From Candidatus Woesearchaeota archaeon (GTDB lineage Archaea; Nanobdellota; Nanobdellia; Woesearchaeales; 0-14-0-80-44-23), in contig JAVZCZ010000001.1 in the NCBI GenBank assembly GCA_038874135.1, positions 623,219-687,218 on the forward strand: DNA of 64,000 bases, in the 5' to 3' direction. Shown here piece by piece: positions 1 through 64,000 of the stretch; within the stretch, counting starts at the first letter, position 1; every line of letters starts with the position of its first letter. The position numbers and the translations under genes were made by a program. The notes beneath the pieces were generated by a model, which worked only from the letters and a program-made list of their open reading frames with translations, made no database searches and was not told where the DNA came from.

Positions 1-193
1 TTCCGGGAACCACAACCACTTCATTTTCAGAGGTTAGTCTGTTCAACTTTGAAAGGTTTACAACCTTTTTCTTTCTAGTAGGCACGTTTAAGTCGTCAGC
101 CACTTTTTTCCAGACAGGATTTCCAGCGTAGGAAGCCTGCCTGAGCATTTCTATTGTCCTCTTGTATATCTCATTTTTTGGACGAATCTGCAT
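1..193 (-). CDS. rpl18e: 50S ribosomal protein L18e (partial, C-terminus beyond window start)
   Basis: Reverse-complement translation from the ATG at about 193 gives MQIRPKNEIYKRTIEMLRQASYAGNPVWKKVADDLNVPTRKKKVVNLSKLNRLTSENEVVVVPG. This is L18e-like and sits in the expected place after rpoD in the archaeal S13-S4-S11-RpoD-L18e operon. It is not in the ORF track because it runs off the window. Confidence 0.55.
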   Translation of the reverse strand, partial: MQIRPKNEIYKRTIEMLRQASYAGNPVWKKVADDLNVPTRKKKVVNLSKLNRLTSENEVVVVPG

Positions 194-233
194 TTGAACT
201 ACCTTTTTTTCTTTTTTTATATGCTTACCATGA

Positions 234-319
234 TGCGGGGGACGTGATTTGAACACGCGAACCCACTAAGGGACAAGGCCCTCAACCTTGCGCATTTGAC
301 CAGGCTTTGCTACCCCCGC
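234..319 (-). tRNA. tRNA-Leu (anticodon GAG), long variable arm
   Basis: The reverse complement reads GCGGGGGTAGCAAAGCCTGGTCAAATGCGCAAGGTTGAGGGCCTTGTCCCTTAGTGGGTTCGCGTGTTCAAATCACGTCCCCCGCA. It has a 7-bp acceptor stem GCGGGGG/CCCCCGC, an anticodon stem CAAGG/CCTTG with loop TTGAGGG, a long extra arm and a T-loop TTCAAAT. Confidence 0.7.
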
Positions 320-328
320 ATTGTGAAT

Positions 329-1135
329 TCAATCGTGCTTAGGGAGCCCTTCAACATTTTTTATGAACTCATCAATTTTGGAGTCTAAAATTTTTGAGGA
401 TTCCCTTACGATTTCCTTGCAGGAGAGTTGTCCCCAGCTTTCAATTGTAAATATGAACTCTTTCTCTTTCGGATTTACCCTGACGGCTTTTGGCGCTGCT
501 TCTGAGCATGCCAAGCAGAGTGTGCATTCATTCTCTTTTTGCTTATCAATTGAGAGCATTCCTTTATCGTAGAGGAGTATTTTCTTTGGACAGAGCTTGG
601 CAGCAGTTTCAGCTCCTTCCGCCTTTGGGTTTATTATTTCTATCTCAGGAACAGATCTGTGGTATATAAGGCCAGGGCTCCACTTTGCATGTACTTTTCC
701 AATTCCTAGCACGGCAGTTGCTTCAAGTTCCAGCACTTGCCCTTTAAGGAGCTTTGCGATTATCATCTTGGGATGTACCGGCTTTATGTCCGGATCGCTG
801 GATTTTAACTCAGATGCATAAACATATCCCGGCTCCTTTTTGCTCAGAGTGAATTTTACCTGGCATTTTGGACAGCCCTCGCCTTTGCAAGTGCACTTTT
901 CAGGCAGGTTGTATGTTTTTAGGTCTGTTGTTAATGGTATGAGTCCAAGCCTGTGTGCTATTATTTCGTCATAAAGTCCTGAAGTGTTTTTCAGGAAGTG
1001 CACGTCCTCAATTGCCATTGTTGGAACTTCTTCAGTGCAGATTCTCCTTATAGCGTTTATGAAAGCAGGAGTTACTCCTCTGACTATGAAGCTCATTTTT
1101 CCGTCTTTTTCTTTGCTAAGCTGTTCAACCTTCAT
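329..1135 (-). CDS. rpoD: DNA-directed RNA polymerase subunit D (Rpo3)
   Basis: 282-aa ORF with an Rpo3/RpoD-like sequence and a 4Fe-4S-type Cys cluster (CTCKGEGCPKCQ ... CTLCLACSEAAP). The start is trimmed to the internal MKVEQL so that it overlaps the S11 stop by only 4 nt. Operon position matches. Confidence 0.85.
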   Translation of the reverse strand: MKVEQLSKEKDGKMSFIVRGVTPAFINAIRRICTEEVPTMAIEDVHFLKNTSGLYDEIIAHRLGLIPLTTDLKTYNLPEKCTCKGEGCPKCQVKFTLSKKEPGYVYASELKSSDPDIKPVHPKMIIAKLLKGQVLELEATAVLGIGKVHAKWSPGLIYHRSVPEIEIINPKAEGAETAAKLCPKKILLYDKGMLSIDKQKENECTLCLACSEAAPKAVRVNPKEKEFIFTIESWGQLSCKEIVRESSKILDSKIDEFIKNVEGLPKHD

Positions 1136-1137
1136 TT

Positions 1138-1563
1138 TCAAACCCTTCTTCCCCTTTTTCCTCCCTTCTTTCTGCAACCATCATGAGGTATTGGTGTTAC
1201 GTCTTCTATTATTCCTATTCTGAGCCCCATTCTTGAAAGAGCTCTTACTGCCGCCTGCGCTCCCGGTCCTGGACTGTTGGGCCCGTTGTGGCCTCCAGGC
1301 GCTTTTATCTTAACATTAATTGCAGTTATTCCTTTTTCCATGGCGATTTCAGCAGCTTTCTTAGCAGCCATCATGGCTGCAGTTGGGCTTCCCTCTAATC
1401 TGTCTGCCTTGACCATCATTCCGCCTGAAACACGCGCTATGCTCTCGCTCCCGGTTATGTCTGTTATGTGTATTATCGTATTGTTGTATGAGGAGTATAT
1501 GTGTGCAATTCCCCACTTGATTTTTCTTTCGCTGCTCCTCTTTTCAGGAGTGTTTTCGCTCAT
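1138..1563 (-). CDS. rps11: 30S ribosomal protein S11
   Basis: 141 aa with S11 family sequence ([21 protein letters not shown] ... [22 protein letters not shown]). Confidence 0.9.
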
Positions 1564-2129
1564 TTTTTCTCACCGCTGTTCTTTGGAGCTTCCTTCTTTT
1601 TTTCCCCTTTTTTCTGAACATTTCTTTCCGGATGGTCTGGAGAGGCAAATTTTGAGTCCGGTGATATGGTCACCAGCTCCTCTTCTACTCTTGATACGAG
1701 ATACCCCGGCGAGGATATCTTTCTTTCACCAACCAATATGTGCCCGTGAGTTATCATCTGCCTAGCTTTTTTTGGAGTATTTGCGAATCCCTTTCTGTAA
1801 ACTATTGATTGAAGTCGCCTGTCAAGTATCTTATCTAGCGTTAATGCTAAAGCATCGTCCAGCTGCGGGTTGGGATTTTGTGTAAATCCCATCTCATAAA
1901 GCTTTTTGAGCATTATTGCTCTCTCCTTTTCTGCCTGAATGTTTTTAGCAACTATGAGCTTCTTAGCCTGTTCTGTAAACTTCCTTAGTACTGCTTCCAT
2001 TTTCCTAATTTCACGCTTATTCTTCAGCCCATAATTCTTTATCAGTGCCTTCTCAGCCTCTATCCTTTCCGCTTGCCACGGATGAATTGGATTCTTGTAT
2101 TTCTTTCTAAGTCTTCTCGGATCTCCCAT
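1560..2129 (-). CDS. rps4: 30S ribosomal protein S4
   Basis: 189 aa with an S4-like N-terminus [18 protein letters not shown] and an S4 RNA-binding domain. It overlaps S11 by 4 nt. Confidence 0.9.
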
Positions 2130-2145
2130 TTTTTATTCACCACAA

Positions 2146-2661
2146 CTACTTCTTTTCCTTCTCTGCAACAGCAGCCTTCGCCGCTTTTGATTTTATGACG
2201 CCAACAACTTTTCCTTTGTTCTTTCTGAAGTGGGATTTAGTGCGCTGTCCCCTAACCGTTAATCCAAGAGGAAGCCTTTGACCCCTGTAGGTTTTTATCA
2301 TTCTAAGGCGTTTTATATCATTCTCCTGAACATACTTGAGGTCGTTTCCGATCAGGTGCATGTCCTCTCCGCTTTCATAATCTTTTCTCCTGTTGAAAAG
2401 CCAAGATGGAATGCCGTACCTTGCAGGACTCCTTATTGAATCATCAATCTTTTTGAGCTGCTCATCTGAAAGTGTTCCAATCTGTGCGTATGGGTCCACG
2501 CCAGCCACTTGGCATACTGCGTTTATCATCATAAAGCTTAGGCCCTTTATCTTCCTAAGCCCATTAACTACCTTCTTGTTTCCATTTATGTCCGTGTTTG
2601 CAATTCTTACGATGTGCTTGAAGTTTTCCTGATGCTTTTGCTCTTTTTCCATTTTAACCAT
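2146..2661 (-). CDS. rps13: 30S ribosomal protein S13
   Basis: 171 aa with S13 family sequence (HIVRIANTDINGNKKVVNGLRKIKGL ...) and a basic C-terminus. Confidence 0.9.
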   Translation of the reverse strand: MVKMEKEQKHQENFKHIVRIANTDINGNKKVVNGLRKIKGLSFMMINAVCQVAGVDPYAQIGTLSDEQLKKIDDSIRSPARYGIPSWLFNRRKDYESGEDMHLIGNDLKYVQENDIKRLRMIKTYRGQRLPLGLTVRGQRTKSHFRKNKGKVVGVIKSKAAKAAVAEKEKK

Positions 2662-2754
2662 GCCAAAACCGGTTTAACATCCAGAGAACATTTAAAACCC
2701 TAAACGCGCTCTAGATGAACTCGGGCTTTTAAGAATGGGAAAAAGAAGCCATAT

Positions 2755-3111
2755 TTAAATCTTTCTGAGACGCCGACTCTCCTTCTGCTCTTTAAGATAA
2801 GGATGCCTCTTAATATTTCCGCAGTTTAGGCAGAAGTAACTGATTCGGCCTTTTCTAAGCCGCACCCTTAAGTTCCTTCCAGGTATTAATGGGGAGTAGC
2901 ACTTCTTGCAAAATTTTCCTTTTAGTTCAGTTGGAATTTTTACCTTGTATTTTTGAGATATTCTTAATGCAAGAGCAACATATCTTCTGGCTAGAGCAGG
3001 ATTCTTTTCTGATAGAGAAAGCGTGAGAAGTTCGCTTATCTGCCTTTTCGCATTTTCTCTCACTCCTAAAGGCTTCTCCTTCCACTGCTGCTTGGTGCGA
3101 ACTTCTTCCAT
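2755..3111 (-). CDS. rnp4: RNase P protein component 4 (Rpp21/Rpr2 family zinc ribbon)
   Basis: 118 aa, basic, with a CKKC...CLNC zinc-ribbon at the C-terminus and the typical Rpr2 architecture. The RNase P RNA is also present in this window at about 44.3 kb. Confidence 0.65.
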   Translation of the reverse strand: MEEVRTKQQWKEKPLGVRENAKRQISELLTLSLSEKNPALARRYVALALRISQKYKVKIPTELKGKFCKKCYSPLIPGRNLRVRLRKGRISYFCLNCGNIKRHPYLKEQKESRRLRKI

Positions 3112-3162
3112 TTAATTCTGAAAAAGAAGTAGTATATAAAAAGGTTAAAGAAATATCTCGGC

Positions 3163-3417
3163 CTATTTTCTTATCTTGCAGCAAATCTTGTCAGCACCGC
3201 AGCTCTGTGTTCCTGAAGGAATTTCTATGCTTCCATCAGTAATTTTGCAATTATCAGCAGCTGTACAAGTTCCGCCTAAGTCTTGGCAGTTGCTTGTTCC
3301 CCTTGCAAATATGCTTAGCTTCCCAGTGAAGATTGCAAACAACACTACTAAAACTACGAGCGCTATTATTGCTATTATTATCACATTCACGGATAGTTCT
3401 ACTCCTCTCCTCTTCAT
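3163..3417 (-). CDS. Small pilin-like (class III signal peptide) protein with a six-cysteine beta-defensin-like C-terminal domain
   Basis: 84 aa. The N-terminus MKRRGVELSVNVIIIAIIALVVLVVLFAIF is basic, then G, then a long hydrophobic helix. The C-terminus reads CQDLGGTCTAADNCKITDGSIEIPSGTQSCGADKICCKIRK, with spacing C-x6-C-x5-C-x15-C-x5-CC. Confidence 0.6.
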   Translation of the reverse strand: MKRRGVELSVNVIIIAIIALVVLVVLFAIFTGKLSIFARGTSNCQDLGGTCTAADNCKITDGSIEIPSGTQSCGADKICCKIRK

Positions 3418-3426
3418 TTTTTCACC

Positions 3427-3684
3427 TCACGGATTTTTTCCTGGTAAGCAGCAAACTTCTCCATTGTTACTGCACTTGGCAGATGGAAAGGGCGTTTCAT
3501 CCATCTCGCACAGTCCTTGTCTGCAAATTCCTCCTTTTTTAGTGCAATCGCCCTGAAATCTTTCAGTATTCTCTCCCATAACATTAGTAAATATGAGTAT
3601 TACAACTCCCAGAACGACAAGTGCTATTATCGCAATTATTACCACATTTATAGATAGTTCAACTCCCCTCCTTTCTTTCATCAT
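3427..3684 (-). CDS. Paralogous pilin-like protein with a six-cysteine defensin-like domain
   Basis: 85 aa. The N-terminus MMKERRGVELSINVVIIAIIALVVLGVVILIF is nearly identical to that of the adjacent gene. The C-terminus reads CTKKGGICRQGLCEMDETPFPSAKCSNNGEVCC, with spacing C-x6-C-x4-C-x11-C-x6-CC. Confidence 0.6.
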   Translation of the reverse strand: MMKERRGVELSINVVIIAIIALVVLGVVILIFTNVMGENTERFQGDCTKKGGICRQGLCEMDETPFPSAKCSNNGEVCCLPGKNP

Positions 3685-3789
3685 CTCGCTCTTATTTTTT
3701 TCTCTATTTAAATCTTTCCTTAGCTTTTGATTTTCCTGTATAAAAAAATATATAAAGCATTGTAGTTTCTATTTTGCTCGGGAAAGACT

Positions 3790-4764
3790 ATGGAGAGCTC
3801 CATCTGGACTGAGAAGTATAGGCCCGAAGACTTTTCTGATATAATAGGGCAGGATGAAGTTGTCAGGAGGGTTAAGGCTTTTGTCAAGAGTGGCAACATG
3901 CCCCACCTAATGTTTGCAGGCCCGGCTGGCACTGGAAAAACTTCTCTGGCAATTGTTATTGCTAAGAAGCTTTTTTCTGAAAGCTGGAGGGAGAACTTTC
4001 TTGAGCTGAACGCTTCTGACGAGAGGGGCATAGATGTTATAAGGGAGAATGTCAAGAACTTTGCGAGGACCAAGACTATAGGGGACGCCCCTTTTAAGAT
4101 TATCTACCTTGATGAGAGTGATGCTCTCACCAGAGAGGCTCAGCAGGCTCTCAGGAGAACCATGGAGAATTATACTAGAACATGCAGGTTTATTCTCTCA
4201 TGTAATTATTCTTCAAAGATAATTGAGCCTATACAGTCTAGGTGTGCTGTTTTCAGGTTTCAACGCCTGAGCAAGGAGGACATATTCAAAATTATAGAGA
4301 GGATTGCAAAATCAGAGAACCTTGTCGTTGAGAAGGATGCAATGGAGGCGCTCTACTCTGCGTCTCAGGGCGATTGCAGAAAGCTTGAGAATATAATGCA
4401 GAGCTGCGCAGCACTCTCTTCAAAAATAACAGAAAAGGCAGTTTACGATGTTGCAGCTTATGCCAGACCTGCCGAGCTGAAGCATGTTCTTGAAATTGCC
4501 ATTTCAGGAAGGTTTGAGGAATCAAGGAACAAGCTTTTTGAGATCATGTCCAGCCATGGGCTTTCCGGATTGGACATCCTTGGGCAGATGCAGTCTGAAA
4601 TTCTGAAGCTCACTATTGATAATAGGGCAAAGATGTGGCTGATTGAAAAAGTTGGAGAGATAGAATTTAGAATAGTTGAGGGGTCTGACGAGAAAGTTCA
4701 ATTAGAAGCCCTTCTTGCTTCATTCTGCCTGGCAGGACATTCAAAAAAAGAATCTGAGAAGTAG
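3790..4764 (+). CDS. rfcS: Replication factor C small subunit
   Basis: 324 aa with a Walker A GPAGTGKTS, the DEAD-like motif IIYLDESDAL, the SRC motif QSRCAVFRF and an RFC clamp-loader fold. Confidence 0.9.
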   Translation: MESSIWTEKYRPEDFSDIIGQDEVVRRVKAFVKSGNMPHLMFAGPAGTGKTSLAIVIAKKLFSESWRENFLELNASDERGIDVIRENVKNFARTKTIGDAPFKIIYLDESDALTREAQQALRRTMENYTRTCRFILSCNYSSKIIEPIQSRCAVFRFQRLSKEDIFKIIERIAKSENLVVEKDAMEALYSASQGDCRKLENIMQSCAALSSKITEKAVYDVAAYARPAELKHVLEIAISGRFEESRNKLFEIMSSHGLSGLDILGQMQSEILKLTIDNRAKMWLIEKVGEIEFRIVEGSDEKVQLEALLASFCLAGHSKKESEK

Positions 4765-4769
4765 CTAAA

Positions 4770-6134
4770 ATGCTTTCAAAAAAAGGCGCTCCAAAAAAGA
4801 CAGGCACTCAATCTGCCGAAAGAAGCCCTTCTAGGATTAATGCGAAGGCTGAAGCATCTTCTTCCTATGGCGAATCAGAACAGGCTTTGAAACAAAATTC
4901 AACTGTTGACAAGCTGGAGTATGTAGCCATGAGGGAGCGGCTTATTGAAGCGTCTAGAATAATAAGGCGTCTCTCCTCAGAAAATGAAGCCTTAAAAAAC
5001 CGTCTTGCTCAATTAGTTGAGGAGCAGGCGCAGAAGCCAGTTCCAAACGAGGAGCTCTTATCTGCTCTTGAAAAGCGCTCTGCAGAAGTGCTGCAGCTTA
5101 AGTCCCAACTTTTAAATGAGCTTAAATATAGAGACTCTGCAGCTGAGCAGATTAGGGCCTTAGAATCGCAGATTTCGCACCTTAACAGCACAATTCTGAC
5201 TCTTACAGAGGCGCTTAAAAATAGGGATTCTGTAGAGGAAGCAATGAGTTCTCAGCTTTTAGATTTGAAACAGCAGCTGGCAGATCGTGACCAAATAATA
5301 AGGGAACTGAGAAGTCACTTTCACGAGCGAAACAAGATTGAAGAACAGCTCATTTCAGATATAGGTGCACTGAAAAAAAATCTTGCCGAGAAAAATTCCA
5401 CAATAGAAGAGCTTCTAAGAACAAACAAGTCCCTAGTTGAGATGAACAGAAGCACTGACGAGCTTGCAAGAAAAAAGGAAAAAGAGCTTGAGTTGGCATT
5501 AAAGCAGATTGATTCAATGAAGGAGCAGATAGAAAACCTCAATTCACAAATTAGAAGCCAGCAGGAAGAACATAAAAAGACGCTTGAAGATGTCAAAAGG
5601 GCGTTTGAGCTTGAGAGGAAAATGCTTCTTGAGGAGTTTTCAGAGAAAGAGGCAACACTCAGGTCCAGAATTTCCGAGATGGAAGCAGCTATGACAGATA
5701 TGAAAAAGACAATAGAATTAAGAAATTCCGAAATTTCTTCAATGGCAGCTGCACTTAATCAGCAAGTTTCAATGCTTTCCCAGCTCTCGCAGATGCCAAA
5801 GAGCGTTACAGAAAGGGTTGAAGAACTTAAGCAGCCGATCCTTCAAAAAAATTCAAGAGCAAAACCTAAGGAAAGGTTAAAAATTGAAGAGAGAAAGGAA
5901 GTTTTACGCATTCCAGAACCTCCAGCTCAGATACGAGATTCTAATAAGACCGTTAGCGCTTATGATAATATTAGTGAGGAGCGCCTAGAAGAGATACGCG
6001 CCGCTCTAGAAATAGCTGCGATGCGCAAGGAGCCTTTGGCTAGAACAAAAAAATCTCTTCTCAGCTCAGGCTACTCTGAAGCAGAGATAGACTTGGCATT
6101 ATCACAGGTTAACAAAGAAAAAGAAAGGCAGTAA
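4770..6134 (+). CDS. Long coiled-coil protein of unknown function
   Basis: 454 aa, very rich in E, K, L and Q heptad-like repeats. It begins 6 nt after the rfcS stop, which suggests translational coupling. Confidence 0.55.
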   Translation: MLSKKGAPKKTGTQSAERSPSRINAKAEASSSYGESEQALKQNSTVDKLEYVAMRERLIEASRIIRRLSSENEALKNRLAQLVEEQAQKPVPNEELLSALEKRSAEVLQLKSQLLNELKYRDSAAEQIRALESQISHLNSTILTLTEALKNRDSVEEAMSSQLLDLKQQLADRDQIIRELRSHFHERNKIEEQLISDIGALKKNLAEKNSTIEELLRTNKSLVEMNRSTDELARKKEKELELALKQIDSMKEQIENLNSQIRSQQEEHKKTLEDVKRAFELERKMLLEEFSEKEATLRSRISEMEAAMTDMKKTIELRNSEISSMAAALNQQVSMLSQLSQMPKSVTERVEELKQPILQKNSRAKPKERLKIEERKEVLRIPEPPAQIRDSNKTVSAYDNISEERLEEIRAALEIAAMRKEPLARTKKSLLSSGYSEAEIDLALSQVNKEKERQ

Positions 6135-6141
6135 GAAAGGT

Positions 6142-7083
6142 TTAACAGCTCTTCTTTACAACTATCGGCTGTATCTTATATGAGAGGTAGTCATATGTTA
6201 GTGTTATGGTTACATCCTTCTGATAATCCACCCTTCCCTGCCCAGTTGGAACTTTTTGTATGCAATTAACTATTGCCTTTCCAGCTCCCTTGTCACTGCT
6301 AAGCGTTATGAATCCTGAAGTGTCCGAGCCATCCCTTAAACCAGTGCATCTCAGCCCAGGTATGCCGCTCTCAATTGTGAATAACACCCTATTCCTATTG
6401 GCAAAAGTGTCTAAACATCCGGAATCCTGCTTAAAGACATTGCCGTTCCCCTTATGCTCTACAGTTATTTCAAACCTCACCTGATCTGTACCGGCTACGC
6501 TCTCAACAAAAGAGGTAACCTGTATTGGAGCACCGGAATTGGCCACCTGCTTTGCCCCATCTATAGTGCAGGCACCCTTGCTTGTGTCCCTGAGGTTGCT
6601 TTTTATGCACGCCTGCGCGATTGCTGTTGTCTTATAGTTGTAACATATTTCAGCTCTTAGTGTTGGATATTTTATGTCGCCCAGCACGTTTCCTCTGTAA
6701 GCAAGATTTGGAAATTCCACCTGAACTGGGATGGACGGCTGATTAACCTTTTTTCCTATTAAATCTTCAGGGGGGTGCTTACTGAATTCAGCTGGCGAAT
6801 ATCCAAACTGTTCTGGCATTATGCCCGTTATTGTAACTAGAGCCTTATCTTTAGGAACGTCGTACTCTCCATCATTATTGAGTTCAACTATTATATCAAA
6901 CTGGTTAGTACTACCAGCGCAGGAGTCAAACACCTCTGCAGGCGGCGACTCAGGAGCAAAGTTAATCAGCACCCCGTTTGTTCCTCCCGCAAAGGTTCTT
7001 GTTGTTGAACTGGTGTTCTCAGTGCATCCTAAAGACATTAGGATTCCTAAAATTAAGATTCCAAAGAGTATTTCTCTCTTCAT
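6142..7083 (-). CDS. Secreted/lipoprotein-like protein, paralog family member 3
   Basis: 313 aa with an N-terminal signal and lipobox-like LGC. It shares the motif block A.ICYNYKTTAIAQACI and the C-terminal LTYDYLSYKI with the two upstream genes. Confidence 0.55.
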   Translation of the reverse strand: MKREILFGILILGILMSLGCTENTSSTTRTFAGGTNGVLINFAPESPPAEVFDSCAGSTNQFDIIVELNNDGEYDVPKDKALVTITGIMPEQFGYSPAEFSKHPPEDLIGKKVNQPSIPVQVEFPNLAYRGNVLGDIKYPTLRAEICYNYKTTAIAQACIKSNLRDTSKGACTIDGAKQVANSGAPIQVTSFVESVAGTDQVRFEITVEHKGNGNVFKQDSGCLDTFANRNRVLFTIESGIPGLRCTGLRDGSDTSGFITLSSDKGAGKAIVNCIQKVPTGQGRVDYQKDVTITLTYDYLSYKIQPIVVKKSC

Positions 7084-7092
7084 TTTTAACCC

Positions 7093-7998
7093 TCACAATC
7101 TTATTAGCTTGACATTTTTAACAGTTGAATATTTATAGCCATATTCCAGTGTAAGCTGGACGTTTGTAGTGTAAGCGCTCTGAGAGCTGCTCAGCCCAGA
7201 AACCTTGCATACAACTATGCCCTCCCCATTCACCAGTCTTACATCGCTCGGAGTGCAACTCATCTGACGGTCTGATAGGCTTCCAGACACCTTAACAAGG
7301 TTCTGCTTGCTCAGGTCAGCAGACATGCAGGTTCCAGTGCTGTCAGAAGATATTACTTCGCCTCCTCCAACATTCTTTATTGTAAAAGTGAATATTACAT
7401 TTCCAACTCCTGATTCCTGCTGTATTGAAGTTACAGAAACTGGACCACCCTGACCTCCTGACATTGAAATTGACCTAGCAGGCTTGCACGCCTTTGTGCC
7501 CGGCTTAGACGGGTTTGGGTCTATGCACACTGTTGTTCCTGCAATTGTCTTATACTTGTAGCAGGCAGTTGCCATAAGGGGGATTTCTATAAAGTCAACT
7601 CCAGAGGGCATTCTAAATTCAAAGTTTCCCACCTCTACATACTCTAAAGAGCCTGAAGGATTTTTGGATTCTTCTTTACCTTCCAGCCTTTTAACGCTTA
7701 CTGTGCTTGGCAGTGGCAATATGTTTGGATCGTAACCGCTAAGGTATATTGTTGCTCCATCGCAGCTTTCCGCCCCCAAGTTTCTTACTTCAATGCTTAC
7801 TGCCACTCTATTGTCACCCCCTTGGCTGTAGTGTAAACTCTCAGGTGGGCTGCTCTCTGCGAAGTTTATTTCAACTCCTTTTGTTCCAGTGCGATAGTTA
7901 GTAGTGCTCTTGCTTGAAGGGCCGCACCCATAAGCCAGAATCAAGAGAAATAGCGTTGCAAAGATTGCTGAATTTTTTAAAACCTTGTTTGCTCTCAT
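7093..7998 (-). CDS. Secreted/lipoprotein-like protein, paralog family member 2
   Basis: 301 aa with signal peptide plus YGCG. It carries the motif ATACYKYKTIAGTTVCIDPNPSKPGTKAC and the C-terminal LTLEYGYKYS. Confidence 0.55.
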   Translation of the reverse strand: MRANKVLKNSAIFATLFLLILAYGCGPSSKSTTNYRTGTKGVEINFAESSPPESLHYSQGGDNRVAVSIEVRNLGAESCDGATIYLSGYDPNILPLPSTVSVKRLEGKEESKNPSGSLEYVEVGNFEFRMPSGVDFIEIPLMATACYKYKTIAGTTVCIDPNPSKPGTKACKPARSISMSGGQGGPVSVTSIQQESGVGNVIFTFTIKNVGGGEVISSDSTGTCMSADLSKQNLVKVSGSLSDRQMSCTPSDVRLVNGEGIVVCKVSGLSSSQSAYTTNVQLTLEYGYKYSTVKNVKLIRL

Positions 7999-8052
7999 TT
8001 TTCTTCACTCTCCAATAGCGTTTAATTATATAAAGTTTTCTTTAATCTTTTC

Positions 8053-8994
8053 CTATCCTGGCAGTTTTTTAATTATCACTTCTTTAGTTGCAATCTGTAC
8101 ATAGCCGTAGCTAACATTTATTAACAACGGGCTTACATAGGAGCCGTCGCTAACCTTTAAGATTCCAGTTTCGCAGGTTACAATGTCTTCAGAATTCTGC
8201 GAGAGGTCTGCATAGTTTCGCTTTCCGCAGTTCAACTCTTTATCCCCAAGCTTGGCGCTGACATATGCCCTTCCAAAGTATGCTGAAGGAGCGCCCGTCA
8301 CCTTGGTGTTAGAGCATAAGACTTCCCACTTTCCTTTATCTACTACAATTCCATCCCCTACATTTCTTATCTTTATTGTGAATACCATTTTTACTTCGCT
8401 CTCGCTTTGAAATAATTTTGCGGCGTCTATCTCGCTAATTACAATCGGCGCTCCCTGACTGGAGAGTGTTGTTTTCTCTCTGAATGTGCACGGCTTTCTT
8501 CCACCTTCATATATCGAGGTATCAACACAGAAGGAGGTTGTAGCAATTGTGTAATAAGGGTAACATGCAGTTGCAGTTATTTCAGTGTTTATTTCGTTGA
8601 GGCCCAACTCTTCAGGAGCGCTTAGCATAAATATTTTAAAACTTCTTCCACCAATAAATGTTCTAGTGTCTTCCCTGCCGGGAATTTTAAATCTAAAAAA
8701 GTCATCATTTTTTATCATCTTTTCTGTCGGAAATTCAGGAGCATTTATTATGAGCACTCCATCTAAGGCAACAGCACCCGCGTTTTCCAACATTATACCT
8801 ACTGGGAATTCCGTGCCTGCATATACAATGTCTGGAGGTGAATTTTTCATGAATGAAATTCTCAAAGCTTCTGTCCCGCTATGGGCATTGAATGGTAAGG
8901 CTCCAGGCGAGTAGGTGCATCCCGAAATTATAACTAACAATATCACGATCGGAGTAGCCGTCTTAATGATTTTAAGCTCTGCAGCCCTAAACAT
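8053..8994 (-). CDS. Secreted/lipoprotein-like protein, paralog family member 1
   Basis: 313 aa with signal peptide plus ISGCTY. It carries the motif ATACYPYYTIATTSFCVD and the C-terminal NVSYGYVQIATKEV. Confidence 0.55.
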   Translation of the reverse strand: MFRAAELKIIKTATPIVILLVIISGCTYSPGALPFNAHSGTEALRISFMKNSPPDIVYAGTEFPVGIMLENAGAVALDGVLIINAPEFPTEKMIKNDDFFRFKIPGREDTRTFIGGRSFKIFMLSAPEELGLNEINTEITATACYPYYTIATTSFCVDTSIYEGGRKPCTFREKTTLSSQGAPIVISEIDAAKLFQSESEVKMVFTIKIRNVGDGIVVDKGKWEVLCSNTKVTGAPSAYFGRAYVSAKLGDKELNCGKRNYADLSQNSEDIVTCETGILKVSDGSYVSPLLINVSYGYVQIATKEVIIKKLPG

Positions 8995-10977
8995 TTATTG
9001 CACCCCGCAGAAGTAACTGTTCCAATAGTACATGTAGTTTATTACAGGGATATAATAATTCTCATCCGCGGCATTTTTATTGTTGTAAGTTTTTATTGCA
9101 CACCTGAGCTTTTCCTGCGTTTCAGCATTCACATATTCCTTACAATAGCTATCGTCAGTAACATAACTCTTTATCCTCTCGGCAGCACATACTATGTCAG
9201 CCACAACATCATAGGCCGGAGCACAGCACTTACATCCTGCAATGTGATAAGGTATCCCTTCAGCATTTAATACATCCCGATTTGTTCCCAAGCTTGATTC
9301 CTTAATCATCATTGCCAGCAGCAACGCCCTGGTTTGCTGTTCATCCAACCAATCTGGCTTATACCTTGTTATTGCCTTGTCCAGCCCCTCTTTTATCAGG
9401 TCTGAGAGGGGTCCGCTGTTGTAAATCTTAACATAATACTTCATATACTCAGGCAGGGACTCCGCCTTGTTTGTACAGTCAAAGCTGGACTCAATCTTTG
9501 GACCAGTGTAAATTCCTAACCCGCCAAAATCCTCAGTGCTTCCACTTTCGTCATTTTCCAAAACATTCAGTTCGTATGTGGAAGAGAGCCTGTACGAGTA
9601 GGATGCACTCACCACTATGAACCCCCTCATGTATCCCGTGCTTCCCAAATTGATATTGTTCTCTGCTTTCAAACCGCACACAAAGCTTCTAACAGTTGTT
9701 ATATTATAATCCGGAGGGATTATATCCTTATCCAGCACATAGGTCTGTCCCGAGCCCGTGAAAGGGCAGGATTCCTTATTTGGAATAAGTGTTAGTCCTA
9801 AAGGTAGCTGAACTTTTATGTTGCTTACGCCAATTGCATCTCCAGAAAAGGCACCCCACTGGTTGGTCAAGGCGAAAACAAGCTCTGCGCTATTTCCCTC
9901 AGGTCCGTTAATTGTCATCGGAGTTGGATTAACTTTTATGCCGATGTTGATTGGGCCGTCATTAAACACTGCTTTCTTTTCGGGGTCAATCTTGTAATAT
10001 TTTAGTAAGAAGTCCCTGCCATACTGCTGCATGAGGGCATTTCTCCTGCTGTAATCCATCAAGTGTACTGGCAGGTAGGATGTAGTGTTAAATGGGAATA
10101 CAATTGAGAATTTCAGCTTGTTTATTCCTGAACTCGTTTTTATTGTTTCTAGGGTGCAGCTTATCGTCCTCTTGTTGCTGCTTATATCAGGAAAAGGTAT
10201 CTGCTCCGGGGTAGGCTTTCCAGTGATCCTGCCATTTGAGCAGTTTGTAATCACTGTTATGTCAGGGTATATTCTAAGGTTTTCTCCTTCTACATCAGCA
10301 TATACCTCAACAGAGTCTCCAACATAGTAATCCTTGTCAGGCAGCAGCAGCTGGGGTTTGGATATTGAAATTCCTATCAGGTCTTGAGCCTCCCCTGTTG
10401 GGCAGTTTCCAGATGCGCACTGAATCTGCGTATCCACATAGTTTTTGACCTGATTGTTGAATCTCTGCAGCGACTCGCTTATGCTTCCGAAGGTTTTTGC
10501 AGCAGTTCCTTCTTTTTTATTCTCAGCACTATACACCTTTACCAGGGGCCAGAACATCATTAGGCCCCACACGACTAGCAGGAGAATAACCATGCTTAGG
10601 AAGTATTTGCTCCTGATTAGAGCTGGCAGTATCAACACTCCTACTCCTATGAGTATGGTCCACACTAGGGGGATTCCTGCAATGTAAGCAGCAATTGCAC
10701 CTCCCAGTGCAGCTAAAATTTCTAAGGAAGTATATGTCGGGTTTTCGGAGAACTTGGACATTGAATTGCGATAGGCATCTGCCAGCTTCTGGCCTCCAGC
10801 CTTAAAGGCTCCCTTTATTCCTCTACCAATATTAGAAAAAACCTCTGCTGCTTTTTTCGCAGCAGCATTACTCTCAATTCCGCTTTTTCTATCATCAATT
10901 CTCGGGATTCGTCCCGCTATCGCTTCATCCACCATCCTCTTTTGCTCCAAACTCCTTTTAAGGCAGGTAATATTCAA
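8995..10977 (-). CDS. Polytopic membrane protein with a large extracytoplasmic domain (possible divergent lysozyme-like C-terminal region)
   Basis: 660 aa. A cytoplasmic N-terminus of about 90 aa is followed by 3-4 TM helices (GIPLVWTILIGVGVLILPALI, YFLSMVILLLVVWGLMMFWPLV) and then a domain of about 480 aa. The C-terminal MMIKESS...YNNKN weakly resembles the SLT E-S / YN motifs. Confidence 0.5.
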   Translation of the reverse strand: MNITCLKRSLEQKRMVDEAIAGRIPRIDDRKSGIESNAAAKKAAEVFSNIGRGIKGAFKAGGQKLADAYRNSMSKFSENPTYTSLEILAALGGAIAAYIAGIPLVWTILIGVGVLILPALIRSKYFLSMVILLLVVWGLMMFWPLVKVYSAENKKEGTAAKTFGSISESLQRFNNQVKNYVDTQIQCASGNCPTGEAQDLIGISISKPQLLLPDKDYYVGDSVEVYADVEGENLRIYPDITVITNCSNGRITGKPTPEQIPFPDISSNKRTISCTLETIKTSSGINKLKFSIVFPFNTTSYLPVHLMDYSRRNALMQQYGRDFLLKYYKIDPEKKAVFNDGPINIGIKVNPTPMTINGPEGNSAELVFALTNQWGAFSGDAIGVSNIKVQLPLGLTLIPNKESCPFTGSGQTYVLDKDIIPPDYNITTVRSFVCGLKAENNINLGSTGYMRGFIVVSASYSYRLSSTYELNVLENDESGSTEDFGGLGIYTGPKIESSFDCTNKAESLPEYMKYYVKIYNSGPLSDLIKEGLDKAITRYKPDWLDEQQTRALLLAMMIKESSLGTNRDVLNAEGIPYHIAGCKCCAPAYDVVADIVCAAERIKSYVTDDSYCKEYVNAETQEKLRCAIKTYNNKNAADENYYIPVINYMYYWNSYFCGVQ

Positions 10978-12166
10978 CTTTTAATTCTGATATGTAAATT
11001 GTATTTATAGGTTCTATTTTTATCGCGTTGTTGCCTTCAAGAATTTCTGATGAGGAGAAGTTTATAGAATACTCAACATTTTTAGTGCTAACCCTCTTGA
11101 GAATGTTGTTCAGGCGTATGTTGAACACCTTTTCGGAATTGTCAGGGAAGCGCATGTACATTCTTACTCCGAGAGTTCCGCTTTTTATTTTTGAATAGTC
11201 GCTCTGACTGATATCAAAATAGTAAATCGGGTAGGATATCTCTTTGAATTGGGGAACTATCCTTATCTGTTCTATAGAATAGAGCCCGCTATCTGTTGAG
11301 AATGTTATCCTGTTTTGGCCCTGCTTGAAGTATTCTGGCGAGGCTTCTATGCTATAGGGTGAGCCGCATTCGGGCACGAATGCTGCAACCTCGTTCTGAT
11401 TTATTGTGATTGTAAGCTTTCCGCGGTTGGAAGAAGCGCAGTCCGCATAAAACTTCAGATTATACTTTTCTGCGTATGCAATTTCAAAATCTGAGATTTC
11501 GAAGGAAGCTGTTGCTTTCTGGTATGAAAGGTCAGTTATGTATCCGGTTATCTTTATGTCCAGTAAGTTGTAGTTGTTTTCCCTCCAGATTGCAAGCCCG
11601 GGACTTGAAACTGAAAATTCCAAAGTGTTTGTGCCTTCAACAAGATTATCCTTTGGAAGTTGAATCGGGTTTGGATTGTACGAAGTTATTTCGCTGTTGA
11701 ATATCTCCTCTCCATTAAGCTTTATTATGAGCCTTCCGGAGTGGGAGCTAGCTGCAAAAGAGAGCATCAGATTATCTACAGCTTCTAAGTTTTTAACTTC
11801 AAAAGTCACCTGTTTAGAAATCGCTCCGAATATGTTGTTCTTTATATAGAAGGGGTTTATCGTCTTTATCACAGCCGCATTTCTTGTAACCTTTACAACT
11901 AAGTCGTTAACCGAGTGGCCATCTGAATATTTGTCATACATTGAAGAGGCATCAAGCCTTCCAGGCTTTTCATCCAGCAGAACCTTATTGGCTGAACTGT
12001 CCTGAGAGCTTGAGTTAGTAGCGTTTTCAGTTAGAAGTTCCTGTCTGGTTTCAGGGGGTAAGAAGAGGATGTAAATTATTATTAAAAGTCCAATGAGTCC
12101 AACAAGAACTCCTGCGCTGGTTGCAGTCTGGGCCTTCCTATTTTTTTTAAGGGGTTGAGCGAGCAT
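10958..12166 (-). CDS. N-terminally membrane-anchored extracellular protein
   Basis: 402 aa with a single N-terminal TM (GVLVGLIGLLIIIYILFLPP), then a Ser-rich linker and a beta-rich domain. It is the first gene of the five-gene minus-strand cluster and overlaps the next gene by 20 nt. Confidence 0.5.
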   Translation of the reverse strand: MLAQPLKKNRKAQTATSAGVLVGLIGLLIIIYILFLPPETRQELLTENATNSSSQDSSANKVLLDEKPGRLDASSMYDKYSDGHSVNDLVVKVTRNAAVIKTINPFYIKNNIFGAISKQVTFEVKNLEAVDNLMLSFAASSHSGRLIIKLNGEEIFNSEITSYNPNPIQLPKDNLVEGTNTLEFSVSSPGLAIWRENNYNLLDIKITGYITDLSYQKATASFEISDFEIAYAEKYNLKFYADCASSNRGKLTITINQNEVAAFVPECGSPYSIEASPEYFKQGQNRITFSTDSGLYSIEQIRIVPQFKEISYPIYYFDISQSDYSKIKSGTLGVRMYMRFPDNSEKVFNIRLNNILKRVSTKNVEYSINFSSSEILEGNNAIKIEPINTIYISELKVEYYLP

Positions 12167-12269
12167 TCTGATCCTCCAACACTTTCTTAATTACTACTCT
12201 AAACAAATAACTTTATATATAAATCTTTTCCTATTTCACTACTTGAAAAAGAGTGAAAAACGAGGCATT

Positions 12270-13322
12270 ATGAAAATACTCTATAAGAATATTAAAAAAG
12301 GAATAATTAAGGTAAGAGCTGAGTGCTCTGACGATTTATGGGTACTTTCAGAAGTTATAAGTCGGGGCGACACAGTTTCGGGCAGAACGTTTCGCAAGAT
12401 TAAACTTGGCGGCGAGGATTCTAAGTCTGAAAGCTACAGGAAAGAGGTCTACCTCTCTATAATTGTAGAGACCATTGAATTTTATGAATATGGCAACGAG
12501 CTCAGAATATCTGGGAAGATAATCAATGCTCAGGAAGATATTCCCGCGGGAGCATATCACACAATTTCAGTTAGGGAAGGGAGTGAGATAGAGATAGAGA
12601 AGAAAGACTGGCTAAACTTTCAATTGGAAAAGCTGGAACAGGCGCAAAACAGAGCACCCAACCTGCTCATATGCCTCTGCGACAGGGATTCTGCAGAGTT
12701 TTACAGGCCAAGGTTTCAAGGGTATGAAAAGCTTCTTCAACTGAGGGGGGAAGTTGAAAAGAAGATGATGAAGAGCGAGTGCAAGGACTTCTACGCAGAG
12801 ATAAAAAAAGCAGTTTTGGAATATAACAAGCGGCTTAATCCGGATAAGATAATTGTAGCGAGTCCGTCCTTCTGGAAGGAGTCTCTTTCCAAAGCGTTAG
12901 ATTGTGAGGAGCTTAAGGGGAAGCTTTTATACTCAAGCATAAGTTCAGCAGATTCTACTTCGCTATCAGAATTGATGAAGAGGCCAGAGGTTTTGGAAGT
13001 TTTGAAGCATGACAGGATTGCAAATGAGGACCGCCTGGTTTCTGAGCTTCTTGAGAAGGTTGCTAAGGGAAGGTTGGCAGAGTACGGTATTGAGCAGGTG
13101 CGGCTTGCAACCTCATTGGGCGCTGTTGATAAGCTGTTAGTGGCAGATTCATTGATAAGCGAAGCGGTCAGATCTCGCACTTATTCTGAGTTTGAGGAAC
13201 TCTTTAAGAATGTTGAGAAGATGGGCGGGAAGGTTTTTATTCTCTCCTCAAAGGATGCTCCAGGTCAGAGGCTTCTTGGCCTTTCAGGAATTGCAGCGAC
13301 ACTCAGGTTTCCAATAAGCTAA
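12270..13322 (+). CDS. pelA: Pelota/Dom34 mRNA surveillance factor
   Basis: Pelota-like N-terminus MKILYKNIKKGIIKVRAECSDDLWVLSEVI with eRF1-like central and C-terminal domains. The start is trimmed to the internal MKIL. Confidence 0.8.
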   Translation: MKILYKNIKKGIIKVRAECSDDLWVLSEVISRGDTVSGRTFRKIKLGGEDSKSESYRKEVYLSIIVETIEFYEYGNELRISGKIINAQEDIPAGAYHTISVREGSEIEIEKKDWLNFQLEKLEQAQNRAPNLLICLCDRDSAEFYRPRFQGYEKLLQLRGEVEKKMMKSECKDFYAEIKKAVLEYNKRLNPDKIIVASPSFWKESLSKALDCEELKGKLLYSSISSADSTSLSELMKRPEVLEVLKHDRIANEDRLVSELLEKVAKGRLAEYGIEQVRLATSLGAVDKLLVADSLISEAVRSRTYSEFEELFKNVEKMGGKVFILSSKDAPGQRLLGLSGIAATLRFPIS

Positions 13323-14503
13323 GCATTCCTTTTCTGCTTCCTCAGCACCCTTTCAGTTTCAAGAGCTATCATCCTCTCTTCATCAGCCTTTACAACTACA
13401 ACCTTTACAGGTGAATCTTTCTCTGAGATCAACTCTTCATTTTTCATATTCTTCTCTTTGTCAATGTGCACTCCTAAAAATTCAAGATTCTTAAGAACTG
13501 CACTTCTTAGAACTCCAGAGTTTTGGCCTATTCCCCCAGTGAATATTATGACATCAACTCCACCAAGCGCAGCAGCATATGCCCCGATGTATTTGCTTAT
13601 CCGGTAAGCAAACATCTCAAAGGCAAGGCGGGCTTTTGGGCTTCCGCTCTTCAGCCCCTTCAACACGTCTCTGAAGTCAGAAGAATCCCCCATTATGCCA
13701 ATCACTCCAGATTTCCTATTCAGCATTGTTTCTAATTCTTCAACGCTCATTCCATTTTTGAGAAGGTGAATTATTATTCCAGGGTCTACATCTCCGCACC
13801 GCGTCCCCATCATTAAGCCCTCCATTGGAGTGAAGCCCATGCTGGTGTCTATGCACCTACCGCTAAGCACCGCAGCTACAGAAGATCCACCTCCAAGATG
13901 GCAGCTTATTACCCTTAAATTTTTTAACTTTTTTCCGAGGATCTCAGCAGCTTTTAAGCAGGCGTAGTTGTGGCTTATGCCGTGAAAGCCATACCTCACT
14001 ATGCCTTCCTTGTAATATTTCAGCGGGATTGGATATGCTCTGCTCCTTTTAGGAATGGATGTGTGGAATGCAGTGTCAAAAACAGCCACTTGAATTGCTT
14101 TGGGCATAAGCTTTGCGCACGCTCTGATTCCGAGTAGATTTGCAGGATTATGAAGGGGTGCAAGCCTTGAATATCTCCTTATTGTAGAGATCACATGCTT
14201 TGTTATTACTACGCTCTCATTGAACTTTCCCCCGTGCACAACCCTGTGTCCAACAGCACCTATTTCAGACAGGCTTCTTATAACTGAGTTCGCAGTTAGA
14301 ATTCTAAAAATTTCATTCAGCGCTTCGCTATGATTTTTGAGTTTGCATCTAAAAGTTTTTTCTCCATCACAGTTTAATATTATGAATGAGCCCGGCAGCC
14401 CTATCCTATCAGCAATACCCCAGCAAACCTTCTTTCCTCGAGAGAATAGTGCATACTTTATGCTAGTGCTTCCAGAATTTATTGAGAGTATCTTGCTAAA
14501 CAT
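13319..14503 (-). CDS. ackA: Acetate kinase
   Basis: 394 aa. The N-terminus ILSINSGSTSIKYALF is the acetate/propionate kinase signature 1, followed by the ASKHA fold. It is tail-to-head with pta. Confidence 0.85.
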   Translation of the reverse strand: MFSKILSINSGSTSIKYALFSRGKKVCWGIADRIGLPGSFIILNCDGEKTFRCKLKNHSEALNEIFRILTANSVIRSLSEIGAVGHRVVHGGKFNESVVITKHVISTIRRYSRLAPLHNPANLLGIRACAKLMPKAIQVAVFDTAFHTSIPKRSRAYPIPLKYYKEGIVRYGFHGISHNYACLKAAEILGKKLKNLRVISCHLGGGSSVAAVLSGRCIDTSMGFTPMEGLMMGTRCGDVDPGIIIHLLKNGMSVEELETMLNRKSGVIGIMGDSSDFRDVLKGLKSGSPKARLAFEMFAYRISKYIGAYAAALGGVDVIIFTGGIGQNSGVLRSAVLKNLEFLGVHIDKEKNMKNEELISEKDSPVKVVVVKADEERMIALETERVLRKQKRNA

Positions 14504-15510
14504 TATTCTTCACCAGCCTGAACAGCCGTTATAGCAGCTACCTCAACTATGTCTTGAACGCTGCACCCCCTGGAAAGGTCATTCACAGGCCTGGCAAGTC
14601 CCACAATTATGGGACCGACTGCCCTTGCCCCTCCAAATCTTTCCACAAGCTTATACCCTATGTTTCCAGCGTTAAGGTCTGGAAAGATTAGAACGTTAGC
14701 CCTTCCCCTAATCTTTGAGCCAGGCGCCTTCCTCTTAGCAACCTCTGGAACTATTGCAGCGTCCACCTGAAGTTCTCCCTCAACTAGCAGGTTAGGCATC
14801 TTTTCAGAAGCTATCCTCACGGCATTTTTTACCTTCTCAACAAGCGGGTGGCTGGCGCTTCCGAGTGTTGAGAATGAAAGCATCGCAATCCTCGGCTTAA
14901 TGCCCAACTGAATTGCAAATTCTGCAGCATTTTTAGATATCTCTGCCAGCTGGTTCTCATCAGGATTAGGATTTACTCCGCAGTCTGAGAATATGAAGTT
15001 GCCCATCTTGTGGATCATGAGAAAACATCCGCTGGCAATTGAAACGCCAGGCTTCGTCTTTATTATCTGAAACGCAGGCCTCAGCGTGTGTTCAGTTGGG
15101 TGGGCAGCTCCAGATACTATGCCATCTATTCTTCCATCTTTTAGGAGCATCGCTGCTAGGTACATCTTGTCATTCAACAAGGTTTTTGCTTCTGAAATTG
15201 TAAGCCCCTTTTCCTTTCTAATGTCGTAAAGTCGCGCTGCCATCTCTTCATAATCTAAACTTTTCGTGTCTATTATCTCAACTTTTCCGACAATACTTCC
15301 TGGTAACTTCTTCTCTATACTGCTCCTTTCCCCAAGTAGAACTGGAATTGCTATCCGCTTTTTGGCTATTATCGCAACTGCTTTTAGGATTCTATCATCT
15401 TCATCTTCAGGAAATAGTATCCTCTTTCCGAGCCTTCTTGCTCTGCTTTCAATTCTTGCGAGAATGTCCATAATGCGCCTCCTTTCAGGTTGATATTCTT
15501 CTGTTTGCAT
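14503..15510 (-). CDS. pta: Phosphate acetyltransferase
   Basis: 335 aa Pta/PTAC domain (GAAHPTEHTLRPAFQIIKT, NVLIFPDLNAGNIGYKLVER). It sits immediately upstream of ackA. Confidence 0.85.
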   Translation of the reverse strand: MQTEEYQPERRRIMDILARIESRARRLGKRILFPEDEDDRILKAVAIIAKKRIAIPVLLGERSSIEKKLPGSIVGKVEIIDTKSLDYEEMAARLYDIRKEKGLTISEAKTLLNDKMYLAAMLLKDGRIDGIVSGAAHPTEHTLRPAFQIIKTKPGVSIASGCFLMIHKMGNFIFSDCGVNPNPDENQLAEISKNAAEFAIQLGIKPRIAMLSFSTLGSASHPLVEKVKNAVRIASEKMPNLLVEGELQVDAAIVPEVAKRKAPGSKIRGRANVLIFPDLNAGNIGYKLVERFGGARAVGPIIVGLARPVNDLSRGCSVQDIVEVAAITAVQAGEE

Positions 15511-15640
15511 TTAAATTTTTTCCGATTTACAAATTTTAACCCACTAATTTAAAATAAACAAAAAGCTTTATAAATCGCTCAGATTCCCCAAAGTGGATAA
15601 GAGCATAACAAAACAAAATTGCCCATTTGAGGTGTTACTA

Positions 15641-16033
15641 ATGACTACCAAGATTGTAGGAGCAAATTCTCTTCAGAAGGGAAACTATGTAATAATGGAA
15701 GGGGCAGCATGCCGAATAACTGATGTTCAGATATCAAAACCTGGAAAGCACGGGCATTCTAAGGTTAGGTTTGAGGGGGTCGGCCTTCTAGATAACAAGA
15801 AGAGGGTAATGGTGCTGCCTGGACACGACAATGTGGAAGTGCCAATAATTGAAAAGAAGACAGCTCAGGTGCTTTCAATATCGGGAGATAAGGCAACTGT
15901 GATGGATATGGACTCCTACGAGACATTTGAGCTGGAAATTCCGGAAGAGCTGAAGGGACAGGTCACAGAGGGATGCCAGGTTATATACTGGGTGGTGCTG
16001 GACGCTCGGGTCATGAAGCAGTTAAAAGTGTGA
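15641..16033 (+). CDS. eif5a: Translation initiation factor 5A (aIF5A)
   Basis: The hypusine-site motif SKPGKHGHSK and an SH3-like plus OB fold. The start is trimmed to MTTKIVG. Confidence 0.85.
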   Translation: MTTKIVGANSLQKGNYVIMEGAACRITDVQISKPGKHGHSKVRFEGVGLLDNKKRVMVLPGHDNVEVPIIEKKTAQVLSISGDKATVMDMDSYETFELEIPEELKGQVTEGCQVIYWVVLDARVMKQLKV

Positions 16034-16043
16034 GGTTATAAAA

Positions 16044-16202
16044 ATGAAGTTTCCAGAAGCAGAAGCAAGACTTTTTAAGAATGTTTTTGTGTGCAGAAAA
16101 TGCAAGAGCAAGGTTAGGGCTCCGATGATGAAGGTCTTGGCTAAGAAGGTTTCCTGCAGAAGGTGTGGGAGCAAGGCACTTAAGCCGGTCAGGAAGAAGT
16201 AA
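16044..16202 (+). CDS. rpl40e: 50S ribosomal protein L40e
   Basis: 52-aa ORF not in the track (under 60 aa): MKFPEAEARLFKNVFVCRKCKSKVRAPMMKVLAKKVSCRRCGSKALKPVRKK. It has the C4 zinc ribbon and basic composition of L40e. Confidence 0.7.
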   Translation: MKFPEAEARLFKNVFVCRKCKSKVRAPMMKVLAKKVSCRRCGSKALKPVRKK

Positions 16203-16256
16203 GCCCTTGATTTCTCTAGATATTCCAAAAGATTATTAACTACACATTGTTCTACA

Positions 16257-17204
16257 ATGGTAATGCTTACCCCCATGCCTAATGCAGATTCAATAGAGTT
16301 TAAGCAGGAGTTTATAGAAAGATACTCTCAGCTTACGGATTTTGAAGAGTTCAGAAGGGTTTCTTTGTCATTTCCGCGAAAGGCATTTAGAATAAATACG
16401 CTTAAGGCAGATGTAAGGGATGTGTTAGAAGGCTTTAAGAGGGAGTGGGATATAAAGCAGGTGCCCTGGTGTGCTGAAGGATTCTTTGTGGAGAGCGAGC
16501 GCCGAGACATTGGAAACACCCTGGAACATTCTTTAGGCTTAATATACGTGCAAGATGCTGCTTCAATGATTCCAGCAGTAGTGCTTAATCCAAGCCCAGG
16601 CGAGGTTGTGCTGGATATGTGTGCTGCTCCCGGTTCAAAAAGCACACAAATCGCTCAGTATATGAAAAATCAGGGGCTTCTAATTTCTAATGACAGCGAT
16701 TATAAAAGGATAAAGGCATTAGCCATGAACCTTCAAAGGTGCGGGGTGGCAAATGCAGTAATAACGCTGACAGATGCTCAGAAGTATTCTTTTATGAAAA
16801 ACTTTTTTGATAAAATACTCCTAGACGCGCCATGCTCAGGCACAGGCACTATCAACAAGTCTGTTGAAACAATAAAGATGTGGAATCCCTCAATGGTGAA
16901 GAGGTTATCCAGCATACAAAAGCGCCTAATCAATGCAGCATTTTCAGCATTAAAGCCCGGGGGAACCCTTGTCTATTCAACCTGCACAATGGAGCCCGAA
17001 GAGAATGAATCAGTTGTTAACTTCCTGCTATCTAAGCATGAAGATGCAAATCTGGAAGAAATTAGTCTGAACATAAAAAGAAGTCGTCCAATAATGGAAT
17101 TTGAAGGGGAAAGGTTCAGAGAGGAAATCTCTAAATGTTTAAGAATATGGCCTCAAGACAACCTGACAGAAGGATTCTTTGTAGCGAAGATTTTGAAAGG
17201 CTAA
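16257..17204 (+). CDS. NOL1/NOP2/Sun family RNA cytosine-C5 methyltransferase
   Basis: SAM-binding motif DMCAAPGSKST and catalytic motifs DAPCSGTG and STCT. This is an archaeal Trm4/Nsun-like enzyme. Confidence 0.8.
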   Translation: MVMLTPMPNADSIEFKQEFIERYSQLTDFEEFRRVSLSFPRKAFRINTLKADVRDVLEGFKREWDIKQVPWCAEGFFVESERRDIGNTLEHSLGLIYVQDAASMIPAVVLNPSPGEVVLDMCAAPGSKSTQIAQYMKNQGLLISNDSDYKRIKALAMNLQRCGVANAVITLTDAQKYSFMKNFFDKILLDAPCSGTGTINKSVETIKMWNPSMVKRLSSIQKRLINAAFSALKPGGTLVYSTCTMEPEENESVVNFLLSKHEDANLEEISLNIKRSRPIMEFEGERFREEISKCLRIWPQDNLTEGFFVAKILKG

Positions 17205-17256
17205 ACCCTTTTGCCATTTAAAAAAGTTTATATAATACCCACTCATCTTTTATCCC

Positions 17257-17799
17257 ATGGAAGAGGTGGTCAGGCAGGACATTCTTTCAGTTCTCTCAGA
17301 TGCAGAAAAATATATCAGAGAATCAAAAATATCTAACCTGAAGGAGCTTAGCAACCACACAATACACAACTGCAGCATATTTCAAGACCACGATTCAATA
17401 ATCATAGCTGTTCTGATATATTCCCTCTCCAAAGTTATGGAGAAAACTGATGGAGAGTTTTCTGCTCACGCTTTACGAAGCCTAGCGTATGCTAGAAATA
17501 ACCTCCTCTTAAACCATGAAGAGGAATATCAGAAGAGCATACAGGAGCTGATGGATTATATAGCCAAAACTGATAGCGCAACTAAGAAATATATACAGGA
17601 AGTAATCCTGCAGGCAATGGTTAAGAAGGGAGGTCGCATCTATGAGCACGGCATATCGCTAACCAGAGCAGCTTCAATTCTGGGAGTTAGCCCGTGGGAG
17701 CTCATGACATATGTTGGGCAGAGTGCAGAGGTTGACGAGTTTATCTCAGGCAGAACTAGGGAGCGCCTTAATTTTGCCCGTTCGCTTTTTAAGAAGTGA
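17257..17799 (+). CDS. UPF0175-like (COG2886) putative antitoxin-domain protein with N-terminal extension
   Basis: 180 aa. The C-terminal GISLTRAASILGVSPWELMTYVG matches the UPF0175 HTH signature. There is a 4-nt ATGA overlap with the downstream PIN-like gene. Confidence 0.45.
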   Translation: MEEVVRQDILSVLSDAEKYIRESKISNLKELSNHTIHNCSIFQDHDSIIIAVLIYSLSKVMEKTDGEFSAHALRSLAYARNNLLLNHEEEYQKSIQELMDYIAKTDSATKKYIQEVILQAMVKKGGRIYEHGISLTRAASILGVSPWELMTYVGQSAEVDEFISGRTRERLNFARSLFKK

Positions 17800-18509
17800 T
17801 ACTTATGAAAAATATAGTTATGGATTCAAGTTCAGTGATTTCATTAACTCTTAACAATATGCTGTGGGTTCTTGAAGAGCTTAGGCACTACCTGGATGGA
17901 GATTTTTACATTCCCCCCGCAGTAAAAGCCGAGCTTGTAGAACACCCTCTCAATACTAAGCGGTTTGAGTTTGAAGCGCTGCAGGTTCTTGCTCACATAA
18001 ATCAGGGAACATTAAAGGTTGCTGAGCTGAACTCAGAATCCAAGGCGCTTTATGATGAACTTCTGAATCTTGCAAACACATCTTTCAAATCTAAAGGAGT
18101 CTGGATAAATATAGTACACTCAGGTGAGATTCAAGCTTTAGCAGTGGCAGTTGCAAATAAGGCAAGTGCTTTTTGTGTAGATGAGCGGACCACCACGCTT
18201 CTGATAGAAAATCCCGCAGCGCTCAAGAGCCTGCTCCAGAGCAAGCTTCACAGCAGGGTTGAAGTTAATCGTGAAAATATTAACAGGTTTAAATCACTTA
18301 TACGAGGGATAAGAGTAGTTAGGTCTGTAGAGCTTATGCTGGTAGCTTATGAGAAGGGAATTCTAAACAGGTATCTTCCTGCTGATATTCCCGAGGCGCG
18401 GCAGGTTCTTCTGGATGGAATCCTCTGGGGACTAAAACTTAGAGGGTGCGCAATCTCCGAGCATGAAATTGCTCAGCTTAAGCGGATAGAAGCTAATTTT
18501 ACAGCATGA
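17796..18509 (+). CDS. PIN-like nucleic-acid-binding protein (DUF3368/COG2405-like)
   Basis: 237 aa. The N-terminus VMDSSSVISLTLNNMLWVLEELRHYLDGDFYIPPAVKAELVEHP fits the DUF3368 pattern (D.S.LI.L....L.LL..L....IP.AV..EL), and there is a later acidic VDERTT. Confidence 0.45.
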   Translation: MILMKNIVMDSSSVISLTLNNMLWVLEELRHYLDGDFYIPPAVKAELVEHPLNTKRFEFEALQVLAHINQGTLKVAELNSESKALYDELLNLANTSFKSKGVWINIVHSGEIQALAVAVANKASAFCVDERTTTLLIENPAALKSLLQSKLHSRVEVNRENINRFKSLIRGIRVVRSVELMLVAYEKGILNRYLPADIPEARQVLLDGILWGLKLRGCAISEHEIAQLKRIEANFTA

Positions 18510-18573
18510 CAAGTTTTTAGCATTCTCAAATAGCAAAATATTTAAAATGCTTCAGAAAAACTAACCAGTTCCC

Positions 18574-19206
18574 ATGGCAAATCTAATCAGAAGATTTACA
18601 AGATTTTTCAAAAAGCTCTTCCTCAGGAGGAAACACCTCAAAATAGGAATATACGGACCTCCTAATGGTGGAAAGACCACTCTGGCTAATAGAATTTGCT
18701 CGGACTGGCTTGGTGAAGAGCTAGGAAAGGCTTCTAAGATACCTCACGAGACGAGAAAAGTTCAGATGAAAGAAGAAGTCAGAATAAAGTCGGGAAAGCA
18801 TCAGCTCACATTCGCGCTTCTGGACACTCCCGGAATTGCAACCCGGATTGACTATGAAGATTTTGTTTCGGCAGGGCTTTCTGAAAAGGAAGCAAAGCAG
18901 AGGGCCAGGGATGCAGCCCGCGGCGTGATTGAGGCGATAAAATGGCTTGACGAGATGGATATAGTTGTACTTGTTTTAGACGCTACTAAGGATCCTTATA
19001 ATCAGGTTAATCTAACAATCTTGGGAAATCTTGAAGCGAGAAATATCCCTGTTCTCATTGTTGCAAATAAGATTGATCTTAAACGGGCAAATGTTGCTAA
19101 GATAACTTCTGCATTTCCAAACCATAAGATTATAGGCATATCTGCAAAGTTTGGTAATAACATGGAAGATTTTTATAGAAACCTTATAGAATTGTCTTTT
19201 ATCTGA
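18574..19206 (+). CDS. Small P-loop GTPase
   Basis: G1 GPPNGGKTT, G3 DTPG, G4 NKID and G5 SAK motifs; 210 aa. Confidence 0.7.
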   Translation: MANLIRRFTRFFKKLFLRRKHLKIGIYGPPNGGKTTLANRICSDWLGEELGKASKIPHETRKVQMKEEVRIKSGKHQLTFALLDTPGIATRIDYEDFVSAGLSEKEAKQRARDAARGVIEAIKWLDEMDIVVLVLDATKDPYNQVNLTILGNLEARNIPVLIVANKIDLKRANVAKITSAFPNHKIIGISAKFGNNMEDFYRNLIELSFI

Positions 19207-19260
19207 TTTTTTTCCATAATTAAAAAAGAAATAAAAAGGGGAACATATTTATTTTCAGAT

Positions 19261-19656
19261 ATGCCTCACCAGTGCGTAAGATGTGGAGCAGTTTATGAAG
19301 ATAATTCTTCACAAATAATTAGAGGGTGCAGCTGCGGTTCAAAGCTTTTTTACTATGTTAGTAAGGAGCGACTTGAATTCCTTAGGCGTAAGGATGAGAA
19401 GTCTAAACAGGAGATACAAGAAGCTGAAAATGATGTTTTAGAAATTTTGGGCTCAGCTGTAGAGGAAATTTCACCAGTGCTCCTAGAAACTGGTTCAGTA
19501 AGAGTAATTCAGCCTGGAAAGTATGAGTTGGATGTAGTTAAACTTTTTAGAGAAAAGGTGCCAATTTTTGAAATTTCAGAAGGCAAATTTGTAATTGATA
19601 TTGACTCTGCATTTAAAGGAAAATCAAACAAGAAGAGCAAGCTTATTTTGAAGTGA
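19261..19656 (+). CDS. Zinc-ribbon protein of unknown function
   Basis: 131 aa with an N-terminal C-x2-C ... C-x-C ribbon (CVRCGAVY...CSCGSK). Confidence 0.45.
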   Translation: MPHQCVRCGAVYEDNSSQIIRGCSCGSKLFYYVSKERLEFLRRKDEKSKQEIQEAENDVLEILGSAVEEISPVLLETGSVRVIQPGKYELDVVKLFREKVPIFEISEGKFVIDIDSAFKGKSNKKSKLILK

Positions 19657-20842
19657 CAATTTCTATCACATCTCTGTGTTTGAGAATATAATTCTTTCCA
19701 ACAGGCTTCTTGCTCCTCACATCTATTGCCGTTATAAAATTATTTCCCAAATCAGTGTGTATCTTGTATGCAAAGTCGAGCGCAGTTGAATTTTTAGGCA
19801 TGAGGAAACAGTCGGGCAGTATTCTACCTTCTGAATCTTCAAGCTTATGCACCCCTCCCGGAAATACTGCAATATAGCCTAGAAGTTTGAACACCGCATC
19901 GTCTAGCGCATTCTGAACGCCGGTATTTCCAAATCTTTTCAAAACATTTTCTCTAATAAACTCCAAGGCGCGCTTCTGCTTTTCAGAAATCCTACTCTCA
20001 TCAATTATTCTAAAATCAGAATCTCCAGGAACATACTCTATTAACCCTCTTGCATCAGCCTCTTTTAATGCAAGTTCCGACTCGGCAGAGCATGGCACCA
20101 CAAGGTATTCTGGAAACTTCTCTTTAATACGTCTTATGTTTTCTTCAGCGTTAGGATAGTCCGCCTTATTTGCTGCTATTATCATCGGCTTTGTCTTTCT
20201 TCTCAGGCTAGAGGCAAGATTTTTTAAGTCTTCAACACTCCACTTCGCAATTGGAATCTCATTAAGTTTAAGCTTCTCAATTATCTCTTTGAAATCGTCC
20301 TCATCCGCGCCCAGCCCAGTGAACTGCTTAGCTATTGCCTTAATTGCATCAGCGTGTTCCATCGTAACTATCTTAGCAAACCTTTCCCATCCTTTGTTGA
20401 GTATCTGAAAATACCACATGTCCAGCTCTCTCTCCAAAAATTCTACATCTTCACAAGGATCGTGGCTTCCGGGCTGTACCGGCTCTCCGGATATGGTTGT
20501 AGAGCCGGCAGCGTCCACTATGTGTATAAAAGCATCGGCCTGTCTCAGATCATCTAAGAACTGATTTCCCATCCCCTTGCCCTCATGAGCTCCTGGAACA
20601 AGCCCTGCAACATCCATAACCTGAACGGGAACAAACCTGAAGGCACCCTTGTTAAAGCCGAAGCGTGGCGTAGATTTTACATTAAATTCCTTATCTACAT
20701 TTTCAACCCTCACATAGGCTACTCCACTGTTCGGCTTTATAGTTGCAAAAGGAAAGTTGGCAATATACACATCTGCAAGGGTCAGAGCTTTAAAGAATGT
20801 TGATTTTCCAACATTAGGTTTTCCAACAACGCCTATAAGCAT
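19643..20842 (-). CDS. Obg-family GTPase/ATPase (YchF/OLA1-like) with C-terminal TGS domain
   Basis: G1 VGKPNVGKSTFF, then DVAGLVPGAHEGKGMGNQFL and a C-terminal TGS-like ILKHRDVIEIV. Confidence 0.75.
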   Translation of the reverse strand: MLIGVVGKPNVGKSTFFKALTLADVYIANFPFATIKPNSGVAYVRVENVDKEFNVKSTPRFGFNKGAFRFVPVQVMDVAGLVPGAHEGKGMGNQFLDDLRQADAFIHIVDAAGSTTISGEPVQPGSHDPCEDVEFLERELDMWYFQILNKGWERFAKIVTMEHADAIKAIAKQFTGLGADEDDFKEIIEKLKLNEIPIAKWSVEDLKNLASSLRRKTKPMIIAANKADYPNAEENIRRIKEKFPEYLVVPCSAESELALKEADARGLIEYVPGDSDFRIIDESRISEKQKRALEFIRENVLKRFGNTGVQNALDDAVFKLLGYIAVFPGGVHKLEDSEGRILPDCFLMPKNSTALDFAYKIHTDLGNNFITAIDVRSKKPVGKNYILKHRDVIEIVTSK

Positions 20843-20854
20843 CTTATCCCCTTG

Positions 20855-22765
20855 CTATTTTGTAATCTCTGAAATTTTTTCCTTCACAATCCTAGCTATA
20901 AGACTTCCGTCAGCCTTGCCTCTCAGTAGGGCCATGCTTCTCCCCATAACAAGACCTTCTCTAAGCTCAGCACCCTTGGATTTTAACTCAACTATTACAC
21001 CCTCAATAATTTCTTTGACCTGCTCCTCGCTTAGGCGCTCGCGCTTTTTAATTGCTTCTTCAATGTTTATACCACTTGCCGCTTCAGCCAGCACTTCCTC
21101 AACAGCTTCTTTGGGAATAAGCCCTTTTGATAAAGCGCTTAATGCCCTGCGGAAGTCCTCATACTTAAGTCTGGAAGCATCAATTCCCATTCGTGATTTT
21201 ATATCCTTTGGGTATAGGAAAACTACTGAGAATACGAACTGTGGACCTATATCCGGAAATTCTTCTAGCAGACTTTCAAAGAGTTCCCTATGTTGGGACT
21301 TAGATATGATATCAGCAGCCTGCTCGCTAAGCCCCATTTTCTTATAATCCTCAGCAAACTCTGTAATGAGCTTTGGAATCTTTATCATATTGATATCTGG
21401 CGTTTTTATTATCGGGACATCCGTTTCGGGATACATCCTGCTAGCCCCCGAAATTGGCCTCATATAAGTTGTTGTTCCGTCAGTATTAGCCCTTCTCACT
21501 TCTTTCGGCACACCCATAATGCACATTTCCGCTCTCTTCAAAGCAGATTCTGCCGCCCTCTTCGCTTTTTCTTCAGAATCTGAAGCAATTATGAAGAAGG
21601 CGTCACTCTCTCCGCACCGCAAAAACTTTCTCGCATTATTTACTTCATCTTCTGATATCCCATACCCTGGTAACTCGTCAGAGTGAATTATTCCTGAAAC
21701 GCCGAACTTCTTCGCATATTCAGAAAGCTCAGTGCCCAGGCGCTTTCCAGGCTGTATCTCAACTCCTAAGAGGCCTGACATTCCTTTAAGCATCGCTCCC
21801 ACTACTACTCCGCCAGAGTGTATTGCTCCGAGAAGAACTTTGGAAGAGGTTTCTTTAAAGATATTTGTCATTTCTACAGCACTGCTCTTTATCTCTTTAA
21901 TTCCCCTCCTGTTTAATTCGTTTCTTATTTCTAACAGCTTCTTCTGCCGAATGGCTTCTATTTCAACTATTCTGTCCAGCATTCTTAAATCTTGAGCTCC
22001 TTTTATCTCAACTCTTGAGCCGCCTTCTATTGAAACATTCACATCCTGCCTTATTGTGCCAAGCCCTCTTCTTATCTTGCCAGTGCTTCGCAGAATCATT
22101 CCTATCTTTTCCGCGCACTCTTTAACTTCTTTAGGATTTGATAGGTCGGGAGTAGTTGATATCTCAACTAAGGGTATTCCTAGGCGTGAAAGGTTATAAA
22201 TATCATACTCCGGAGTTCTTTCTACAATTTTAGCAGCTTCTTCTTCAAGGCATATTGTGGAAATTCCCACTTTTTTACTTCCAATTTCAAGATATCCATT
22301 AACCGCTACAAGCCCAGTTCTTTGAAATCCTGAAGTGTTACTGCCATCTACAACTGTTTTTCTCATAAAGATTATCTTGGGAAGAGGCTTTGCGTTTAGT
22401 AGCAGTGCTATTTGAAGTGCAGTTTCTATTGCTTCAGGATTGGGCTCGTGCGGCGGCTCTTCGTCCAGCTCCACGGGGCAGTTTGATTTTTTGTACGCAT
22501 GATATATGAAATTCTTCTTTAGCTCACTTTCATGCAGAGCAGCTTCATCTATGCTTCCCAACTCGCCAGCTACAGCTCTCAACTTTCTTATTATCTTCAA
22601 ATCCGGTTCATCTTCAATTATTTCAGAAGGACAGCTGCAAAAGAGCTTTCTAGTTGAAAGCTGCTGATGTATCTCCAGACCGCATCTCAGTCCCAATTTA
22701 TCAAATTCATCCATCTGTGCCATCTCTTTAAATGAAACTAAGCGGCTCCCTCTCTGAGATTTCAC
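20855..22765 (-). CDS. gatE: Glutamyl-tRNA(Gln) amidotransferase subunit E
   Basis: 636 aa. GatE N-terminus (GLRCGLEIHQQL..KLFCSCPS) and a GatB/YqeY-like C-terminus. It lies adjacent to gatD. Confidence 0.9.
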   Translation of the reverse strand: MKSQRGSRLVSFKEMAQMDEFDKLGLRCGLEIHQQLSTRKLFCSCPSEIIEDEPDLKIIRKLRAVAGELGSIDEAALHESELKKNFIYHAYKKSNCPVELDEEPPHEPNPEAIETALQIALLLNAKPLPKIIFMRKTVVDGSNTSGFQRTGLVAVNGYLEIGSKKVGISTICLEEEAAKIVERTPEYDIYNLSRLGIPLVEISTTPDLSNPKEVKECAEKIGMILRSTGKIRRGLGTIRQDVNVSIEGGSRVEIKGAQDLRMLDRIVEIEAIRQKKLLEIRNELNRRGIKEIKSSAVEMTNIFKETSSKVLLGAIHSGGVVVGAMLKGMSGLLGVEIQPGKRLGTELSEYAKKFGVSGIIHSDELPGYGISEDEVNNARKFLRCGESDAFFIIASDSEEKAKRAAESALKRAEMCIMGVPKEVRRANTDGTTTYMRPISGASRMYPETDVPIIKTPDINMIKIPKLITEFAEDYKKMGLSEQAADIISKSQHRELFESLLEEFPDIGPQFVFSVVFLYPKDIKSRMGIDASRLKYEDFRRALSALSKGLIPKEAVEEVLAEAASGINIEEAIKKRERLSEEQVKEIIEGVIVELKSKGAELREGLVMGRSMALLRGKADGSLIARIVKEKISEITK

Positions 22766-24047
22766 CTCTGAAATTCTTCAGGATTAGGTTGTTCCTTTTT
22801 ATTTCTTCAACAGAGAAGTTACTTAGTAGCCAGGCCAGCTTTATGAAGGTGGTTTCAGGAGTCATATCAGAGTAATTACCCAGCACTCCCGCATCCAGAA
22901 GCTTCCTTCCAGGGCTGTACACGTTCATATTTACTCTTCCAAATATTGTTTGCGTGCTCATAACTACCACTTTTTCTTTTGCAATCTTGGCTATCGCTTT
23001 GAATATCTTTTCATTTTCTTCAGTAAACTCGTCGCTTTTCGTTATAGGCATATGCCCAAGTCCAGTTCCCTCCAGCACTATTCCGTCATAGTGTGAAAAT
23101 CTTTCAATCTCATCAGCATACATGTTCGGGTGCGATTTAATAATTCCAATTTTTAAGTTCTCCTTTATAGGCATTAGTTTTAGAGTGAAATTTCTTGATC
23201 TTCGCGTGTAGTTTTCTGAGAAGATTTTTATTCTTCTGTTTTCATAATCTACGAGAGCTATTGGTTCAGAATTTACTGCTTTAAAAGCATCTCTTCTTGA
23301 AGAGTGGAGCTTTCTGCACTTACATGCTGGCAGTATTGCAGCAAGCCTATCCTCTGTGGAGTGGTGCATACAGACTGCGACTCCTGCAAAGTCGGAGTTA
23401 GATATGAAATACGCAGCAGAGGTTAGGTTCAGCGCGGCGTCAGAGCTTCCCCTGTCTGAGCTTCTCTGCGATCCAACTATAATTATAGGAATTGAAATTC
23501 CGTCAAGAATAAATGAGAGGGCTGCTGCAGTGTAATGCAGCGTGTCAGTTCCTTGAGTTATTATTATGCCGTCGCTTCCAGCTTCTACTTCCTTTTTAAC
23601 CTCCTCTGCTAAAAGGTTGTAATGTGCAAATCTCATGTCGTCTGACATCATGTTGCGAACAAGTCTGCTTTTTATATTAGCTATTTCTCCGAGCTCCGGC
23701 ACCATCTCTAAAATTTCTTCAGGTGAGAACTTTGCCTTGACTGCTCCAGTTTCATAATCCACTTTTGAGGCAATTGTCCCTCCAGCGTGCAGTATTGATA
23801 TTGTTGGAAGCCCCTCGCGTTTTTCAGAAACTGCAGTCCTAACATTTTTTTCCTCTTTTTGATTAAAAATTCTTTCTAGGGATTTGGCTTCAATAATCCC
23901 TCTTTTTGGAATTGACACCTGATATCCGCTTTCCAGCTTGAGTACTAAGTCTTCCTCATCTTCTTTTATTATCATCCCGTAAAACTCGCCCTGTGCTGTT
24001 CTAACTAAAAACCAGTTTCCAGTTTCAAAGTTAAAGCTTCTTTCCAT
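22728..24047 (-). CDS. gatD: Glutamyl-tRNA(Gln) amidotransferase subunit D
   Basis: 439 aa with an asparaginase-like domain (ISILHAGGTIASKVDYETGAV, GIIITQGTDTLHYTA) and a GatD N-terminal domain. Confidence 0.9.
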   Translation of the reverse strand: MERSFNFETGNWFLVRTAQGEFYGMIIKEDEEDLVLKLESGYQVSIPKRGIIEAKSLERIFNQKEEKNVRTAVSEKREGLPTISILHAGGTIASKVDYETGAVKAKFSPEEILEMVPELGEIANIKSRLVRNMMSDDMRFAHYNLLAEEVKKEVEAGSDGIIITQGTDTLHYTAAALSFILDGISIPIIIVGSQRSSDRGSSDAALNLTSAAYFISNSDFAGVAVCMHHSTEDRLAAILPACKCRKLHSSRRDAFKAVNSEPIALVDYENRRIKIFSENYTRRSRNFTLKLMPIKENLKIGIIKSHPNMYADEIERFSHYDGIVLEGTGLGHMPITKSDEFTEENEKIFKAIAKIAKEKVVVMSTQTIFGRVNMNVYSPGRKLLDAGVLGNYSDMTPETTFIKLAWLLSNFSVEEIKRNNLILKNFRGEISEREPLSFI

Positions 24048-24169
24048 CTAAGCCCCTCTTATGCTTCTCAGAGGTGTTAGATGCGGTATATATTAAAATC
24101 TTTTCGGATGAAACTTATTGGGAAAAATTTAAAAGATAGGACTTCCTCTATGCTGAGCGAGGTGGTAGT

Positions 24170-24478
24170 ATGCAGGTTGAGCATTTTGGAAATCTTTCAA
24201 AAAAGATAATTCTGATAGGTCTGATAGCAATTCTTACAGGAATCGCTGTTGTAGCTTGGATATTTACAACCACGCCAGCATTTCTCTTTGGAATCTACGC
24301 CGGCTTCCTCTGGATTATGGCGGTTGGCATAATAATCATGGCAGCATATCTAGACGAGATAAGTATGGAGCTGAAAGGGTTGTATTCACAGCAGACAGAT
24401 GAGCTTAAGCTTCTAAGGGCTGAGGTTGGACTTCTCAGGCACGAGATGACTAGCCCTGAAAAGAAGGGTAAGAGGTAA
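24170..24478 (+). CDS. Small two-TM membrane protein
   Basis: 102 aa with two hydrophobic helices and a charged coiled C-terminus. Confidence 0.4.
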   Translation: MQVEHFGNLSKKIILIGLIAILTGIAVVAWIFTTTPAFLFGIYAGFLWIMAVGIIIMAAYLDEISMELKGLYSQQTDELKLLRAEVGLLRHEMTSPEKKGKR

Positions 24479-24485
24479 AGCCATA

Positions 24486-25037
24486 TTATTTTTTTACTCT
24501 CTCCCTTCTTAAAAAGTCACCCAGATCAAAATTGTTTATAATTATAACATCTTTCTTTGCATTATCAGCTATCCTTCCATATCCCAAACATTCTAGTGTG
24601 GAGTTGAAAATGAGGTACAGCTGAGCAGTTTTTGAAGAGGTGTGCATCTTTACTATTCCCCGCCGCATCACATCCCTGCCGCATAGGAAGAGCCACGCAG
24701 CCTTATCATTCAGAACAACATAGTTAAGCTCATCTTTGAATATGCTAAGCTCGTTGAGAAAAGGATAAGCACACCTAAACCTATCGTTTTTAAAACTTCC
24801 TACCCTCACTCCTAAGTATAAAACATCTCTCAACAGTGTAGCGAAGCTTACTAAGTCTTCTGGCGCAATGAAAATTTCCTCATTGAGAATTACTAAGCCC
24901 TTCCCCTCATTTATCTTACTTTCTAGCATTTCCTGGAATATCCTTTCAGGATTGTCTGCTCCGAAATTCTTTATGAATTGAATAACTGATTTTTTAATAG
25001 CATTTAATGAGGCTTTACCTTCTACTTCTTTTTTCAT
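24486..25037 (-). CDS. Hypothetical protein (possibly RNA-binding, downstream of Nsun methyltransferase)
   Basis: The ORF is 24486-25100. The start is trimmed to the internal MKKEVEG to avoid a 58-nt out-of-frame overlap with the upstream gene. No recognisable motif. Confidence 0.35.
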   Translation of the reverse strand: MKKEVEGKASLNAIKKSVIQFIKNFGADNPERIFQEMLESKINEGKGLVILNEEIFIAPEDLVSFATLLRDVLYLGVRVGSFKNDRFRCAYPFLNELSIFKDELNYVVLNDKAAWLFLCGRDVMRRGIVKMHTSSKTAQLYLIFNSTLECLGYGRIADNAKKDVIIINNFDLGDFLRRERVKK

Positions 25038-25042
25038 AATCT

Positions 25043-25945
25043 TCAGCCCTTTTTCAGTTTCGCTATGAAAAAACCCTGCGTGCCCGTTAGATGGGGCCAC
25101 AACCTTCTCGCTAGACTAACTGATTTTTCATATTCTCTACCATTAAATTCTAAGACAGCTGGAACTCCTATTTCAAGTCCGGTTTGTTCAGCTTGCATGC
25201 CCAAAACCCTTATTGCGTAGTCCACAATCTCTTCATCTTCTTCTGGCTCAAGAGAGCAGGTTGAATATACTATAGTTCCACCCCTCTTAAGCAGTTTGAA
25301 CGCTTTCTCTATAAGCCTTTTTTGCATTTCAGAATTTTTTAATATTCCTGCAATGTTTCTCTTAACGAACCAGTTTGGTTCGCTTAGATAATTCCCGGAA
25401 CATGGCGCATCAAGAAGGATTCTGTCAAATCTTTCTCCTGCTTCAATTTCAAGAGCATCCTTAAGCAGTACTGCAGCGTTTCTGCAACCGGTTCTTTCCA
25501 GGTTGTTTGAGAGGGCTTCAGCCCTCTTTCTATTTTTTTCAACAGCAATTAAAACACCAGTGTTGTTCATCAGCTCGCAGAGCTGTGTGCTCTTTGAACC
25601 GGGAGCAGCGCACATATCCAGCACAACCTCGCCCGGGCTTGGATTAAGCACTACTGCTGGAATCATTGAAGCGGCTTCTTGAAGATAATAATAACCTAGT
25701 AAATATTCTGGAGTTGCTCCTAAGGAAAATCTGCTTTCATAATAAAACGCATTCTTAACAAAGGGTATCTCTTCTAAGGACACTCCTTTTTCTTCCAACC
25801 GCCTCTTCACCTCGCTCGTGCTAATCTTTAAAGTATTGACTCTTAATGTTTTTCTAAGCTGAATATCCTGAATGTCGCCTCCTATGCTCTTATACCTTTT
25901 AAGAAAGAATGATTGATCCATGAAGTAAATTAAAGTAGTGACCAT
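25043..25945 (-). CDS. NOL1/NOP2/Sun family RNA cytosine-C5 methyltransferase (second paralog)
   Basis: Motifs DMCAAPGSKSTQ, DAPCSG and STCS. It contains a 30-aa stretch identical to the paralog at 16257-17204. Confidence 0.8.
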   Translation of the reverse strand: MVTTLIYFMDQSFFLKRYKSIGGDIQDIQLRKTLRVNTLKISTSEVKRRLEEKGVSLEEIPFVKNAFYYESRFSLGATPEYLLGYYYLQEAASMIPAVVLNPSPGEVVLDMCAAPGSKSTQLCELMNNTGVLIAVEKNRKRAEALSNNLERTGCRNAAVLLKDALEIEAGERFDRILLDAPCSGNYLSEPNWFVKRNIAGILKNSEMQKRLIEKAFKLLKRGGTIVYSTCSLEPEEDEEIVDYAIRVLGMQAEQTGLEIGVPAVLEFNGREYEKSVSLARRLWPHLTGTQGFFIAKLKKG

Positions 25946-25967
25946 TTAAAAATGTTGATGTGAAGAA

Positions 25968-26040
25968 AGCCTCTGGAGGGACTTGCACCCTCGACCTACT
26001 GATTACAAGTCAGTCGCTCTAGCTCCTGAGCTACAGAGGC
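25968..26040 (-). tRNA. tRNA-Thr (anticodon UGU)
   Basis: The reverse complement reads GCCTCTGTAGCTCAGGAGCTAGAGCGACTGACTTGTAATCAGTAGGTCGAGGGTGCAAGTCCCTCCAGAGGC. It has the acceptor stem GCCTCTG/CAGAGGC, the anticodon stem ACTGA/TCAGT with loop CTTGTAA, and the T-stem GAGGG/CCCTC. Confidence 0.65.
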
Positions 26041-26101
26041 GTATTTTTGCTGGTTCAAAAACACCTTTTTAAAGCTTTTCTATTTTAGAGCTCAGTTAGG
26101 A

Positions 26102-26692
26102 TCACTCGTAGCCTTTTGGTTCGTGGAAGAGTTGCTTTTCTGGAGTGTACTGGTATAGCTCAAAGTACATCTTTATTATGGAGTATAGCTTGTTAACCTC
26201 ATCCAGGAGTATCTTCTTGTGCATTTCCATCTCTTTTATCCACACTCTCCTCTTGAAGAATTCTAAGAATAACTTCATAAACCACGACTTGTCCCACTCC
26301 TTCCCATAGTCAAGCTCAACCGTCCCATTTATGAATATGTTAAGTTCTCCCTTTTGAGCTTTTATCTTTTTGTCCTTGAATTGCACTTCAACATCGCTCA
26401 CTGCAACGCCCAAGTATTCCATGTTTATCTTATAGGTTATTCTGGAATTGCTGGACGGCTTTTTAAACCTCCACCATATGTTCATAACATATGTGGAGCC
26501 GCTCTCCTCGTGGGAATAGAATGGCTCCATAAAAGAATCCTTATTGTCAGTCAGGTCTTGATATCCATTTTCAATGAACCAGTCGTGAAGCATCTCATAA
26601 AGGGGCTTATAAGCCGCAGTTGCTTTATATCTAAAGGCGATTTCAGGCAGTTTTATCTTTAATGTGCCCATAAAAGTTTTCAATCTCTTCAA
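26102..26692 (-). CDS. Hypothetical protein
   Basis: 196 aa soluble protein with no recognisable motif and clean codon usage. Confidence 0.45.
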   Translation of the reverse strand: MKRLKTFMGTLKIKLPEIAFRYKATAAYKPLYEMLHDWFIENGYQDLTDNKDSFMEPFYSHEESGSTYVMNIWWRFKKPSSNSRITYKINMEYLGVAVSDVEVQFKDKKIKAQKGELNIFINGTVELDYGKEWDKSWFMKLFLEFFKRRVWIKEMEMHKKILLDEVNKLYSIIKMYFELYQYTPEKQLFHEPKGYE

Positions 26693-26772
26693 GCTTTATA
26701 AATCTTTCCGACTGGCATAGACCACAAGTTTTATATAGGTATTAGTTCAAAAATGGGCGAAGAGGTGGAAGC

Positions 26773-27093
26773 ATGGCAAAAAAGCAAAAAAAGAAGACCT
26801 CTCACCAAGCAGTAAAGAAGAAGGTGCAAGCTAAGAAGAAGACCGGGCAGAAGAGTGTAAAGCATGCACACAAGAATGCATCTTCAAAAACGAAGCGAAA
26901 TGTAAAAGAGGAGAAGATGCAAAGAACTGCTAAACAACCTAAAGAGGAAGAAGAATTTTATGTGGATGAAGATGAGATAAGAGAGGAACCGTTCCCTTAC
27001 TTCGCGGAAGATAGAGAAAATGAGGTTCCGGACGCTGACGAACCTGGTTATGACTTTGATGAAGACGAGTCCAGTTATGAGGATGAATTTTAA
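26773..27093 (+). CDS. Bipartite charged protein (Lys-rich N-terminus, acidic Asp/Glu-rich C-terminus)
   Basis: 106 aa, MAKKQKKKTSHQAVKKKVQAKKK ... DEDEIREEPFPYFAEDRENEVPDADEPGYDFDEDESSYEDEF. A hairpin (CCTGCCAGATAAAGGCAGGG) follows it. Confidence 0.5.
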   Translation: MAKKQKKKTSHQAVKKKVQAKKKTGQKSVKHAHKNASSKTKRNVKEEKMQRTAKQPKEEEEFYVDEDEIREEPFPYFAEDRENEVPDADEPGYDFDEDESSYEDEF

Positions 27094-27188
27094 ATCTTTT
27101 TTATAAAACATCCTGCCAGATAAAGGCAGGGTGGCGCCTTTCTGAAAAAGTTTAAATACTTGAATGCTAATTTAATGGTGAAAAAGAG

Positions 27189-27674
27189 GTGTTCAAAATA
27201 TCCAATTTCTTACAAAATGCAGTTAAGGTTCTGGTGCTCGCTAACGGCACAGTAGTTAGAAATCTCTATGATCTCAGATTGGCTTTAAAATACATGGATG
27301 ATAAGACTTTCTCCATTCATGTTAACCGGAATAAGAATGACTTTGTAAATTGGATCGAAGTTGCAATAGGAGACGTTAATCTGGCAAACAGCCTCCGATC
27401 AGCCACAACAAAGAAGGAAATGTATGAGATAGTTGATAGGAGAATAGAGTTTTTATCTTCCTCACTCACTACACGTTCTGAAAGCGAAGACAAAAAAATC
27501 CAGTCCCAGAACGATAAATATATTGATTATGAGTCCCTAGAAGATGATGTAAAGAAGGAAATTCTTAAAATTGAAGAGGGGCTTGGGCTTGAAAGGTTTA
27601 GGAAGGGACTTATTGAATTCCTCTTCGGTCTGGTGCTAGGCATCCTTTTCGGGTTCCTGCTGGCGATGCTTTAG
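27189..27674 (+). CDS. Hypothetical protein with C-terminal tail-anchor TM
   Basis: 161 aa with a C-terminal GLIEFLFGLVLGILFGFLLAML. Confidence 0.4.
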   Translation: MFKISNFLQNAVKVLVLANGTVVRNLYDLRLALKYMDDKTFSIHVNRNKNDFVNWIEVAIGDVNLANSLRSATTKKEMYEIVDRRIEFLSSSLTTRSESEDKKIQSQNDKYIDYESLEDDVKKEILKIEEGLGLERFRKGLIEFLFGLVLGILFGFLLAML

Positions 27675-27685
27675 CACGGTAAAAT

Positions 27686-29041
27686 TCACCTGAACCTTAT
27701 ACTACTCCCGCCAACCTTTCCAACCTTCCTTACAAGCTGTTCAAGGTTTCGCGGAGTCCCGCCGGAGAATGCTTTTATAAGCTTCTTACTCTGTTTATAC
27801 TGCTTTAAGAGCTCCCTGACATCCTTAGCAGATGTTCCAGAGCCGCGCGCAATCCTTTCAACCCTTCCAAAGTCAATTATTTCCGGATTTTCCAGTTCAT
27901 ATTTAGTCATTGAGTCCATAATGAACTTCCAGCGCTTAAGCTTTTCATCCTGCACAGAAATTAGCTCCTTAGGAATTGAAGCGCTGCTGAGTCCAGGAAT
28001 CATATTTATAATGCTGCTGAGAGGTCCCATCTTTTTAACTGCTTGCATCTGCTCATAGAGATCTAATAGGTTAAAGTCTCCTTTCAGCATTTTATCTTTG
28101 ATTTTTTCAGCATCTTTTTCAGAAATTGCATCTTTTGCTTTCTCCAGCAGAGCGTCTATGTCCCCCATTCCGAGCAGCCTTGAAACAAATCCTGCGGGGT
28201 TGAACTCTTCTAAGTCCTCAATTTTTTCTCCAACACCTATAAACTTGACCGGGGTTCCAGTCGCTGCGCAGGCAGATAGTGCACCCCCTCCCTTGGCAGT
28301 GCCCTCCATTTTTGTTATTATTACCCCAGTTATCTTGCAGTTGGCATGAAAGCTTTCCGCCTGAAATCTTGCACTCTGTCCAATGTCAGCACTTATTACG
28401 AGAAGGTTTTCATCCGGCAGGATGCGCTCGTAGAGAGCTCTTATCTCCCTTATCAACTCATCTGAGAGAGCATCCCTTCCAGCAGTGTCTATTATTGCTA
28501 TGTCATACTTCTTTATCTCATCTTCAAACTTTTCATATATCTTTAAAGCATCTCCAAGCTTAGGATCGCCATATACTGGCACGCCGATTGACCTTCCAAG
28601 CTGTGTGAGCTGTTCAAAGCCGGCGGGCCTGTATATGTCTGTTTGGAGCAGGCAGACTTTGAATCCTCTTTTCTGGAAGAATCTTGCGAGTTTTGCAGCC
28701 TGGGTTGTCTTTCCAGAAGCGTACAGCCCCACTAGCATTATTTTGAAGTTTTTCTTGTTAACTTCTATCTTAGCGCCCTTTTCTCCGAGAAATCTGACAA
28801 GCTCTTCATAAACTATCTTTATGAGCTGTTCCTTCTTGCTAAGCCCGGGGGTTTCCTCTTTTAAAGCGCGCTCTCTTATCCTGCTGGAAAGTTCAAAAAC
28901 CAGTTTTACATCCACATCAGATTGGAGAAGTGCCTTCTGAATCTCCTTCACAAGCTCATTTATCAGTTTTTCATCTACAAATAGGCTTTGAGATATCCTC
29001 TTTAGCACTCCTCTGAGAGAATCTCCAAGTTTTTCCAGCAT
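27686..29041 (-). CDS. srp54: Signal recognition particle protein SRP54
   Basis: 451 aa with N domain, G domain (GLYASGKTT, DTAGR) and an M domain. Confidence 0.9.
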   Translation of the reverse strand: MLEKLGDSLRGVLKRISQSLFVDEKLINELVKEIQKALLQSDVDVKLVFELSSRIRERALKEETPGLSKKEQLIKIVYEELVRFLGEKGAKIEVNKKNFKIMLVGLYASGKTTQAAKLARFFQKRGFKVCLLQTDIYRPAGFEQLTQLGRSIGVPVYGDPKLGDALKIYEKFEDEIKKYDIAIIDTAGRDALSDELIREIRALYERILPDENLLVISADIGQSARFQAESFHANCKITGVIITKMEGTAKGGGALSACAATGTPVKFIGVGEKIEDLEEFNPAGFVSRLLGMGDIDALLEKAKDAISEKDAEKIKDKMLKGDFNLLDLYEQMQAVKKMGPLSSIINMIPGLSSASIPKELISVQDEKLKRWKFIMDSMTKYELENPEIIDFGRVERIARGSGTSAKDVRELLKQYKQSKKLIKAFSGGTPRNLEQLVRKVGKVGGSSIRFR

Positions 29042-29192
29042 TTTATACTGAGCATTCTAAATCTTTTTATAAATTTATTGCGGAACCCATCCTAATCCAA
29101 AAGTTTATATACCTTTGGCGGTTTTTTGGATTTTGGGCTATCTTTTGAAGTTTTTTATTATTTTTTCAAGCCCTGTTGTAGAGGGATGAAAA

Positions 29193-31097
29193 ATGGTCGT
29201 AGTAAACATGGGAAATTCTAAGCACGTATTTAAAAGCGGAATTACCTGTAGTGAGATTGCAGGCTCTCTAAATATTAAAGACGCAGTTGCTGCTAAGGTT
29301 GATGGAGAGCAGGTTGACCTGTCATACCGCGTGGATAAGGATTGCACTCTTGAGTTCATAAAGCTGTCCTCTTCAGATGGGCTAACAATCCTTAGGCATA
29401 CAGCAGCGCACATACTCGCACAAGCAGTTCTGAGATTATTTCCCAAAGCTCTTCTGACAATAGGGCCAGCTGTGGAAGATGGCTTTTATTACGACATAGA
29501 CCATGAGCCTTTCACCCCGGAAGACATTAAAAGGATTGAAGAGGAGATGCATAGAATAGTCAAAGAAAACCTTCCAATCATAAGGGAAGAGATTTCAAAA
29601 GAAGAAGCATTGAAGCTTTTCAGCAAAAATCCTTACAAGATTGAGATGATAAATGAGCTTCCAGGCGGCATTGTTTCAATTTATAGGCAGGGGGAATTCT
29701 TTGACCTGTGCAGGGGCCCACACCTTCCGTATACCTCTCTTGTGAAGGCGTTTAAGCTTACTAAGATTGCAGGCGCATACTGGCGCGCAGACGCTAAAAA
29801 CAAGCAGTTGCAGAGAATATACGGCATCGCATTTCCGGAAGAAAAGCAGTTAAAATATTACATTACCATGATGGAAGAGGCAGAGCAGAGGGACCATAGG
29901 AAGATAGGAAGAGAGATGGACCTGTTCAGCTTTCACGAAGAGGGCCCGGGATTTCCTTTCTTTCACCCAAAGGGCGTAATAATTCTAAATGAGCTCGTTC
30001 AGTTCTGGAGGGAAGAGCATTCCAAGGCAGGCTATCAGGAGATAAAGACGCCGATAATTCTTTCAAAGACACTCTGGGAGCGCAGCGGTCATTGGGAGCA
30101 CTACCGCAATAACATGTACTTCACTAAGATTGATGAGAAGGACTTTGCTGTAAAACCGATGAACTGCCCAGGAGGCATTTTAGTATACAAATCCTCCCCT
30201 AAGAGTTATAGGGATCTTCCTCTCAAACTTTCTGAGCTCGGATTAGTGCACAGGCACGAGCTTTCAGGAGTGCTCTCGGGACTATTCAGGGTGAGGTGCT
30301 TCACTCAGGACGATGCGCACATCTATGTTACAGAGGACCAGATAGAGGAGGAGGTAGTGAATGTTGTCAGACTGGTAGACAAGTTTTACAAGAAGTTCGG
30401 ATTTGAATACCATGTAGAACTATCCACCAGGCCTGAGGATTATATGGGCGAACTTGAACTTTGGAATAGAGCAGAGTCAAGCCTTAAGCACGCTTTAGAA
30501 TCCTTAGGAATGAAATATAAGATTAATGAGGGAGACGGAGCATTTTATGGACCTAAGATAGACTTTCACATAAAGGACTGCATAGGCAGGACATGGCAGT
30601 GCGGCACTGTTCAGCTGGACTTTCAGATGCCCATAAAATTTGACCTGGAGTATGACGGGCAGGATGGAAAGAAGCACAGGCCAGTGATGATTCACAGGGT
30701 TGTTTATGGAAGTCTTGAGAGGTTCTTAGGCATTCTTATTGAGCACTACGCTGGAAGGTTCCCGCTTTGGCTGGCTCCAGTTCAGGTCAGAATTCTTACG
30801 GTTGCGGACAGGCATAATGAGTATGCTTCTCAGATAGAAAACATGCTCTCATCTAAGAAGCTGAGGGTTGAACTGGATTCGAAGGCTCAGACCATCGCCT
30901 ATAAGGTGAGAGACGCTCAGCTGCAGAGAATTCCAGTGATACTCACAGTGGGTGATAAGGAAGTAAGCTCCAGAACAGTTGCACTTAGGACTCTGGACGG
31001 AAGGGTTAAGTTTAATGTTGATCCAGCTAAGCTGACTGAAATCCTCATAAGGAATGTTGAGGAGCGCTCTAACTCTTTAGAGCTTGATGGAATTTAA
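29193..31097 (+). CDS. thrS: Threonyl-tRNA synthetase (bacterial-type N-terminal TGS plus editing domain)
   Basis: 634 aa. TGS domain (KVDGEQVDLSY), editing-domain HTAAHILAQAV, class II core (HRHELSGVLSGLFRVRCFTQDDAHIY) and an anticodon-binding domain. Confidence 0.9.
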   Translation: MVVVNMGNSKHVFKSGITCSEIAGSLNIKDAVAAKVDGEQVDLSYRVDKDCTLEFIKLSSSDGLTILRHTAAHILAQAVLRLFPKALLTIGPAVEDGFYYDIDHEPFTPEDIKRIEEEMHRIVKENLPIIREEISKEEALKLFSKNPYKIEMINELPGGIVSIYRQGEFFDLCRGPHLPYTSLVKAFKLTKIAGAYWRADAKNKQLQRIYGIAFPEEKQLKYYITMMEEAEQRDHRKIGREMDLFSFHEEGPGFPFFHPKGVIILNELVQFWREEHSKAGYQEIKTPIILSKTLWERSGHWEHYRNNMYFTKIDEKDFAVKPMNCPGGILVYKSSPKSYRDLPLKLSELGLVHRHELSGVLSGLFRVRCFTQDDAHIYVTEDQIEEEVVNVVRLVDKFYKKFGFEYHVELSTRPEDYMGELELWNRAESSLKHALESLGMKYKINEGDGAFYGPKIDFHIKDCIGRTWQCGTVQLDFQMPIKFDLEYDGQDGKKHRPVMIHRVVYGSLERFLGILIEHYAGRFPLWLAPVQVRILTVADRHNEYASQIENMLSSKKLRVELDSKAQTIAYKVRDAQLQRIPVILTVGDKEVSSRTVALRTLDGRVKFNVDPAKLTEILIRNVEERSNSLELDGI

Positions 31098-32180
31098 TCA
31101 TTCAAGAACGCCTTCCCGTTTTTTTATCTCTTTTATTAACTCTTCTCTTTTGAAGTCTTCTCCCAGTTTCTTTCTTATCTCAAATTCAACTCTATAAGCA
31201 TTGTAGTTTTTCATGATCTTATCTACATAATTTATGATTTCTTTTGCCTTATCCTTCGGGTATGAATAATATTCTGAACAGGCTTTTTCTATGTATGGAA
31301 CTAAGTCTTTCCACTCTTGCTCCCAGTATGCCTTGCCATTATCTCTAGATGCCATTTTTACAGCGTCTCTAACTACGCTTTGACCACCGTTGTATGCAGC
31401 GAGTACCAGCTTTAAGTGTTCCCATCTTAGTTTGTAGTATCTTGCTGAATCTCTTTCTTTAAGCCATTCGGGCGGCTCGCAGAATTTAAGGTAGCTCTCC
31501 TTCTCATTAAGTATTTTTATTCCAGCCCTTATATTTGAATATGGGTCAAATCTGTTCTTCCAATCTTCTGCACTGACGCTGTTACGCATTATCTGCATCA
31601 GGCCTGAAGCTCCGCATTCAGATATACACCTTTCATTCCAAGTGCTTTCTGATTCTATTATTGCAGCTATGAGGGCAATGTCTTTCATTTTAGAGAATTC
31701 GTTTAGGATGTTCCAATATTTTTCAGGCATGTTTATTCTCTGGTAATTTTTTATGTAGTATGCCATTTCAGCTTCTGGAATTTTAGAAAGCACTTCTTCA
31801 AGAGATTTGTTGTTAGCTCTTGTCTCTTTCAGCTGCATTCTCTGAGCAGTAGCTTCCAAACCTTTCAGCTCCACACCGCAAATTCCAGGAGTTTTGCCAA
31901 TGTTAATCTGGACTACATTTGATGTTTCATAATTTTGTGTTTTATAGCAATCATACTTCTTGTCTTTTGAAATTCCCTTCGCAATACCCAGAGCCAGCAG
32001 TCCAACTCCGATAATTCCTGCTGCTGCTTTAATCAAGTTTTTCTTTCTTTTCCTTTTTTCTTCATAATCCAATCTGCCGGCATCAGGGTTATTATACATG
32101 AATCGGAGCATCGGGTCTTTTTCCATATTTGTTACTAAGTAGTAGTGATATTTAAATCTTTTGTTTTTTCGCGTTATCAA
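31098..32180 (-). CDS. Membrane-anchored lytic transglycosylase (SLT/lysozyme-like domain)
   Basis: 360 aa with an N-terminal TM (AAAGIIGVGLLALGIA) and the SLT motifs IIESESTW, GASGLMQIM and AAYNGG. Confidence 0.75.
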   Translation of the reverse strand: MITRKNKRFKYHYYLVTNMEKDPMLRFMYNNPDAGRLDYEEKRKRKKNLIKAAAGIIGVGLLALGIAKGISKDKKYDCYKTQNYETSNVVQINIGKTPGICGVELKGLEATAQRMQLKETRANNKSLEEVLSKIPEAEMAYYIKNYQRINMPEKYWNILNEFSKMKDIALIAAIIESESTWNERCISECGASGLMQIMRNSVSAEDWKNRFDPYSNIRAGIKILNEKESYLKFCEPPEWLKERDSARYYKLRWEHLKLVLAAYNGGQSVVRDAVKMASRDNGKAYWEQEWKDLVPYIEKACSEYYSYPKDKAKEIINYVDKIMKNYNAYRVEFEIRKKLGEDFKREELIKEIKKREGVLE

Positions 32181-32847
32181 ATAGTATTTTCATAATAAGA
32201 AACAATATGACTTCTTCAATTGCTGTTGCTATCAAAACAAAAAACAGCCCATCCATAAAGAACCTTTCTGGAAAAAAAATTAGGATTCTGCTCCCTAAAG
32301 GAAACTGCCAGTTTCCCATTTTAAAAAATATTGCATGAAAACCAATGAAAGCTGCTGAGAAAACATTCCTAAAACAAACTGAAAATCCTAAGATAATCAC
32401 TAGAAAGAAAGTGGCAAAAATCATTTTTCTAAGACATACAAAAAAATTATCCAGCATAGCTGTACTTACTGCTAACATCATAAGTAAGCCTGCCAAACAG
32501 ACAATATAAACCTTAAACCCGAATTTAAACAAATTCTTAACATCATTCAGATGAGACGCTTCTTCTACACTAAAAATCCCCTCGCTGAGGGAAGCCCTTC
32601 CAACTAAAAAATCTGGGAATGTGTTAATGAATGATTCTGCGTCTTCCCTTGCAATTCCTACCTGTTCCAGCTCGCCATAAATATTTAGACGGTAGAACTC
32701 AAGCCTATACCATGTCTCACTGAAGGCAAGTGCGAAAGTGTTTGAAAGCATTAGAATAAATAGCAGGATTAAAGCCGCTAAGAAAGAAGATATCCAGCAT
32801 AGTGCAACCTTGCTAATCTTTACCATAATATGCGTATTATCCAGCAA
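32152..32847 (-). CDS. Polytopic membrane protein of unknown function
   Basis: 231 aa with about 5 TM helices. It overlaps the SLT gene by 29 nt and is probably co-transcribed with it. Confidence 0.45.
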   Translation of the reverse strand: MLDNTHIMVKISKVALCWISSFLAALILLFILMLSNTFALAFSETWYRLEFYRLNIYGELEQVGIAREDAESFINTFPDFLVGRASLSEGIFSVEEASHLNDVKNLFKFGFKVYIVCLAGLLMMLAVSTAMLDNFFVCLRKMIFATFFLVIILGFSVCFRNVFSAAFIGFHAIFFKMGNWQFPLGSRILIFFPERFFMDGLFFVLIATAIEEVILFLIMKILFDNAKKQKI

Positions 32848-32880
32848 ATTATTAAAACCTGTGCTTATTCTTTATGAAAA

Positions 32881-33972
32881 ATGTTTCGGAGAATGGTTCA
32901 GGCAATCATAGATTCTTCCTTTTTAGATGATACTTCAGCAGAGGAAATCCCTCTAGTCTCTCAAGGGTCCGCCGGAGTTCCACTAACAAGAGAAAACTTT
33001 CACCCTCTAACCATATTTAAAAAGGAACTTCCGGAAATGGCTTTCTGCGATGGGGGAAACTGCGAGATTCTCTCAGCACCCAATGCATCCATACAGCTAA
33101 TCCGAGGCTACTTCTCAATTTTCAGAAGCAATCAGAAGGTTTTCTCGCACACAGAGCAGTTTTATCTCCTGGTAAAAGCTCAAGGCTCTGATGGGAAAAT
33201 CAATTATAAATGCAGATTCTTCTCAGAGATGGGTTCTGAACTTTCGGAAGAGGAGATTTGCGCTCTTTTCAATATCCCTCAGGAAGAAAGGGAAGAATTT
33301 TTTTCTTCAACAAATAACTTTATATTTGATCCATTTGACCGGAACCTCACAACTTCCAGAGAAAGGGCTACCCCTTCAAAGATTGCAGAGGTTATAAGAA
33401 GGCTGTTTGAACTTGCCATAGCAGAAAGAGCTGCTCACAAGCTTGAGTGTGGAATACTAATCTTAGACGGCTCATTGCAAGAGAGCCATCCCAGTGAGAA
33501 TTATCTTATGCAACGACTTTTCAGCAAATGTAAATTTAGAAGAATTGTGCTTGGCGGCATGTCAAAAACTTCTAATCTGCTTACAAACTCTGGCAAACCA
33601 CTTCTGCCACTCCTTTCTTCAATATCACCGTTTTCAGAGTGGTATTACTTCCCAATCGTCAAAGAGCAGGATGACTCACTGGTCAGACAGTATGTTGTAA
33701 AACTTAATTCCTCTTCACCCTACTCTTTCAGGATTGAAATTGCGAGCTCACCCATTAATGCTGAAGAGGTTTTCTGGGCCCTTCAAAAGAACGCTACAGA
33801 TTATGCCTTTCCCGGATATCCCTATGGTCTTATTGATGCTGACAAGTTTGCGCAGGTTTCAAATGATGAGAAAAAAATTCTTGTGGCTGCACTTCTTTCA
33901 GAATCTGGCTCTTCCAAACTTCAGCTGCTAGGTGCATCTCTGGACGCGCATAAAATTCTGAATACCCTTTAA
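32881..33972 (+). CDS. Hypothetical protein, possibly NurA-like nuclease
   Basis: 363 aa. It has an ILILDGSLQES block and a C-terminal GYPYGLIDADKFAQVS block, which is reminiscent of the NurA C-terminal signature. No herA, mre11 or rad50 lies nearby. Weak call. Confidence 0.3.
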   Translation: MFRRMVQAIIDSSFLDDTSAEEIPLVSQGSAGVPLTRENFHPLTIFKKELPEMAFCDGGNCEILSAPNASIQLIRGYFSIFRSNQKVFSHTEQFYLLVKAQGSDGKINYKCRFFSEMGSELSEEEICALFNIPQEEREEFFSSTNNFIFDPFDRNLTTSRERATPSKIAEVIRRLFELAIAERAAHKLECGILILDGSLQESHPSENYLMQRLFSKCKFRRIVLGGMSKTSNLLTNSGKPLLPLLSSISPFSEWYYFPIVKEQDDSLVRQYVVKLNSSSPYSFRIEIASSPINAEEVFWALQKNATDYAFPGYPYGLIDADKFAQVSNDEKKILVAALLSESGSSKLQLLGASLDAHKILNTL

Positions 33973-34055
33973 AATATCACGCTTTTATAGTAATAACAAA
34001 TCTTTTTAATATTCCCGCCAAATATTCAGAGTGCCAGGGAAAAAGAGGTGTTATA

Positions 34056-36482
34056 ATGGAAAAAAAGGACAGATTTATTCTTTGGTTTGACGAGATAGGC
34101 ATAGAAGATATCTCGCTAGTAGGAGGAAAAAACGCATCTCTGGGTGAAATGTATCGCTTTTTAAAAGACAAAGTGTCCATCCCGAATGGCTTTGCAATAA
34201 CAGCCACAGCGTACAACTTCTTTCTTGAAAGAACTAAACTCAAGGATAGGATAAGAGAAGAACTTAAAGGACTAAACACTAGAAATATAAGAAACCTGGA
34301 AGAAAAAGGACACAAAATCCGTTCTATGATACGAAATGCTGAAATTCCATATGAGCTTAGAACAGAAATTCTTGCAGCATACCAAAAGCTCTGCGAGCAG
34401 TACGGTCCCAACACAGATGTTGCAGTGCGAAGCAGCGCCACTGCAGAAGACCTTCCAGACGCAAGCTTTGCCGGACAGCAGGAATCCTACCTGAACATAA
34501 GAGGACCTGAAGAACTAATTAAAGCATGCCTGATGTGTTTCTCCTCACTTTTCACAAACCGAGCAATCTCATACAGGGCAGATAAGAAGTTTGACCAATT
34601 CGGAGTTTCTCTGAGCATAGTTGTCCAGAAGATGGTACGCTCAGACAAGGCGTGCTCTGGCGTCATGTTCACTGTAGACACGGAGTCGGGCTTCAAAGAT
34701 GCAATAGTAATAAACGCCAGCTACGGCCTGGGCGAAAACATTGTCAAGGGCTTAGTAAATCCAGACCAGTTCATAGTATTTAAACCAACACTTAAACAAG
34801 GCTTTAAACCAATAATATCCAAGCGTATCGGCTCAAAGGAGATGAAGCTGATATACTCCTCAGAAGGGAATGCTAACACGCGAAATGTGCATGTTCCCAT
34901 AGAGGATAGAGAGAGATTCTGTATTTCTGACGAGGAGGTTCTTCAGCTGGCAAGGGCAGGATGCGCAATAGAAGACTACTACACTGCAAAGAAGGGAAGG
35001 TTCACGCCCATGGATATAGAATGGGCTAAAGACGGAGTTTCAGGAAAGCTATTTATAGTGCAGGCGAGGCCAGAAACAGTAGTTTCAAGAAGAGACCCGA
35101 ACATAGTTAAGAAATATGTGTTAAAAAAGAAGGGTAAGTTAATAATTGAAGGCACAAGCGTAGGCGACAAGATCGGGAGCGGCGTTGCAAATGTTATAAA
35201 GAGCGTTCACGAGATAAACAAGTTCAAGCCAGGGGAGGTTCTCGTTACAGAAATGACCGATCCAGATTGGGAGCCGATAATGAAGATTGCTTCAGCAATA
35301 GTTACCAACAAGGGCGGAAGGACTTGTCACGCTGCAATTGTTTCAAGAGAGCTAGGAATTCCCTGCGTGGTAGGAACAATTGAAGCAACAAAGAGGATAA
35401 AATCCGGTCAGAAGGTAACAGTGAGCTGTGCAGAGGGAGATGTCGGCAAGGTGTATGAAGGTATTTTAAAATATGAGGAGCAGGAAATCAACCTGAAAGA
35501 GATTCCGAGGCCAAAGACTAAGATAATGATGAATGTTGGCGATCCTGAGGAAGCGTTTAAACTCTCATTCATTCCCAATGACGGCGTCGGCTTAGCAAGG
35601 GAGGAATTTATAATAACATCTTACATAAAAGCCCATCCAAAAGCACTACTTAAGTTTAAGTATCTGAAAGACAAGGATGCCAAAGAAAAGATTGCAGAGC
35701 TTACAAAAGGCTATGATGACAAGGCAATGTTCTTTGTGGACATGCTAGCTCAGGGCATAGGCACCATAGCTGCGGCATTCTACCCCAAGGATGTTATTGT
35801 TCGCCTAAGCGATTTTAAAAGCAATGAGTACTCTGGACTTATTGGAGGAGAAGAGTTTGAGCCTAAGGAGGACAATCCAATGATAGGATGGAGGGGAGCT
35901 TCTAGGTATTATGATGAGAATTACAAGGATGCCTTCGCATTGGAGTGTAAGGCGTTTTTGAAGGTTAGAAATGAGTATGGCTTGAAGAATGTTAAGATAA
36001 TGATTCCCTTCTGTAGGACTGTTGAAGAGGGGATTAAGGTGTTGGCAGAGATGAAGAAGAATGGTCTTGAAAGGGGAAAAGACGGTTTGGAAGTTTATGT
36101 GATGTGCGAGATTCCTTCAAATGTTATTCTGGCTGACGAGTTCTGTAAGATATTTGATGGCTTCAGCATTGGGAGTAACGACTTGACACAACTAACCCTT
36201 GGCGTGGATAGGGATTCTGAACTGGTAAGCAAAGTGTATGATGAGAATAATCCCGCAGTAAAAAGACTAATTGAGTCAGTAATAAAAACAGCCAAGCAGT
36301 TTAACAGGAAGGTTGGAATATGCGGGCAGGCACCTTCTGATTTTCCGGAATTTGCAGAGTTCCTTGTGGATTGCGGCATAGATTCAATATCACTAAATCC
36401 GGATACAGTTATAAAAACAACGTTTAGGATTTATGAGAAGGAAAGCAAATCTTCACAGCTGTTGCCTTCACCACATTTTTAA
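34056..36482 (+). CDS. ppsA: Phosphoenolpyruvate synthase (pyruvate, water dikinase)
   Basis: 808 aa with the phospho-His domain GGRTCHAAIVSRELGIPCVVG and PEP-utilising N- and C-terminal domains. Confidence 0.9.
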   Translation: MEKKDRFILWFDEIGIEDISLVGGKNASLGEMYRFLKDKVSIPNGFAITATAYNFFLERTKLKDRIREELKGLNTRNIRNLEEKGHKIRSMIRNAEIPYELRTEILAAYQKLCEQYGPNTDVAVRSSATAEDLPDASFAGQQESYLNIRGPEELIKACLMCFSSLFTNRAISYRADKKFDQFGVSLSIVVQKMVRSDKACSGVMFTVDTESGFKDAIVINASYGLGENIVKGLVNPDQFIVFKPTLKQGFKPIISKRIGSKEMKLIYSSEGNANTRNVHVPIEDRERFCISDEEVLQLARAGCAIEDYYTAKKGRFTPMDIEWAKDGVSGKLFIVQARPETVVSRRDPNIVKKYVLKKKGKLIIEGTSVGDKIGSGVANVIKSVHEINKFKPGEVLVTEMTDPDWEPIMKIASAIVTNKGGRTCHAAIVSRELGIPCVVGTIEATKRIKSGQKVTVSCAEGDVGKVYEGILKYEEQEINLKEIPRPKTKIMMNVGDPEEAFKLSFIPNDGVGLAREEFIITSYIKAHPKALLKFKYLKDKDAKEKIAELTKGYDDKAMFFVDMLAQGIGTIAAAFYPKDVIVRLSDFKSNEYSGLIGGEEFEPKEDNPMIGWRGASRYYDENYKDAFALECKAFLKVRNEYGLKNVKIMIPFCRTVEEGIKVLAEMKKNGLERGKDGLEVYVMCEIPSNVILADEFCKIFDGFSIGSNDLTQLTLGVDRDSELVSKVYDENNPAVKRLIESVIKTAKQFNRKVGICGQAPSDFPEFAEFLVDCGIDSISLNPDTVIKTTFRIYEKESKSSQLLPSPHF

Positions 36483-36494
36483 ATTTTTTTAACT

Positions 36495-37583
36495 TTAGAA
36501 TTCTGTAAGCTTGGCATCTGAAGAGTCTTTTACTATAGTTGTTTTTCCTTCCTTGCCACCACTTATTTTCTCAAGGTTCACAAACTTTCCCTGCTCTAAT
36601 CTATCTATTCTTCTTTGAAAAGTCTTGTAAGTGTATCTTCCACCCCTCTCAACATATTCCTTATATAATTCTCCTATCTTCTTTCCCGAATTTTCTCTAA
36701 CGATTTCTAGTATTAGCTGTTCATCTTCTCCCAACTCCTTCTTGTCCTTAACATAAAACTCATCCAGCTTATTCACTGCACTCCTTACACTTTCAACCCC
36801 AATTTGCCTTTTTCCCTCGTCCTCAGCGCAGCTTCCCGCTTCCCTCATAAGATAAAGCCCAGCTCTTATGTCACCAGTTTCATAAGTTTTTCTCACCACA
36901 ACCTCAAAAGCATCCTGCTTCCAAACATCAGGGTAGAAGGCAATATCTCTTCTTTGCTTAAGTATCTCACGCACTTCCTCCAGCGAATACTTTCTGAACT
37001 CTAAAACCTCAGGAATCAAACGGGAGCGTATTCGCGAGTCCAACACTGCTAAATAATCCTTATCATTAGTTATTAGGATGACGCTCTTTCTATAAACTTC
37101 TTCCAGTATGGAATAGAGAAAGTCGTCATCCTCAGCCTTATCTGCCTCGTCAAAAACAAAAACAGCTGAATGCTTGTTTATTATATCTCTAACTATATTG
37201 AAAAGCTCCTCAGTTTTCTTGTTCTGTGTGAACTTGTATCCAAGATCCTCACATATCTTGAGAATCACCTTATAAGAAGTATTGTGCTTCCAGCAGTTAA
37301 TATACAAAGGATAAATGTCTTCAGTAGTCTCTTCAATCTCGTTAAGAACATGTTTACACGCAGCCGTCTTTCCAACTCCGGGACTTCCAAATATGAACAG
37401 GTTACGGCCGTTCCTGCTTTGAAATAATGGTTTTATGCAGCTGGCAATCCGCGCCTGTTCGTTCTCCCTGAAAGGAATTATCTTTGGAAGGTAATCGTAG
37501 TCCAGAGCAACAGAGTCCCTGAAAAGGGTTTCCCCTCCCGAAAGCATGTCTTTAAAGATTCCCATCCTTTCAATTATGAACAA
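36495..37583 (-). CDS. orc1: Orc1/Cdc6 replication initiator
   Basis: 362 aa with an AAA+ Walker A GSPGVGKTA, Walker B VFVFDEADK and a C-terminal winged helix. Confidence 0.9.
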   Translation of the reverse strand: MFIIERMGIFKDMLSGGETLFRDSVALDYDYLPKIIPFRENEQARIASCIKPLFQSRNGRNLFIFGSPGVGKTAACKHVLNEIEETTEDIYPLYINCWKHNTSYKVILKICEDLGYKFTQNKKTEELFNIVRDIINKHSAVFVFDEADKAEDDDFLYSILEEVYRKSVILITNDKDYLAVLDSRIRSRLIPEVLEFRKYSLEEVREILKQRRDIAFYPDVWKQDAFEVVVRKTYETGDIRAGLYLMREAGSCAEDEGKRQIGVESVRSAVNKLDEFYVKDKKELGEDEQLILEIVRENSGKKIGELYKEYVERGGRYTYKTFQRRIDRLEQGKFVNLEKISGGKEGKTTIVKDSSDAKLTEF

Positions 37584-37695
37584 TCAGCTGTTTATATATC
37601 TTTTTCTATAAAATTCGCAAATGTTTCTTTTAAGTCTGAGGCACACTTCATAAAAATTTATAAAGAGATGCCCCACTCTGAAGTGCGCTTAAGAG

Positions 37696-40362
37696 GTGCG
37701 AAAAATGGCAAGTGATCAGTCTGAACAAAAACATGTATACTTCTTTGGTGAGACCAAATCCGATAAGAATCTTCTCGGAGGAAAGGGTGCTGGATTGAAT
37801 GAGATGACTAAGATAGGAATCCCTGTGCCCCCTGGATTTGTGATTACAACCGAAGCGTGCAGGGAATTCTTTAAAAATGGTTCAGTCAGAGGTTTAGATC
37901 TTGAAGTTGAAGAAGCAATATTAAAGCTTGAAAGGATTACTGGCAAGAAATTTGGAAGCCCAAAAAATCCTCTATTAGTTTCAGTTCGCTCGGGTGCCCC
38001 AGTCTCAATGCCCGGAATGATGGATACAATCTTAAATCTCGGAATGAACGAAGACACTGCTGCGGGGCTGACAGAACTTTCAGGGGATAGCCGATTTGCA
38101 TATGACTGTTACAGAAGATTTATTCAGATGTTTGGAAATGTTGTTCTCGGAATAAAACATGAGGAATTTGAAAAAATAATAGAAGAAGCGAAGAAACAAC
38201 TGAACAAGAGACAGGACACAGAATTGACAGCTGAGGACTGGAAAGAAGTAATAAGAAAGTATAAGAAGCTAGTGCTAGAAAGGACTGGAAAGCAGTTCCC
38301 AGAAAATCCGCGCCAGCAGTTAAAACTTGCAATAGAAGCAGTTTTTAATTCTTGGAAAAATGAGCGGGCAATAACATACAGGAAGCTTAATAATATTCCC
38401 GACGAGATGGGCACTGCAGTGAATGTACAGGCAATGGTCTTCGGAAACCTGGGCGACGACAGCGCTACCGGCGTAGCATTCACCAGAAATCCTTCCACGG
38501 GCCAGAATGAGTTTTATGGAGAGTTTCTCATAAACGCGCAGGGGGAGGATGTAGTTGCAGGTATAAGAACGCCTAAGCCAATCTCCGAATTAAAAAAGGA
38601 GATGCCAGAAACCTATGAGCAGCTGCTTCAAGTTAGAAAAAAATTAGAATCTCACTATAAGGACATGCAGGACATAGAATTTACAGTTGAAAGGGGAAAG
38701 CTGTTCCTGCTGCAAACAAGAAGTGGTAAAAGAAGTGCATATGCGGCAGTAAAAATCGCCCTGGACATGTTAGAAGAAGGTATAATCTCAGAAGAAGAGG
38801 CACTACTCAGGATAGAGCCAGCTCACCTCAACAGCCTAATGCACAAGCGCATAGATCCAAATGCTAAGCTGAAAGTCATTGCAAAAGGACTCGGCGGAAG
38901 CCCCGGAGCTGCCTCAGGACTGGCAGTTTTCAGCGCAGATGAAGCTGAACTCTTAGGTAAGGAGGGCAAGAGCGTAATCCTTGTTAGGAGCGAAACATCT
39001 CCAGACGACATTCACGGAATGGCAGCAGCGCAGGGAATACTTACTGCAAGGGGCGGACTAACAAGTCACGCAGCAGTCGTAGCTAGAGGCATGGGAAAGT
39101 GCTGCGTGGTAGGATGTGAGGACATAGTGATTGATGAGAAATCCCAATCTTTTAAGACAAAATCCGGAATAATAGTTAAACATCTTGATTCAATCACCAT
39201 AAACGGCACTACAGGTGAAGTAATTCTTGGAGAAGTCAAACTTGTAGAGCCAGAGCTTGGTCCTGAATTTAGAAGGATATTAGAGATTGCTGATAGGCAT
39301 AGGCGCTTAGGAGTCAAGGCGAATGCAGACATTCCCAGAGACGCAATCATTGCCAAAAAGTTTGGAGCAGAGGGCATAGGCCTATGTAGGACAGAGCACA
39401 TGTTCTTTGCAGAGGAGCGCCTCCCAATAATGCAGGAGATGATACTTGCTGATAATGAGGTTGACAGGCGAAGGGCTCTTGAAAAGCTGCTGCCAATGCA
39501 GAGGGCTGACTTTTACGGATTGTTTAAAGAAATGGAAGGCTTTCCCGTAATAATTAGACTTTTGGACCCGCCCCTTCACGAATTCCTTCCTAAGAGGGAA
39601 GAACTAATGGTGGAGTTGGCATTAGCGAAGGAGAGAAAGAATGATCCTGAAAAGATTGAAAAGTTGGAAAGATTGCTTAAGAGGGTTGAATCTCTCCACG
39701 AATTTAATCCAATGCTTGGCCACAGAGGCTGCCGATTAGGAATAGTTTATCCTGAAATAACTGAGATGCAGGCTAGAGCAATCTTCCAGGCAGCATGCTC
39801 CCTTGCAAAGGAGGGGAAAAGCGTTATGCCAGAAGTAATGATTCCCATAGTTAGCGATGTTAAGGAGTTTGTAAATCAGAAGAAGATAGTTGATGCAGTT
39901 GCAGAGCAGGTGATAAAGGAGGAAGGAATCAAGATAAATTATAAAGTCGGCACAATGATAGAGCTTCCCCGGGCAGCTCTTCTGGCAGATGAGATAGCCG
40001 GTGCAGCTGAATTCTTTTCTTTCGGCACTAACGACTTGACACAGACAACATTTGGCTTCAGTAGGGATGACTCTGGAAAGTTTATAAGATACTACTTAGA
40101 GCATGGAATTCTAGAGAAGGATCCATTTGCAGTGCTGGATCGCAGGGGCGTGGGAAAGCTTGTGGAGATGGCAGTTCGGCTTGGAAAAGAAGCTAATAAG
40201 CAGCTGGAGGTTGGAATCTGCGGAGAGCACGGCGGCGACCCTGAAAGCATAGAATTCTGCCATAAGGCAGGGCTAGATTATGTTAGCTGCTCACCTTTCA
40301 GAGTTCCAATAGCCCGCCTTGCAGCAGCAAGGGCAGCTGTTTTGGAAAAAATCAAACAATAA
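37696..40362 (+). CDS. ppdK: Pyruvate phosphate dikinase
   Basis: 888 aa with N-terminal KNLLGGKGAGL, the phospho-His GGLTSHAAVVARGMGKCCVVG and a C-terminal PEP/pyruvate domain. Confidence 0.9.
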   Translation: MRKMASDQSEQKHVYFFGETKSDKNLLGGKGAGLNEMTKIGIPVPPGFVITTEACREFFKNGSVRGLDLEVEEAILKLERITGKKFGSPKNPLLVSVRSGAPVSMPGMMDTILNLGMNEDTAAGLTELSGDSRFAYDCYRRFIQMFGNVVLGIKHEEFEKIIEEAKKQLNKRQDTELTAEDWKEVIRKYKKLVLERTGKQFPENPRQQLKLAIEAVFNSWKNERAITYRKLNNIPDEMGTAVNVQAMVFGNLGDDSATGVAFTRNPSTGQNEFYGEFLINAQGEDVVAGIRTPKPISELKKEMPETYEQLLQVRKKLESHYKDMQDIEFTVERGKLFLLQTRSGKRSAYAAVKIALDMLEEGIISEEEALLRIEPAHLNSLMHKRIDPNAKLKVIAKGLGGSPGAASGLAVFSADEAELLGKEGKSVILVRSETSPDDIHGMAAAQGILTARGGLTSHAAVVARGMGKCCVVGCEDIVIDEKSQSFKTKSGIIVKHLDSITINGTTGEVILGEVKLVEPELGPEFRRILEIADRHRRLGVKANADIPRDAIIAKKFGAEGIGLCRTEHMFFAEERLPIMQEMILADNEVDRRRALEKLLPMQRADFYGLFKEMEGFPVIIRLLDPPLHEFLPKREELMVELALAKERKNDPEKIEKLERLLKRVESLHEFNPMLGHRGCRLGIVYPEITEMQARAIFQAACSLAKEGKSVMPEVMIPIVSDVKEFVNQKKIVDAVAEQVIKEEGIKINYKVGTMIELPRAALLADEIAGAAEFFSFGTNDLTQTTFGFSRDDSGKFIRYYLEHGILEKDPFAVLDRRGVGKLVEMAVRLGKEANKQLEVGICGEHGGDPESIEFCHKAGLDYVSCSPFRVPIARLAAARAAVLEKIKQ

Positions 40363-40374
40363 TCTTTTATCTTT

Positions 40375-41559
40375 TTATTTAAGAAAATTTTTAACTGCGT
40401 ATATGAACATTCCTGCAGCCCAGGCAAATGGGCGCTCGCTCTTGTAAAGAATACGATCTACAGGAATTCCTCTTCTCTCTTCATACACTTCGCAAACATC
40501 ACTGTCCCTATTTATGATGTCAGAAATTTTTTCTGCAAGTAGCATCGCATTCTTTTTCTTTCCCGCGACCGTCTTTGCTATTATTCCTAGGCAGCCTATC
40601 CAGAGCCAGCTCATTCCATCTTGGTAATCTGGAATCAGTAGGAGATAATTAGCTGGGTCAATGTTTCTCCAGCCATAGTGTGGATAATTCGTCCTGTAAG
40701 GGACTCCGTTTTCCAGTCCAAATTCTTCCAACTTTGAGATTATTAAGGAAGCCCTTTTATTGTCAGCTATTCCCAGCATTATTGCCATCAGGTTTCCTTC
40801 AGTTGAAAAGAATTCGTGTCTCTGCCCATCTTCGGAAATCCAATCAGTGTAGTATGCTCCGTTCCACATCAAAGAGTTTATTTTCTTTTTAACCTTTTCA
40901 GCAATAGACTGGCTTTTCTTATAATCCTTCCAACGATTTTGCCGCTTTGCAATTTCAGCGAAAGAGAGGCATCCCCAGTAGTGGCAGGCTTCAGTATAAA
41001 GCACCTTGCCCGACTTTTTCACAGTGTCCAGCCAGCTGCAATAGGTACCTTCCTCTATAAGCCCGTCTTCATCCACATCTAAGGTTAGGTTCCACTCAAA
41101 AGCCTTCTTCACAGCTTCATAATTTTTTCTTGCAAAATTCCAATCTCCTGACTTTTTACAATACTCATTAAATGCAACTAGGAATAGAGAATTCTGATCA
41201 GCAGGCTTTTTAGACCCTGAAATCCAGGGGTATGCTCTATCAATTTCATACCTGACCTTATTTATCTTTTCTTCCGGAGAGCTTTTTAGGTGTATTCCTA
41301 ATATTTTAGGGATAATATTGTTACAGCCTATCCTTAGAGGAATCTGCCCATCCTCTTTCTGCTTTGAGATGAACAACTGCAAATGATCTCTTACGACTTT
41401 GTAGTGCTCCAGCGATGAGGCTCCTAAGCACGCAAAGAAGCCGTCCCTTGCCCAGTAGTCATCAAAATGTCTCTTTCCCGCAAGAATTCCGTAAGGGGTG
41501 TAACATTTTTTTAGAGAATGAGTTGCAACTTCCAAAGCTTTAATTATCTTCCTATTCAT
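40375..41559 (-). CDS. Six-hairpin glycoside hydrolase (GH15/GH63/GDE_C-like)
   Basis: 394 aa, an alpha/alpha-toroid-like sequence (DDYWARDGFF ... W-rich), with no signal peptide. Confidence 0.45.
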   Translation of the reverse strand: MNRKIIKALEVATHSLKKCYTPYGILAGKRHFDDYWARDGFFACLGASSLEHYKVVRDHLQLFISKQKEDGQIPLRIGCNNIIPKILGIHLKSSPEEKINKVRYEIDRAYPWISGSKKPADQNSLFLVAFNEYCKKSGDWNFARKNYEAVKKAFEWNLTLDVDEDGLIEEGTYCSWLDTVKKSGKVLYTEACHYWGCLSFAEIAKRQNRWKDYKKSQSIAEKVKKKINSLMWNGAYYTDWISEDGQRHEFFSTEGNLMAIMLGIADNKRASLIISKLEEFGLENGVPYRTNYPHYGWRNIDPANYLLLIPDYQDGMSWLWIGCLGIIAKTVAGKKKNAMLLAEKISDIINRDSDVCEVYEERRGIPVDRILYKSERPFAWAAGMFIYAVKNFLK

Positions 41560-41987
41560 TTTATGAACTCAAAAATCGCCGTGCCAGTCCAGTCTGAAGG
41601 AGTTGCATTCTCAGGTATATTAGCAGTGCAGCTTATTGTAATCTTCTCGTTAGGCATTATTGTTGAGCCATTACCAGTGCAACTCACTAGTTCTGAAGCA
41701 TTTCCAACTATCCAAAACCTCAACTTTAGGGGAATCTTATCTGAATTTGTTATGATTAACTCTCTTCTTCCAAAACCTCCAGGTGGTATCTGCCCAAAAT
41801 ACAGAATATTCCCCTGAATTATTCCTACACCTACTTCCATCTCTTTGGATACTGAAAAATTTATTGGAACCTCAACCATTTTATAAGATGAGGTTTTAAC
41901 TCTTATCAGTAAGAAGAATGATACCACAGAGAAAACTACTAAAATAATTAAGGCTATTGCAACCTGAAAATTATTCTTTTTTAGCAT
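41556..41987 (-). CDS. Small secreted or signal-anchored protein
   Basis: 143 aa with an N-terminal hydrophobic helix VAIALIILVVFSVVSFFLLI and several N-x-S/T sequons. Confidence 0.45.
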   Translation of the reverse strand: MLKKNNFQVAIALIILVVFSVVSFFLLIRVKTSSYKMVEVPINFSVSKEMEVGVGIIQGNILYFGQIPPGGFGRRELIITNSDKIPLKLRFWIVGNASELVSCTGNGSTIMPNEKITISCTANIPENATPSDWTGTAIFEFIK

Positions 41988-42003
41988 ACCAATCCTTCTT
42001 TTA

Positions 42004-43194
42004 TTAATTAAGCCTTTCTTTCCTATTGATGATTATCCAGATGCCTATATTTATTAGAAGGACTGCAATTACAATTATGGAAATTACTGCCCACTGAGGT
42101 ACTGTAAACTTTTCTTTCTGCTTCGGCTCAAGCTTAACTTCAAAGCTTCCAGAATACGCTTCTGCTTTATTCCCATACTTCAAAGATATGTCTAGCGTGT
42201 AGTTTCCAATTGGGATGCTGCTTAAATCTATATATCCGGTTAAGTTCTTTCTATCCCAGCTTGTTAAGGATTCGGAAAGAGTTCTAAACTGGGAGAGCTT
42301 TACAGTTCCATTCTTTAAGGAGACCTCTGCTACAACCTCATTTATTGGCTCGTTCCAATTGCTCTCAACTTCTAAATAGAAGGGATTTATCTTTCCTACA
42401 AATCCGCTTCTGCTGAAGTCAATCAAGTCCACTTTGAGTTCTCCAATCCTGAACTCTATGGGAGGAGTATGCGCTGATATCCCATCATAGTCCAGCTCTG
42501 CATAAGCCCAGTACCTTCCCGGGCTCAGCCCATCCCCCTTGAGCAATGCTTCAGTTTCTTTTACTTCATTCGGTTCAAGTCCAATGACTTCCTGCACATC
42601 TGTGCTTCCCACACTCTCGTTTGCCCCGTTGTAGGCATAAACAGTTCCATTTATCCTATCTATAGCCTGGTCTCCCAAGTTTGTCATTGATACCTTAAAC
42701 TTAACATCTTCTCCCTGTTTTGCCCCTTCACTTGAAAGATAAGCATCTAGGTATTTTCCAGAATATGGCACGTGGATTCTTAAAGGCTGATTAACCTGTG
42801 CAAATACAACTATTGTTCCATGCTGATTGTACCTGTTTTCCTTTACGCTTATCAGCTGCTGGTGCACTCCCGGCTTTTCAATCTTTTCAGGAAATTTTAT
42901 TATCACATTGAACTTTTTAGTTTCGTGAGGTGCAAGCTGAAACTCATCAGGAGAAGCGCTCATATACTCTGCAAGGTCTCCTGAAAAAAATATTGAAATG
43001 CCCATTGTTTCATCATTTGTGTTGTATGCTGCGTATTCTATTGTAAGCTCCTGATTTGGCACAAAGCTTACATCCTTTGTTGAGAACATTATTCCTACTG
43101 CTCCGGCAAAGCTTGAAAAAAAGAGGAAAAGAATCATCCAGTAAAGTGTGAGCCAGCCTTTCTTAACCATAACAACCACAATAGTCTTTAACAA
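42004..43194 (-). CDS. Cell-surface protein with C-terminal TM anchor (paralog of 45595-46905)
   Basis: 396 aa with a signal peptide, a beta-rich ectodomain and the C-terminal anchor VISIIVIAVLLINIGIWIIINRKERLN. It shares the block SGDLAEYMSA ... PGVHQQLISV with the 446-aa protein. Confidence 0.5.
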   Translation of the reverse strand: MLKTIVVVMVKKGWLTLYWMILFLFFSSFAGAVGIMFSTKDVSFVPNQELTIEYAAYNTNDETMGISIFFSGDLAEYMSASPDEFQLAPHETKKFNVIIKFPEKIEKPGVHQQLISVKENRYNQHGTIVVFAQVNQPLRIHVPYSGKYLDAYLSSEGAKQGEDVKFKVSMTNLGDQAIDRINGTVYAYNGANESVGSTDVQEVIGLEPNEVKETEALLKGDGLSPGRYWAYAELDYDGISAHTPPIEFRIGELKVDLIDFSRSGFVGKINPFYLEVESNWNEPINEVVAEVSLKNGTVKLSQFRTLSESLTSWDRKNLTGYIDLSSIPIGNYTLDISLKYGNKAEAYSGSFEVKLEPKQKEKFTVPQWAVISIIVIAVLLINIGIWIIINRKERLN

Positions 43195-43244
43195 CTATAA
43201 AAATTTTATTAAAAATTTTGAAATAAGAAAAAAATTGTAAATCC

Positions 43245-43907
43245 TTATGATGAGATAAAGTCTATTTGCACCTGCACCTGTTTTTCTCCAGGAACTGCGT
43301 CAAACGGCACGGTTACCTTTGCAGCTACCCAGAGTTCGTTGTTAGTTCCATATGTGAAGGCTGTTCCAGTAGCGTTGGCGCAAAGGTTGCTCTTGGCAGT
43401 TGTTAGAGGTGTCCAGCTGGTTGTCTGGAAAGCGTCGTTACAGCCATCGTTTGCAGTTGGGTTTATAGCTGCAAACCACGCCTGGCTCCAGCCTGTTGAA
43501 ACAGAGTTTATCCAAGCTGTAGCGTTTGCAGAAGCATTTATTGTAAGGTTTCCATTAGTGTTTCCAGTATTTCTAACTATTATGTACCTCTTTGTCGGGT
43601 CTGATATGGCGTTTGCCCAGTCGCCCTGGCAGTCGGTGTCAGGTCTGGCTCCTGAAGAGAGGTTGCTTTCCATTGTGCAGTTTGTATTAACTAAAGCGTA
43701 TCCGCTTCCGAAGTCAATCGCCTGCGTTACGGTTATTGCTGAGCTGCTCGTAACAGTAAGGTTAACCTTTGCAGATCCAGATGTTGCGAATCCGGTTATT
43801 CCGAACTTCGAAAGCCGGTTTAGGCTGATTAGTGTTCCGCCTATTGAAACTATTATGGCAATCACGAGAAGGGTTGCCAATGTTTTATTGCTTATTTCTT
43901 CTGCCAT
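43245..43907 (-). CDS. Secreted protein with conserved N-terminal signal-anchor
   Basis: 220 aa. The N-terminus MAEEISNKTLATLLVIAIIVSIGGTLISL is related to the N-terminus of the adjacent small gene. The rest is Thr/Ser/Asn-rich. Confidence 0.5.
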   Translation of the reverse strand: MAEEISNKTLATLLVIAIIVSIGGTLISLNRLSKFGITGFATSGSAKVNLTVTSSSAITVTQAIDFGSGYALVNTNCTMESNLSSGARPDTDCQGDWANAISDPTKRYIIVRNTGNTNGNLTINASANATAWINSVSTGWSQAWFAAINPTANDGCNDAFQTTSWTPLTTAKSNLCANATGTAFTYGTNNELWVAAKVTVPFDAVPGEKQVQVQIDFISS

Positions 43908-43929
43908 TTTATTCCTCCCATCATTCCCA

Positions 43930-44150
43930 TCATTCTGGTTTTATAACATTTAAGCTTATTCTCGCCTGTCCGCTGGGCGGCTGCGAGGGCTTTATGACTG
44001 TGAGTGATATTTTTGAAGTTGTCGGGGCTGGCTGCGCGCTCTGTTTTTGCGTATTTGTCGCACTGAGTATTGTCCAAGTTCCAAGTATTGAAACAATAAT
44101 CGTTAGAACAAGCAGCACAGCTACAGTGTTTTTTGAGACTTCAACCATTT
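43930..44150 (-). CDS. Small secreted protein with the same N-terminal signal-anchor family
   Basis: The track ORF 43930-44340 is trimmed to the internal MVEVSKNTVAVLLVLTIIVSILGTWTIL (73 aa). The upstream part of the ORF overlaps the RNase P RNA and is rejected. Confidence 0.35.
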
Positions 44151-44257
44151 TCAACCTCTCCAGAGATGATTTAAGCTGCTTTAAATCATTTCCATTTTTA
44201 AATATTTCTATTCTGCGGTGGTTATAGAATGGCAAAATTTTTAATTTAGCACAGCTA

Positions 44258-44572
44258 TCATTTAAAAGGTAGGGCAGATACCCGGCTTTCGGAGCAGATG
44301 CTCTGAGGAAAGTCCGCCCACCATACAGAGCTGCACGCACAAGCGTGGCCTGGAAACAGGCGGCAACCGCTCAGAAACGAGACCTCCTGAGCCAAGGATG
44401 AAGCGTGAGAGTGCCCTGGCGACAGGGCTCAGTTAACCCGCAGACGTTCCTCAGGGAAGGGTGAAACGGCGAGCCCCAGCGGTGCAAGTCCGTTTTTGGA
44501 CGCTAAGTAGAATGCTGGGAGGGGCATTTCGCAAGATGCCTGACAGAAGGCGGCTTATTTCTGCCCTACAAT
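44258..44572 (+). ncRNA. rnpB: RNase P RNA (archaeal type A-like)
   Basis: Contains the universally conserved CR-I-like GAGGAAAGTCCGCCCACC and the CR-V-like ACAGAAGGCGGCTTA. The terminal P1 pairing is GGGCAGA...TCTGCCC. The length of about 310 nt is typical. Confidence 0.7.
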
Positions 44573-44744
44573 ATATTCCTTCTTTTTTCAATTCATTTTT
44601 TTACTACTTCCTACTCTGTTAAACTCTTATGTTACCGCAAAGTAGAACATTTTTGAAAAGATTTAAATATTGAAAGGTTACAATTACACAAAAAAAGGGG
44701 TGGAATGTCAGTTAGCACGTTCCAGATGCACCGGAGGTAATAAG

Positions 44745-45572
44745 ATGATAGTAAAGGAAGAGTTTCTCAGCAAACTGCGCCTGTATTTCTCTCTAAACCT
44801 CTATGAAGTCAAGATTTGGACTGCTCTGCTCTCAAGAGGAGTTTCCACAGCAGGAGAGCTCTCAGACATAGCAAATGTTCCGAGGTCAAGGGCTTACGAT
44901 GTTCTGGAATCCCTTGAAAAGAAGGGCTTCGTAATAATGAAGTTCGGAAAGCCTATAAAGTATCTTGCAGTCCCTCCAGAAGAAGTTGTTGAAAGGGTAA
45001 AAAAACACATGCAGAGAGAGGCAGAAACAAAGATAAAGCGCCTAAATGACATAAGAAATACTGACATTCTGGATGAGTTAAAATCCATTCACAGTCAAGG
45101 AATAGAACTGGTAGAACCAACAGACCTCTCAGGTAGCCTAAGGGGAAGGCACAACCTATATAACCACCTTGAGTCAATGATGCTAGCTGCAGAAAAAACA
45201 GTCACGATAATAACGACAACGCAAGGTTTCATAAGAGAAGTTGAAGGATTTAAGCCGGTATTTGAAAAACTCAAAAAGAGAGGAGTAAAAATAAGAATAG
45301 CAGCCCCCCTAACGCAGCAGTGTGCAGCAGCAGTTGAAGAAGCCTCAAAGTATGCTGAAGTGAGGCATACAAAGACAAAGGCGAGATTCACAATAGTTGA
45401 TTCAAAAGACATAACCTTTATGGTTATGGATGATGCGGACGTGCACCCCACATATGACATAGGAATCTGGATAAACTCTCCATTCTTTGCATCTGCGCTT
45501 GAAGAGATGTTTGAACTCGCCTGGAAGGAGATGAAGCCAGCAGAAGAAGTTATAAAATTAAAAACCAAATAA
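44745..45572 (+). CDS. TrmB-family transcriptional regulator
   Basis: The N-terminal winged HTH LYEVKIWTALLSRGVSTAGELSDIANVPRSRAYDVLESLEKKGFV is the TrmB signature, followed by a C-terminal effector domain. The start is trimmed to MIVKEE. Confidence 0.75.
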   Translation: MIVKEEFLSKLRLYFSLNLYEVKIWTALLSRGVSTAGELSDIANVPRSRAYDVLESLEKKGFVIMKFGKPIKYLAVPPEEVVERVKKHMQREAETKIKRLNDIRNTDILDELKSIHSQGIELVEPTDLSGSLRGRHNLYNHLESMMLAAEKTVTIITTTQGFIREVEGFKPVFEKLKKRGVKIRIAAPLTQQCAAAVEEASKYAEVRHTKTKARFTIVDSKDITFMVMDDADVHPTYDIGIWINSPFFASALEEMFELAWKEMKPAEEVIKLKTK

Positions 45573-45594
45573 ACTTTCTATTTTTTTAATTAAT

Positions 45595-46905
45595 CTAATC
45601 TAATTCAATCTTCTTCCCACTCTGCCTTTTTATTGTTTCATATGCACTCATTATTAGCTCGCGAACCTTCTTCCTTTCACTTGGAGAAAGCTTCTCATAA
45701 TCCATCCTTAAACGCTGATAAATCTTAACTGCTCTTTCAACATTTCTCAACTCAGCTTCCCTGATAGCCCTCTTAGCCCTCAGCTTAATGATAGAAGTTT
45801 TCAAGCCAGCCGACCTAAAAACAAAAATCAGAATAATTGAAGCAACAAAAAATACCACAATAGTTAAAAGCCTCTTCTGCCGTAAGGCGTCCTCACTCTC
45901 AGCATAGGTAATTCCCGACATAGCACTAAGACGGAATTCTCGCATTTCAGAAACATTATCATAAAAGGCATAAACCTTAAAGGTATACCTCCCCTCGGGA
46001 ATTTCTGAACAATCCCAAAAGAATTCAACATCTGCGTCTTTAAATATCGTAAGTGAATTTGCCCTTATTTCAGAAATTAGACTACCTTTAGAATTCACAA
46101 CCTCAATTTTCGGCTCAAACTCAACACCCCTATTCCAATTTGAAACATAACTCACAACAATCCTATTTATCTCTCCAGGCTTGAATCCTGGAACTTCTAC
46201 CCTAATCGGAACTACTCTCACCTTCCCAATTCGGATAAGGGAATCATACCCTCGCTCTACACCATCGTAATACAGCCACACCCTTGCAAGATACTCACCC
46301 GAAAGATTACCACGGCTCCTACTTATCGTCTTCTCACTTCCAGAAGCAACTCCGCCAATACTCTGATTAATCCTGAAAACCTCAGAATCGCCATCATAAA
46401 GAACAAGAGAAGCATATGCATCCCTAATGTCACTCAGTCCAAGGTTTCTAACTCTTAAAGCAATCTCCCTCTCACTAGAGTTTATCATCGCAAAGAGAAA
46501 CTTATCAGACTTCACCACAGTATAAATCTGAGCACTTACAGATACACCGGCATTTATACCTTCTCCTTCAGAAGGCCTGGCTGAAAACACCACTTCAGTA
46601 ACATAAGTTCCAGGGCTCAAGCCAGAAGGTAGTTTTACTTCAACATTAACAGGATAGTATTCCTGCTCTGCACTTATCTTGAAAGAATAGTTGGATATTT
46701 TAAAATATTCTGCAAGCTCACCGCTCACAATAGCAGAAACATAAACCGGTACTCTATCCTTATTATACAATCTGAACTGCAAGTTATTTACAATGCCCGG
46801 CTCGTATTCCAGAGTATAATATGCTGGACCAACACCCAATCTCAATGCTTGCACAATTGAAGCTAATGTAAGCACTCCTAAAATCCAGATTAAAATTTTT
46901 TTCAT
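45595..46905 (-). CDS. Cell-surface protein with C-terminal TM anchor and cytoplasmic coiled-coil tail
   Basis: 446 aa with a signal peptide, an ectodomain paralogous to 42004-43194, the TM LLTIVVFFVASIILIFVF and a basic coiled-coil tail. It is the last gene of the HTH-plus-giant-protein operon. Confidence 0.55.
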   Translation of the reverse strand: MKKILIWILGVLTLASIVQALRLGVGPAYYTLEYEPGIVNNLQFRLYNKDRVPVYVSAIVSGELAEYFKISNYSFKISAEQEYYPVNVEVKLPSGLSPGTYVTEVVFSARPSEGEGINAGVSVSAQIYTVVKSDKFLFAMINSSEREIALRVRNLGLSDIRDAYASLVLYDGDSEVFRINQSIGGVASGSEKTISRSRGNLSGEYLARVWLYYDGVERGYDSLIRIGKVRVVPIRVEVPGFKPGEINRIVVSYVSNWNRGVEFEPKIEVVNSKGSLISEIRANSLTIFKDADVEFFWDCSEIPEGRYTFKVYAFYDNVSEMREFRLSAMSGITYAESEDALRQKRLLTIVVFFVASIILIFVFRSAGLKTSIIKLRAKRAIREAELRNVERAVKIYQRLRMDYEKLSPSERKKVRELIMSAYETIKRQSGKKIELD

Positions 46906-46906
46906 C

Positions 46907-49900
46907 TCAACTCGCCATAATATAGATCGTAGCATTCTTAGTAGCAGGAGGCTCCGCGCTTGGAACTTCCACTCTTATGTCAATCCTCGCTTCATCCGCA
47001 TAGTCCAGATATCCTAAATCAATAATTGAAAGAGTTGAAATGTTAGTCATGTTAGTCCAGGATGTCCGCGAGTTTCTCCAGTCAAAAGCATAATATTCTC
47101 CGCTAATATTTCCTATCCTGAACTGATAATAGCTAGTGTTAAGAGGCACTGAACTCCAGAGGGCTGTAGAGTTTATACTTATATTCACAGGAATGTTACC
47201 ATTATTTCTAATTTTTATAGGCTGAGGACTATTATCTAAGGTGTCTTCTATTGCTCCAGGATTTAAATTTCCGAAAGAGACATTTGCAACATAGATTTCA
47301 ATATCCCTATAAGGCTCTATTGAGAAGTTCCAAGTATCACTCCACTCTCCATAGTCAAAGCTGTCAAACGCCCTAACCTTCCAGAAGTACGAAGTTGAGA
47401 GGTTAAGCTGGCCCGGATAGGTGTAGCTTGTTAAATTCGTATCAGTGATTATTAATGGAGAGGAGAAGTCAGCATTGTCATCTACCACGAGAGAATATGT
47501 TATCTTATCTGATTCTGGGTCAATGGCGGCATTCCAGACGAAAGTCATATTTCGGTCATGCTCTGTTCCGCTGTTATTCAATGGGCTTGTAAGGTTAACT
47601 TTTGAAGGAGGAGTGTTGTTACTCCTAATTTCAATGTATGTGGGTAGGGTTTGATTGTATCCCGTTTGAGAATAATTCAGAGATTCAAATATTACAAAGA
47701 ATTCGTACTTGCTACCCTTAGTGCCAGTTGCGTTTACATACCAAGTTACATTGCAGCTCTGCTGGTCATAAATACTGCCCAAGCAGCTTAAATCGCTGCT
47801 CAGCAGAGGATTTGAAGTGTTGGTCCAGAACGGGATTGTTCCAGGAATAGTTGAAATTATCCCTTTTGAGGATAACACTAAGAACTCGTGACTGGCGTAC
47901 CCGCCGATGTTTCCAGCATTGTCAAACGCCTTAACATAGAATGTGTGATTCCCCGACGGAAGCGTTTCGTTCATGTAATACAAACTAGTTGTATTTCTAC
48001 CACCCACTTCAGGCGCACTATCATCAATAGCGTAGTAATAGCCAGCCACCCCGCTCACATCATCATATGAAGCACTCCAGTTAAATGTTCTGTTGCTCAC
48101 AAAGCTCCACCCTTCAATTGAGTCCGTAAGATTCTGAGGTATGGATGGCGGAGTCCAGTCAATGCTGAAATTTACTGAAATAGTGTTTGAATTATTAACA
48201 TTATCATACGCTCTCAGCTCAACAACACAGCCGTACTGCATCTCAACATTACAGTCCATTCCTAAGCCAACGCTTATTCCTAAAACATCGTTGCAGTTCC
48301 TTACAGTCCAGCCCTTAGTTTGAGTTCCATTGCTCAAAACCCTGTAGTAGCATGCCTTGAGCCCTGAAACAGAATCGGAATCTGAGATGTTAATCTGGAA
48401 GTTAGAATTCTTCCAGGAGCCCGCAGCTGGAGAGTTAAGAACTATTTGAGGTGCAGTTACATCTCTAACTAAGGTAAACTGAGTTGTATTCATATTTCCA
48501 GCATTATCATAACAGGTTATTGTGCCGCTTCCATTAAAGGTGCTGGAAGTGCTAAAATTATAAGCGCCAACATCCTGAGAGGCATATGGTGAAGAAGTAT
48601 CATTCCCATACCCGGCAATTGTAGAAAGCTGAGGGAAATTTACAGCCGCAATCCCGTTGGAATCACCAGCACTCACAGAAATGTTAATGCTTCCAGAGCC
48701 AGCAGGGCTATAATATGTAGTGTTTCCAACAACATATGCATAATCAGAAGTTTTAGAAATTTCTGTAATCACGCAATAAGGTATTGAATAGTCTATTTTG
48801 ATTGTTTTGCTTTGGGTTGTTTCTGTGTTTCCGGCGTTGTCTGTGCTGTTGTATCTTATGTATGTTGTTCCCTGGGTGTTTATTTGTATTGGTGCGGTGT
48901 ATGTTGTGGTTGGCGTGCAGGTGTTTGTTGTGTCTGTGCAGTATTGTGTGAGTGAGCATCCTGAGCCTGAGGCGTCGTTGCATGTTAGTGTTACGTTTAC
49001 GTATGGGCTTTTTGTCCAGGTGTTGAAGGTGTAGCTTGCTCCGGTGCTGTTTACTGCTGTTGCCGTGGTTGTCGGCGGTGTTGTGTCTATTTTGATTGTT
49101 TTGCTTTGGGTTGTTTCTGTGTTTCCGGCGTTGTCTGTGCTGTTGTATCTTATGTATGTTGTTCCCTGGGTGTTTATTTGTATTGGTGCGGTGTATGTTG
49201 TGGTTGGCGTGCAGGTGTTTGTTGTGTCTGTGCAGTATTGTGTCAACGCGCAGGTGCCCCCTCCGCTGTCTGTGCAGTTCAAAGTAACATTTACATAAAG
49301 GCTTTTAGTCCAAGTATTGAAAGTATAAATTGTTGAAGAGTTAGTTATTGCAGTAGCATTAGTAAAGGGAGCATTTGCATCATAAGTAAATGTTGTGTTT
49401 ATAACTGCTGAAGTTTTTATCTGTCCACAAGCGTCTGCAGAATTTTCTAATGCTCTAAGGTATATCGTGCAGGTGCCTGTAACTGTGCAGGCTGTAGATG
49501 CTACGAACTGGCAGCTGGCTTGGCTGCCGCTGCTTACTTGTGTTGAGTTGCACAGGGTCTGTGTGCATGCTGAGTCCTTACAAACTTGAAGTTTCATTGC
49601 GTCAGCATTCGGGTCTGTAATTGTGGCTGTGGCGTTTACTATAGTGTTTGGTCCCGCGCAGCTGGGCGTTGCTGATGGACTTGCAGGAGTGTTTGGTGGG
49701 GCGTTTGTTGAAGTGCTCGTCCACCCAGTGGCTGTACAGCTTACTCCAGTATAGCACGTCTGGCTTGTGGAATTGTAACAAAATCCTGAGTTGCAGTTTC
49801 CTCCAGTGCATGTGCATAGTGTTGTATTTACTACTGTACTTGTGCTTCCACTTGCCCCTCCAGAGGTGCATGCTACATTATAACAGCAGGTGTCTATGTT

Positions 49901-52900
49901 GCCTGAGTTGCAGGTACTGCTGTCTGCTCCCTTGCAGTAAGTGTTAGGGCTTGCGCACATGGTTGTGCTGCTTGGACATCCCGTTCCAGTGTAGTAGCAG
50001 GTTGTTAGAGTCCAGCACTTTCCACTTGGTCCTGTTCCCGCACAGGTGCTTACATATTCTATTGGGTATCTGCTAGTTGTACTGCTGTATGCTGTTTCTA
50101 CACTCTGATTGTTTCTAGCCTTTACCCTGTAGGTGTATTGTGAGAAGCAGTTTAGTCCAGAATCTATGTAACTCATCGCAGTTGTCCATCCAGAGTCTGT
50201 TGCTCCAGCATTGTATGATGTTTCGTTAGCATAGTATTGAGGGTTGTTATATGCACATACTGCTGTCCAGCTTACATTTAAACTTGTTGTGCTTGTTGGA
50301 GTTACTGTCGGCGCACTGGGTCCATTTACGAGCGTGTATGTACAGCTTGTTGCTGAGGCTGTTCCAATATTATTTAAAGAATCTCTCGTTTGGGCGGTGT
50401 AGCAGTATTGCGTGTTACAATTTAACCCAGTATCAGCCCATGTTGGGCTGGTCTGCCATCCGCTGCTAGCTGTTGTTGGACTTGTTCTATTTATTTGATA
50501 GTATACCGTAGCTGAGCATCCCGTATCTGTAGCTGTTGTGGCTGTTATGTTTATTTGTGAGCTTGAGATTGGTGTTGTGCTGCTTATTGTTGCCGGGTTC
50601 GGAGTAGGCGAGCTGACATCAATGCTCAACACAGAGCAAGAACTCCAACTTCCCCAATTATTGTAAACATCCTTCGCTTTGACCCTCCACGAATATGTGC
50701 CTGTTGATAGAGCGCTGGGAGTCCAGCTATTTGAGGAAGGCGTTCCTGTTTGAAGAGCAGTTCCGCTGCAGTCAGAAGTTGAGTAAATCTCAACCTGATA
50801 GCCAGCAACAGAAGAACAGCCAACATCTGAAGGAGCACTCCAAGACAAAGTGGGAGTTGAAGAGCCATTACAATTACCAGAACTTGGCAGCAAGCCCGTA
50901 GGAGCATTAGGACCTGCAAAGTCAATGTAATAAATGTTTGAACTCTTCAAAGATTCAGCATTGCTAACATTATCTATTGAATAAGTGCATATCTTCTTAG
51001 CGCAGTAGCTACCAGGCGGGCACCCTACCAAAAATTGTGAAGAGTACAAACTCATCCCACTTATATCGCACGCTGTTCCAGAATCAACAATCTTATACCA
51101 GGTTGAACTGCATCCAGAACCAGAACCGTCACTGCAAGAAAGTGTGACTGAAACGTTTGAATTGTTACAAGCTTGTCCATTAGGATTAATAGTTGTTGTT
51201 GGAGCCTGTGCATCAATATAAATTGTTGAACTCTTAGTAGTTTCAACATTAAAAGCATTATCAGTGCTGTTATACCTAACATAACCCACGCACACACTTC
51301 CCGCAGCGCACTGGAATAAGATGGGAGTGCTAAGCGAAGATGGAGTGCAGGAGTTTGTCCAGTCACCACAAGCGTGAGTAGCCAAGCAGCCACTCAAAGC
51401 ATCCGTACAGTTAAAACCATTCACACTAACATTCAAACTAGTCCAAGTGCCAATAATATAACTGCTTGAATCAGACTTAGTAATATTAGAAATACTTGTT
51501 GTTGGAGCTGTTGTGTCACTTCCAACAATTAGTGTTCTCATCTCTGTTTGATTTACATTTCCAGCCAAATCTTGAGCATAAGCAATGTAGGTATATGTTC
51601 CCGTGGGGAGTAGTGTAAAGTTGTGATATAATCTATAAATCCCTGCATTGTAGGAAGTAGCTATCTCCTCAGCACTAAGCGCCCTATTGTAAATGCGGAC
51701 TTCATCAATTGTGCCTTTTAAGTAATAAGTTGAATATTTACCAATAATTAAATTTAAATTGTTCACACCTATATTGCCAGTTGCTGATAAAGCTGATCCA
51801 GTAGGAGTGCCATCTAACCATAATCTAACTGCACTTCCATTATAAACCATCGCAACATGATGCCATGAATTGGGAGATACTGAACCACCGTCAGACACTT
51901 CTTTCCAACCACTTATATTAACTCCTCCTTTTAAGGTTCCACTGCTGGTGACATATAACCAATACACAGAATCTGCTGCTAAATTTCCTTTTTCAATTAT
52001 CATTTGTGTAGTTGTTGGAGTTGCTGCGAGGTTGATCCATGCTTCAAGAGTAATAGCATTTGTAATGTTTAAACTTTTATCAGTTGGGACGGTTATATAG
52101 TCATCTATCCCGTCAAATGTTAATGCGCTTCCGAATTTTCCGGCTGTCGTAATATTTGGGCAGCTAGTTCCAGAACATGTTGCATTGTTGCCGTAAATGC
52201 TCCAATCTTTAAAGAATGTGCTGTTTTCTTCACTCTCTTGATTGAATCTCCACCACCCAACCAGGCTGCTATTCCAATCAATAAGTCCTGTTGTGTTGTA
52301 AGCGTCACTTATACTAACATTTACGAAACTCCAATTCTTGTATGTAAATGTTCCATTCGCATCAGTTTGTCCTTGAAATGAAATAGCAGGTTTCACATTA
52401 TCTATTGTAATAATTCTTGTTTCGCTTTGTCCTGCGTTTGCTACTGAGTCGTTTGCCCAGCCGTAATAGGAATAGGTTCCCTGTGTTAGGTTTGTTATGT
52501 TGTTGTAGAATCTCCATTCTGTTGAGCTGTATTTTGCAAATTCTGACTGGTAGTGCATTAGTATTTCTTGTGGAGATAGTGCTCGTTTGTAAATGCGGAC
52601 TTCATCTATTGATCCATTAAAGAAGTAGGAGGAGTTCGTTAATGTTCCTATTTTTAGTGTGTCTGTTGTTGCGTAGGGTGTTGATGTTGCACTGGTGTAA
52701 GCTAGAAAACCACTTTTGTTTTGCCCATTTACATATAACTCAAGGTTGTCATTCCCTTTAATAATTCCTACAACGTGTACCCACTGATTTTTTGGAAAGT
52801 CTGTAGTTCTGAATTCATCCCACCCAGCTCCATCTCCGTATGCAACGCTTAGCATCGCGCTATTGTTCATAATTCCTAAGAAATAGTTTTTCTGAGCCCA

Positions 52901-53839
52901 AGTGCCAGGACCTTTTTGAACAAAAGCAGTGCCTCCACCTAGTTGAGTTGTATTTATGTACACCCAAGCTTCTATAGTGATTGGAAATGTAGTTATTTGA
53001 AGAGATGTGCTGTGAGGTATCATAACCCAGTCATCTACTCCGTCAAATGTAATTCCCTTTCCAAAACGTCCTGTAGTATATTGAGGGGGCCTATTTCCAT
53101 CTGCATTACTAGTATTTGCATCATACATTGTTCCGTTGTTTCCATATTTTGATATGTCTACTGCTGTTGTGGCGCTGTCTCCTATTGCAGAATTGTTGTT
53201 GAAGTTTAATGCTAGTACTAGTGAATCGTCGTAGAAGGTGTAGTTTGTGCCGTTCCAGTTGAATTTGAAGGAGTCTAGTCCTGCTCCGCTTTCTACTATT
53301 GTTATATTTATTTGTGTGTAGTTATTGGGGGTGTATGTGTTGTTTGCTGGGGTTGGATAATAAAATGTTAATGTAGGAGCTGTTATGTCTCTGTATACGT
53401 AAAGTGTTGTTGTTCCTGTTGAGCCCCAGTAGGAGTAGCAGGTTATTGTGGCTGAGCTGCTGTAAGTGCTGCTCGTTGTCCAAGTGTAGGTCCAACTGTA
53501 GGGATAGCTTGTATCACTTCCTCCAGTGGATACTGTGCTTGGAAAACTCACACTTGATATGCCGTTAGGATCATTAGTGCTTGCAACCACATTTACTGTG
53601 AATGTTCCTCCTGCTATTGTGTTGTAATATTCGTATGGGGCTGAAGCATATTGGTATTGGGGGTTTGTTCCTTCGGTTATTGATTGTATTGAACATGTTA
53701 CTGTGTAAGCAAATGCTTTGAAGCCGTAGGCTTTTCCGTCTTCTTTAGGATTAACTCCGTATATTAGGAAGGTTATGGTGAGTATCAGCGCTATTATTTC
53801 CAGCGTTTTTCTCATTCCGGGTTGTATTCTCGTTTTCAT
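46907..53839 (-). CDS. Giant (2310 aa) secreted cell-surface protein with two LamG (concanavalin A-like) domains and Thr/Ser/Cys-rich repeats
   Basis: N-terminal signal/TM. Two LamG_3-like blocks (FDGVDDWVMIPHS ... GSIDEVRIYKRALSPQEI and FDGIDDYITVPTD ... GTIDEVRIYNRALSAEEI). Long Thr/Ser-rich Ig/FN3-like repeats, including two near-identical 98-aa tandem units. Confidence 0.8.
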   Translation of the reverse strand: MKTRIQPGMRKTLEIIALILTITFLIYGVNPKEDGKAYGFKAFAYTVTCSIQSITEGTNPQYQYASAPYEYYNTIAGGTFTVNVVASTNDPNGISSVSFPSTVSTGGSDTSYPYSWTYTWTTSSTYSSSATITCYSYWGSTGTTTLYVYRDITAPTLTFYYPTPANNTYTPNNYTQINITIVESGAGLDSFKFNWNGTNYTFYDDSLVLALNFNNNSAIGDSATTAVDISKYGNNGTMYDANTSNADGNRPPQYTTGRFGKGITFDGVDDWVMIPHSTSLQITTFPITIEAWVYINTTQLGGGTAFVQKGPGTWAQKNYFLGIMNNSAMLSVAYGDGAGWDEFRTTDFPKNQWVHVVGIIKGNDNLELYVNGQNKSGFLAYTSATSTPYATTDTLKIGTLTNSSYFFNGSIDEVRIYKRALSPQEILMHYQSEFAKYSSTEWRFYNNITNLTQGTYSYYGWANDSVANAGQSETRIITIDNVKPAISFQGQTDANGTFTYKNWSFVNVSISDAYNTTGLIDWNSSLVGWWRFNQESEENSTFFKDWSIYGNNATCSGTSCPNITTAGKFGSALTFDGIDDYITVPTDKSLNITNAITLEAWINLAATPTTTQMIIEKGNLAADSVYWLYVTSSGTLKGGVNISGWKEVSDGGSVSPNSWHHVAMVYNGSAVRLWLDGTPTGSALSATGNIGVNNLNLIIGKYSTYYLKGTIDEVRIYNRALSAEEIATSYNAGIYRLYHNFTLLPTGTYTYIAYAQDLAGNVNQTEMRTLIVGSDTTAPTTSISNITKSDSSSYIIGTWTSLNVSVNGFNCTDALSGCLATHACGDWTNSCTPSSLSTPILFQCAAGSVCVGYVRYNSTDNAFNVETTKSSTIYIDAQAPTTTINPNGQACNNSNVSVTLSCSDGSGSGCSSTWYKIVDSGTACDISGMSLYSSQFLVGCPPGSYCAKKICTYSIDNVSNAESLKSSNIYYIDFAGPNAPTGLLPSSGNCNGSSTPTLSWSAPSDVGCSSVAGYQVEIYSTSDCSGTALQTGTPSSNSWTPSALSTGTYSWRVKAKDVYNNWGSWSSCSVLSIDVSSPTPNPATISSTTPISSSQINITATTATDTGCSATVYYQINRTSPTTASSGWQTSPTWADTGLNCNTQYCYTAQTRDSLNNIGTASATSCTYTLVNGPSAPTVTPTSTTSLNVSWTAVCAYNNPQYYANETSYNAGATDSGWTTAMSYIDSGLNCFSQYTYRVKARNNQSVETAYSSTTSRYPIEYVSTCAGTGPSGKCWTLTTCYYTGTGCPSSTTMCASPNTYCKGADSSTCNSGNIDTCCYNVACTSGGASGSTSTVVNTTLCTCTGGNCNSGFCYNSTSQTCYTGVSCTATGWTSTSTNAPPNTPASPSATPSCAGPNTIVNATATITDPNADAMKLQVCKDSACTQTLCNSTQVSSGSQASCQFVASTACTVTGTCTIYLRALENSADACGQIKTSAVINTTFTYDANAPFTNATAITNSSTIYTFNTWTKSLYVNVTLNCTDSGGGTCALTQYCTDTTNTCTPTTTYTAPIQINTQGTTYIRYNSTDNAGNTETTQSKTIKIDTTPPTTTATAVNSTGASYTFNTWTKSPYVNVTLTCNDASGSGCSLTQYCTDTTNTCTPTTTYTAPIQINTQGTTYIRYNSTDNAGNTETTQSKTIKIDYSIPYCVITEISKTSDYAYVVGNTTYYSPAGSGSINISVSAGDSNGIAAVNFPQLSTIAGYGNDTSSPYASQDVGAYNFSTSSTFNGSGTITCYDNAGNMNTTQFTLVRDVTAPQIVLNSPAAGSWKNSNFQINISDSDSVSGLKACYYRVLSNGTQTKGWTVRNCNDVLGISVGLGMDCNVEMQYGCVVELRAYDNVNNSNTISVNFSIDWTPPSIPQNLTDSIEGWSFVSNRTFNWSASYDDVSGVAGYYYAIDDSAPEVGGRNTTSLYYMNETLPSGNHTFYVKAFDNAGNIGGYASHEFLVLSSKGIISTIPGTIPFWTNTSNPLLSSDLSCLGSIYDQQSCNVTWYVNATGTKGSKYEFFVIFESLNYSQTGYNQTLPTYIEIRSNNTPPSKVNLTSPLNNSGTEHDRNMTFVWNAAIDPESDKITYSLVVDDNADFSSPLIITDTNLTSYTYPGQLNLSTSYFWKVRAFDSFDYGEWSDTWNFSIEPYRDIEIYVANVSFGNLNPGAIEDTLDNSPQPIKIRNNGNIPVNISINSTALWSSVPLNTSYYQFRIGNISGEYYAFDWRNSRTSWTNMTNISTLSIIDLGYLDYADEARIDIRVEVPSAEPPATKNATIYIMAS
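48790..49380. repeat. Intragenic tandem repeat, two units of about 294 bp with about 165 bp of perfect identity
   Basis: The string tctattttgattgttttgctttgggttgtttctgtgtttccggcgttgtctgtgctgttgtatcttatgtatgttgttccctgggtgtttatttgtattggtgcggtgtatgttgtggttggcgtgcaggtgtttgttgtgtctgtgcagtattgtgt occurs twice. It encodes the repeated YCTDTTNTCTPTTTYTAPIQINTQGTTYIRYNSTDNAGNTETTQSKTIKID. Confidence 0.8.
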
Positions 53840-54330
53840 TCTTTCTCTTTTGCCTTATTATAGGCTGTCCAGACCGTTCTGTAGTTTCTTTTCAGGATTT
53901 TTGCAATTTGGCTGAGCCGCATATTTTTTTCATCCTTTAGGAACTTTACAGCAGATTCTAGTATTCCCATGTTTCTGTTTTCAAATGCTCTTAGGGGGAT
54001 GAGTATTCCTGTTTTTTCTGCTGGTTTTTTTCTTTCAGTCTTTTTTATTGTAGTCCAGATTGTCTTGTAGCTTCTTCCAAGTTTTTTTGCTATCTCTTTT
54101 GTTGAGTAGCCCTTTGCTTTTAGTTCGGTGCATATTGCTCCCAATGGTGCTCTTTTCTGAAATATTCCTGCATCTATGAAGTTTCTGCCTTCTTCTGAAA
54201 TTCTTAACAAATCCTCCTTCTGAATTCCATATCTCCTGCTCAGTTCTTCTATGCTAGTGCTGATTTTTTGCAGCATGTCTTCTTCCCTGCTCAATATCTT
54301 CTCCATCCACTCAGCATTTTCAAATTCCAT
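53836..54330 (-). CDS. Small double-HTH protein (two sigma-70 region 4/LuxR-like helix-turn-helix repeats), putative regulator
   Basis: 164 aa. HTH1 is GYSTKEIAKKLGRSYKTIWTTIKK and HTH2 is MRLSQIAKILKRNYRTVWTAYNKAKEK. There is a 4-nt overlap with the giant LamG gene. Confidence 0.55.
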   Translation of the reverse strand: MEFENAEWMEKILSREEDMLQKISTSIEELSRRYGIQKEDLLRISEEGRNFIDAGIFQKRAPLGAICTELKAKGYSTKEIAKKLGRSYKTIWTTIKKTERKKPAEKTGILIPLRAFENRNMGILESAVKFLKDEKNMRLSQIAKILKRNYRTVWTAYNKAKEKE

Positions 54331-54396
54331 TTTTCCTATTTAATAAGTATTTTATTTATTAATTATTTAAATATTTTCCTATTTAATAAGTATTTT
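54331..54396. promoter_or_regulatory. Two 23-bp direct repeats (ttttcctatttaataagtatttt) 43 bp apart in the upstream region of the double-HTH gene
   Basis: Perfect copies at about 54331-54353 and 54374-54396. They are AT-rich and sit where a BRE/TATA and an operator would be expected. Confidence 0.45.
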
Positions 54397-54397
54397 T

Positions 54398-57300
54398 TTA
54401 TTTTTCATCAGGACTTACTGAGATAAGATAGTTCACCTCCTCTTGATTATAATCTGTAACTATGACGCCGTTCCAGTCTACCCTAAACTTTCTGCCGGTT
54501 TCATTATATGATTGTGAGTTCAGATATTCTTCTATTTTCCTTTTAATCGAGTCTTCTAGCATCTTGTGTAATTCTAAGGGGTCTAATGTTGCATTGAGAT
54601 CACCACAAGGACCTCCAACGCACCTCACGCCTGCCTTGAATGTGAAGAACTTCTGATACGGCACTGTTGTGTTTCCATAAGGCTCGTATGGCCACACATA
54701 GTATGGTTCTAGGTGTCCGTATGCTGAGTTATTGAACATGAAGCTGTATATGTAGGTGCCTATATCTCCTAATGAGTTATTTGCGTATATTGTTATTGTA
54801 TGAGTTTGTTGGTCTGTAAGGTTTGTTGTGTTTATGTAGTATGGAGCGTTTAGTGTGTTGTTTGTTCCTCCGTCTATGTTGTACCATGAGGCGTTGGCTC
54901 CGCTTATTGTGAATTTGAGTAGGGTGCCTGTGTGTATTATTGAGTTGTTTACTGGGCTTTCCAGGGTTACTATTGGCAGTCCCGCCATGTTGTATGCATA
55001 TGCTGTTTTGTTTCCAAACCTGAATTGCTGAGTGTGTTTTCCTCCTGTTAGCACATTTACTGTGTAATATGATGTTGTTGAGCAGTTGTAGTTTTCAACC
55101 ATTATTGAGATGACTGGTATGCTCAACTCTGAATCCATTAAGGTAGTGTAATTTATGTAGCTCAGTTCTCCATCCGAAGTGCAGCCTAGTGTTGAATTTT
55201 CAATTTTGCCATCTGTGCATGAGGCATTGCTGATTACTATTATCCTGTTCTTGTTTATTATATTGTTTCCACATTTTAGCTCTATAAATCTAAGATCGTC
55301 TTCTGTTTCGTTGTTGTCATTTGGCTCTTCCCTGTAAGTTGTGCCGTTGTATGCTGTTATTATTAAGTTGGCAGTTCCTGTAGTGTTGAAGGCAGTTGTC
55401 CAGTTTCCTCCTATCATTGGGAAGCTCTGTACTGTTATTATTATTAGGTCTATCTGTAATTCAAATTCTTCTTCACTCAGCAGAGGGACTGTCCAGACTA
55501 CCTTTTCAACCCTTCCGTTGCCGTTCAGGTCTATTAACTGGACGTTGAATCTTTCATCATTTGTTACATCTTGTTTTGTTCCATTGACTATCCAGAAGAG
55601 CTTCACTTGCTCTGGCAGCGACTCCGGTATTGAGCTATAGGCAGTTGTATTCTCATAGTGTATGTAAGACTCTGATCTTATTGTTACTTTTTTCTTCCAA
55701 GTGTTCTGGTCTTTTGTTGGTTTTTCTTCAATCTTTTCAGGAGCTGGAGTTGTGAATCTTATAAGGTATTGTGTTTCTTCATCTTTTTCTGGAATTATTA
55801 GTTTTATTGCTTCATCTATCTTTGCAGGTGGCGTTACCTCTTTTGCTACCTGTGGAATTTCAGTAAGTGTTTGTGCTGAAGTTCCATTCTCCTCCTCTTT
55901 TTCTTGTATCACAACATTTTCTGATGTCTCTGCAGTACCGTTTTCCGTTGTTATTTCTTGAGTAACAGTTTGGTTTTCTGTTGCTTGCAATACACTTCCT
56001 GTTGTTATATTCTCCTGACTTGCATTTTCTTCCAAGATTAGTGTTGTTGTATTTTCTTCACTGTACACTGCAAATCCTGTTATCCTACTAAGCTCTGCAA
56101 AAATCTTATATACGAAGCTGACAACTCTTTCTGCAAAGTCGGTTATGCTCCTAGTGGTTTTAATTGCTGCTCCCGTTATTGTCTGGACTGAACTCTGAAT
56201 TTGTGTTTCTCCCCTGTTGTAGTTTTCAATATTTTCAGTCTTGTTGTCCACGCTTACTAGGGCTTCTGTAACTTGTATGTTTAAGCTTCCGTATCTTTTA
56301 TACACTGTTATGTTCTTGGCATCTTTTGGAAGCACTATATCTATGGTCTGAGTTTCATTGCTTACTTTTCTTAGCGAGATTTTATGCGTCCACTCAACCG
56401 GTTTTCCAATTTCCGCCTTTGACTGTACAAACTCCTGCGATATGATTATTACTCCTTTTTCAAACATCTCAATTATGATTGTAAACCTGCTCTTTATTTC
56501 TCCTGTTGAAGCTTCAAGTATTACATAACCGAGGCCTGTGCTTTGGTCTTCCTTCCAGATGTTCAGAATTTCTCCTTTTGTTTCTGCTCTAATATTTGCA
56601 GACTCTATTACTGAGTATGTTATGTTTTGGTCTTTTCCGCCCGTGCAGTATTCTCTGAGGTTTATGGTTGTGTAGTTTTCCGTGAGGATTATTGGATTGA
56701 AAATGCATTCTATTGCAGTTTTTTGCTGAGGTAGTACTTCCACTTCTACTTCGTTGCTATATGTTATTTCGTTGGTGTTTGAAGCTGCAAACTTTATGGT
56801 GTAGTATCCTGATTCTTCTGCTCTTATTTCTGCGATTTCTTTTTCAATTGTTATTGTAAGACCATCAGCCCCTATTGCGATATAACTTAGTTCCCTTCCA
56901 TTTTCTTCAGTGAAGTATTCTGATAGGTTTATTATTGCACTTTCGTTTATCTCTAGTGTTATTGTTGGAATTTCTTTTGTTAGCACAGGCGCTTTTTCTG
57001 TTATGTTCTGAGTTACTTCTTCGCTTATGTTTTGGGTTATGTTTTCTGTTATGTTTTGAGGTATGTTTTCAATAGTCTGTTCGCTTGTTTTGTTTTCTTG
57101 CGGAATTTCTTCGCTTATGTTTTGGGTTATGTTTTCTGTTATGTTGGTGCTTGTTTCTGTTATGCCAGTTTCATTGCTTTCTGATGTTATGTTTTCTGAA
57201 GTTTGGTTGGTTTCGTTTGTTTCAATTATGGTGATGTTTTCTTGTGTTGTAACTTCTGTAGCGTTTTGAGTGGTTATGTTTTCCCAGCTGCTGAGGTTTT

Positions 57301-57781
57301 GGGTAGTTTCTGGTATTGTTAGATTGCCAGTTCCGTTTTCCGTCTCATTGTAGGTTGCACTTTCGTTTTCTAATATTGCAAGTCCTGTTATCCTTGTTCT
57401 TAAGATTCCTGTTGCATACAGCAGTCCAGTTATTCCTACGGCTATTAATAACACTGCTATTATCGGTGCATAATTGCGCGTTTCTCTTTCCTCTTCAATT
57501 TTTCTTATTTTTTCTTCTAATTCACTGAGTTTCTGTTGCTGCTGAGTTATCTCTTGCAGTTTTTCGTCTTTCCAATTCTCAGGCGTTTTTCCTTCAAAGA
57601 TTCTTGCTATTTCTCTGGTGTACTCTTCTAAGCTATACTCATCCTTCAGATAGGCGATGTAGAGCTGTTTTCTGGTCGCGTCTGTTATTTCTATCTTCTT
57701 CCTAAGCAGGTCTATGGTTGTGGCTGTCTTTTCTATTTCTGCCCTAATCTTCACTATCCTTTCACGCTTGGATTTATTCAT
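54398..57781 (-). CDS. Type II membrane protein (1127 aa) with cytoplasmic coiled-coil, single TM and a huge sequon-rich ectodomain
   Basis: N-terminal coiled coil (about 110 aa), then the TM IIAVLLIAVGITGLLYATGIL, then dozens of N-x-T/S sequons. These include the tandem ENITQNISEE(I/V) repeats, which are mirrored by 40-bp nucleotide direct repeats at about 57018 and 57108. Confidence 0.7.
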   Translation of the reverse strand: MNKSKRERIVKIRAEIEKTATTIDLLRKKIEITDATRKQLYIAYLKDEYSLEEYTREIARIFEGKTPENWKDEKLQEITQQQQKLSELEEKIRKIEEERETRNYAPIIAVLLIAVGITGLLYATGILRTRITGLAILENESATYNETENGTGNLTIPETTQNLSSWENITTQNATEVTTQENITIIETNETNQTSENITSESNETGITETSTNITENITQNISEEIPQENKTSEQTIENIPQNITENITQNISEEVTQNITEKAPVLTKEIPTITLEINESAIINLSEYFTEENGRELSYIAIGADGLTITIEKEIAEIRAEESGYYTIKFAASNTNEITYSNEVEVEVLPQQKTAIECIFNPIILTENYTTINLREYCTGGKDQNITYSVIESANIRAETKGEILNIWKEDQSTGLGYVILEASTGEIKSRFTIIIEMFEKGVIIISQEFVQSKAEIGKPVEWTHKISLRKVSNETQTIDIVLPKDAKNITVYKRYGSLNIQVTEALVSVDNKTENIENYNRGETQIQSSVQTITGAAIKTTRSITDFAERVVSFVYKIFAELSRITGFAVYSEENTTTLILEENASQENITTGSVLQATENQTVTQEITTENGTAETSENVVIQEKEEENGTSAQTLTEIPQVAKEVTPPAKIDEAIKLIIPEKDEETQYLIRFTTPAPEKIEEKPTKDQNTWKKKVTIRSESYIHYENTTAYSSIPESLPEQVKLFWIVNGTKQDVTNDERFNVQLIDLNGNGRVEKVVWTVPLLSEEEFELQIDLIIITVQSFPMIGGNWTTAFNTTGTANLIITAYNGTTYREEPNDNNETEDDLRFIELKCGNNIINKNRIIVISNASCTDGKIENSTLGCTSDGELSYINYTTLMDSELSIPVISIMVENYNCSTTSYYTVNVLTGGKHTQQFRFGNKTAYAYNMAGLPIVTLESPVNNSIIHTGTLLKFTISGANASWYNIDGGTNNTLNAPYYINTTNLTDQQTHTITIYANNSLGDIGTYIYSFMFNNSAYGHLEPYYVWPYEPYGNTTVPYQKFFTFKAGVRCVGGPCGDLNATLDPLELHKMLEDSIKRKIEEYLNSQSYNETGRKFRVDWNGVIVTDYNQEEVNYLISVSPDEK

Positions 57782-58361
57782 TTGACAGTTTCTTTTCAGC
57801 TCTTTTGGCTATTGTCCAGATTGTGCGCGGATCCCTTTTGAGTGTGGATGCAATTTGGCTCAGTTTGAGCCCTTTTCCTCTGAGATGATGCACTATTGCC
57901 TCTAGGACGGAGAGCTGCCTTGAGGCGATGATTGAGATTGGAATCTTATTTTCAGAAGCGGCATCCAATTGTTCAGGCATTTTGGAGCTCGCATTTTTGT
58001 AGGTGCTCCAGATTGTCCTGGGGTTTCTGTTGAGAATTTTTGCAATTTTGCTGTAAGAGTACTTCTTGTTCTCTACTAGATATTTTACTATACTTTCGAA
58101 AGGAGATATCTTTGTGTTAAAGATTGAATCTGGAAAATTTTCAGAGCTCTCTTCTGTTGGTTCTATGCTTTTTAGAAGTGTTAAAAGTATTTCGGAGGAT
58201 AGCTCTTCTGTTTTCTTCTGTATTATTCTTGTTATGATTTCGTTAAGCGCGCTTTGAAGCTTCTTACTCTTTAGGCTTTCATCTCCTTGCTTTTCTAAGA
58301 ATTCCTTATTTCTCAAGTATTCTTCGCGCGCGATTTTAAACCACTCTACCAAAAGCCGCAA
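57774..58361 (-). CDS. Small double-HTH protein, paralog of 53836-54330
   Basis: 195 aa. HTH1 is YSYSKIAKILNRNPRTIWSTYKNA and HTH2 is GLKLSQIASTLKRDPRTIWTIAKRAEKK. There is an 8-nt overlap with the 1127-aa gene. Confidence 0.55.
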   Translation of the reverse strand: MRLLVEWFKIAREEYLRNKEFLEKQGDESLKSKKLQSALNEIITRIIQKKTEELSSEILLTLLKSIEPTEESSENFPDSIFNTKISPFESIVKYLVENKKYSYSKIAKILNRNPRTIWSTYKNASSKMPEQLDAASENKIPISIIASRQLSVLEAIVHHLRGKGLKLSQIASTLKRDPRTIWTIAKRAEKKLSNE

Positions 58362-58387
58362 AAGTGCTACTAATATATTGATTTACT

Positions 58388-58502
58388 CATTATGTAAGAT
58401 TATTTATATATAAATATTTTGAATTTTATTATTTTTTACTTATTTTGTAAGATTATTTATTACTTATTATGTAAGTATTATTACTTATTATGTAAGTATT
58501 AT
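58388..58502. promoter_or_regulatory. Four copies of a 21-bp AT-rich direct repeat (consensus cttattatgtaag(a/t)ttattt) in the divergent promoter between the double-HTH gene and pheS
   Basis: Copies at about 58388, 58438, 58461 and 58482. The last two are perfect tandem acttattatgtaagtattatt. They share a TAAG(T/A)(A/T)TT core with the repeats at 54331-54396. Confidence 0.5.
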
Positions 58503-58547
58503 TTTTTGTGCAAAGATTTATATAGATTTTTCTTTTCCAATTTTGAG

Positions 58548-60089
58548 ATGGCCTCTCAGAACCTGAACGAGATTATAGAAGGTCTTCACCCATATGAAAA
58601 AAAGGTGCTCTCAAATCTGCACGAGCCTACCACATTTGAGTCGCTGCTGGAAAGAACTGGCCTTAAAGATGTCCAGCTTATGAGGGCAATTCAGTGGCTT
58701 CAGAATAAGGGGCTTGTTTCTGTTAAGACCGAGCTTAAAGAGGTGGTCGTTCCCGATTCTAACGGGAAGATTTATCTTAAGCAGGGGATGCCTGAGCGCA
58801 GGTTTCTTGAAGCTATAAGTGCCGGGCCCTTGACTGTTTCAGAGCTGAAATCTAAAACGGGGCTTTCTGATCAGGAGGTTGAGGTTTGTATTGGCATCCT
58901 GAAGAAGAAGCTCGCAATAGAGATTCAGAAGACAAAGAAGGGACTGCAGTTCTCAATTACTGAAAATGGCAGAAACATACTCAGTCAGGGCTCTCTTGAG
59001 GAGAACTTCCTTAAGCGCCTTCCAATTGAGGTTTCCAGTATGGAGCGCGAGGACAGATTCTGCTATGAAGAGTTGAGAAGGAGAAATAGGATTGTTAAGA
59101 ACGAGGTTATTAACAGCAGAGTAATCCTTCCAACCGAGCTTGGCTCCCAAATTTCTTCTTATGATTTAAGCCAGGATTTGATAGAACAGCTCACTCCAGA
59201 GATAATCAAGAGTGGCGAGTGGAAGGTTAAGAAATTTCGCAGGTACGATGTCAAGGCTCCCGTTCCTCAAATATATTTTGGAAGGCGACACTTTGTAAAT
59301 GAGACGATAAGGTATATAAAACGCATCTGGCTGGACCTTGGTTTCAGAGAGATGGAAGGCAACATTGTTCAATCCAGCTTCTGGAATTTTGACGCACTGT
59401 TCACCCCCCAAGATCATCCTGCTAGAGAGCTTCAGGACACATTTTTCCTAAAAAATCCGGCAAACAGCTCACTTCCAGACGCGTCTTTAGTCAAAAGGGT
59501 ATCTCAAACCCATGAGAACGGCTGGAAAACAGGAAGCACTGGATGGCGCTACCGTTGGAGTTCTGAGGAGGCAAAGAAATTGGTTTTAAGGACACACACC
59601 ACAGTGCTTTCAGCTAGGACAATTGCCTCCCTTAAAAAGGAGGAGCTTCCTGCAAAGTTCTTTGCAGTTGGCAGATGCTTTAGAAACGAAACTCAGGACT
59701 GGAGCCACCTCTTTGAGTTCTACCAGGTAGAAGGCATAGTTGTTGATCCAAACGCCAACTTCAAACACCTCATCGGCTATCTGAAACTCTTTTATAACAA
59801 GATGGGATATGATGAGGTGAAAATAAGACCGGGATACTTCCCATACACAGAAATGAGCGCAGAGATTGACGTTTACGACCGCGAGCATAAGAAATGGATA
59901 GAGCTCGGCGGGGCGGGAATATTCAGGCCAGAGGTGGTCAAGCCACTCTTAGGAGAGGACATTCCAGTTTTAGCATGGGGCTTAGGGCTTTCAAGGATAA
60001 TATCACAATACTACAAGCTTGACGATTTGCGAAGACTGCACAGCAACAACCTTAAGGAGCTGAGAGAGGCAAGGGCCTGGCTCAGGTGA
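58548..60089 (+). CDS. pheS: Phenylalanyl-tRNA synthetase alpha subunit
   Basis: Class II motifs (FDALFTPQDHPARELQDTFF, GRCFRNE, GAGIFRPEV). The start is trimmed to MASQNL; the upstream Tyr/Leu/Cys-rich extension is translated repeat DNA. Confidence 0.85.
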   Translation: MASQNLNEIIEGLHPYEKKVLSNLHEPTTFESLLERTGLKDVQLMRAIQWLQNKGLVSVKTELKEVVVPDSNGKIYLKQGMPERRFLEAISAGPLTVSELKSKTGLSDQEVEVCIGILKKKLAIEIQKTKKGLQFSITENGRNILSQGSLEENFLKRLPIEVSSMEREDRFCYEELRRRNRIVKNEVINSRVILPTELGSQISSYDLSQDLIEQLTPEIIKSGEWKVKKFRRYDVKAPVPQIYFGRRHFVNETIRYIKRIWLDLGFREMEGNIVQSSFWNFDALFTPQDHPARELQDTFFLKNPANSSLPDASLVKRVSQTHENGWKTGSTGWRYRWSSEEAKKLVLRTHTTVLSARTIASLKKEELPAKFFAVGRCFRNETQDWSHLFEFYQVEGIVVDPNANFKHLIGYLKLFYNKMGYDEVKIRPGYFPYTEMSAEIDVYDREHKKWIELGGAGIFRPEVVKPLLGEDIPVLAWGLGLSRIISQYYKLDDLRRLHSNNLKELREARAWLR

Positions 60090-60098
60090 GGTTAGAAA

Positions 60099-61742
60099 AT
60101 GCCTACTATAAACATACGCAAGAACTATCTCAGAAAGCTTTTGAAGAGAAGGTATTCTGAAGAATTTATTCTGAATAGGATTTCAATGCTGGGCACTGCA
60201 ATAGAAGGCGTCACTAGAGACGAGTTCATAATAGAAGTGTTTCCAAACAGGCCAGATATGCTCTCTGTAGAGGGCTTCGCTAGGGCACTCTCACTCTTCA
60301 CAGGCGCTCGGAAGTCACTGCCGAAGTACTCTGTAGCTGAGAGCGGGCTCAAGGTTCTAGTTGATAAGAGCGTGTCTAATGTAAGGCCATTTATAAGGTG
60401 TGCCCTGGTGAAAAATGTAACCTTGAATGATGATTCTATTAGGAGCATAATGCAGGTTCAGGAGAAGCTGCACCAGACGCACGGTAGGAAGCGCAGGAAG
60501 GTAGCAATTGGAATTCACGATTTCAGCAGGATGAAGTTCCCCTTAACCTATAAGGCTGTTGATCCCGATTCGGTATCCTTCATTCCTTTGGGAGATAATA
60601 AAGAGATGAGCCTTTCTCAAATTCTTAAAAGGCATCCTAAGGGGCAGCAGTATTCCTTCACGCTTGAAGGCTTCTCAAAATACCCACTGCTCGTGGATGC
60701 TAATGGGAATGTGATGAGTTTTCCCCCAATAATAAATGGGGAGCTCACTGCTGTAACTGAGAAGACGCGTGACATCTTCATAGATGTAACTGGCAGTGAT
60801 GAAGCTGCTGTTGAGCAGGCGCTTGCAATAATGGTGACAACATTTGCGGATATGGGAGGCAAAATATACTCTGTAAAATGTGGGGTTAAAAATTCTCCAA
60901 ACTTGAAATGGCGCAAGCTTCCTCTAAACCTTGCATATGTAAACAAGCTTTTAGGGCTTTCTCTTAAAAAGTCAGACTTGAAAAAACTACTTTTAAGAAT
61001 GGGAATAGGCTTTGACGGAAGTAATGCTCTGATACCCCCATACAGGGTTGATATCCTACACCAGTTTGATTTAGTTGAGGAAGTAGCAATAGCTTACGGC
61101 TATGAAAACTTTGAAGCAGAAATTCCGAAAACAGCAACCATTGGAAGTGAGAGCAGCTCTGAAATCTTCTTTAACCACCTGAGCTCAATAATGGTTGGCT
61201 TCGGCTTTATTGAAACGAGCACTTATCACCTCTCAAATTACACAGACATAAAGATTAAGATGAACTATGCACTTCCCTATGTTGAGCTGGCAAACTCTGT
61301 ATCTTCAGAATACAACCTGCTGAGACCCTGGCTTCTTCCGATGCTCATGAAGGTGCTCTCAGAGAATAAGACGCAGGCTTTTCCTCAAAAGCTGTTTGAG
61401 ATAGGAACGATTTTCATTCCAGATTCAAAAGAGGAAGTGAAGGTGTCTGAAAGGAAGTCCTTTGCAGCTGTGATTTCTGAGAGGAGCGCTGATTTTACAA
61501 AGATAAGGCAAGTGTTAGATGCAATCATGCTTGCTCTTGGCTTACGCTTAGAACTGGAGCCCTGCGAGCACCCATCTTTTATTTCGGGAAGGGCCGCTTC
61601 AATACTTGTTGAGGGCAAGAATGTGGGCATTATTGGAGAGATAAGCCCGGTAGTTCTTTCATCCTGGCAGGTTGAGACTCCTGTTGCGGCTTTTGAGATT
61701 GACGCTACTCTTCTCAAAACGCTAACTGAAAAGGTAAGATGA
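60099..61742 (+). CDS. pheT: Phenylalanyl-tRNA synthetase beta subunit
   Basis: 547 aa archaeal PheT with B3/B4 and B5 domains, immediately after pheS. Confidence 0.85.
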   Translation: MPTINIRKNYLRKLLKRRYSEEFILNRISMLGTAIEGVTRDEFIIEVFPNRPDMLSVEGFARALSLFTGARKSLPKYSVAESGLKVLVDKSVSNVRPFIRCALVKNVTLNDDSIRSIMQVQEKLHQTHGRKRRKVAIGIHDFSRMKFPLTYKAVDPDSVSFIPLGDNKEMSLSQILKRHPKGQQYSFTLEGFSKYPLLVDANGNVMSFPPIINGELTAVTEKTRDIFIDVTGSDEAAVEQALAIMVTTFADMGGKIYSVKCGVKNSPNLKWRKLPLNLAYVNKLLGLSLKKSDLKKLLLRMGIGFDGSNALIPPYRVDILHQFDLVEEVAIAYGYENFEAEIPKTATIGSESSSEIFFNHLSSIMVGFGFIETSTYHLSNYTDIKIKMNYALPYVELANSVSSEYNLLRPWLLPMLMKVLSENKTQAFPQKLFEIGTIFIPDSKEEVKVSERKSFAAVISERSADFTKIRQVLDAIMLALGLRLELEPCEHPSFISGRAASILVEGKNVGIIGEISPVVLSSWQVETPVAAFEIDATLLKTLTEKVR

Positions 61743-61745
61743 ACC

Positions 61746-62069
61746 TTAATTCTTTTTTTCACCAGTTTCAGTTTTATCTTTTGCTCTCTGCTTTGAAGGT
61801 TTTTCAGATTTTTCTTTCTGCTCCTTCTTCTTTTCCTTTTCTTTTAACTCATAGCCCGCGCTTCTTAATGCCTGAACAACCTCTTCATGAGAGGCATTCT
61901 TATTTATCTCAACCTTCCTTTCTGATGGTTCTAAATGCTTTATGTTACACTTTCGCCTTCTGCAAGCTCCGTCTACTATAACATAATTGCTGTTTATTAC
62001 ATCTATCACTACGCATATACTCCCTGCGTCCCTTCCAGCTATTTTAGTGCAAACTCTTCCTATCTCCAT
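61746..62069 (-). CDS. rpl14e: 50S ribosomal protein L14e
   Basis: KOW-like N-terminus MEIGRVCTKIAGRDAGSICVVIDVI with a Lys/Glu-rich tail. It sits in the expected SecY-proximal ribosomal cluster position. Confidence 0.7.
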   Translation of the reverse strand: MEIGRVCTKIAGRDAGSICVVIDVINSNYVIVDGACRRRKCNIKHLEPSERKVEINKNASHEEVVQALRSAGYELKEKEKKKEQKEKSEKPSKQRAKDKTETGEKKN

Positions 62070-62087
62070 TTTTTACACCTCGCCCAG

Positions 62088-62831
62088 TTAGTATACTTTC
62101 ATCAGCTTTCTGAACAGGCTGTTAAATATCAGGGCAAATATAAAGTATGACCAGAACCACCCCATGCTGAATCCTCCCAACTTTATCACCTTTCTGGGAG
62201 CGTTTCCTATTTCTATTGAGGTGATGTTTCCGCTCAGTTTTGTTATTGGATTTTCATACTTTGTGCCACTAGTTATGATAACCCTTTTTTCATAGCTCAC
62301 GTTCCCAAATGTGAATGTTAAATTGTATACGCCTTCTTCTCCAGAGAGTAGCCATCTTGCTTTTCCGTTCTGAATTTCCCTTGTAATATTTCCGTCCAGC
62401 ACCTGCAGCTGCGGCGTTGCATTTAAGCTAACTTCCCCGCTAACTCCCGACTTGAATGAAAGCGTTACATTAAATGGCTGTCCTGGAATTATTGGTTCGT
62501 ATGCCAGGTTTGCAGACATCCAGGCGAATATCAGTATTATTGGTATCCAGCTTATAAGCATCGGCTTTAGAGAGTGGCGCATGTACTCTCCGTTTATGCT
62601 CATCATTTCAGAATTTATCTTCATAAGCTTCTTAGTGTCAGAGCCGGCGTTTTTAGCTTCCTTCTGAAGTTGGGAGAGCCTCTCCTTGAGTTCCTTCATC
62701 CTCTTCTGGTCTGTAGCGTATTTGTATATCAATGTCATTATAAATGTTATTAATATTGAGAATAGTATGACTGTGATCAGCGGGCTGAATCTTATCATCT
62801 GAGATAGTCCATCATCCAAAAATGACAACAT
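62088..62831 (-). CDS. DUF106/EMC3-like membrane protein (archaeal YidC/Oxa1-like insertase candidate) with extra C-terminal domain
   Basis: TM1, then a coiled coil (KRMKELKERLSQLQKEAKNAG), then TM2 and TM3, which is the DUF106 topology. It sits in the conserved archaeal slot downstream of secY. It has an additional C-terminal domain of about 120 aa. Confidence 0.45.
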   Translation of the reverse strand: MLSFLDDGLSQMIRFSPLITVILFSILITFIMTLIYKYATDQKRMKELKERLSQLQKEAKNAGSDTKKLMKINSEMMSINGEYMRHSLKPMLISWIPIILIFAWMSANLAYEPIIPGQPFNVTLSFKSGVSGEVSLNATPQLQVLDGNITREIQNGKARWLLSGEEGVYNLTFTFGNVSYEKRVIITSGTKYENPITKLSGNITSIEIGNAPRKVIKLGGFSMGWFWSYFIFALIFNSLFRKLMKVY

Positions 62832-62851
62832 CTTTTTACCTCCACAAGGCT

Positions 62852-64000
62852 TTATCCTTTTATGAACTTCCTGACGGTAGGATTCATATCAACTGCGTGC
62901 TCTCTTGCAATCCTCTCATAGAATTGGTATATTATCATAACAGCGAGCAGTATCCCAGTTCCTCTTGAAAGCGCGCCTGAAATATCTGCAAATGCAGCTA
63001 GGAATCCAACTGCAATTGCACCCATAACAGTTAATGGGAATATGTATCTTTCCAGAATCCTTTCAAGTATCCTCTCATCCCTTCTGAATCCGGGAACTTG
63101 CAGTCCAGAAGCCAGAATCTGCTCTGCTTGGCTACGCGCATCCATTCCAGAAGTTTGGACCCAGAGGATTGAAAAGAGCACTGCACCGAGTATCATGAAA
63201 AGCATATAAACGAGGGCATGCGCAACATCCAGCCAAGTTAGCCCTCTAGTAACTATCCTGCTCATTATGTTAGGAGCGTTGAGCCAGGCAACAATTCCAG
63301 TAGTTGGAGTGTTCCCTGCAAAAGTTCCAAGTATTGGCCTTCCCATGTTTTGAAGGAGTCTTGCGATGAGCTGAATGTTAGCCATGAGTGCAGCCACTAA
63401 TATCACGGGAATGTTGCTGGTGTAGATAAAGTTTAGAGGCCATCTTATGCCATACCCTCTGACTCTGCCAAAGGATAATGGAATTTCAACCTTCATCGCC
63501 TGAAGGTATACTGCAATGGCGAAAACTGCGAAGGTGAAGAATATTGACATAAACATTAGAGAGGCTGTTTGGATGTCTCCACCTGTAAGACTCTTTATGA
63601 ACATCGGAATTGCTCCTATGTACGCTTCAGGATTTGCTGGGCTTTTAAGTGGTGAGAGCAGGGCTATGAATAGGCTTTTTGAAACGCCCGCAGCTATGAA
63701 CAGTGATATTCCCGAGCCGAATCCCCACTTGTTGCTCACCTCATCCATAAATAGGATCAGCATTCCTCCTAGGAATAGCTGAAATATGAGCACTAATTTT
63801 ATGAGCCCCTGGTTCGGAGCGTTTGGGTTGGGAGCGAGTCCTCCAGTGTAGACATACAAGGTAGCTTCAAGTATTATAAACGCTATGGATAGGAGTTTTT
63901 GGATGTTTTCAAAGTATGCTCTTCCTTCAGGCTCATTTATGTTTATTTTTAAAAGTCCAGCTCCTACTAGAAGTTGTAGAACTATTGAAGCCGTCACGAT
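62852..64000 (-). CDS. secY: Preprotein translocase SecY (partial, N-terminus beyond window end)
   Basis: SecY TM2-TM10 sequence (SIVLQLLVGAGLL, GNTPTTGIVAWL ...). The ORF runs off the window end. Confidence 0.85.
   Translation of the reverse strand: MVTASIVLQLLVGAGLLKININEPEGRAYFENIQKLLSIAFIILEATLYVYTGGLAPNPNAPNQGLIKLVLIFQLFLGGMLILFMDEVSNKWGFGSGISLFIAAGVSKSLFIALLSPLKSPANPEAYIGAIPMFIKSLTGGDIQTASLMFMSIFFTFAVFAIAVYLQAMKVEIPLSFGRVRGYGIRWPLNFIYTSNIPVILVAALMANIQLIARLLQNMGRPILGTFAGNTPTTGIVAWLNAPNIMSRIVTRGLTWLDVAHALVYMLFMILGAVLFSILWVQTSGMDARSQAEQILASGLQVPGFRRDERILERILERYIFPLTVMGAIAVGFLAAFADISGALSRGTGILLAVMIIYQFYERIAREHAVDMNPTVRKFIKG

Follow-up and report, generated by a model that had tools for sequence, protein, structure and literature searches.

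In operons of ECF sigma factors and transmembrane anti-sigma factors the regulator is encoded first and its partner second. The two cassettes described here meet this order criterion (regulator first, partner second, stop and start codons overlapping), and they are like those operons in that a small sigma-region-4-like HTH protein is followed by a single-pass membrane protein with a large outward part, often in overlapping genes, and in the autoregulation of their own promoter that is inferred below. However, neither a sigma region 2 nor an anti-sigma domain was found, the HTH unit is present in two (or four) copies per protein, many partners have no cytoplasmic part and the host has an archaeal TBP/TFB-type promoter. 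Transmembrane transcription regulators such as ToxR, CadC, TcpP and the archaeal motility and pilin regulators have been surveyed (PMC10269533), and DPANN archaea are not mentioned in that survey. Fused relatives of our cassettes combine, as these regulators do, DNA-binding and large extracytoplasmic parts with a hydrophobic segment in a single polypeptide, a layout that suggests gene control from the membrane. Yet the HTH proteins of our locus are soluble and separate from the membrane partner, and the fusions have the reversed order, giant ectodomain first and HTH units last, with an unusually short hydrophobic segment. Among LuxR/FixJ-type (GerE) regulators such as RcsB and BglJ, the RcsB domain superposes on a single unit of our proteins, but these lack a receiver domain, carry two units in tandem behind a helical N-terminal region and score below the family cut-offs. 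The best whole-chain fold match, although a weak one (E 0.02, TM about 0.3), was the CRISPR-repeat-binding protein Cbp1 of Sulfolobus (PDB 2lvs), a small archaeal tandem-HTH protein that reads repeated DNA sites, as inferred for ours, but with other targets and in another genomic context. As to the surface proteins of the locus, big1127 and big2310, the SPEARE-type and other giant surface proteins of DPANN archaea are likewise very large, rich in glycosylation sites, adhesin-like and found in genome-reduced symbiotic archaea. The combination of serine protease, adhesion and restriction-endonuclease domains in one chain that defines the SPEARE type is lacking, as no protease or restriction-endonuclease domain was detected by Pfam or NCBIfam in big1127 or big2310 and the latter showed LamG, Ig-like and OmpL47-type domains only; moreover, no dedicated translationally coupled regulator is described for such DPANN giants in the literature searched.

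The window, that is the whole 64-kb stretch of DNA analysed, comes from a tiny, symbiotic archaeon of the DPANN group and contains five genes on the minus strand in the order hth195 (57774-58361; 195 aa, TTG start, an N-terminal helical region and two LuxR/sigma-region-4-like HTH units), big1127 (54398-57781; 1127 aa, a single-pass membrane protein), hth164 (53836-54330; 164 aa, a tandem-HTH protein), big2310 (46907-53839; 2310 aa, a giant surface protein) and p446 (45595-46935; 446 aa as called). Reading the DNA directly, the hth195 stop and the big1127 start overlap by 8 nt (ATGAATAA) and the hth164 stop and the big2310 start by 4 nt (ATGA). The big2310/p446 junction is also tight, since the probable p446 ATG lies at 46905, 1 base past the big2310 TGA; this start (MKKILIW...), giving a protein of 436 aa, is likely to be the correct one rather than that of the 446-aa version. 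Which TTG codon starts hth195 is uncertain, as those at 58361, 58352 and 58316 are each used in public annotations. A first-pass annotation of the sequence had given this gene order, these protein lengths and both overlaps, all of which held exactly, and had proposed a single operon. The latter is doubtful, because the 67-nt gap before hth164 has its own TATA box and repeats, and two transcription units, each cassette with a promoter-like region, are probable instead. The 3' side of big1127 has no T-run, so read-through into hth164 is possible; a stop of transcription between these two genes can be imagined, but nothing shows it and there are no transcript data, and co-transcription within each cassette is likewise an inference. 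A T-rich stretch follows the p446 stop.

The two HTH proteins are paralogs, as had been proposed (37% identity over 122 aa, E 2e-20), and a similarity search revealed no third paralog in the window. Both scored above the Pfam cut-offs for HTH_23 (hth195 35.9 bits and hth164 41.3 bits, cut-off 24.6) and Sigma70_r4_2 (27.1 and 37.1 bits, cut-off 25.7). These are broad families defined at the level of fold, so that the matches indicate an HTH and are silent on function. Single HTH units superposed on sigma region 4 and on the DNA-binding domain of RcsB, the latter at an rmsd of 0.5 A and 42% identity over 38 residues, and the most conserved part of the family is the recognition-helix motif R-D-x-R-T-I/V-W-T. 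At the sequence level, BglJ and RcsB were among the best NCBIfam matches for hth195, below the NCBIfam cut-offs, while GerE (PF00196) reached 17.3 bits in hth164, below its cut-off of 23.5, and gave no Pfam match in hth195. The proteins are thus alike in fold to the LuxR/GerE type, but membership of that family is not shown by sequence. Concerning sigma factors, TIGR02937 scored 16-19 bits against a cut-off of 42.9 and no Pfam match to Sigma70_r2 appeared at E up to 0.1. For hth164, AlphaFold2 predicted a soluble, all-helical fold (pLDDT 92.3) without any long hydrophobic helix, and no hydrophobic stretch was seen by eye in either HTH sequence, although no hydrophobicity scan was run.

The two giants were said to be unrelated to each other and indeed show no pairwise similarity, but both draw on a pool of modules common to other HTH-linked giants. 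In big1127 a charged N-terminus of ~104 aa precedes one hydrophobic helix (residues 105-123) and a sequon-rich ectodomain (55 N-x-S/T sequons in the protein versus 17 +/- 3.2 in shuffles), of which residues ~650-930 form a domain common to many HTH-linked giants. The N-terminus holds a conserved ~75-aa cytoplasmic N-domain (residues ~13-88) of unassigned function that occurs in 18 of ~50 HTH-linked giants, split and fused forms alike. Neither Pfam nor NCBIfam nor the PDB sequences gave a match to big1127, and no match to a cytoplasmic anti-sigma domain was among the Pfam and NCBIfam results; PDB sequence searches with p446 were equally unproductive. In big2310 only ~11 residues precede the single hydrophobic helix (12-30), followed by two Laminin_G_3 domains (E 3e-55), Ig-like and OmpL47-type domains and a C-terminal domain common to other HTH-linked giants (locus L001); its sequons number 91 versus 51.5 +/- 6.2 in shuffles. 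In the third protein, p446, three beta-sandwich domains of the Ig-like type lie between a signal peptide and a C-terminal membrane helix, and the cytoplasmic tail is helical. A role of these proteins in contact with a host is inferred, and rests on the domain content of the partners alone. In the sister assembly L003 the giant gene is split (295 + 2159 aa), and phase variation was considered and set aside, an assembly problem being the simplest explanation because the split coincides with internal repeats (48791-49243) where two other assemblies break. With regard to possible type IV pilin-like proteins (class III signal peptide), the big2310 N-terminus (GMRK-TLEIIALIL) resembles the N-termini of the neighbouring small proteins p72 and p220 (ISNK-TLATLL).

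Upstream of hth195, operator-like direct repeats on the minus strand (58383-58496) comprise four copies of CTTACAWAATRAGTAA, at 58481-58496, 58460-58475, 58436-58451 and 58383-58398, with a partly palindromic core (TACTTA-N5-TAAGTA). Of the four, three are upstream of TTTATATATAAATA (58400-58413, minus strand) and one is downstream. We read this element from the sequence as the TATA-like part of the hth195 promoter and take it to be a TATA box by the archaeal consensus; it lies between hth195 and the divergently oriented PheRS alpha gene. The motif gave four exact matches at this site and one 2-mismatch match elsewhere in the 64 kb, versus 0.25 expected, and TRF described the repeats as 3.1-3.3 copies of period 21-24. 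The corresponding minus-strand region of cassette 2 (54331-54393) holds two copies of ATACTTATTAAATAGGAAAA, at 54374-54393 and 54331-54350, 43 nt apart and flanking the TATA box TATTTAAATA (54364-54373); the second copy adjoins the hth164 ATG. This motif gave two exact matches versus 0.01 expected and agrees with that of cassette 1 at 14/20 positions, counted by eye. Each HTH gene in the window is therefore preceded by 2-4 direct copies of a ~16-20-bp motif with the core CTTACAWAAT, placed on both sides of the TATA box. Within the window the core is confined to these two promoters and the other promoters are without it, and a generic promoter element was rejected on this ground; the one further exact 10-mer, at 27209, is within coding sequence and was dismissed as a chance match. 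No Rfam match was obtained in the cassettes. That the repeats are operators bound by the HTH proteins is inferred, there being no binding data.

The pairing of an HTH gene with a surface-protein gene recurs in ~100 related genome fragments, and the HTH family comprises ~2,250 clusters at 50% identity, its organism-labelled relatives being DPANN archaea. Where the source names them, family members are all called 'hypothetical' or generic 'HTH domain'. For stand-alone HTH genes, the stop was overlapped by the start of the next gene in all 65 assessable related loci, 29 times as ATGA (-4) and 10 times by 8 nt. This count is somewhat inflated, as genes in related loci came from a crude longest-ORF caller and the refinement of starts favours the ATG nearest the HTH stop. 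The partner had an N-terminal membrane helix in 62/65 cases versus 247/568 background genes (p 2e-17), the high background of 43% reflecting a lenient hydrophobicity threshold. Partners of at least 700 aa made up 17 of 45 complete cases, versus 26 of 568 background genes (p 3e-10), and another 25 of the 45 were of 200-300 aa, corresponding to a secreted protein of ~245 aa. The nearest relative of an HTH protein had the same class of partner in 42/60 cases, versus 25.4 +/- 4.5 for shuffled labels. We define the cassette by tandem HTH units with an R-x-x-R-T-I/V-W-T helix, overlap of the HTH stop with the start of a following gene whose product has a membrane helix at its N-terminus, and upstream CTTACA-type direct repeats around a TATA box. 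Both window cassettes meet this three-part definition, the operator of cassette 2 being a variant, and on present evidence we lean towards regarding the window as holding two tandem copies of a cassette widespread in DPANN archaea.

These results bear on several claims of the first-pass annotation. It had proposed a duplicated two-gene module of regulator or chaperone plus surface cargo, not recognised from described systems, and had called for a gene-neighbourhood analysis; the analysis supports the module, and no description of it was found in the literature searched. A giant partner proved not to be obligatory: about half of the relatives pair the HTH gene with the ~245-aa secreted protein. 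The annotation would have been refuted by a lack of conservation beside large surface genes, but synteny is conserved, or by HTH proteins that were transposase or resolvase fragments, but Pfam detected neither kind of catalytic domain in the five proteins or in the products of adjacent genes. That the HTH genes are remnants of mobile elements lying beside large genes by chance is indeed all but excluded. In its favour are weak matches, all below threshold, to HTH_Tnp-type families and to the N-terminal part of the IS630 transposase. However, the IS630 model scored only 16-20 bits against a cut-off of 100, the HTH proteins stop right after the second HTH and the DDE catalytic domain expected after a paired HTH is absent from both hth195 and hth164. 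Furthermore, the large family is conserved in full length, with synteny and partner overlap invariant, no relatives appeared in a viral-contig scan and terminal inverted repeats were not noticed around the cassettes, though no systematic search was made.

We looked for the promoter motif in the related loci, using a 10-mer taken solely from the window with up to 1 mismatch and searching positions -120 to +3 of genes. It was present upstream of 15/23 HTH genes versus 5/245 other genes in the genome loci, and of 37/73 versus 13/281 in a larger set (p 3e-19); in a looser rescan without an intergenic filter, 4 of 16 other core-carrying genes proved to be further HTH-family genes. By this strict test about half of the HTH genes lack the core in their upstream regions; many of these have variant repeats. 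With one locus counted per 60%-identity cluster, the spacing of the repeats clustered at multiples of 10.5 bp (R 0.53, p 5e-6), whereas background intergenic repeats showed no phasing (R 0.07, p 0.85). The proximal copy usually adjoins or includes the start codon. We consider it very unlikely that the repeats instead serve as a lineage-specific initiator or basal promoter element, or as a site of recombination or phase variation. In favour of this, the proximal copy sits at the expected transcription start, often with the start codon inside it, and direct repeats around a promoter could support switching by inversion or deletion. Against it, the motif is absent from the other window promoters and from 268/281 other upstream regions, no copy that lies upstream of the TATA box can act as an initiator, and the direct orientation and helical phasing of the repeats are those expected of sites to which a protein binds cooperatively. 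Moreover, no recombinase was found by Pfam in the five proteins or in ten flanking window genes, nor among the called genes of loci L001 and L003-L006, and the sister assemblies L003 to L006 are collinear without rearrangement at 99.7-100% identity over those parts of the two repeat regions that each covers.

The repeats precede stand-alone HTH genes regardless of the partner, and the conserved promoter repeats favour a regulator over a chaperone. It is unlikely, though not excluded, that the HTH proteins are cytoplasmic helpers (escort or membrane-insertion factors) and that the repeats belong to another factor. This reading draws support from the universal coupling to membrane or secreted proteins in related loci, from the stoichiometric synthesis that a stop/start overlap would give and from the fusions to the partner class. 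But the fold and the conserved recognition helix are of the sequence-specific DNA-binding type, the repeats track HTH genes whatever the partner, even before a fused gene at locus L039, and partners of 240 to 2,500 aa with unrelated N-termini are hard to fit to one escort.

In at least 16 independent clusters with less than 50% mutual identity, a giant surface protein carries the complete HTH module as a C-terminal fusion, and further fusions occur at loci L011, L039, L045 and L054; the L039 fused gene itself is preceded by a motif-TATA-motif cassette. Fusions have an ectodomain of 600-5,600 aa and two or four HTH units, which follow a hydrophobic segment and a polybasic run. As that segment has only 8-15 residues, whether it spans the membrane, and in which topology, is uncertain, and membrane signalling is inferred. 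Artefacts of poly-A slippage can be set aside, as the polybasic run uses mixed AGA/AAG/AAA codons and the ORFs run without a break in contigs as long as 722 kb. Nor does plain loss of a stop codon account for the fusions: unfused giants with the same last domain finish at a 'G.WTI' strand, to which the fusions add the hydrophobic and polybasic segment.

The fusions bear on another alternative, an ECF-like partner switch in which the membrane partner would use its cytoplasmic part to hold the HTH protein at the membrane and release it upon contact of the ectodomain, the tether being covalent in the fusions. The mirrored layout of regulator first, single-pass membrane partner second and overlapping stop and start speaks for this, as do the above-cut-off Pfam matches of the HTH units to Sigma70_r4_2, the recurrent N-domain of big1127 (~75 aa, cytoplasmic, in 18 of ~50 HTH-linked giants) and the position of the fused HTH module behind a hydrophobic and polybasic segment. 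Against it, big2310 and all ~245-aa partners could not hold a regulator because few residues precede their membrane helix, Pfam found no anti-sigma domain and no sigma region 2, and the 8-15-residue segment of the fusions is of uncertain topology. To our knowledge, archaea are not known to use sigma factors. We regard a partner switch as unlikely.

The reading that we favour, with moderate confidence, is that of two tandem self-regulated cassettes, each formed by a LuxR/sigma-region-4-like tandem-HTH factor and a surface protein. In the promoter of each, a ~16-20-bp operator (core CTTACAWAAT) would be present 2-4 times in helical phase, with copies to either side of the TATA box. Next would come a gene for a regulator of ~165-195 aa with an N-terminal helical region and two HTH units and, its start overlapping the HTH stop, a gene for a glycosylated surface protein anchored in the membrane. 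The HTH protein would bind the operators of its own promoter and so set the transcription of a bicistronic message, tricistronic with p446 in cassette 2. The sign of regulation is inferred. An operator upstream of the TATA box would be in the usual position for activation and one over the expected transcription start in the usual position for repression; operators on both sides therefore suggest dose-dependent control, which may switch on and then limit itself. The stop/start overlap would make translation of the surface protein depend on that of the regulator, fixing the ratio of both, and related but distinct operators would allow separate control of the two adhesin-like proteins. Against this reading, there are no binding or expression data, and the repeats could possibly be bound by another factor.

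A bolder reading, no more than a possibility, is that the cassette is a DPANN-specific surface-to-gene signalling device. The fused relatives would then be adhesin-like receptors with two or four DNA-binding units on a cytoplasmic tail, a reversed ToxR, or Notch-like if the tail is cut free, and in the split form the conserved cytoplasmic N-domain of the partner would hold or release the soluble tandem-HTH protein. If this were true, contact with a host cell would directly reset how the contact proteins themselves are transcribed.

DPANN archaea spend their lives attached to other cells, and huge surface proteins take up a considerable part of their small genomes; the control of these proteins is almost unknown, and few of the archaea can be cultured. 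What is new here is the promoter-like cassette of each HTH gene, the occurrence of its motif upstream of HTH genes elsewhere with 10.5-bp phasing, and the HTH-giant fusions. To judge from the literature searched, in which no description of it was found, this looks like an undescribed way for DPANN cells to control the proteins that contact other cells, although that role is inferred. An HTH family of ~2,250 clusters thereby gains both name and context, and a recognisable regulator together with its DNA motif offers a sequence-only route to regulated surface-protein genes in any DPANN genome. Finally, the natural fusions suggest that gene expression in these organisms may be linked to the state of their surface.

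The five minus-strand ORFs that the first-pass annotation had placed between positions 45595 and 58361 all held, with every coordinate confirmed. They are hth195 (57774-58361) and hth164 (53836-54330), encoding small double-HTH proteins, big1127 (54398-57781) and big2310 (46907-53839), encoding giant surface proteins, and p446 (45595-46935), encoding an anchored surface protein; the names give the lengths in amino acids. The sequence at the hth195/big1127 junction is ATGAATAA and that at the hth164/big2310 junction is ATGA. The likely start of p446 is an ATG at 46905, one base past the big2310 stop codon, from which a product with a signal peptide (MKKILIW...) is read, and a T-rich stretch lies 3' of its stop codon. 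The phenylalanyl-tRNA synthetase (PheRS) alpha and beta genes are found upstream in divergent orientation, and a TrmB-family gene downstream, convergent. Assemblies labelled Candidatus Woesearchaeota encode identical proteins, and the contigs that carry them reach 910 kb. The best-supported reading, to which we lean by a modest margin, is that these genes form two autoregulated cassettes in tandem, hth195-big1127 and hth164-big2310-p446. Each would have a separate promoter with operators, and translation of the surface protein would be coupled to that of its regulator. Termination-reinitiation coupling at overlapping stop and start codons is documented in archaea.

The two HTH proteins are paralogs (37% identity, E 2e-20), each with two HTH units (HTH_23 and Sigma70_r4_2, above cut-off), and no third copy is present in the window. 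An AlphaFold2 model of hth164 based on 68 homologs was confident (pLDDT 92.3, pTM 0.73) and predicts a long N-terminal helix and a second helix followed by two three-helix units, each preceded by a short strand. No whole-chain match to this model was found among solved structures, the top hit being the multi-HTH, CRISPR-repeat-binding protein Cbp1 (E 0.02). A single unit superposes on the DNA-binding domain of RcsB (0.5 A over 38 residues, 42% identity), and single units also superpose on sigma region 4. That the HTH proteins are merely non-regulatory escorts is very unlikely, as both their fold and their conserved recognition helix are typical of DNA binders. The window HTH proteins failed the membership test for LuxR/GerE-type regulators, their GerE score being below cut-off, and also that for transposases, since no transposase domain was found in the cassette proteins; the possibility that the HTH genes are a mobile-element remnant is practically excluded.

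Four copies of CTTACAWAATRAGTAA, spaced 21, 24 and 53 nt, were located upstream of hth195 in the region common with the PheRS gene, three before and one after a TATA-like box; the rest of the 64-kb window contains a single near match, against 0.25 expected. The 67-nt gap ahead of hth164 contains two exact copies of ATACTTATTAAATAGGAAAA, 43 nt apart and flanking TATTTAAATA, the second of which touches the hth164 ATG. Both arrays were reported independently by Tandem Repeats Finder. HTH genes of unrelated lineages show at least one ACTTACA(T/A)AAT-type copy 40-100 nt upstream and another abutting or containing the start codon. To guard against circularity, enrichment was tested with the core 10-mer CTTACAWAAT derived from the window alone, allowing up to one mismatch between -120 and +3. 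It was found upstream of 15 of 23 HTH genes versus 5 of 245 other genes, and in a larger set upstream of 37/73 versus 13/281 (p 3e-19); when a looser rescan without the intergenic filter gave 16 other genes with the core, four of them turned out to belong to the HTH family. The alternative that the repeats serve another factor, or recombination, has very little in its favor because the motif tracks the HTH genes themselves. The best repeat-pair distances cluster at 21, 42, 53, 63, 74, 84, 94, 105 and 126 nt, with a 10.5-nt period (Rayleigh test on one locus per 60%-identity cluster, R 0.53, p 5e-6), and repeats in other intergenic regions showed no phasing (R 0.07, p 0.85). Copies on the same face flanking a TATA box are the pattern expected from cooperative binding of a regulator, an inference for which there are no binding data. 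Regulator sites in archaeal promoters are usually activating when they lie upstream of the TATA box and repressing when they cover the transcription start.

A four-member profile searched against 1.84 billion representative proteins placed 2,246 clusters in the HTH family at a cut-off of E 1e-3 and 1,898 when this was tightened to 1e-10; where the source names them, they are called 'hypothetical' or 'HTH domain' proteins. Pattern scans of species-representative genomes gave 28 loci, the majority labelled Woesearchaeota, Pacearchaeota or Nanoarchaeota and eight 'uncultured Methanosarcinales', a label that is unverified; one weak match in Legionella is probably unrelated. Metagenomes added 75 loci. 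With a simple ORF caller, and with identical proteins dropped, the 3' end lay within the contig for 74 stand-alone HTH genes, of which 65 had a downstream ORF that could be assessed. The partner start overlapped the HTH stop in all 65 (29 as ATGA, 10 by 8 nt), a figure somewhat generous because start refinement prefers whichever ATG is closest to the stop, a bias that does not touch the exact -4 and -8 classes. A hydrophobic helix was present in the first 150 residues of 62/65 partners versus 247/568 background ORFs of the same loci (p 2e-17). Among complete partners, 17 of 45 reach at least 700 aa, versus 26/568 (p 3e-10), and 25 of 45 have 200-300 aa; ten more leave the contig after more than 700 aa. 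The first-pass annotation had proposed coupling of double-HTH genes to giant surface protein genes, with related gene neighbourhoods as the check; on running it, coupling to membrane or large partners held, though about half of the HTH genes pair instead with a secreted protein of about 245 aa. The latter proteins (loci L014, L016, L023-L026, L028, L029, L033, L035, L053 and others) form one unannotated family with the conserved stretch GGSFTT..LN.T.Q..RWKAYVGN, and their genes are often followed by runs of more 200-300-aa genes; in L035 a gene for signal peptidase S26 follows. Rare partners include a Schlafen/AlbA-type protein (L020) and, in L036 (10001-13548), a 1026-aa protein with two Ser/Thr kinase domains that overlaps a distant HTH member by ATGA and is of signalling rather than adhesin type. 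Next to this kinase gene lies another, coding for over 5,000 aa, with TPR and kinase domains. Partner class was the same as in the closest HTH relative in 42 of 60 cases, versus 25.4 +/- 4.5 with shuffled labels, which means that the pairs are for the most part inherited together.

The big1127 protein has a charged N-terminus of about 104 residues, a single hydrophobic helix and an ectodomain with 55 N-glycosylation sequons (17 +/- 3.2 expected), whereas the N-terminus of big2310 is short, with one helix, and the protein carries two LamG domains, Ig-like and OmpL47-type domains and 91 sequons (51.5 +/- 6.2 expected). They show no mutual resemblance, yet each has modules common to other HTH-linked giants, that is, large surface proteins coupled or fused to a family HTH protein. 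The cytoplasmic N-domain of big1127 (about 75 residues) recurs in 18 of about 50 such giants, fused and unfused alike, and residues ~650-930 of big1127 are similar to 16 others; the LamG block of big2310 resembles many, and its last ~230 residues match the giant of L001. Sigma/anti-sigma-like tethering of the HTH protein by its membrane partner is attractive for partners of the big1127 type but cannot apply to big2310 or the ~245-aa proteins, both without a cytoplasmic part, and we consider it unlikely. Inside big1127, a 24-nt tandem repeat (3.2 copies, 56994-57070) codes for the sequon-rich stretch ...QNITENITQNISEE... just outside the membrane helix and might be a site of length variation. 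In big2310, OmpL47-type domains are encoded by near-identical repeats (48791-49243), at which two sister assemblies have contig ends and a third has the gene rearranged and split (295 + 2159 aa; L003, L004 and L005 compared). This is probably an assembly problem, although true copy-number variation remains possible. A moderate-confidence model of p446 (AlphaFold2 on the later-start form p436, 45595-46905, with a 4-sequence alignment, pLDDT 76) shows three Ig-like sandwiches followed by a membrane helix and a cytoplasmic tail of about 90 residues, also helical; fold matches include PapD-like pilus chaperones (CsuC, DraB, FimC), WxLIP and ASH/MG domains. Its relatives occur after giants in L001 and ahead of an HTH gene in L032. 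The motif P-x-[FIL]-T-G-[FLM] is found in 19 of 37 large partners (L001, L007, L008, L010, L017, L018, L031, L043, L089 and others), about 20 residues after the point where the N-terminal membrane helix begins, and is repeated inside some of them; similar stretches in the window are RITGLAILENE directly past the big1127 membrane helix, SRITGFAVYSEE within big1127, and FGITGFATSG in p220, a protein of a neighbouring cluster. The motif could be a processing or sorting signal, or merely the first strand of a repeated domain.

That cluster, a second one of surface proteins, is found on the minus strand (41556-44148) directly downstream of the cassettes and comprises p72 (probably 43930-44148), p220 (43245-43907), p396 (42004-43194), a p446 paralog with 27% identity, and p143 (41556-41987), in a gene order kept in the unrelated contig L112 (622-3809). 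Its small proteins begin M..IS.KTLA(I/V)L and the big2310 N-terminus (GMRKTLEIIALIL) looks alike, a possible hint of a pilin-like signal and of a link between big2310/p446 and this cluster. An archaeal RNase P RNA gene (44270-44568, plus strand, 158 bits) overlaps the mechanical ORF 43930-44340 at its 5' part, so that this ORF probably starts at internal Met65. A tRNA gene lies at 25968-26040 on the minus strand.

Two HTH units are present in 78 of the 151 best family members, four in 67 and three in 6, and 16 of these members are proteins of 595-5,919 aa with the units at the extreme C-terminus (P0004, P0006, P0010, P0011, P0016, P0057 and others, with two or four units). Typically, a conserved last ectodomain (...QEELYFC...YST..G.WTI) is followed by 8-15 mostly hydrophobic residues, a polybasic run (RRKKKKK) and the whole stand-alone protein, N-terminal helices included; unfused giants with the same last domain end exactly at the G.WTI strand. 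Fusions are continuous ORFs in L011, L039, L045 and L054, and a homopolymer at the junction was ruled out. Two motif-TATA-motif cassettes precede the fused gene of L039, and L045 shows a stand-alone HTH gene, a giant-HTH fusion and another membrane-protein gene, in that order. By inference, the fusions probably represent a giant joined to the HTH protein of the next cassette within a tandem array of the window type, and they argue for a functional tie between both partners. As the hydrophobic segment has only 8-15 residues, the membrane side of the fused units is unresolved. Crossing is possible; if the segment did not cross, the units would lie outside the cell, a placement hard to reconcile with the promoter evidence or with stand-alone members lacking signal peptides.

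The cassette is similar in logic to ECF sigma/anti-sigma operons, but neither sigma region 2 nor an anti-sigma domain was found in the cassette proteins and the membership test failed. It also failed for transmembrane transcription regulators, covered in a survey from which DPANN, the small symbiotic archaea, are absent (PMC10269533); the fused forms are alike, whereas the window HTH proteins have no membrane helix. Local autoregulators of adhesin genes are alike in logic, and a dedicated autoregulator with its target is an already known kind of arrangement. Full-text searching of the literature, in an incomplete set, turned up no account of the pairing, the motif or the fusions, which is absence of evidence only. 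The cassette is unusual in three respects: its regulator is obligatorily coupled in translation to a surface protein, its DNA motif is conserved throughout an entire group of superphylum rank, and fusion to giant surface proteins has recurred.

Follow-up and report, generated by a model that had tools for sequence, protein, structure and literature searches.

Tandem LuxR/sigma-r4-type helix-turn-helix proteins as candidate autoregulators of surface-protein operons in Woesearchaeota

Proteins with helix-turn-helix (HTH) domains of the LuxR, sigma-r4, Tfx and HTH_10 types have already been catalogued in archaea (PMC5413776). In the same way, a 'sigma-70' family, fam00359, was found to be prevalent in Woesearchaeota, no anti-sigma partner being found and its mechanism being called unclear (Castelle et al. 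2021, PMC8204110). Furthermore, the structure of Cbp2, an archaeal tandem-HTH protein, has been solved; Cbp2 and Cbp1 from Crenarchaeota consist of tandem imperfect three-helix HTH repeats with a basic linker and bind repeated DNA (PMC3597662). The original prediction considered a protein built from two region-4-like units to be unusual because archaea lack sigma factors, a view that these precedents do not sustain.

Three other described systems are close to the locus studied here. Regulators of the LuxR/FixJ group, such as RcsB, have a single dimerising HTH unit of GerE type (RcsB C-terminal domain, PDB 5w43, 5o8y and 1p4w). In ECF sigma/anti-sigma operons, the regulator gene stands before the gene of a single-pass membrane protein. 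Lastly, the ToxR/CadC/TcpP regulators are single chains in which a DNA-binding domain (an OmpR-type winged helix) is combined with a membrane anchor and with a large extracytoplasmic domain.

The window, i.e. the whole stretch of 64 kb that was analysed, belongs to an archaeal host, as indicated by an RNaseP_arch match in the Rfam scan. Its ORF list includes two genes of interest, both on the minus strand. ORF A (53836..54330, stop included) encodes 164 aa and is identical to a protein titled Candidatus Woesearchaeota archaeon (P0001). ORF B (57774..58361, stop included) encodes 195 aa if translated from the TTG at 58361. This start is uncertain: an alternative internal TTG would give about 180 aa, and since the 99% identical protein P0004 has 180 aa, translation may begin about 15 codons further in. 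The AlphaFold (AF2) model of A (mean pLDDT 88.6, pTM 0.70) shows a three-helix N-terminal region (residues 1-50) followed by two HTH units. Unit 1 (54031..54180, minus strand, residues ~51-100), delimited by AF2 secondary structure, a regex match and the alignment with RcsB, consists of a short strand, a short helix and three helices, its turn and recognition helix being GRSYKTIWTTIKKTERK. Unit 2 (53842..54003, minus strand, residues ~110-163), delimited by AF2, regex and Pfam, has KRNYRTVWTAYNKAKEK at the same place, and the units are joined by the basic linker KKTERKKPAEKTG. In B, the helical N-terminus is poorly modelled and pLDDT exceeds 90 from about residue 81, as it does for both HTH units. 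These were located by AF2 and regex at 57981..58139 (minus strand, residues ~75-127; NRNPRTIWSTYKNASSK) and 57783..57947 (minus strand, residues ~139-193; KRDPRTIWTIAKRAEKK). Over the last ~120 residues, the two proteins share 37% identity (E 2e-20); an alignment is also obtained between unit 2 of A and unit 1 of B.

The tandem HTH pattern, as it had initially been written, fits unit 1 of A (STKEIAKKLGRSYKTIWTTIKK) but not the other three units. The relaxed pattern IA..L.R[SND].[KR]T[IV]W[TS] fits each of the four units and has no other match when the 64 kb window is translated in six frames, 5e-7 being expected from composition.

Profile searches assign both proteins to bacterial-type HTH families. 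In Pfam, HTH_23 (PF13384, homeodomain-like HTH) reaches 41.3 bits for A and 35.9 for B (cut-off 24.6), Sigma70_r4_2 reaches 37.1 and 27.1 (cut-off 25.7) and HTH_38 reaches 30.2 and 31.8 (cut-off 27). HTH_23 and Sigma70_r4_2 each match two stretches per protein. The GerE model (PF00196) gives 17.3 bits for A, below its cut-off of 23.5, and B is unlisted. The profile searches returned no match to a TrmB/Lrp winged HTH. A and B are each modelled by AlphaFold as two three-helix HTH units, and single units overlay the DNA-binding domain of RcsB (LuxR-type) and region 4 of sigma-E at 0.4-2 Å. Foldseek local matches to RcsB chains have an rmsd of 0.4-2.0 Å over 38-41 residues, with 39-44% identity and a probability of 1.00, while the superposition on sigma-E region 4 (2h27_D) gives 0.5 Å over 39 residues. 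The assignment of the units to a bacterial LuxR/sigma-70 region 4/HTH_23-like type, as well as the same two-unit architecture for B, had been anticipated from the sequence, and the Pfam scores, models and superpositions bear out both.

The likeness to LuxR/FixJ proteins lies in each unit, which has the same helical HTH fold. An HMMER alignment of the family to RcsB (1p4w) was obtained, and the family units have a scaffold and recognition helix very similar to those of RcsB (xEIAkxLnRSxKTIxsxxxxaxxKL). The most conserved residues of the family are R-x-x-R-T-I-W, in the turn and recognition helix. However, LuxR/FixJ regulators have one dimerising unit, whereas two to four are found per chain here (four r4-like units in P0005 and in many fused members). 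The family also differs by the lack of a receiver or ligand domain, by its archaeal host and by the coupling or fusion of its genes to those of surface proteins.

A profile search retrieved 2,276 representatives of this family (50% identity clusters) at E<=1e-3, of which 1,466 have E<=1e-30. They are nearly confined to Woesearchaeota/Nanoarchaeota-type MAGs, and no dedicated Pfam or NCBIfam model exists for them. The proteins belong to a large, undescribed tandem-HTH family that is specific to Woesearchaeota/Nanoarchaeota. The original prediction had suggested a horizontally acquired bacterial regulator; a recent acquisition finds no support in the size of the family and in the contigs that carry it, and the lone contig labelled 'Alphaproteobacteria' encodes the archaeal-type primase PriS.

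Both genes are tightly coupled to genes of membrane proteins. The stop of ORF A is overlapped by 4 nt (ATGA) by the start ATG of a gene encoding a 2310-aa surface protein (46907..53839, minus strand), with an N-terminal signal anchor, two Laminin_G_3 domains (E 3e-55), Ig-like domains and Big_3_3 according to Pfam. This ORF overlaps by 29 nt that of a 446-aa membrane protein (45595..46935, minus strand), which probably belongs to the same operon. Its translation shows a signal peptide, a beta-rich ectodomain, a TM segment and a helical cytoplasmic tail; it matches no Pfam family, and its look-alikes adjoin family genes at two other loci. In the same way, the stop of ORF B is overlapped by 8 nt by the ATG of a gene encoding a 1127-aa membrane protein (54398..57781, minus strand), with a coiled-coil cytoplasmic N-terminus of ~100 aa, a TM segment and an ectodomain with NIT-sequon repeats. 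Neither the whole protein nor its first 100 residues matches any Pfam family or anti-sigma domain. Read by eye, a look-alike is encoded downstream of the family gene of another locus (L010), and its N-terminal part is similar to that of the fused giants P0028, P0049 and P0088.

The arrangement of HTH gene and membrane-protein gene seen in the window recurs at four other loci. More generally, among 79 analysable genome loci, a same-strand ORF lies within reach downstream of the HTH gene in 74, and in about 66 the next same-strand ORF overlaps the stop of the HTH ORF. Nearly all the downstream products have a TM segment or signal anchor at their start and are membrane-anchored, often giant, proteins. 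These partners are heterogeneous, with at least four types.

Many relatives carry both parts in one chain. A survey of 173 family proteins (25 first matches plus the best 150 profile matches) included 18 proteins longer than 420 aa, and 17 of these 18 have the motif W-x-I-x-hydrophobic(11-16)-RRKRKKK followed by the HTH module. In these giants, the module is C-terminal and is preceded by a short hydrophobic anchor and a cluster of basic residues. The fusions are uninterrupted ORFs in three genome contigs. Because an anchor of 11-16 residues is short for a membrane-spanning helix, the predicted cytoplasmic location of the fused module relies on the positive-inside rule and on the free forms having no signal peptide. 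In the fused relatives, the anchor is preceded by a domain to which, by eye and unaligned, the last domain of the 2310-aa protein is similar. With this predicted topology, the fused relatives would be comparable to ToxR/CadC/TcpP. However, their topology is reversed, the DNA-binding module being C-terminal and of LuxR/r4 type rather than a winged helix, and their ectodomains are thousands of residues long. A and B differ from such one-chain regulators in being encoded separately from their partners. Since the genes of the family sit before surface-protein genes or are fused to them, they probably control surface-protein operons.

A palindromic motif accompanies these genes. In the promoter region of ORF A (54331..54399, minus strand), ATACTTATTAAATAGGAAAA occurs twice in identical form, at 54374-54393 and at 54331-54350; the two copies are 43 nt apart, the TATA-like TATTTAAATAA lies between them, and the second copy abuts the ATG. 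This repeat (repeat family D19) has only these two matches in the window, for 0.01 expected, and the same variant is also found upstream of family genes at five other loci. The promoter region of ORF B (58383..58509, minus strand), divergent from pheS, carries four copies of TACTTACATAATAAGTA (that is, TACTTA-N5-TAAGTA; repeat family D6), two of them perfect and the other two having 3 mismatches, and the proximal one directly follows the TATA-like TTTATATATAAATA. For TACTTA-N5-TAAGTA, 0.16 matches are expected in the window and six are present, of which four, both perfect ones included, are at the ORF B promoter; the palindromic motif occurs in the 64 kb solely upstream of A and B.

This association extends to the whole family. 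The 9-mer core of the motif has a density of 1.29/kb upstream of family genes versus 0.032/kb elsewhere, and the motif is found in 55-64% of the upstream regions of family genes versus 3.3% of those of 823 other genes; about 35% of family promoters are devoid of the core as defined. Family promoters have 1-6 copies, in helically phased arrays, and a TATA-like box precedes the proximal one. The spacing is periodic at ~10.7 bp (R = 0.56 versus a maximum of 0.48 over 2,000 random sets, a comparison that ignores the relatedness of loci). Motif variants also precede fused genes and abut their ATG. Likewise ignoring the relatedness of loci, the right half-site TAGGA/TAAGA pairs with the turn RS[NS]KTIWATYH, and TAAGTA with RDxRTIW. 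The original prediction had pointed to the upstream repeat DNA; it had missed the coupling to surface-protein genes, the fusions and the conservation of the motif across genomes.

The reading that is considered most probable, with moderate confidence, is that A and B are autoregulatory DNA-binding regulators of surface-protein operons, with membrane-tethered counterparts among the fused relatives. They would be cytoplasmic, sequence-specific DNA-binding proteins made of a short helical N-terminus and two LuxR/sigma-r4-type HTH units. Each would head an operon, B with the gene of the 1127-aa protein and A with those of the 2310-aa LamG protein and the 446-aa protein. Autoregulation appears most likely: the regulator would bind 17-bp palindromic elements arrayed in its own promoter, the putative element being TACTTA-N5-TAAGTA in the case of B and the variant TACTTATTAAATAGGA in that of A. 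Because the TATA box and the start codon are on either side of the proximal copy, such binding would control the transcription of the regulator and the surface protein together. In the fused relatives, the module at the C-terminal tail of the giant would be a membrane-tethered DNA-binding domain, and the split genes of the window may be the two-polypeptide version of this device. The motif could also be, instead of an operator, a specialised element of the core promoter or of leaderless starts in genes of this class, as its overlap with the TATA-ATG region, and even with the ATG itself, would suggest.

In a rival scheme, possible but rather unlikely, A and B would belong to trans-membrane signalling pairs in which contact of the giant ectodomain with a host or a surface switches the operon. 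The cytoplasmic coiled-coil at the N-terminus of the membrane partner (e.g., the 1127-aa protein) would keep the HTH protein inactive; alternatively, in fused forms, the tether would hold it until its release by proteolysis. Such pairs would be functional analogues of ECF sigma/anti-sigma systems (SigI-RsgI) or of tethered factors like ToxR or Notch. This scheme agrees with the overlap of the B gene with that of a single-pass N-in protein whose cytoplasmic domain is ~100 aa long, with the presence of such a partner at seven other loci and more, and with the fusions, which put the module beside the membrane. It also agrees with the report of Woesearchaeota 'sigma-70' genes without anti-sigma factors (PMC8204110). 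However, in most partner types, including the 2310-aa protein of A, few residues precede the TM segment, so that most partners cannot sequester the HTH protein; the partner of A has a signal anchor only, and thus the N-in single-pass arrangement applies to the partner of B and not to that of A. Furthermore, the cytoplasmic domain of the 1127-aa protein has no Pfam match, be it to an anti-sigma family or to any other, and since the partners are heterogeneous, no single signalling mechanism fits them all.

The strict coupling and fusion to many types of surface proteins, as well as the basic linkers and tails, would also suit a module that does not regulate by binding DNA, either a cytoplasmic adaptor through which the surface protein is secreted, assembled or anchored, or an unspecific tether between DNA and envelope (e.g., for uptake or segregation). 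This is improbable: R-x-x-R-T-I-W is conserved as in DNA-binding LuxR-type domains, and the family genes are accompanied by a palindromic motif that is specific and phased.

A role comparable to that of Cbp1 and Cbp2, as architectural proteins that coat repeated DNA, keep long AT-rich genes processive and silence cryptic promoters, appears very improbable. It is true that Cbp2 (2lvs) is the best whole-chain PDB match both by sequence (phmmer E 0.0023, both units aligned) and by Foldseek and shares the plan of two HTH units plus a basic linker (PMC3597662), which is also that of A and B in their AF2 models. Cbp1 is described as serving the transcription of long arrays (PMC10883916), and the genes downstream of the family are very long and AT-rich. 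Yet the family is only marginally similar to Cbp2 (E 0.002-0.07), with a profile E of 0.068 and a Foldseek E of 0.024, probability 0.96 and TM 0.25-0.35. The units of A and B add a strand and a short helix (IPxSIF motif), and an N-terminal helical region is present. The sites of Cbp2 are CRISPR repeats, whereas the putative sites of A and B are promoter palindromes in arrays of 2-4 copies, confined to promoter regions and absent from the giant genes. A and B belong to another lineage and have no CRISPR context; a scan of the window with Rfam gave no CRISPR-DR family above threshold.

The original prediction had also suggested a domesticated transposase HTH. A domesticated or degraded transposase, or a mobile-element HTH (IS30/ISL3/IS630-type), is extremely improbable despite HTH_38 and HTH_23 scores above cut-off (transposase-type N-terminal HTH) and weak matches to HTH_Tnp_ISL3, TnsD, IS630 and IS21 models: Pfam detects no catalytic (DDE) domain and both proteins end right after unit 2, NF033545 (IS630) gives 20.4 bits versus 100 and NF033546 (IS21) 14.3 versus 160, A and B are not near-identical copies with their 37% identity, no terminal inverted repeats flank them, and the position before membrane-protein genes is kept in about 70 of 79 loci, a synteny that is conserved rather than mobile.

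That A and B could be sigma factors or sigma remnants steering RNA polymerase to promoters is suggested by the Sigma70_r4_2 matches above the Pfam cut-off, by weak NCBIfam matches to ECF sigma models, by the label 'sigma24 family protein' given by JGI to one homologue and by the 'sigma-70' genes reported in Woesearchaeota (PMC8204110). The units share the r4 match and fold of ECF sigma factors (PDB 2h27, sigma-E r4; 3mzy, sigma-H), and the gene order is also that of ECF operons. However, A and B have no Sigma70_r2 match in Pfam even at E<=10, the r4-like unit is duplicated to two to four per chain instead of one r2 plus one r4, the N-terminus amounts to merely 50-75 residues of helices, and the partners have no detected anti-sigma domain. 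TIGR02937 gives 16.4 and 18.8 bits for a cut-off of 42.9, and the promoters of A and B have TATA-like boxes. Archaeal RNA polymerase relies on TBP and TFB and uses no sigma factor. Sigma identity, for which only a very slight chance is left, was rejected because region 2 is absent and two to four r4-like units are present. The family fam00359 comes from the same lineage and has the same annotation trigger, i.e. sigma-70 region 4 matches (PMC8204110). If it corresponds to the present family, its members would be tandem HTH proteins with r4-like units, linked to the genes of surface proteins, and not sigma factors.

Two small minus-strand genes, ORF A (53836-54330, 164 aa) and ORF B (57774-58361, 195 aa when counted from a TTG), encode proteins built on a repeated helix-turn-helix (HTH) pattern. 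As a database entry 99% identical to B (P0004) is only 180 aa long, the true start of B may lie about 15 codons further in. A is a 100% match to P0001, whose record is titled 'Candidatus Woesearchaeota archaeon'. The two proteins share 37% identity across their C-terminal 120 residues and their units cross-align. The motif as first written fits only the first unit of A, whereas the slightly relaxed form IA..L.R[SND].[KR]T[IV]W[TS] finds the four units of A and B, and these alone, when the window is translated in six frames (5e-7 matches expected). The ORFs, this search and the alignment thus bear out the original prediction of two small genes carrying a repeated HTH pattern. The presence of an archaeal RNase P RNA (44270-44568, plus strand, 158 bits, full length) indicates that the window is archaeal; this RNA partly overlaps two spurious ORF calls (43930-44340 and 43832-44227).

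Both A and B exceed the curated Pfam cut-offs for HTH_23, Sigma70_r4_2 and HTH_38, with two matched stretches apiece in each protein for HTH_23 and Sigma70_r4_2, while GerE scores under its cut-off. Even at E<=10, their Pfam matches include neither Sigma70_r2 nor any TrmB/Lrp-type family, which excludes a winged helix of the latter type, the match that would have spoken against the predicted fold. NCBIfam gives only weak sub-threshold matches, to ECF sigma, RcsB/BglJ, IS630 and Tfx models, and neither Pfam nor NCBIfam yielded a dedicated family model. The AlphaFold2 model of A (25-sequence alignment; mean pLDDT 88.6, pTM 0.70) consists of three N-terminal helices followed by two units, each made of a short strand, a short helix and three helices; the model of B has the same two units at pLDDT >90 and an ill-defined N-terminus. 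With Foldseek, no strong whole-chain match was found in the PDB, the top one being 2lvs, the NMR structure of the crenarchaeal Cbp2. Taken singly, units can be superposed over about 40 residues on the RcsB DNA-binding domain, which is of the LuxR type (rmsd 0.4-2.0 A, 39-44% identity), and over 39 residues on region 4 of sigma-E (0.5 A). At the sequence level, a profile run against the PDB matches RcsB, sigma-H and Cbp2 only marginally (E>=0.03). The Pfam matches, the modelled units and these superpositions show that the assignment to a region-4/LuxR/HTH_23-like fold was right. Cbp2 is a CRISPR repeat-binding protein of Crenarchaeota with two HTH units and a basic linker (PMC3597662); the tandem two-HTH plan is common to both, the target of Cbp2 being CRISPR repeats. 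By contrast, the idea that such proteins are unusual because archaea lack sigma factors is a weak rationale, since catalogues of archaeal HTH proteins already include the LuxR, sigma-r4, Tfx and HTH_10 types (PMC5413776). The interest of A and B lies elsewhere, in a large lineage-specific family that is coupled or fused to surface proteins and has a conserved candidate operator.

Word-seeded searches returned 3 and 22 relatives of 150-300 aa. Their alignment gives the unit consensus IPxSIFxxxLSxLExIVKYLKExxxLxxxEIAxLLNRDxRTIWTxYxRAxKK, of which each protein has two copies, or four in the case of P0005, after a variable helical region that includes 'K-x-K-Y-x-L-S-x-x-E-I'. When 1.84 billion representatives were searched with a profile, 2,276 proteins were retrieved at E<=1e-3, 1,466 of them at E<=1e-30. 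In addition, a scan with a 9-sequence alignment, in which each GTDB species was represented by one genome, yielded 213 confirmed stretches. Among the best 80 loci, nearly all titles are Woesearchaeota, Nanoarchaeota or Nanoarchaeia, and the rest are generic or doubtful labels. The sole contig labelled 'Alphaproteobacteria' (L067) is rejected as a bacterial member because it encodes an archaeal/eukaryotic-type primase small subunit (PriS). Acquisition from bacteria, as originally proposed, is therefore unsupported, these 80 loci giving no evidence of bacterial members or of recent transfer. Many family loci (L008, L010, L015, L017, L021 and others) bear the title 'uncultured Methanosarcinales archaeon', and P0004, the near-twin of B, is labelled Micrarchaeia while P0001 is labelled Woesearchaeota; as record titles disagree, the taxon labels of these MAGs are not to be trusted. 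One subfamily, with 'RDERNIW' in its second unit (L019, L024, L048, L052, L064, L079), is always found just downstream, by about 150-200 nt, of a gene of about 736 aa, whose product begins 'MYELIITEKP...' and resembles a type IA topoisomerase that has zinc ribbons at its C-terminus. These HTH genes are followed by a partner of about 190-240 aa with a cytoplasmic N-terminus of about 120 residues.

In the window, the minus-strand order is B, the gene of a 1127-aa protein, A, the gene of a 2310-aa protein and that of a 446-aa protein (45595-46935, minus strand). The ATG of the 1127-aa gene overlaps the stop of B by 8 nt; a 67-nt gap separates this gene from A, which overlaps the 2310-aa gene by 4 nt (ATGA), and the latter is overlapped by the 446-aa gene over 29 nt. 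The 1127-aa protein has a coiled-coil N-terminus of about 100 residues (cytoplasmic), one transmembrane (TM) segment and an ectodomain rich in NIT sequons. The 2310-aa protein carries a signal anchor and, according to Pfam, two Laminin_G_3 domains and Ig-like domains. In the 446-aa protein, a signal peptide and a beta-rich ectodomain are followed by a TM segment and a helical tail in the cytoplasm. Pfam gave no family for the 446-aa protein, the 1127-aa protein or its first 100 residues.

This arrangement is widespread. A same-strand ORF starts within reach of the HTH stop in 74 of the 79 analysable genome loci, and overlaps this stop in about 66 of them, usually by 4, 8, 11, 14 or 17 nt. For example, HTH genes precede genes for 1427 aa and, for a second HTH gene, 2008 aa in L003, and 1859 aa in L005; L004 reads 3048 aa, HTH, a 2878-aa LamG protein, HTH, HTH, and L006 reads HTH, 379 aa, 1504 aa. 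Nearly all coupled products start with a TM segment or signal anchor. At least four partner types recur: proteins with a coiled-coil N-terminus and a TM segment, like the 1127-aa protein; often giant proteins with a short N-terminus, a TM segment and 'GPSITGFV.KEFSY'; a secreted 'WKAYVGN' protein of about 240 aa; and a protein of about 150 aa. None of the four partners of types other than 'GPSITGFV' that were searched (from L001, L025, L048 and L066) reaches a Pfam gathering threshold. Proteins of the 446-aa type also recur beside family HTH genes (L066; L077, 8520-9722), the one in L066 being the directly coupled partner; it has only sub-threshold Ig-like Pfam matches, and the window protein has none.

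Several partners show further sequence particularities. Within the 1127-aa ORF, seven overlapping copies of a tandem repeat with a 12-nt period (56993-57145, minus strand) encode (E/Q)NIT(E/Q)NI(T/S) runs, that is, dense N-x-T/S glycosylation sequons, and a look-alike in L010 has still longer ENITENIT runs. The 2310-aa ORF contains two copies of a 168-nt stretch (48791-48958 and 49085-49252) that are 98% identical and lie 294 nt apart, which implies a very recent internal domain duplication; the repeat reads '...TTATAVNSTGASYTFNTWTKS.YVNVTL.C.D...TQSKTIKID' in the protein. Partners in L010, L014, L029, L030, L050, L057, L084 and others have in common a '(P)xITG[FLY]' motif directly after the TM anchor, found around residue 130 of the 1127-aa ORF. 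In many of them a second 'ITGF' about 100 residues further on bounds a conserved first ectodomain. The motif after the anchor may be a processing or attachment site.

Regulator and surface protein can also form a single chain. Of 173 proteins (25 first matches and the 150 best profile matches of the 2,276), 18 exceed 420 aa, the largest reaching 5,919 aa, and carry the HTH module at their C-terminus. In 17 of these 18, the junction consists of Y-S-T-x-x-x-G-x-W-x-I-x-I, 11-16 mostly hydrophobic residues and RRKRKKK, followed by the module, which comprises two or four HTH units, sometimes with the helical region that free proteins have at their N-terminus. Several fused giants share the coiled-coil-plus-TM N-terminus of the 1127-aa protein and, on reading of the sequences, the pre-anchor domain of the fusions appears to resemble the last domain of the 2310-aa protein. 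The fusions are not gene-calling artefacts, as uninterrupted ORFs encode them in genome contigs (L062, 3,401 aa; L076, 1,372 aa; L073). From the positive-inside rule and the lack of a signal peptide in free forms, the fused module should be cytoplasmic, a placement that we infer only, since the anchor is short.

The genes of the family also share a promoter element. On the minus strand, the B promoter contains four copies of TACTTACATAATAAGTA, in which two 6-bp arms form a perfect inverted repeat (TACTTA-N5-TAAGTA); a TATA-like box stands immediately before the proximal copy. With up to 3 mismatches, this pattern occurs six times in the window against 0.16 expected, four of the six, including both perfect ones, lying in the B array. 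The A promoter (minus strand) has two identical copies of a variant, ATACTTATTAAATAGGAAAA, which flank a TATA-like box, the second abutting the ATG; these are its only matches in the window. The same element precedes family genes in unrelated contigs: TACTTAC is the top enriched 7-mer (in 41 of the 75 upstream regions, versus 84 of the 6,450 windows taken as background), and the density of the 9-mer core in the 75 loci is 1.29/kb upstream versus 0.032/kb elsewhere. The core precedes 55-64% of family genes versus 3.3% of 823 other genes, several exceptions in this control being family members missed by the crude filter, or divergent neighbours. Promoters carry 1-6 copies, whose adjacent spacings cluster at 20-22, 31-32, 41-46, 51-54, 60-65, 74-76 and 85 nt. 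With R = 0.56, these spacings fit a period of about 10.7 bp best, the 2,000 random sets all staying at or below 0.48, shared ancestry of the loci being uncorrected. The right half-site correlates with the first unit, TAGGA/TAAGA going with RS[NS]KTIWATYH and TAAGTA with RDxRTIW, shared ancestry being here also uncorrected. Fused genes too are preceded by motif variants, which end in AAGTATG at the start codon. A general promoter element is rejected, as no other promoter in the window has the motif and few of the 823 other genes are preceded by it; a specialised core-promoter element is an alternative. Beside the B array, the listed TTG start of a pheS-like ORF (556 aa, plus strand) is probably spurious because its first 43 or so codons (58419-58547; MNFIIFYLFCKIIYYLLCKYYY...) are the reverse strand of this array; translation probably begins instead at the ATG near 58548 (MASQNLNEII...).

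Four observations point to a sequence-specific autoregulator: in each unit, conservation is highest in the recognition helix, which is of the LuxR type; a chain holds two units; the promoter element between TATA and start codon is a palindrome with helical phasing and is specific to the family; and operon linkage to surface proteins is strict. Archaeal repressor operators usually lie between TATA and the start site. A protein of the A/B type would bind its own promoter in a sequence-specific way and would thus control both itself and the surface protein of the same transcript. Alternatively, the module could have a Cbp1-like architectural role or be a non-DNA-binding adaptor. The tested features contradict the two other candidates: A and B are not sigma factors, because they have no region 2 and their r4-like units are duplicated, and the originally suggested domesticated transposase HTH finds no support, as a catalytic domain is absent and the synteny is stable.

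If the module acts as an autoregulator, its fused form suggests that it can work attached to the membrane, like the DNA-binding regulators of the ToxR type, and the fusions raise the possibility of signalling by the ectodomain. Anti-sigma-like sequestration by the coiled-coil cytoplasmic domain of a partner is conceivable by analogy, though only a minority of the partner types have this domain.

Rinke et al. are said to have reported 'sigma factors in Archaea' in 2013, and the JGI name of one homologue is 'sigma24 family protein'. In Woesearchaeota, 'sigma-70' genes (fam00359) were found to be prevalent, with no anti-sigma factors and an unclear mechanism (Castelle et al. 2021; PMC8204110). 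This fam00359 may be the present tandem-HTH family. No paper describing the promoter element, the architecture with tandem units or the way in which these are coupled or fused to giant surface proteins was found in the searchable literature, which is incomplete. It is tempting, if rather improbable, to see in the 'sigma-like' genes of Woesearchaeota and Nanoarchaeota one half of an archaeal surface-to-gene signalling device. An adhesin-like giant would carry the tandem-HTH regulator as its cytoplasmic tail, or overlapping genes would make both; engagement of the ectodomain, for instance when these presumed episymbionts touch a host, would release the regulator, or activate it, at TACTTA-N5-TAAGTA arrays. 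In such a device, bacterial ECF sigma/anti-sigma (SigI-RsgI-like) or ToxR/Notch-like systems would have an independent counterpart that works without sigma; if true, this would also explain the missing anti-sigma factors.

Woesearchaeota and other DPANN archaea are for the most part uncultured; attachment to host cells is predicted for many of them, and their giant surface proteins are prime candidates for host recognition. The family provides a concrete handle on the control of these surface proteins: a defined regulator and a candidate operator conserved across dozens of genomes, together with a defined set of target operons and natural fusions of regulator and surface protein. It also corrects annotation, as members of the tandem-HTH family are not archaeal sigma factors, and offers a testable alternative for the puzzle of 'sigma-70 without anti-sigma' in Woesearchaeota (PMC8204110). 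Should the fused forms prove to be DNA-binding proteins with a membrane tether, they would represent an archaeal one-component trans-membrane regulator that, to our knowledge, is undescribed.

Follow-up and report, generated by a model that had tools for sequence, protein, structure and literature searches.

Paired 23-bp repeats as candidate operators of a double-HTH protein upstream of a giant surface-protein gene in a Woesearchaeota archaeon

Results

The window analysed here is a 64-kb stretch of the genome of a Candidatus Woesearchaeota, a tiny symbiotic archaeon of the DPANN group, and the part of it that concerns us is a run of genes, all on the minus strand, in the order 195-aa HTH gene, 1127-aa gene, a gap of 67 nt, 164-aa HTH gene, 2310-aa gene and 446-aa gene. 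Two paralogous modules, each made of an HTH gene followed by a large gene, stand here in tandem, and the gap, which holds the first set of repeats (set 1), separates them. The upstream module begins with the gene of a 195-aa double-HTH protein (57774–58361, minus strand) that is 35% identical to the 164-aa protein. This gene overlaps the start of the 1127-aa gene by 8 nt, and its own start codon is probably a TTG, at either 58361 or 58352, since there is no in-frame ATG near the 5′ end of the open reading frame. The large gene of the same module (54398–57781, minus strand; stop codon at 54398–54400) encodes 1127 aa; its family is unassigned, and the protein has regions in common with the products of large genes that lie 3′ of HTH homologues at other loci. 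Inside it, at 56993–57145, there is a tandem repeat with a period of 12 nt and units like GTTATGTTTTCT (plus strand), which encodes a short-period peptide repeat.

The downstream module begins with the 164-aa double-HTH gene (53836–54330, minus strand; ATG at 54330–54328), whose stop is overlapped by 4 nt by the start of a giant gene of 2310 aa (46907–53839, minus strand). The giant product is a surface protein with Laminin_G_3 and Ig-like domains and an N-terminal membrane anchor. Last in the module is a 446-aa gene (45595–46935, minus strand), its family unassigned, which is homologous to a 402-aa gene found 3′ of the giant gene on contig L007. A TrmB-family regulator gene adjoins the module (44670–45572), and pheS and pheT are divergent from the 195-aa HTH gene. 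Searches of PHROGs and NCBIfam gave no specific family and no mobile-element or defence-system identity. Exact copies of the 164-aa protein are present in assemblies GCA_038731275.1, GCA_038872315.1 and GCA_038873055.1. In the first of these the giant gene (L001:10492–17959, corresponding to 46907–53839 of the window) is called as two pieces of 295 and 2159 aa, has an internal block order that differs from that of the window, and contains several internal repeats that are 92–96% identical; the difference reflects either genuine shuffling within a modular gene or an error of assembly.

Two identical 23-nt repeats, at 54331–54353 and 54374–54396, fill the 67 nt that separate the 1127-aa stop codon from the ATG of the 164-aa gene; they lie 43 bp apart from start to start, just as the initial annotation had described them; the match between them extends to 26 nt at 96%. 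The unit reads AAAATACTTATTAAATAGGAAAA on the coding (minus) strand, and the whole gap, read along that strand, is TAA-A-AAAATACTTATTAAATAGGAAAA-TATTTAAATAATTAATAAAT-AAAATACTTATTAAATAGGAAAA-ATG. The distal copy (54374–54396, minus strand), with its core AATACTTATTAAAT, is separated by a single base from the TAA that ends the 1127-aa gene, and the proximal copy (54331–54353, minus strand) abuts the ATG of the 164-aa gene, a position that is kept in the ortholog on contig L005; the proximal copy also contains a weak Shine-Dalgarno-like AGGA. When both strands of the 64 kb were searched for the 23-mer with up to three mismatches, these two copies were the only matches, and none of 100 dinucleotide shuffles yielded two or more. 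The initial annotation had taken the repeats for half-site-like elements, a view that does not hold: every repeat is a complete 17-bp pseudo-palindromic site, with arms CTTA and TA[A/G]G about 11 bp apart. In set 1 that site is TACTTATTAAATAGGAA, one to a repeat, with arms CTTA and TAGG, the right arm being imperfect.

During archaeal initiation, transcription starts some 22–27 bp downstream of the TATA box. Other genes of the window share the BRE/TATA pattern GAAAA(G/A)(A)TTTA(T/A)ATA; in leaderless ones such as pheS it ends 22–25 nt before the ATG, and others have longer leaders with GGAGG-type Shine-Dalgarno sequences. A TATA-like box, TATTTAAATA (54364–54373, minus strand), lies in the spacer between the two set-1 copies and matches this local pattern, while the 3′ end of the distal copy, GGAAAA (54374–54379), doubles as the BRE by its match to the local promoter consensus. 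Spacer and distal-copy end together read GGAAAATATTTAAATAA, which fits the local BRE/TATA consensus, and GGAAAA-TATTTAAATA is a good counterpart of the sequences GGAAAAATTTAAAAG, GAAAAAGTTTAAATA, GAAAAGATTTATATA and CAAAGATTTATATA that precede other genes of the window, the last of these being the BRE/TATA of pheS (58511–58524, plus strand). The agreement of GGAAAATATTTAAATAA with the promoters of other genes here lends support to the earlier suggestion that an internal promoter may allow the giant genes to be expressed separately. The ATG of the 164-aa gene comes 33 nt after the TATA box, and from the TATA-to-ATG distances of the leaderless genes we predict a transcription start at about 54343, inside the proximal copy, which would give the 164-aa gene a leader of roughly 10–13 nt. 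Between the 1127-aa stop and the 164-aa ATG the coding strand of the gap has no oligo-T terminator; read-through from an upstream promoter is therefore likely, and the promoter in the gap would add independent control of the second module.

Set 2, the repeats upstream of the 195-aa gene, spans 58384–58498, with repeat-family copies starting at 58383, 58436, 58460 and 58481. Its 17-bp pseudo-palindrome is TACTTACATAATAAGTA on the coding strand, and the four copies that had been reported upstream of the paralogous HTH gene are real, two of them exact and two with three mismatches to the 17-mer. Copy a, ATCTTACATAATGAGTA (58384–58400, minus strand; 17.6 bits), lies directly downstream of the TATA box of the 195-aa gene, TTTATATATAAA (58403–58414, minus strand), which we read from the sequence by the local consensus. 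Copy b, ATCTTACAAAATAAGTA (58437–58453, minus strand; 16.8 bits), follows 53 bp from copy a, copy c, TACTTACATAATAAGTA (58461–58477, minus strand; 20.0 bits), is identical to the family consensus, and copy d, again TACTTACATAATAAGTA (58482–58498, minus strand), ends 12 bp before the BRE/TATA of pheS. Because copy d ends so close upstream of that promoter, occupancy of set 2 could also affect expression of the divergent pheS–pheT operon, and with it that of phenylalanyl-tRNA synthetase. The canonical family members L016, L025, L028 and L031 have the order TATA, 4 nt, 17-mer, 1–6 nt, ATG, with the site filling the space between TATA box and start, and copy a is placed in the same way with respect to the TATA box of the 195-aa gene. 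An ATG inside copy a (ACATAATGAGTA, 58388–58390, minus strand) opens a frame of six codons only; in L021 and L026, by contrast, the HTH gene itself starts at the corresponding ATG.

The two sets have the 8-mer TAAGTATT in common (coding strand AATACTTA), which occurs six times on the two strands of the window, four of the six within the set regions. The TAAGTATT core covers only the left arm of the 17-bp site plus its flank. Alone, a shared 8-mer is weak evidence, because we estimate that some 4–5 occurrences are expected from base composition. We therefore built a 17-column weight matrix solely from the regions upstream of homologues in other genomes. With this matrix set 1 scores 8.7–9.4 bits, in either orientation because the site is a pseudo-palindrome; judged against random 23-mers of equal composition that score has P = 0.001, and in the AT-rich parts of the window the matrix background at the set-1 score is 0.75–1.1 matches per kb. 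Compared with the set-2 site, set 1 has retained TACTTA as its left arm and most of its right one (TAGG vs TAAG), without the conserved C7/A8, and on this moderate matrix match we regard set 1 as a diverged variant of the set-2 family site (P about 0.001–0.02). The initial annotation had claimed that the sets share a core, TAAG(T/A)(A/T)TT; the kinship of the sets stands by the weight matrix, but the proposed core fails in the two diverged copies of set 2, which read TAAGATTA.

The double-HTH family to which both proteins belong comprises 2246 representative clusters in a profile search, and its members, where they are named in the sources, are mostly called 'hypothetical' or 'HTH domain-containing'. 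Neither Pfam nor NCBIfam has a model dedicated to the family, all NCBIfam matches being far below their cut-offs, and in the literature consulted on DPANN HTH regulators, giant genes and promoters we found no description of the family or the motif, which is not proof of absence. In a survey of 27 archaeal loci (Woesearchaeota, Nanoarchaeota and Pacearchaeota), the partner downstream of the HTH gene was of two types, either a giant ORF or a conserved protein of about 240 aa. The latter (L016:4443–5213, L018:2518–3261, and also in L025, L026, L027, L028, L030, L031 and L035) lies directly downstream of the HTH gene, is 37–57% identical between genomes and is itself followed by a giant ORF in L018; the L016 and L025 proteins had no Pfam match. 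In P0004, P0006, P0010, P0016 and L013:2–4354 the double-HTH module is found at the C-terminal end of ORFs 1450–5919 aa long, either as a true fusion of the giant gene with the next HTH gene or because both the stop codon and the gap between tandem modules are missing from those sequences.

When the 200 nt upstream were read at 24 of these loci, the same motif kept recurring. As a non-circular test, we took the 17-mer as derived from the window and counted its matches, with up to three mismatches, in 22 independent foreign DPANN loci. Between −200 and +30 of the HTH gene starts there were 17 matches in 5.06 kb, spread over 11 of the 22 loci, against six in the remaining 155.7 kb of the same loci, four of these six in AT-rich parts (21.5 kb). 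The 17-mer is thus enriched upstream of the double-HTH homologues 86-fold over the rest of these loci and 18-fold over its AT-rich parts. The upstream matches run in the direction of the gene in 15 cases out of 17, and they are present with either downstream partner, giant gene or 240-aa gene. With the trained matrix, a threshold of 13 bits or more gave only five matches outside the upstream regions in about 155 kb, one of which is due to a mis-set start codon in L028, and in the window there was no such match outside set 2. The matrix itself is symmetrical, with arms CTTA(CA)...TAAG around a centre at position 9, and the site in L014 is a perfect palindrome.

Where several copies lie together, the distances between them cluster at 21–22, 31–33, 41–43, 52–53, 62–64 and 73–75 bp, a helical phasing with a Rayleigh R of 0.79 at a period of 10.5 bp that none of 20,000 uniform nulls reached. 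The 43-bp spacing of set 1 fits this series. Related sites elsewhere come in two to four phased copies, including copies upstream of the TATA box and within coding sequence. It had been proposed that the operator reading would fall if the element turned out to be ubiquitous in AT-rich DNA as a mere BRE/TATA consensus. It is not ubiquitous: the window has it at only two loci, and the 18-fold enrichment holds against AT-rich DNA. On the shuffles, 17-mer enrichment and matrix background we rejected a generic AT-rich or BRE/TATA explanation. Two further matches to the 17-mer, at 32185 and 32470 with three mismatches each, fall inside the coding region for a Lit-like membrane protein (32152–32847, minus strand), and we judged them to be chance. 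Next to that gene is one for a protein with an SLT lytic-transglycosylase domain (31098–32180, minus strand); in a DPANN genome, an enzyme that cleaves peptidoglycan hints at an interaction with bacterial cell walls.

Conservation of set 1 can be followed through three groups of orthologs. The closest homologue that is not identical, P0002, has 56% protein identity and is found on contigs L005 and L006, where the layout is the same, with ATACTTATTAAATGGGAAAA present twice, 43 bp apart, and the proximal copy ending at the ATG. In L005 the same A-to-G change has occurred in both copies of the repeat, and the spacer has diverged. In metagenome contigs the 21-mer AATACTTATTAAATRGGAAAA had exact matches at 11 loci. 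At six of them the match immediately precedes a double-HTH gene (hmmsearch 1e-47 to 1e-81), and the remaining five, which comprise two unrelated sequences, are about what chance would give. The group formed by L039, L043, L044, L046 and L047 is more distant, with 47% protein identity to the 164-aa protein, and its 124-kb contig L039 has the synteny of the window: HTH gene, 1242-aa gene, stop codon, repeat pair, HTH gene. There too the two cores are 43 bp apart, and the copies differ in the right arm. In a four-way alignment the three ortholog groups (window, 56%, 47%) show no variation in either AATACTTATTAAAT core or in the 43-bp spacing, the ATTTAA of the spacer is largely kept (L005, L039), and the flanks and the rest of the spacer differ.

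Five strain-level assemblies have both set-1 copies and the spacer unchanged, and the close strains L001–L004 are uninformative on constraint because their intergenic region is 98–100% identical. P0003 on L007 (41% identity) is also uninformative, since only 115 nt of upstream sequence precede the end of the contig, and a protein-pattern scan of the metagenome contigs, based on a two-sequence alignment, gave no confirmed relative. In the L039 group (L039:1115–1205, minus strand; also L043, L044, L046 and L047) an 86-nt insertion separates the proximal repeat from the ATG of the HTH gene, flanked by a duplicated AATRGGAAAA and folding into two strong hairpins (−28.4 kcal/mol, z = −4.7); it matches no Rfam family above threshold and is possibly a small mobile element, or else a leader with secondary structure.

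The protein that we presume to bind these sites has clear HTH domains in Pfam: the 164-aa protein matches HTH_23 with 41.3 bits (cut-off 24.6) and Sigma70_r4_2 with 37.1 bits (cut-off 25.7), and the 195-aa protein matches HTH_23 with 35.9 bits and HTH_38 with 31.8 bits. A confident AlphaFold2 model of the 164-aa protein, made from a 67-sequence alignment (pLDDT 92, pTM 0.72), has a helical hairpin at the N-terminus, followed by two tri-helical HTH domains with a basic linker between them, and arms about 11 bp apart would suit two such domains sitting in adjacent major grooves. A Foldseek search of the PDB found no solved structure resembling the whole protein; the top match was Cbp2 (2LVS, E = 0.022, TM 0.25–0.35), followed by sigma region 4, RcsB and the DNA-binding domains of mariner/SETMAR, and the best PDB matches by sequence were sigma-H region 4 and RcsB (E = 0.003–0.01). 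The recognition helix of the first HTH domain (HTH1) reads RSYKTIW in all three set-1-type groups and R(D/N)PRTIW in most CTTACA-type loci, a link between helix and site variant that is suggestive only, because the three set-1-type groups form one clade and count as a single evolutionary event.

Discussion

Our preferred reading, to which we give a probability of about 0.6, is that the set-1 repeats are paired operators for the adjacent 164-aa double-HTH protein, set within an internal promoter that would drive the HTH, 2310-aa and 446-aa genes. That the repeats are plausible operators of the double-HTH proteins had been suggested from the start, and the specificity of the element, its footprint in the orthologs and its enrichment across the family all argue for it. 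Archaeal regulators that are bound over the BRE/TATA region hinder TBP and TFB, and where the bound site is between TATA box and start it is the recruitment of RNA polymerase that is hindered. In the arrangement proposed here the distal site would overlap the BRE and abut the TATA box, while the proximal site would cover the predicted transcription start and end at the ATG. The two sites would lie on the same face of the DNA, since 43 bp is about four helical turns, and binding may be cooperative between them across those turns. A protein occupying both would be expected to hinder TFB binding as well as RNA polymerase recruitment, and the most likely outcome would be negative autoregulation of the operon of HTH gene, giant gene and 446-aa gene. 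Repression is taken here only from the position of the sites, by analogy with characterised archaeal regulators, and its sign is the least certain step of the model.

We infer that the double-HTH protein is the binder, and its place could instead be taken by some other factor, such as a surface-operon regulator or a chromatin protein, with real sites in the gap and the double-HTH protein acting elsewhere. The tie between protein and site rests on sequence comparison, and a gene for a regulator of the TrmB family adjoins the module. We think another binder unlikely, however, because across 22 loci the double-HTH gene is the only common neighbour, the downstream partners falling into two unrelated classes, and because two paralogous modules in one genome carry different site variants; the set-1 variant also travels with the RSYKTIW type of HTH1.

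A 17-bp operator needs neither the identity of the copies over all 23 bp nor the A-to-G change that they share in L005, and both features could reflect gene conversion or a dual role of the repeat as BRE and Shine-Dalgarno sequence. Taken further, such a dual role might account for the repeats with no dedicated regulator at all: the distal copy would be the BRE or an upstream element, and the proximal one a leader with its Shine-Dalgarno-like AGGA and start context. The distal GGAAAA does sit exactly at the position expected of a BRE, the string RGGA, 4 nt, ATG is kept in the window, in L005 and, after the insertion, in L039, and other genes here use GGAGG-type Shine-Dalgarno sequences. Yet two separate core functions would not preserve an identical stretch of 14–23 nt in the two copies through three ortholog groups, conservation is strongest in AATACTTATTAAAT, which is neither BRE nor Shine-Dalgarno, and related sites elsewhere occur in two to four phased copies, some upstream of the TATA box or inside coding sequence, all of which makes this account distinctly improbable.

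Gene conversion and deletion are also at the heart of another proposal, in which the repeats serve as recombination substrates and the loss of one 43-bp unit, TATA box included, switches the giant-gene module off in a form of phase variation. Perfect identity of the 23-bp copies within the genome, their joint change in L005, the TATA box between them and the rearranged blocks of the giant gene between strains would all be in keeping with it, but all five strain-level assemblies retain both copies and the spacer, with no single-copy variant among them. The spacing is kept in L039 even though the copies differ there in the right arm, no recombinase is encoded in the module, and the family-wide phasing points to protein binding, so that we give phase variation very little weight. 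Hardly any likelihood attaches, finally, to a role of the repeats in the RNA of read-through transcripts, as a processing site, structured leader or re-initiation signal, for although read-through is plausible with no oligo-T terminator in the gap, the fold of the gap is not better than that of shuffles (z = −0.61) and there is no Rfam match at E ≤ 1 in 53700–58700, on which grounds we rejected an RNA structure or known RNA family, while direct repeats cannot pair with each other and at most loci the family sites precede the TATA box of a first gene and would not be transcribed.

Read as paired operators, the repeats would join a familiar class. Autoregulated archaeal repressors with operators at or downstream of the TATA box include MDR1 of Archaeoglobus and Phr and LrpA of Pyrococcus, and the sites of Lrs14 of Sulfolobus overlap the BRE/TATA region. 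Like these, the present system has putative operators over the BRE/TATA or the start of its own operon, with multiple sites per promoter, here judged from the sequence, and by analogy steric exclusion of TFB or RNA polymerase would be expected. Those regulators are of the DtxR, wHTH and Lrp types, whereas each chain here has two tri-helical HTH domains resembling sigma region 4 and LuxR; the promoter here is, moreover, internal to a pair of tandem modules. As for the domains themselves, they score above the Pfam cut-offs for HTH_23, Sigma70_r4_2 and HTH_38, in likeness to sigma-70 region 4 and to the LuxR/GerE type of HTH (for instance RcsB), and the presence of two HTH domains per chain recalls the bipartite HTH of IS630/mariner transposases and paired domains. 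Sigma regions 2 and 3, a receiver domain and the catalytic domain of a transposase are all absent here, and archaea have no sigma factors.

The nearest structural parallel is with Cbp1 and Cbp2, the CRISPR-repeat-binding proteins of Crenarchaeota (PDB 2LVS), which are likewise small, have tandem HTH domains and a basic linker, and act on a repeated DNA element, as is proposed for the present protein. Cbp2 offers a precedent for the binding of a DNA repeat by one archaeal polypeptide in which two HTH domains are linked (PMC3597662). The resemblance is weak (Foldseek E = 0.022, TM 0.25/0.35; profile against PDB, E = 0.31), and the site here is a promoter-proximal pseudo-palindrome rather than a CRISPR repeat, the protein has an extra N-terminal helical hairpin, and no CRISPR array lies near the module, so that we do not place the protein among Cbp1/Cbp2.

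DPANN archaea are uncultivated or barely cultivated episymbionts, and to our knowledge almost nothing is known of how they regulate the giant surface proteins that are thought to mediate contact with the host. What we describe is ordinary in kind, a putative transcription-factor operator in an archaeal promoter, and yet it appears, on sequence comparison across genomes, to be a new and widely conserved candidate site for a family of DPANN regulators linked to giant surface-protein genes. A bolder view, which we offer as speculation and would not expect to hold in full, sees in it an undescribed DPANN-wide cassette: a tandem-HTH factor with phased sites in the core promoter, in fixed register by the TATA box, would switch giant surface-protein operons, and with them host contact, on and off, the factor being either titrated by the cytoplasmic N-terminus of the giant protein, as a feedback from export, or itself a promoter-specificity or activator factor.

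With the DNA site TACTTACATAATAAGTA and its set-1 variant, a candidate family of binders and a promoter layout now defined, the two paralogues and two site variants in one genome make a natural specificity pair, and regulation can be tested directly with recombinant protein and synthetic DNA, without the need for culturing. The motif can also be used for the prediction of regulons in DPANN genomes. In L022 a second copy of the site variant of that locus (TACTTACATAAACAGTT, L022:1654–1670) lies in intergenic DNA 2.2 kb upstream of the HTH gene, where it possibly marks an additional member of the regulon.
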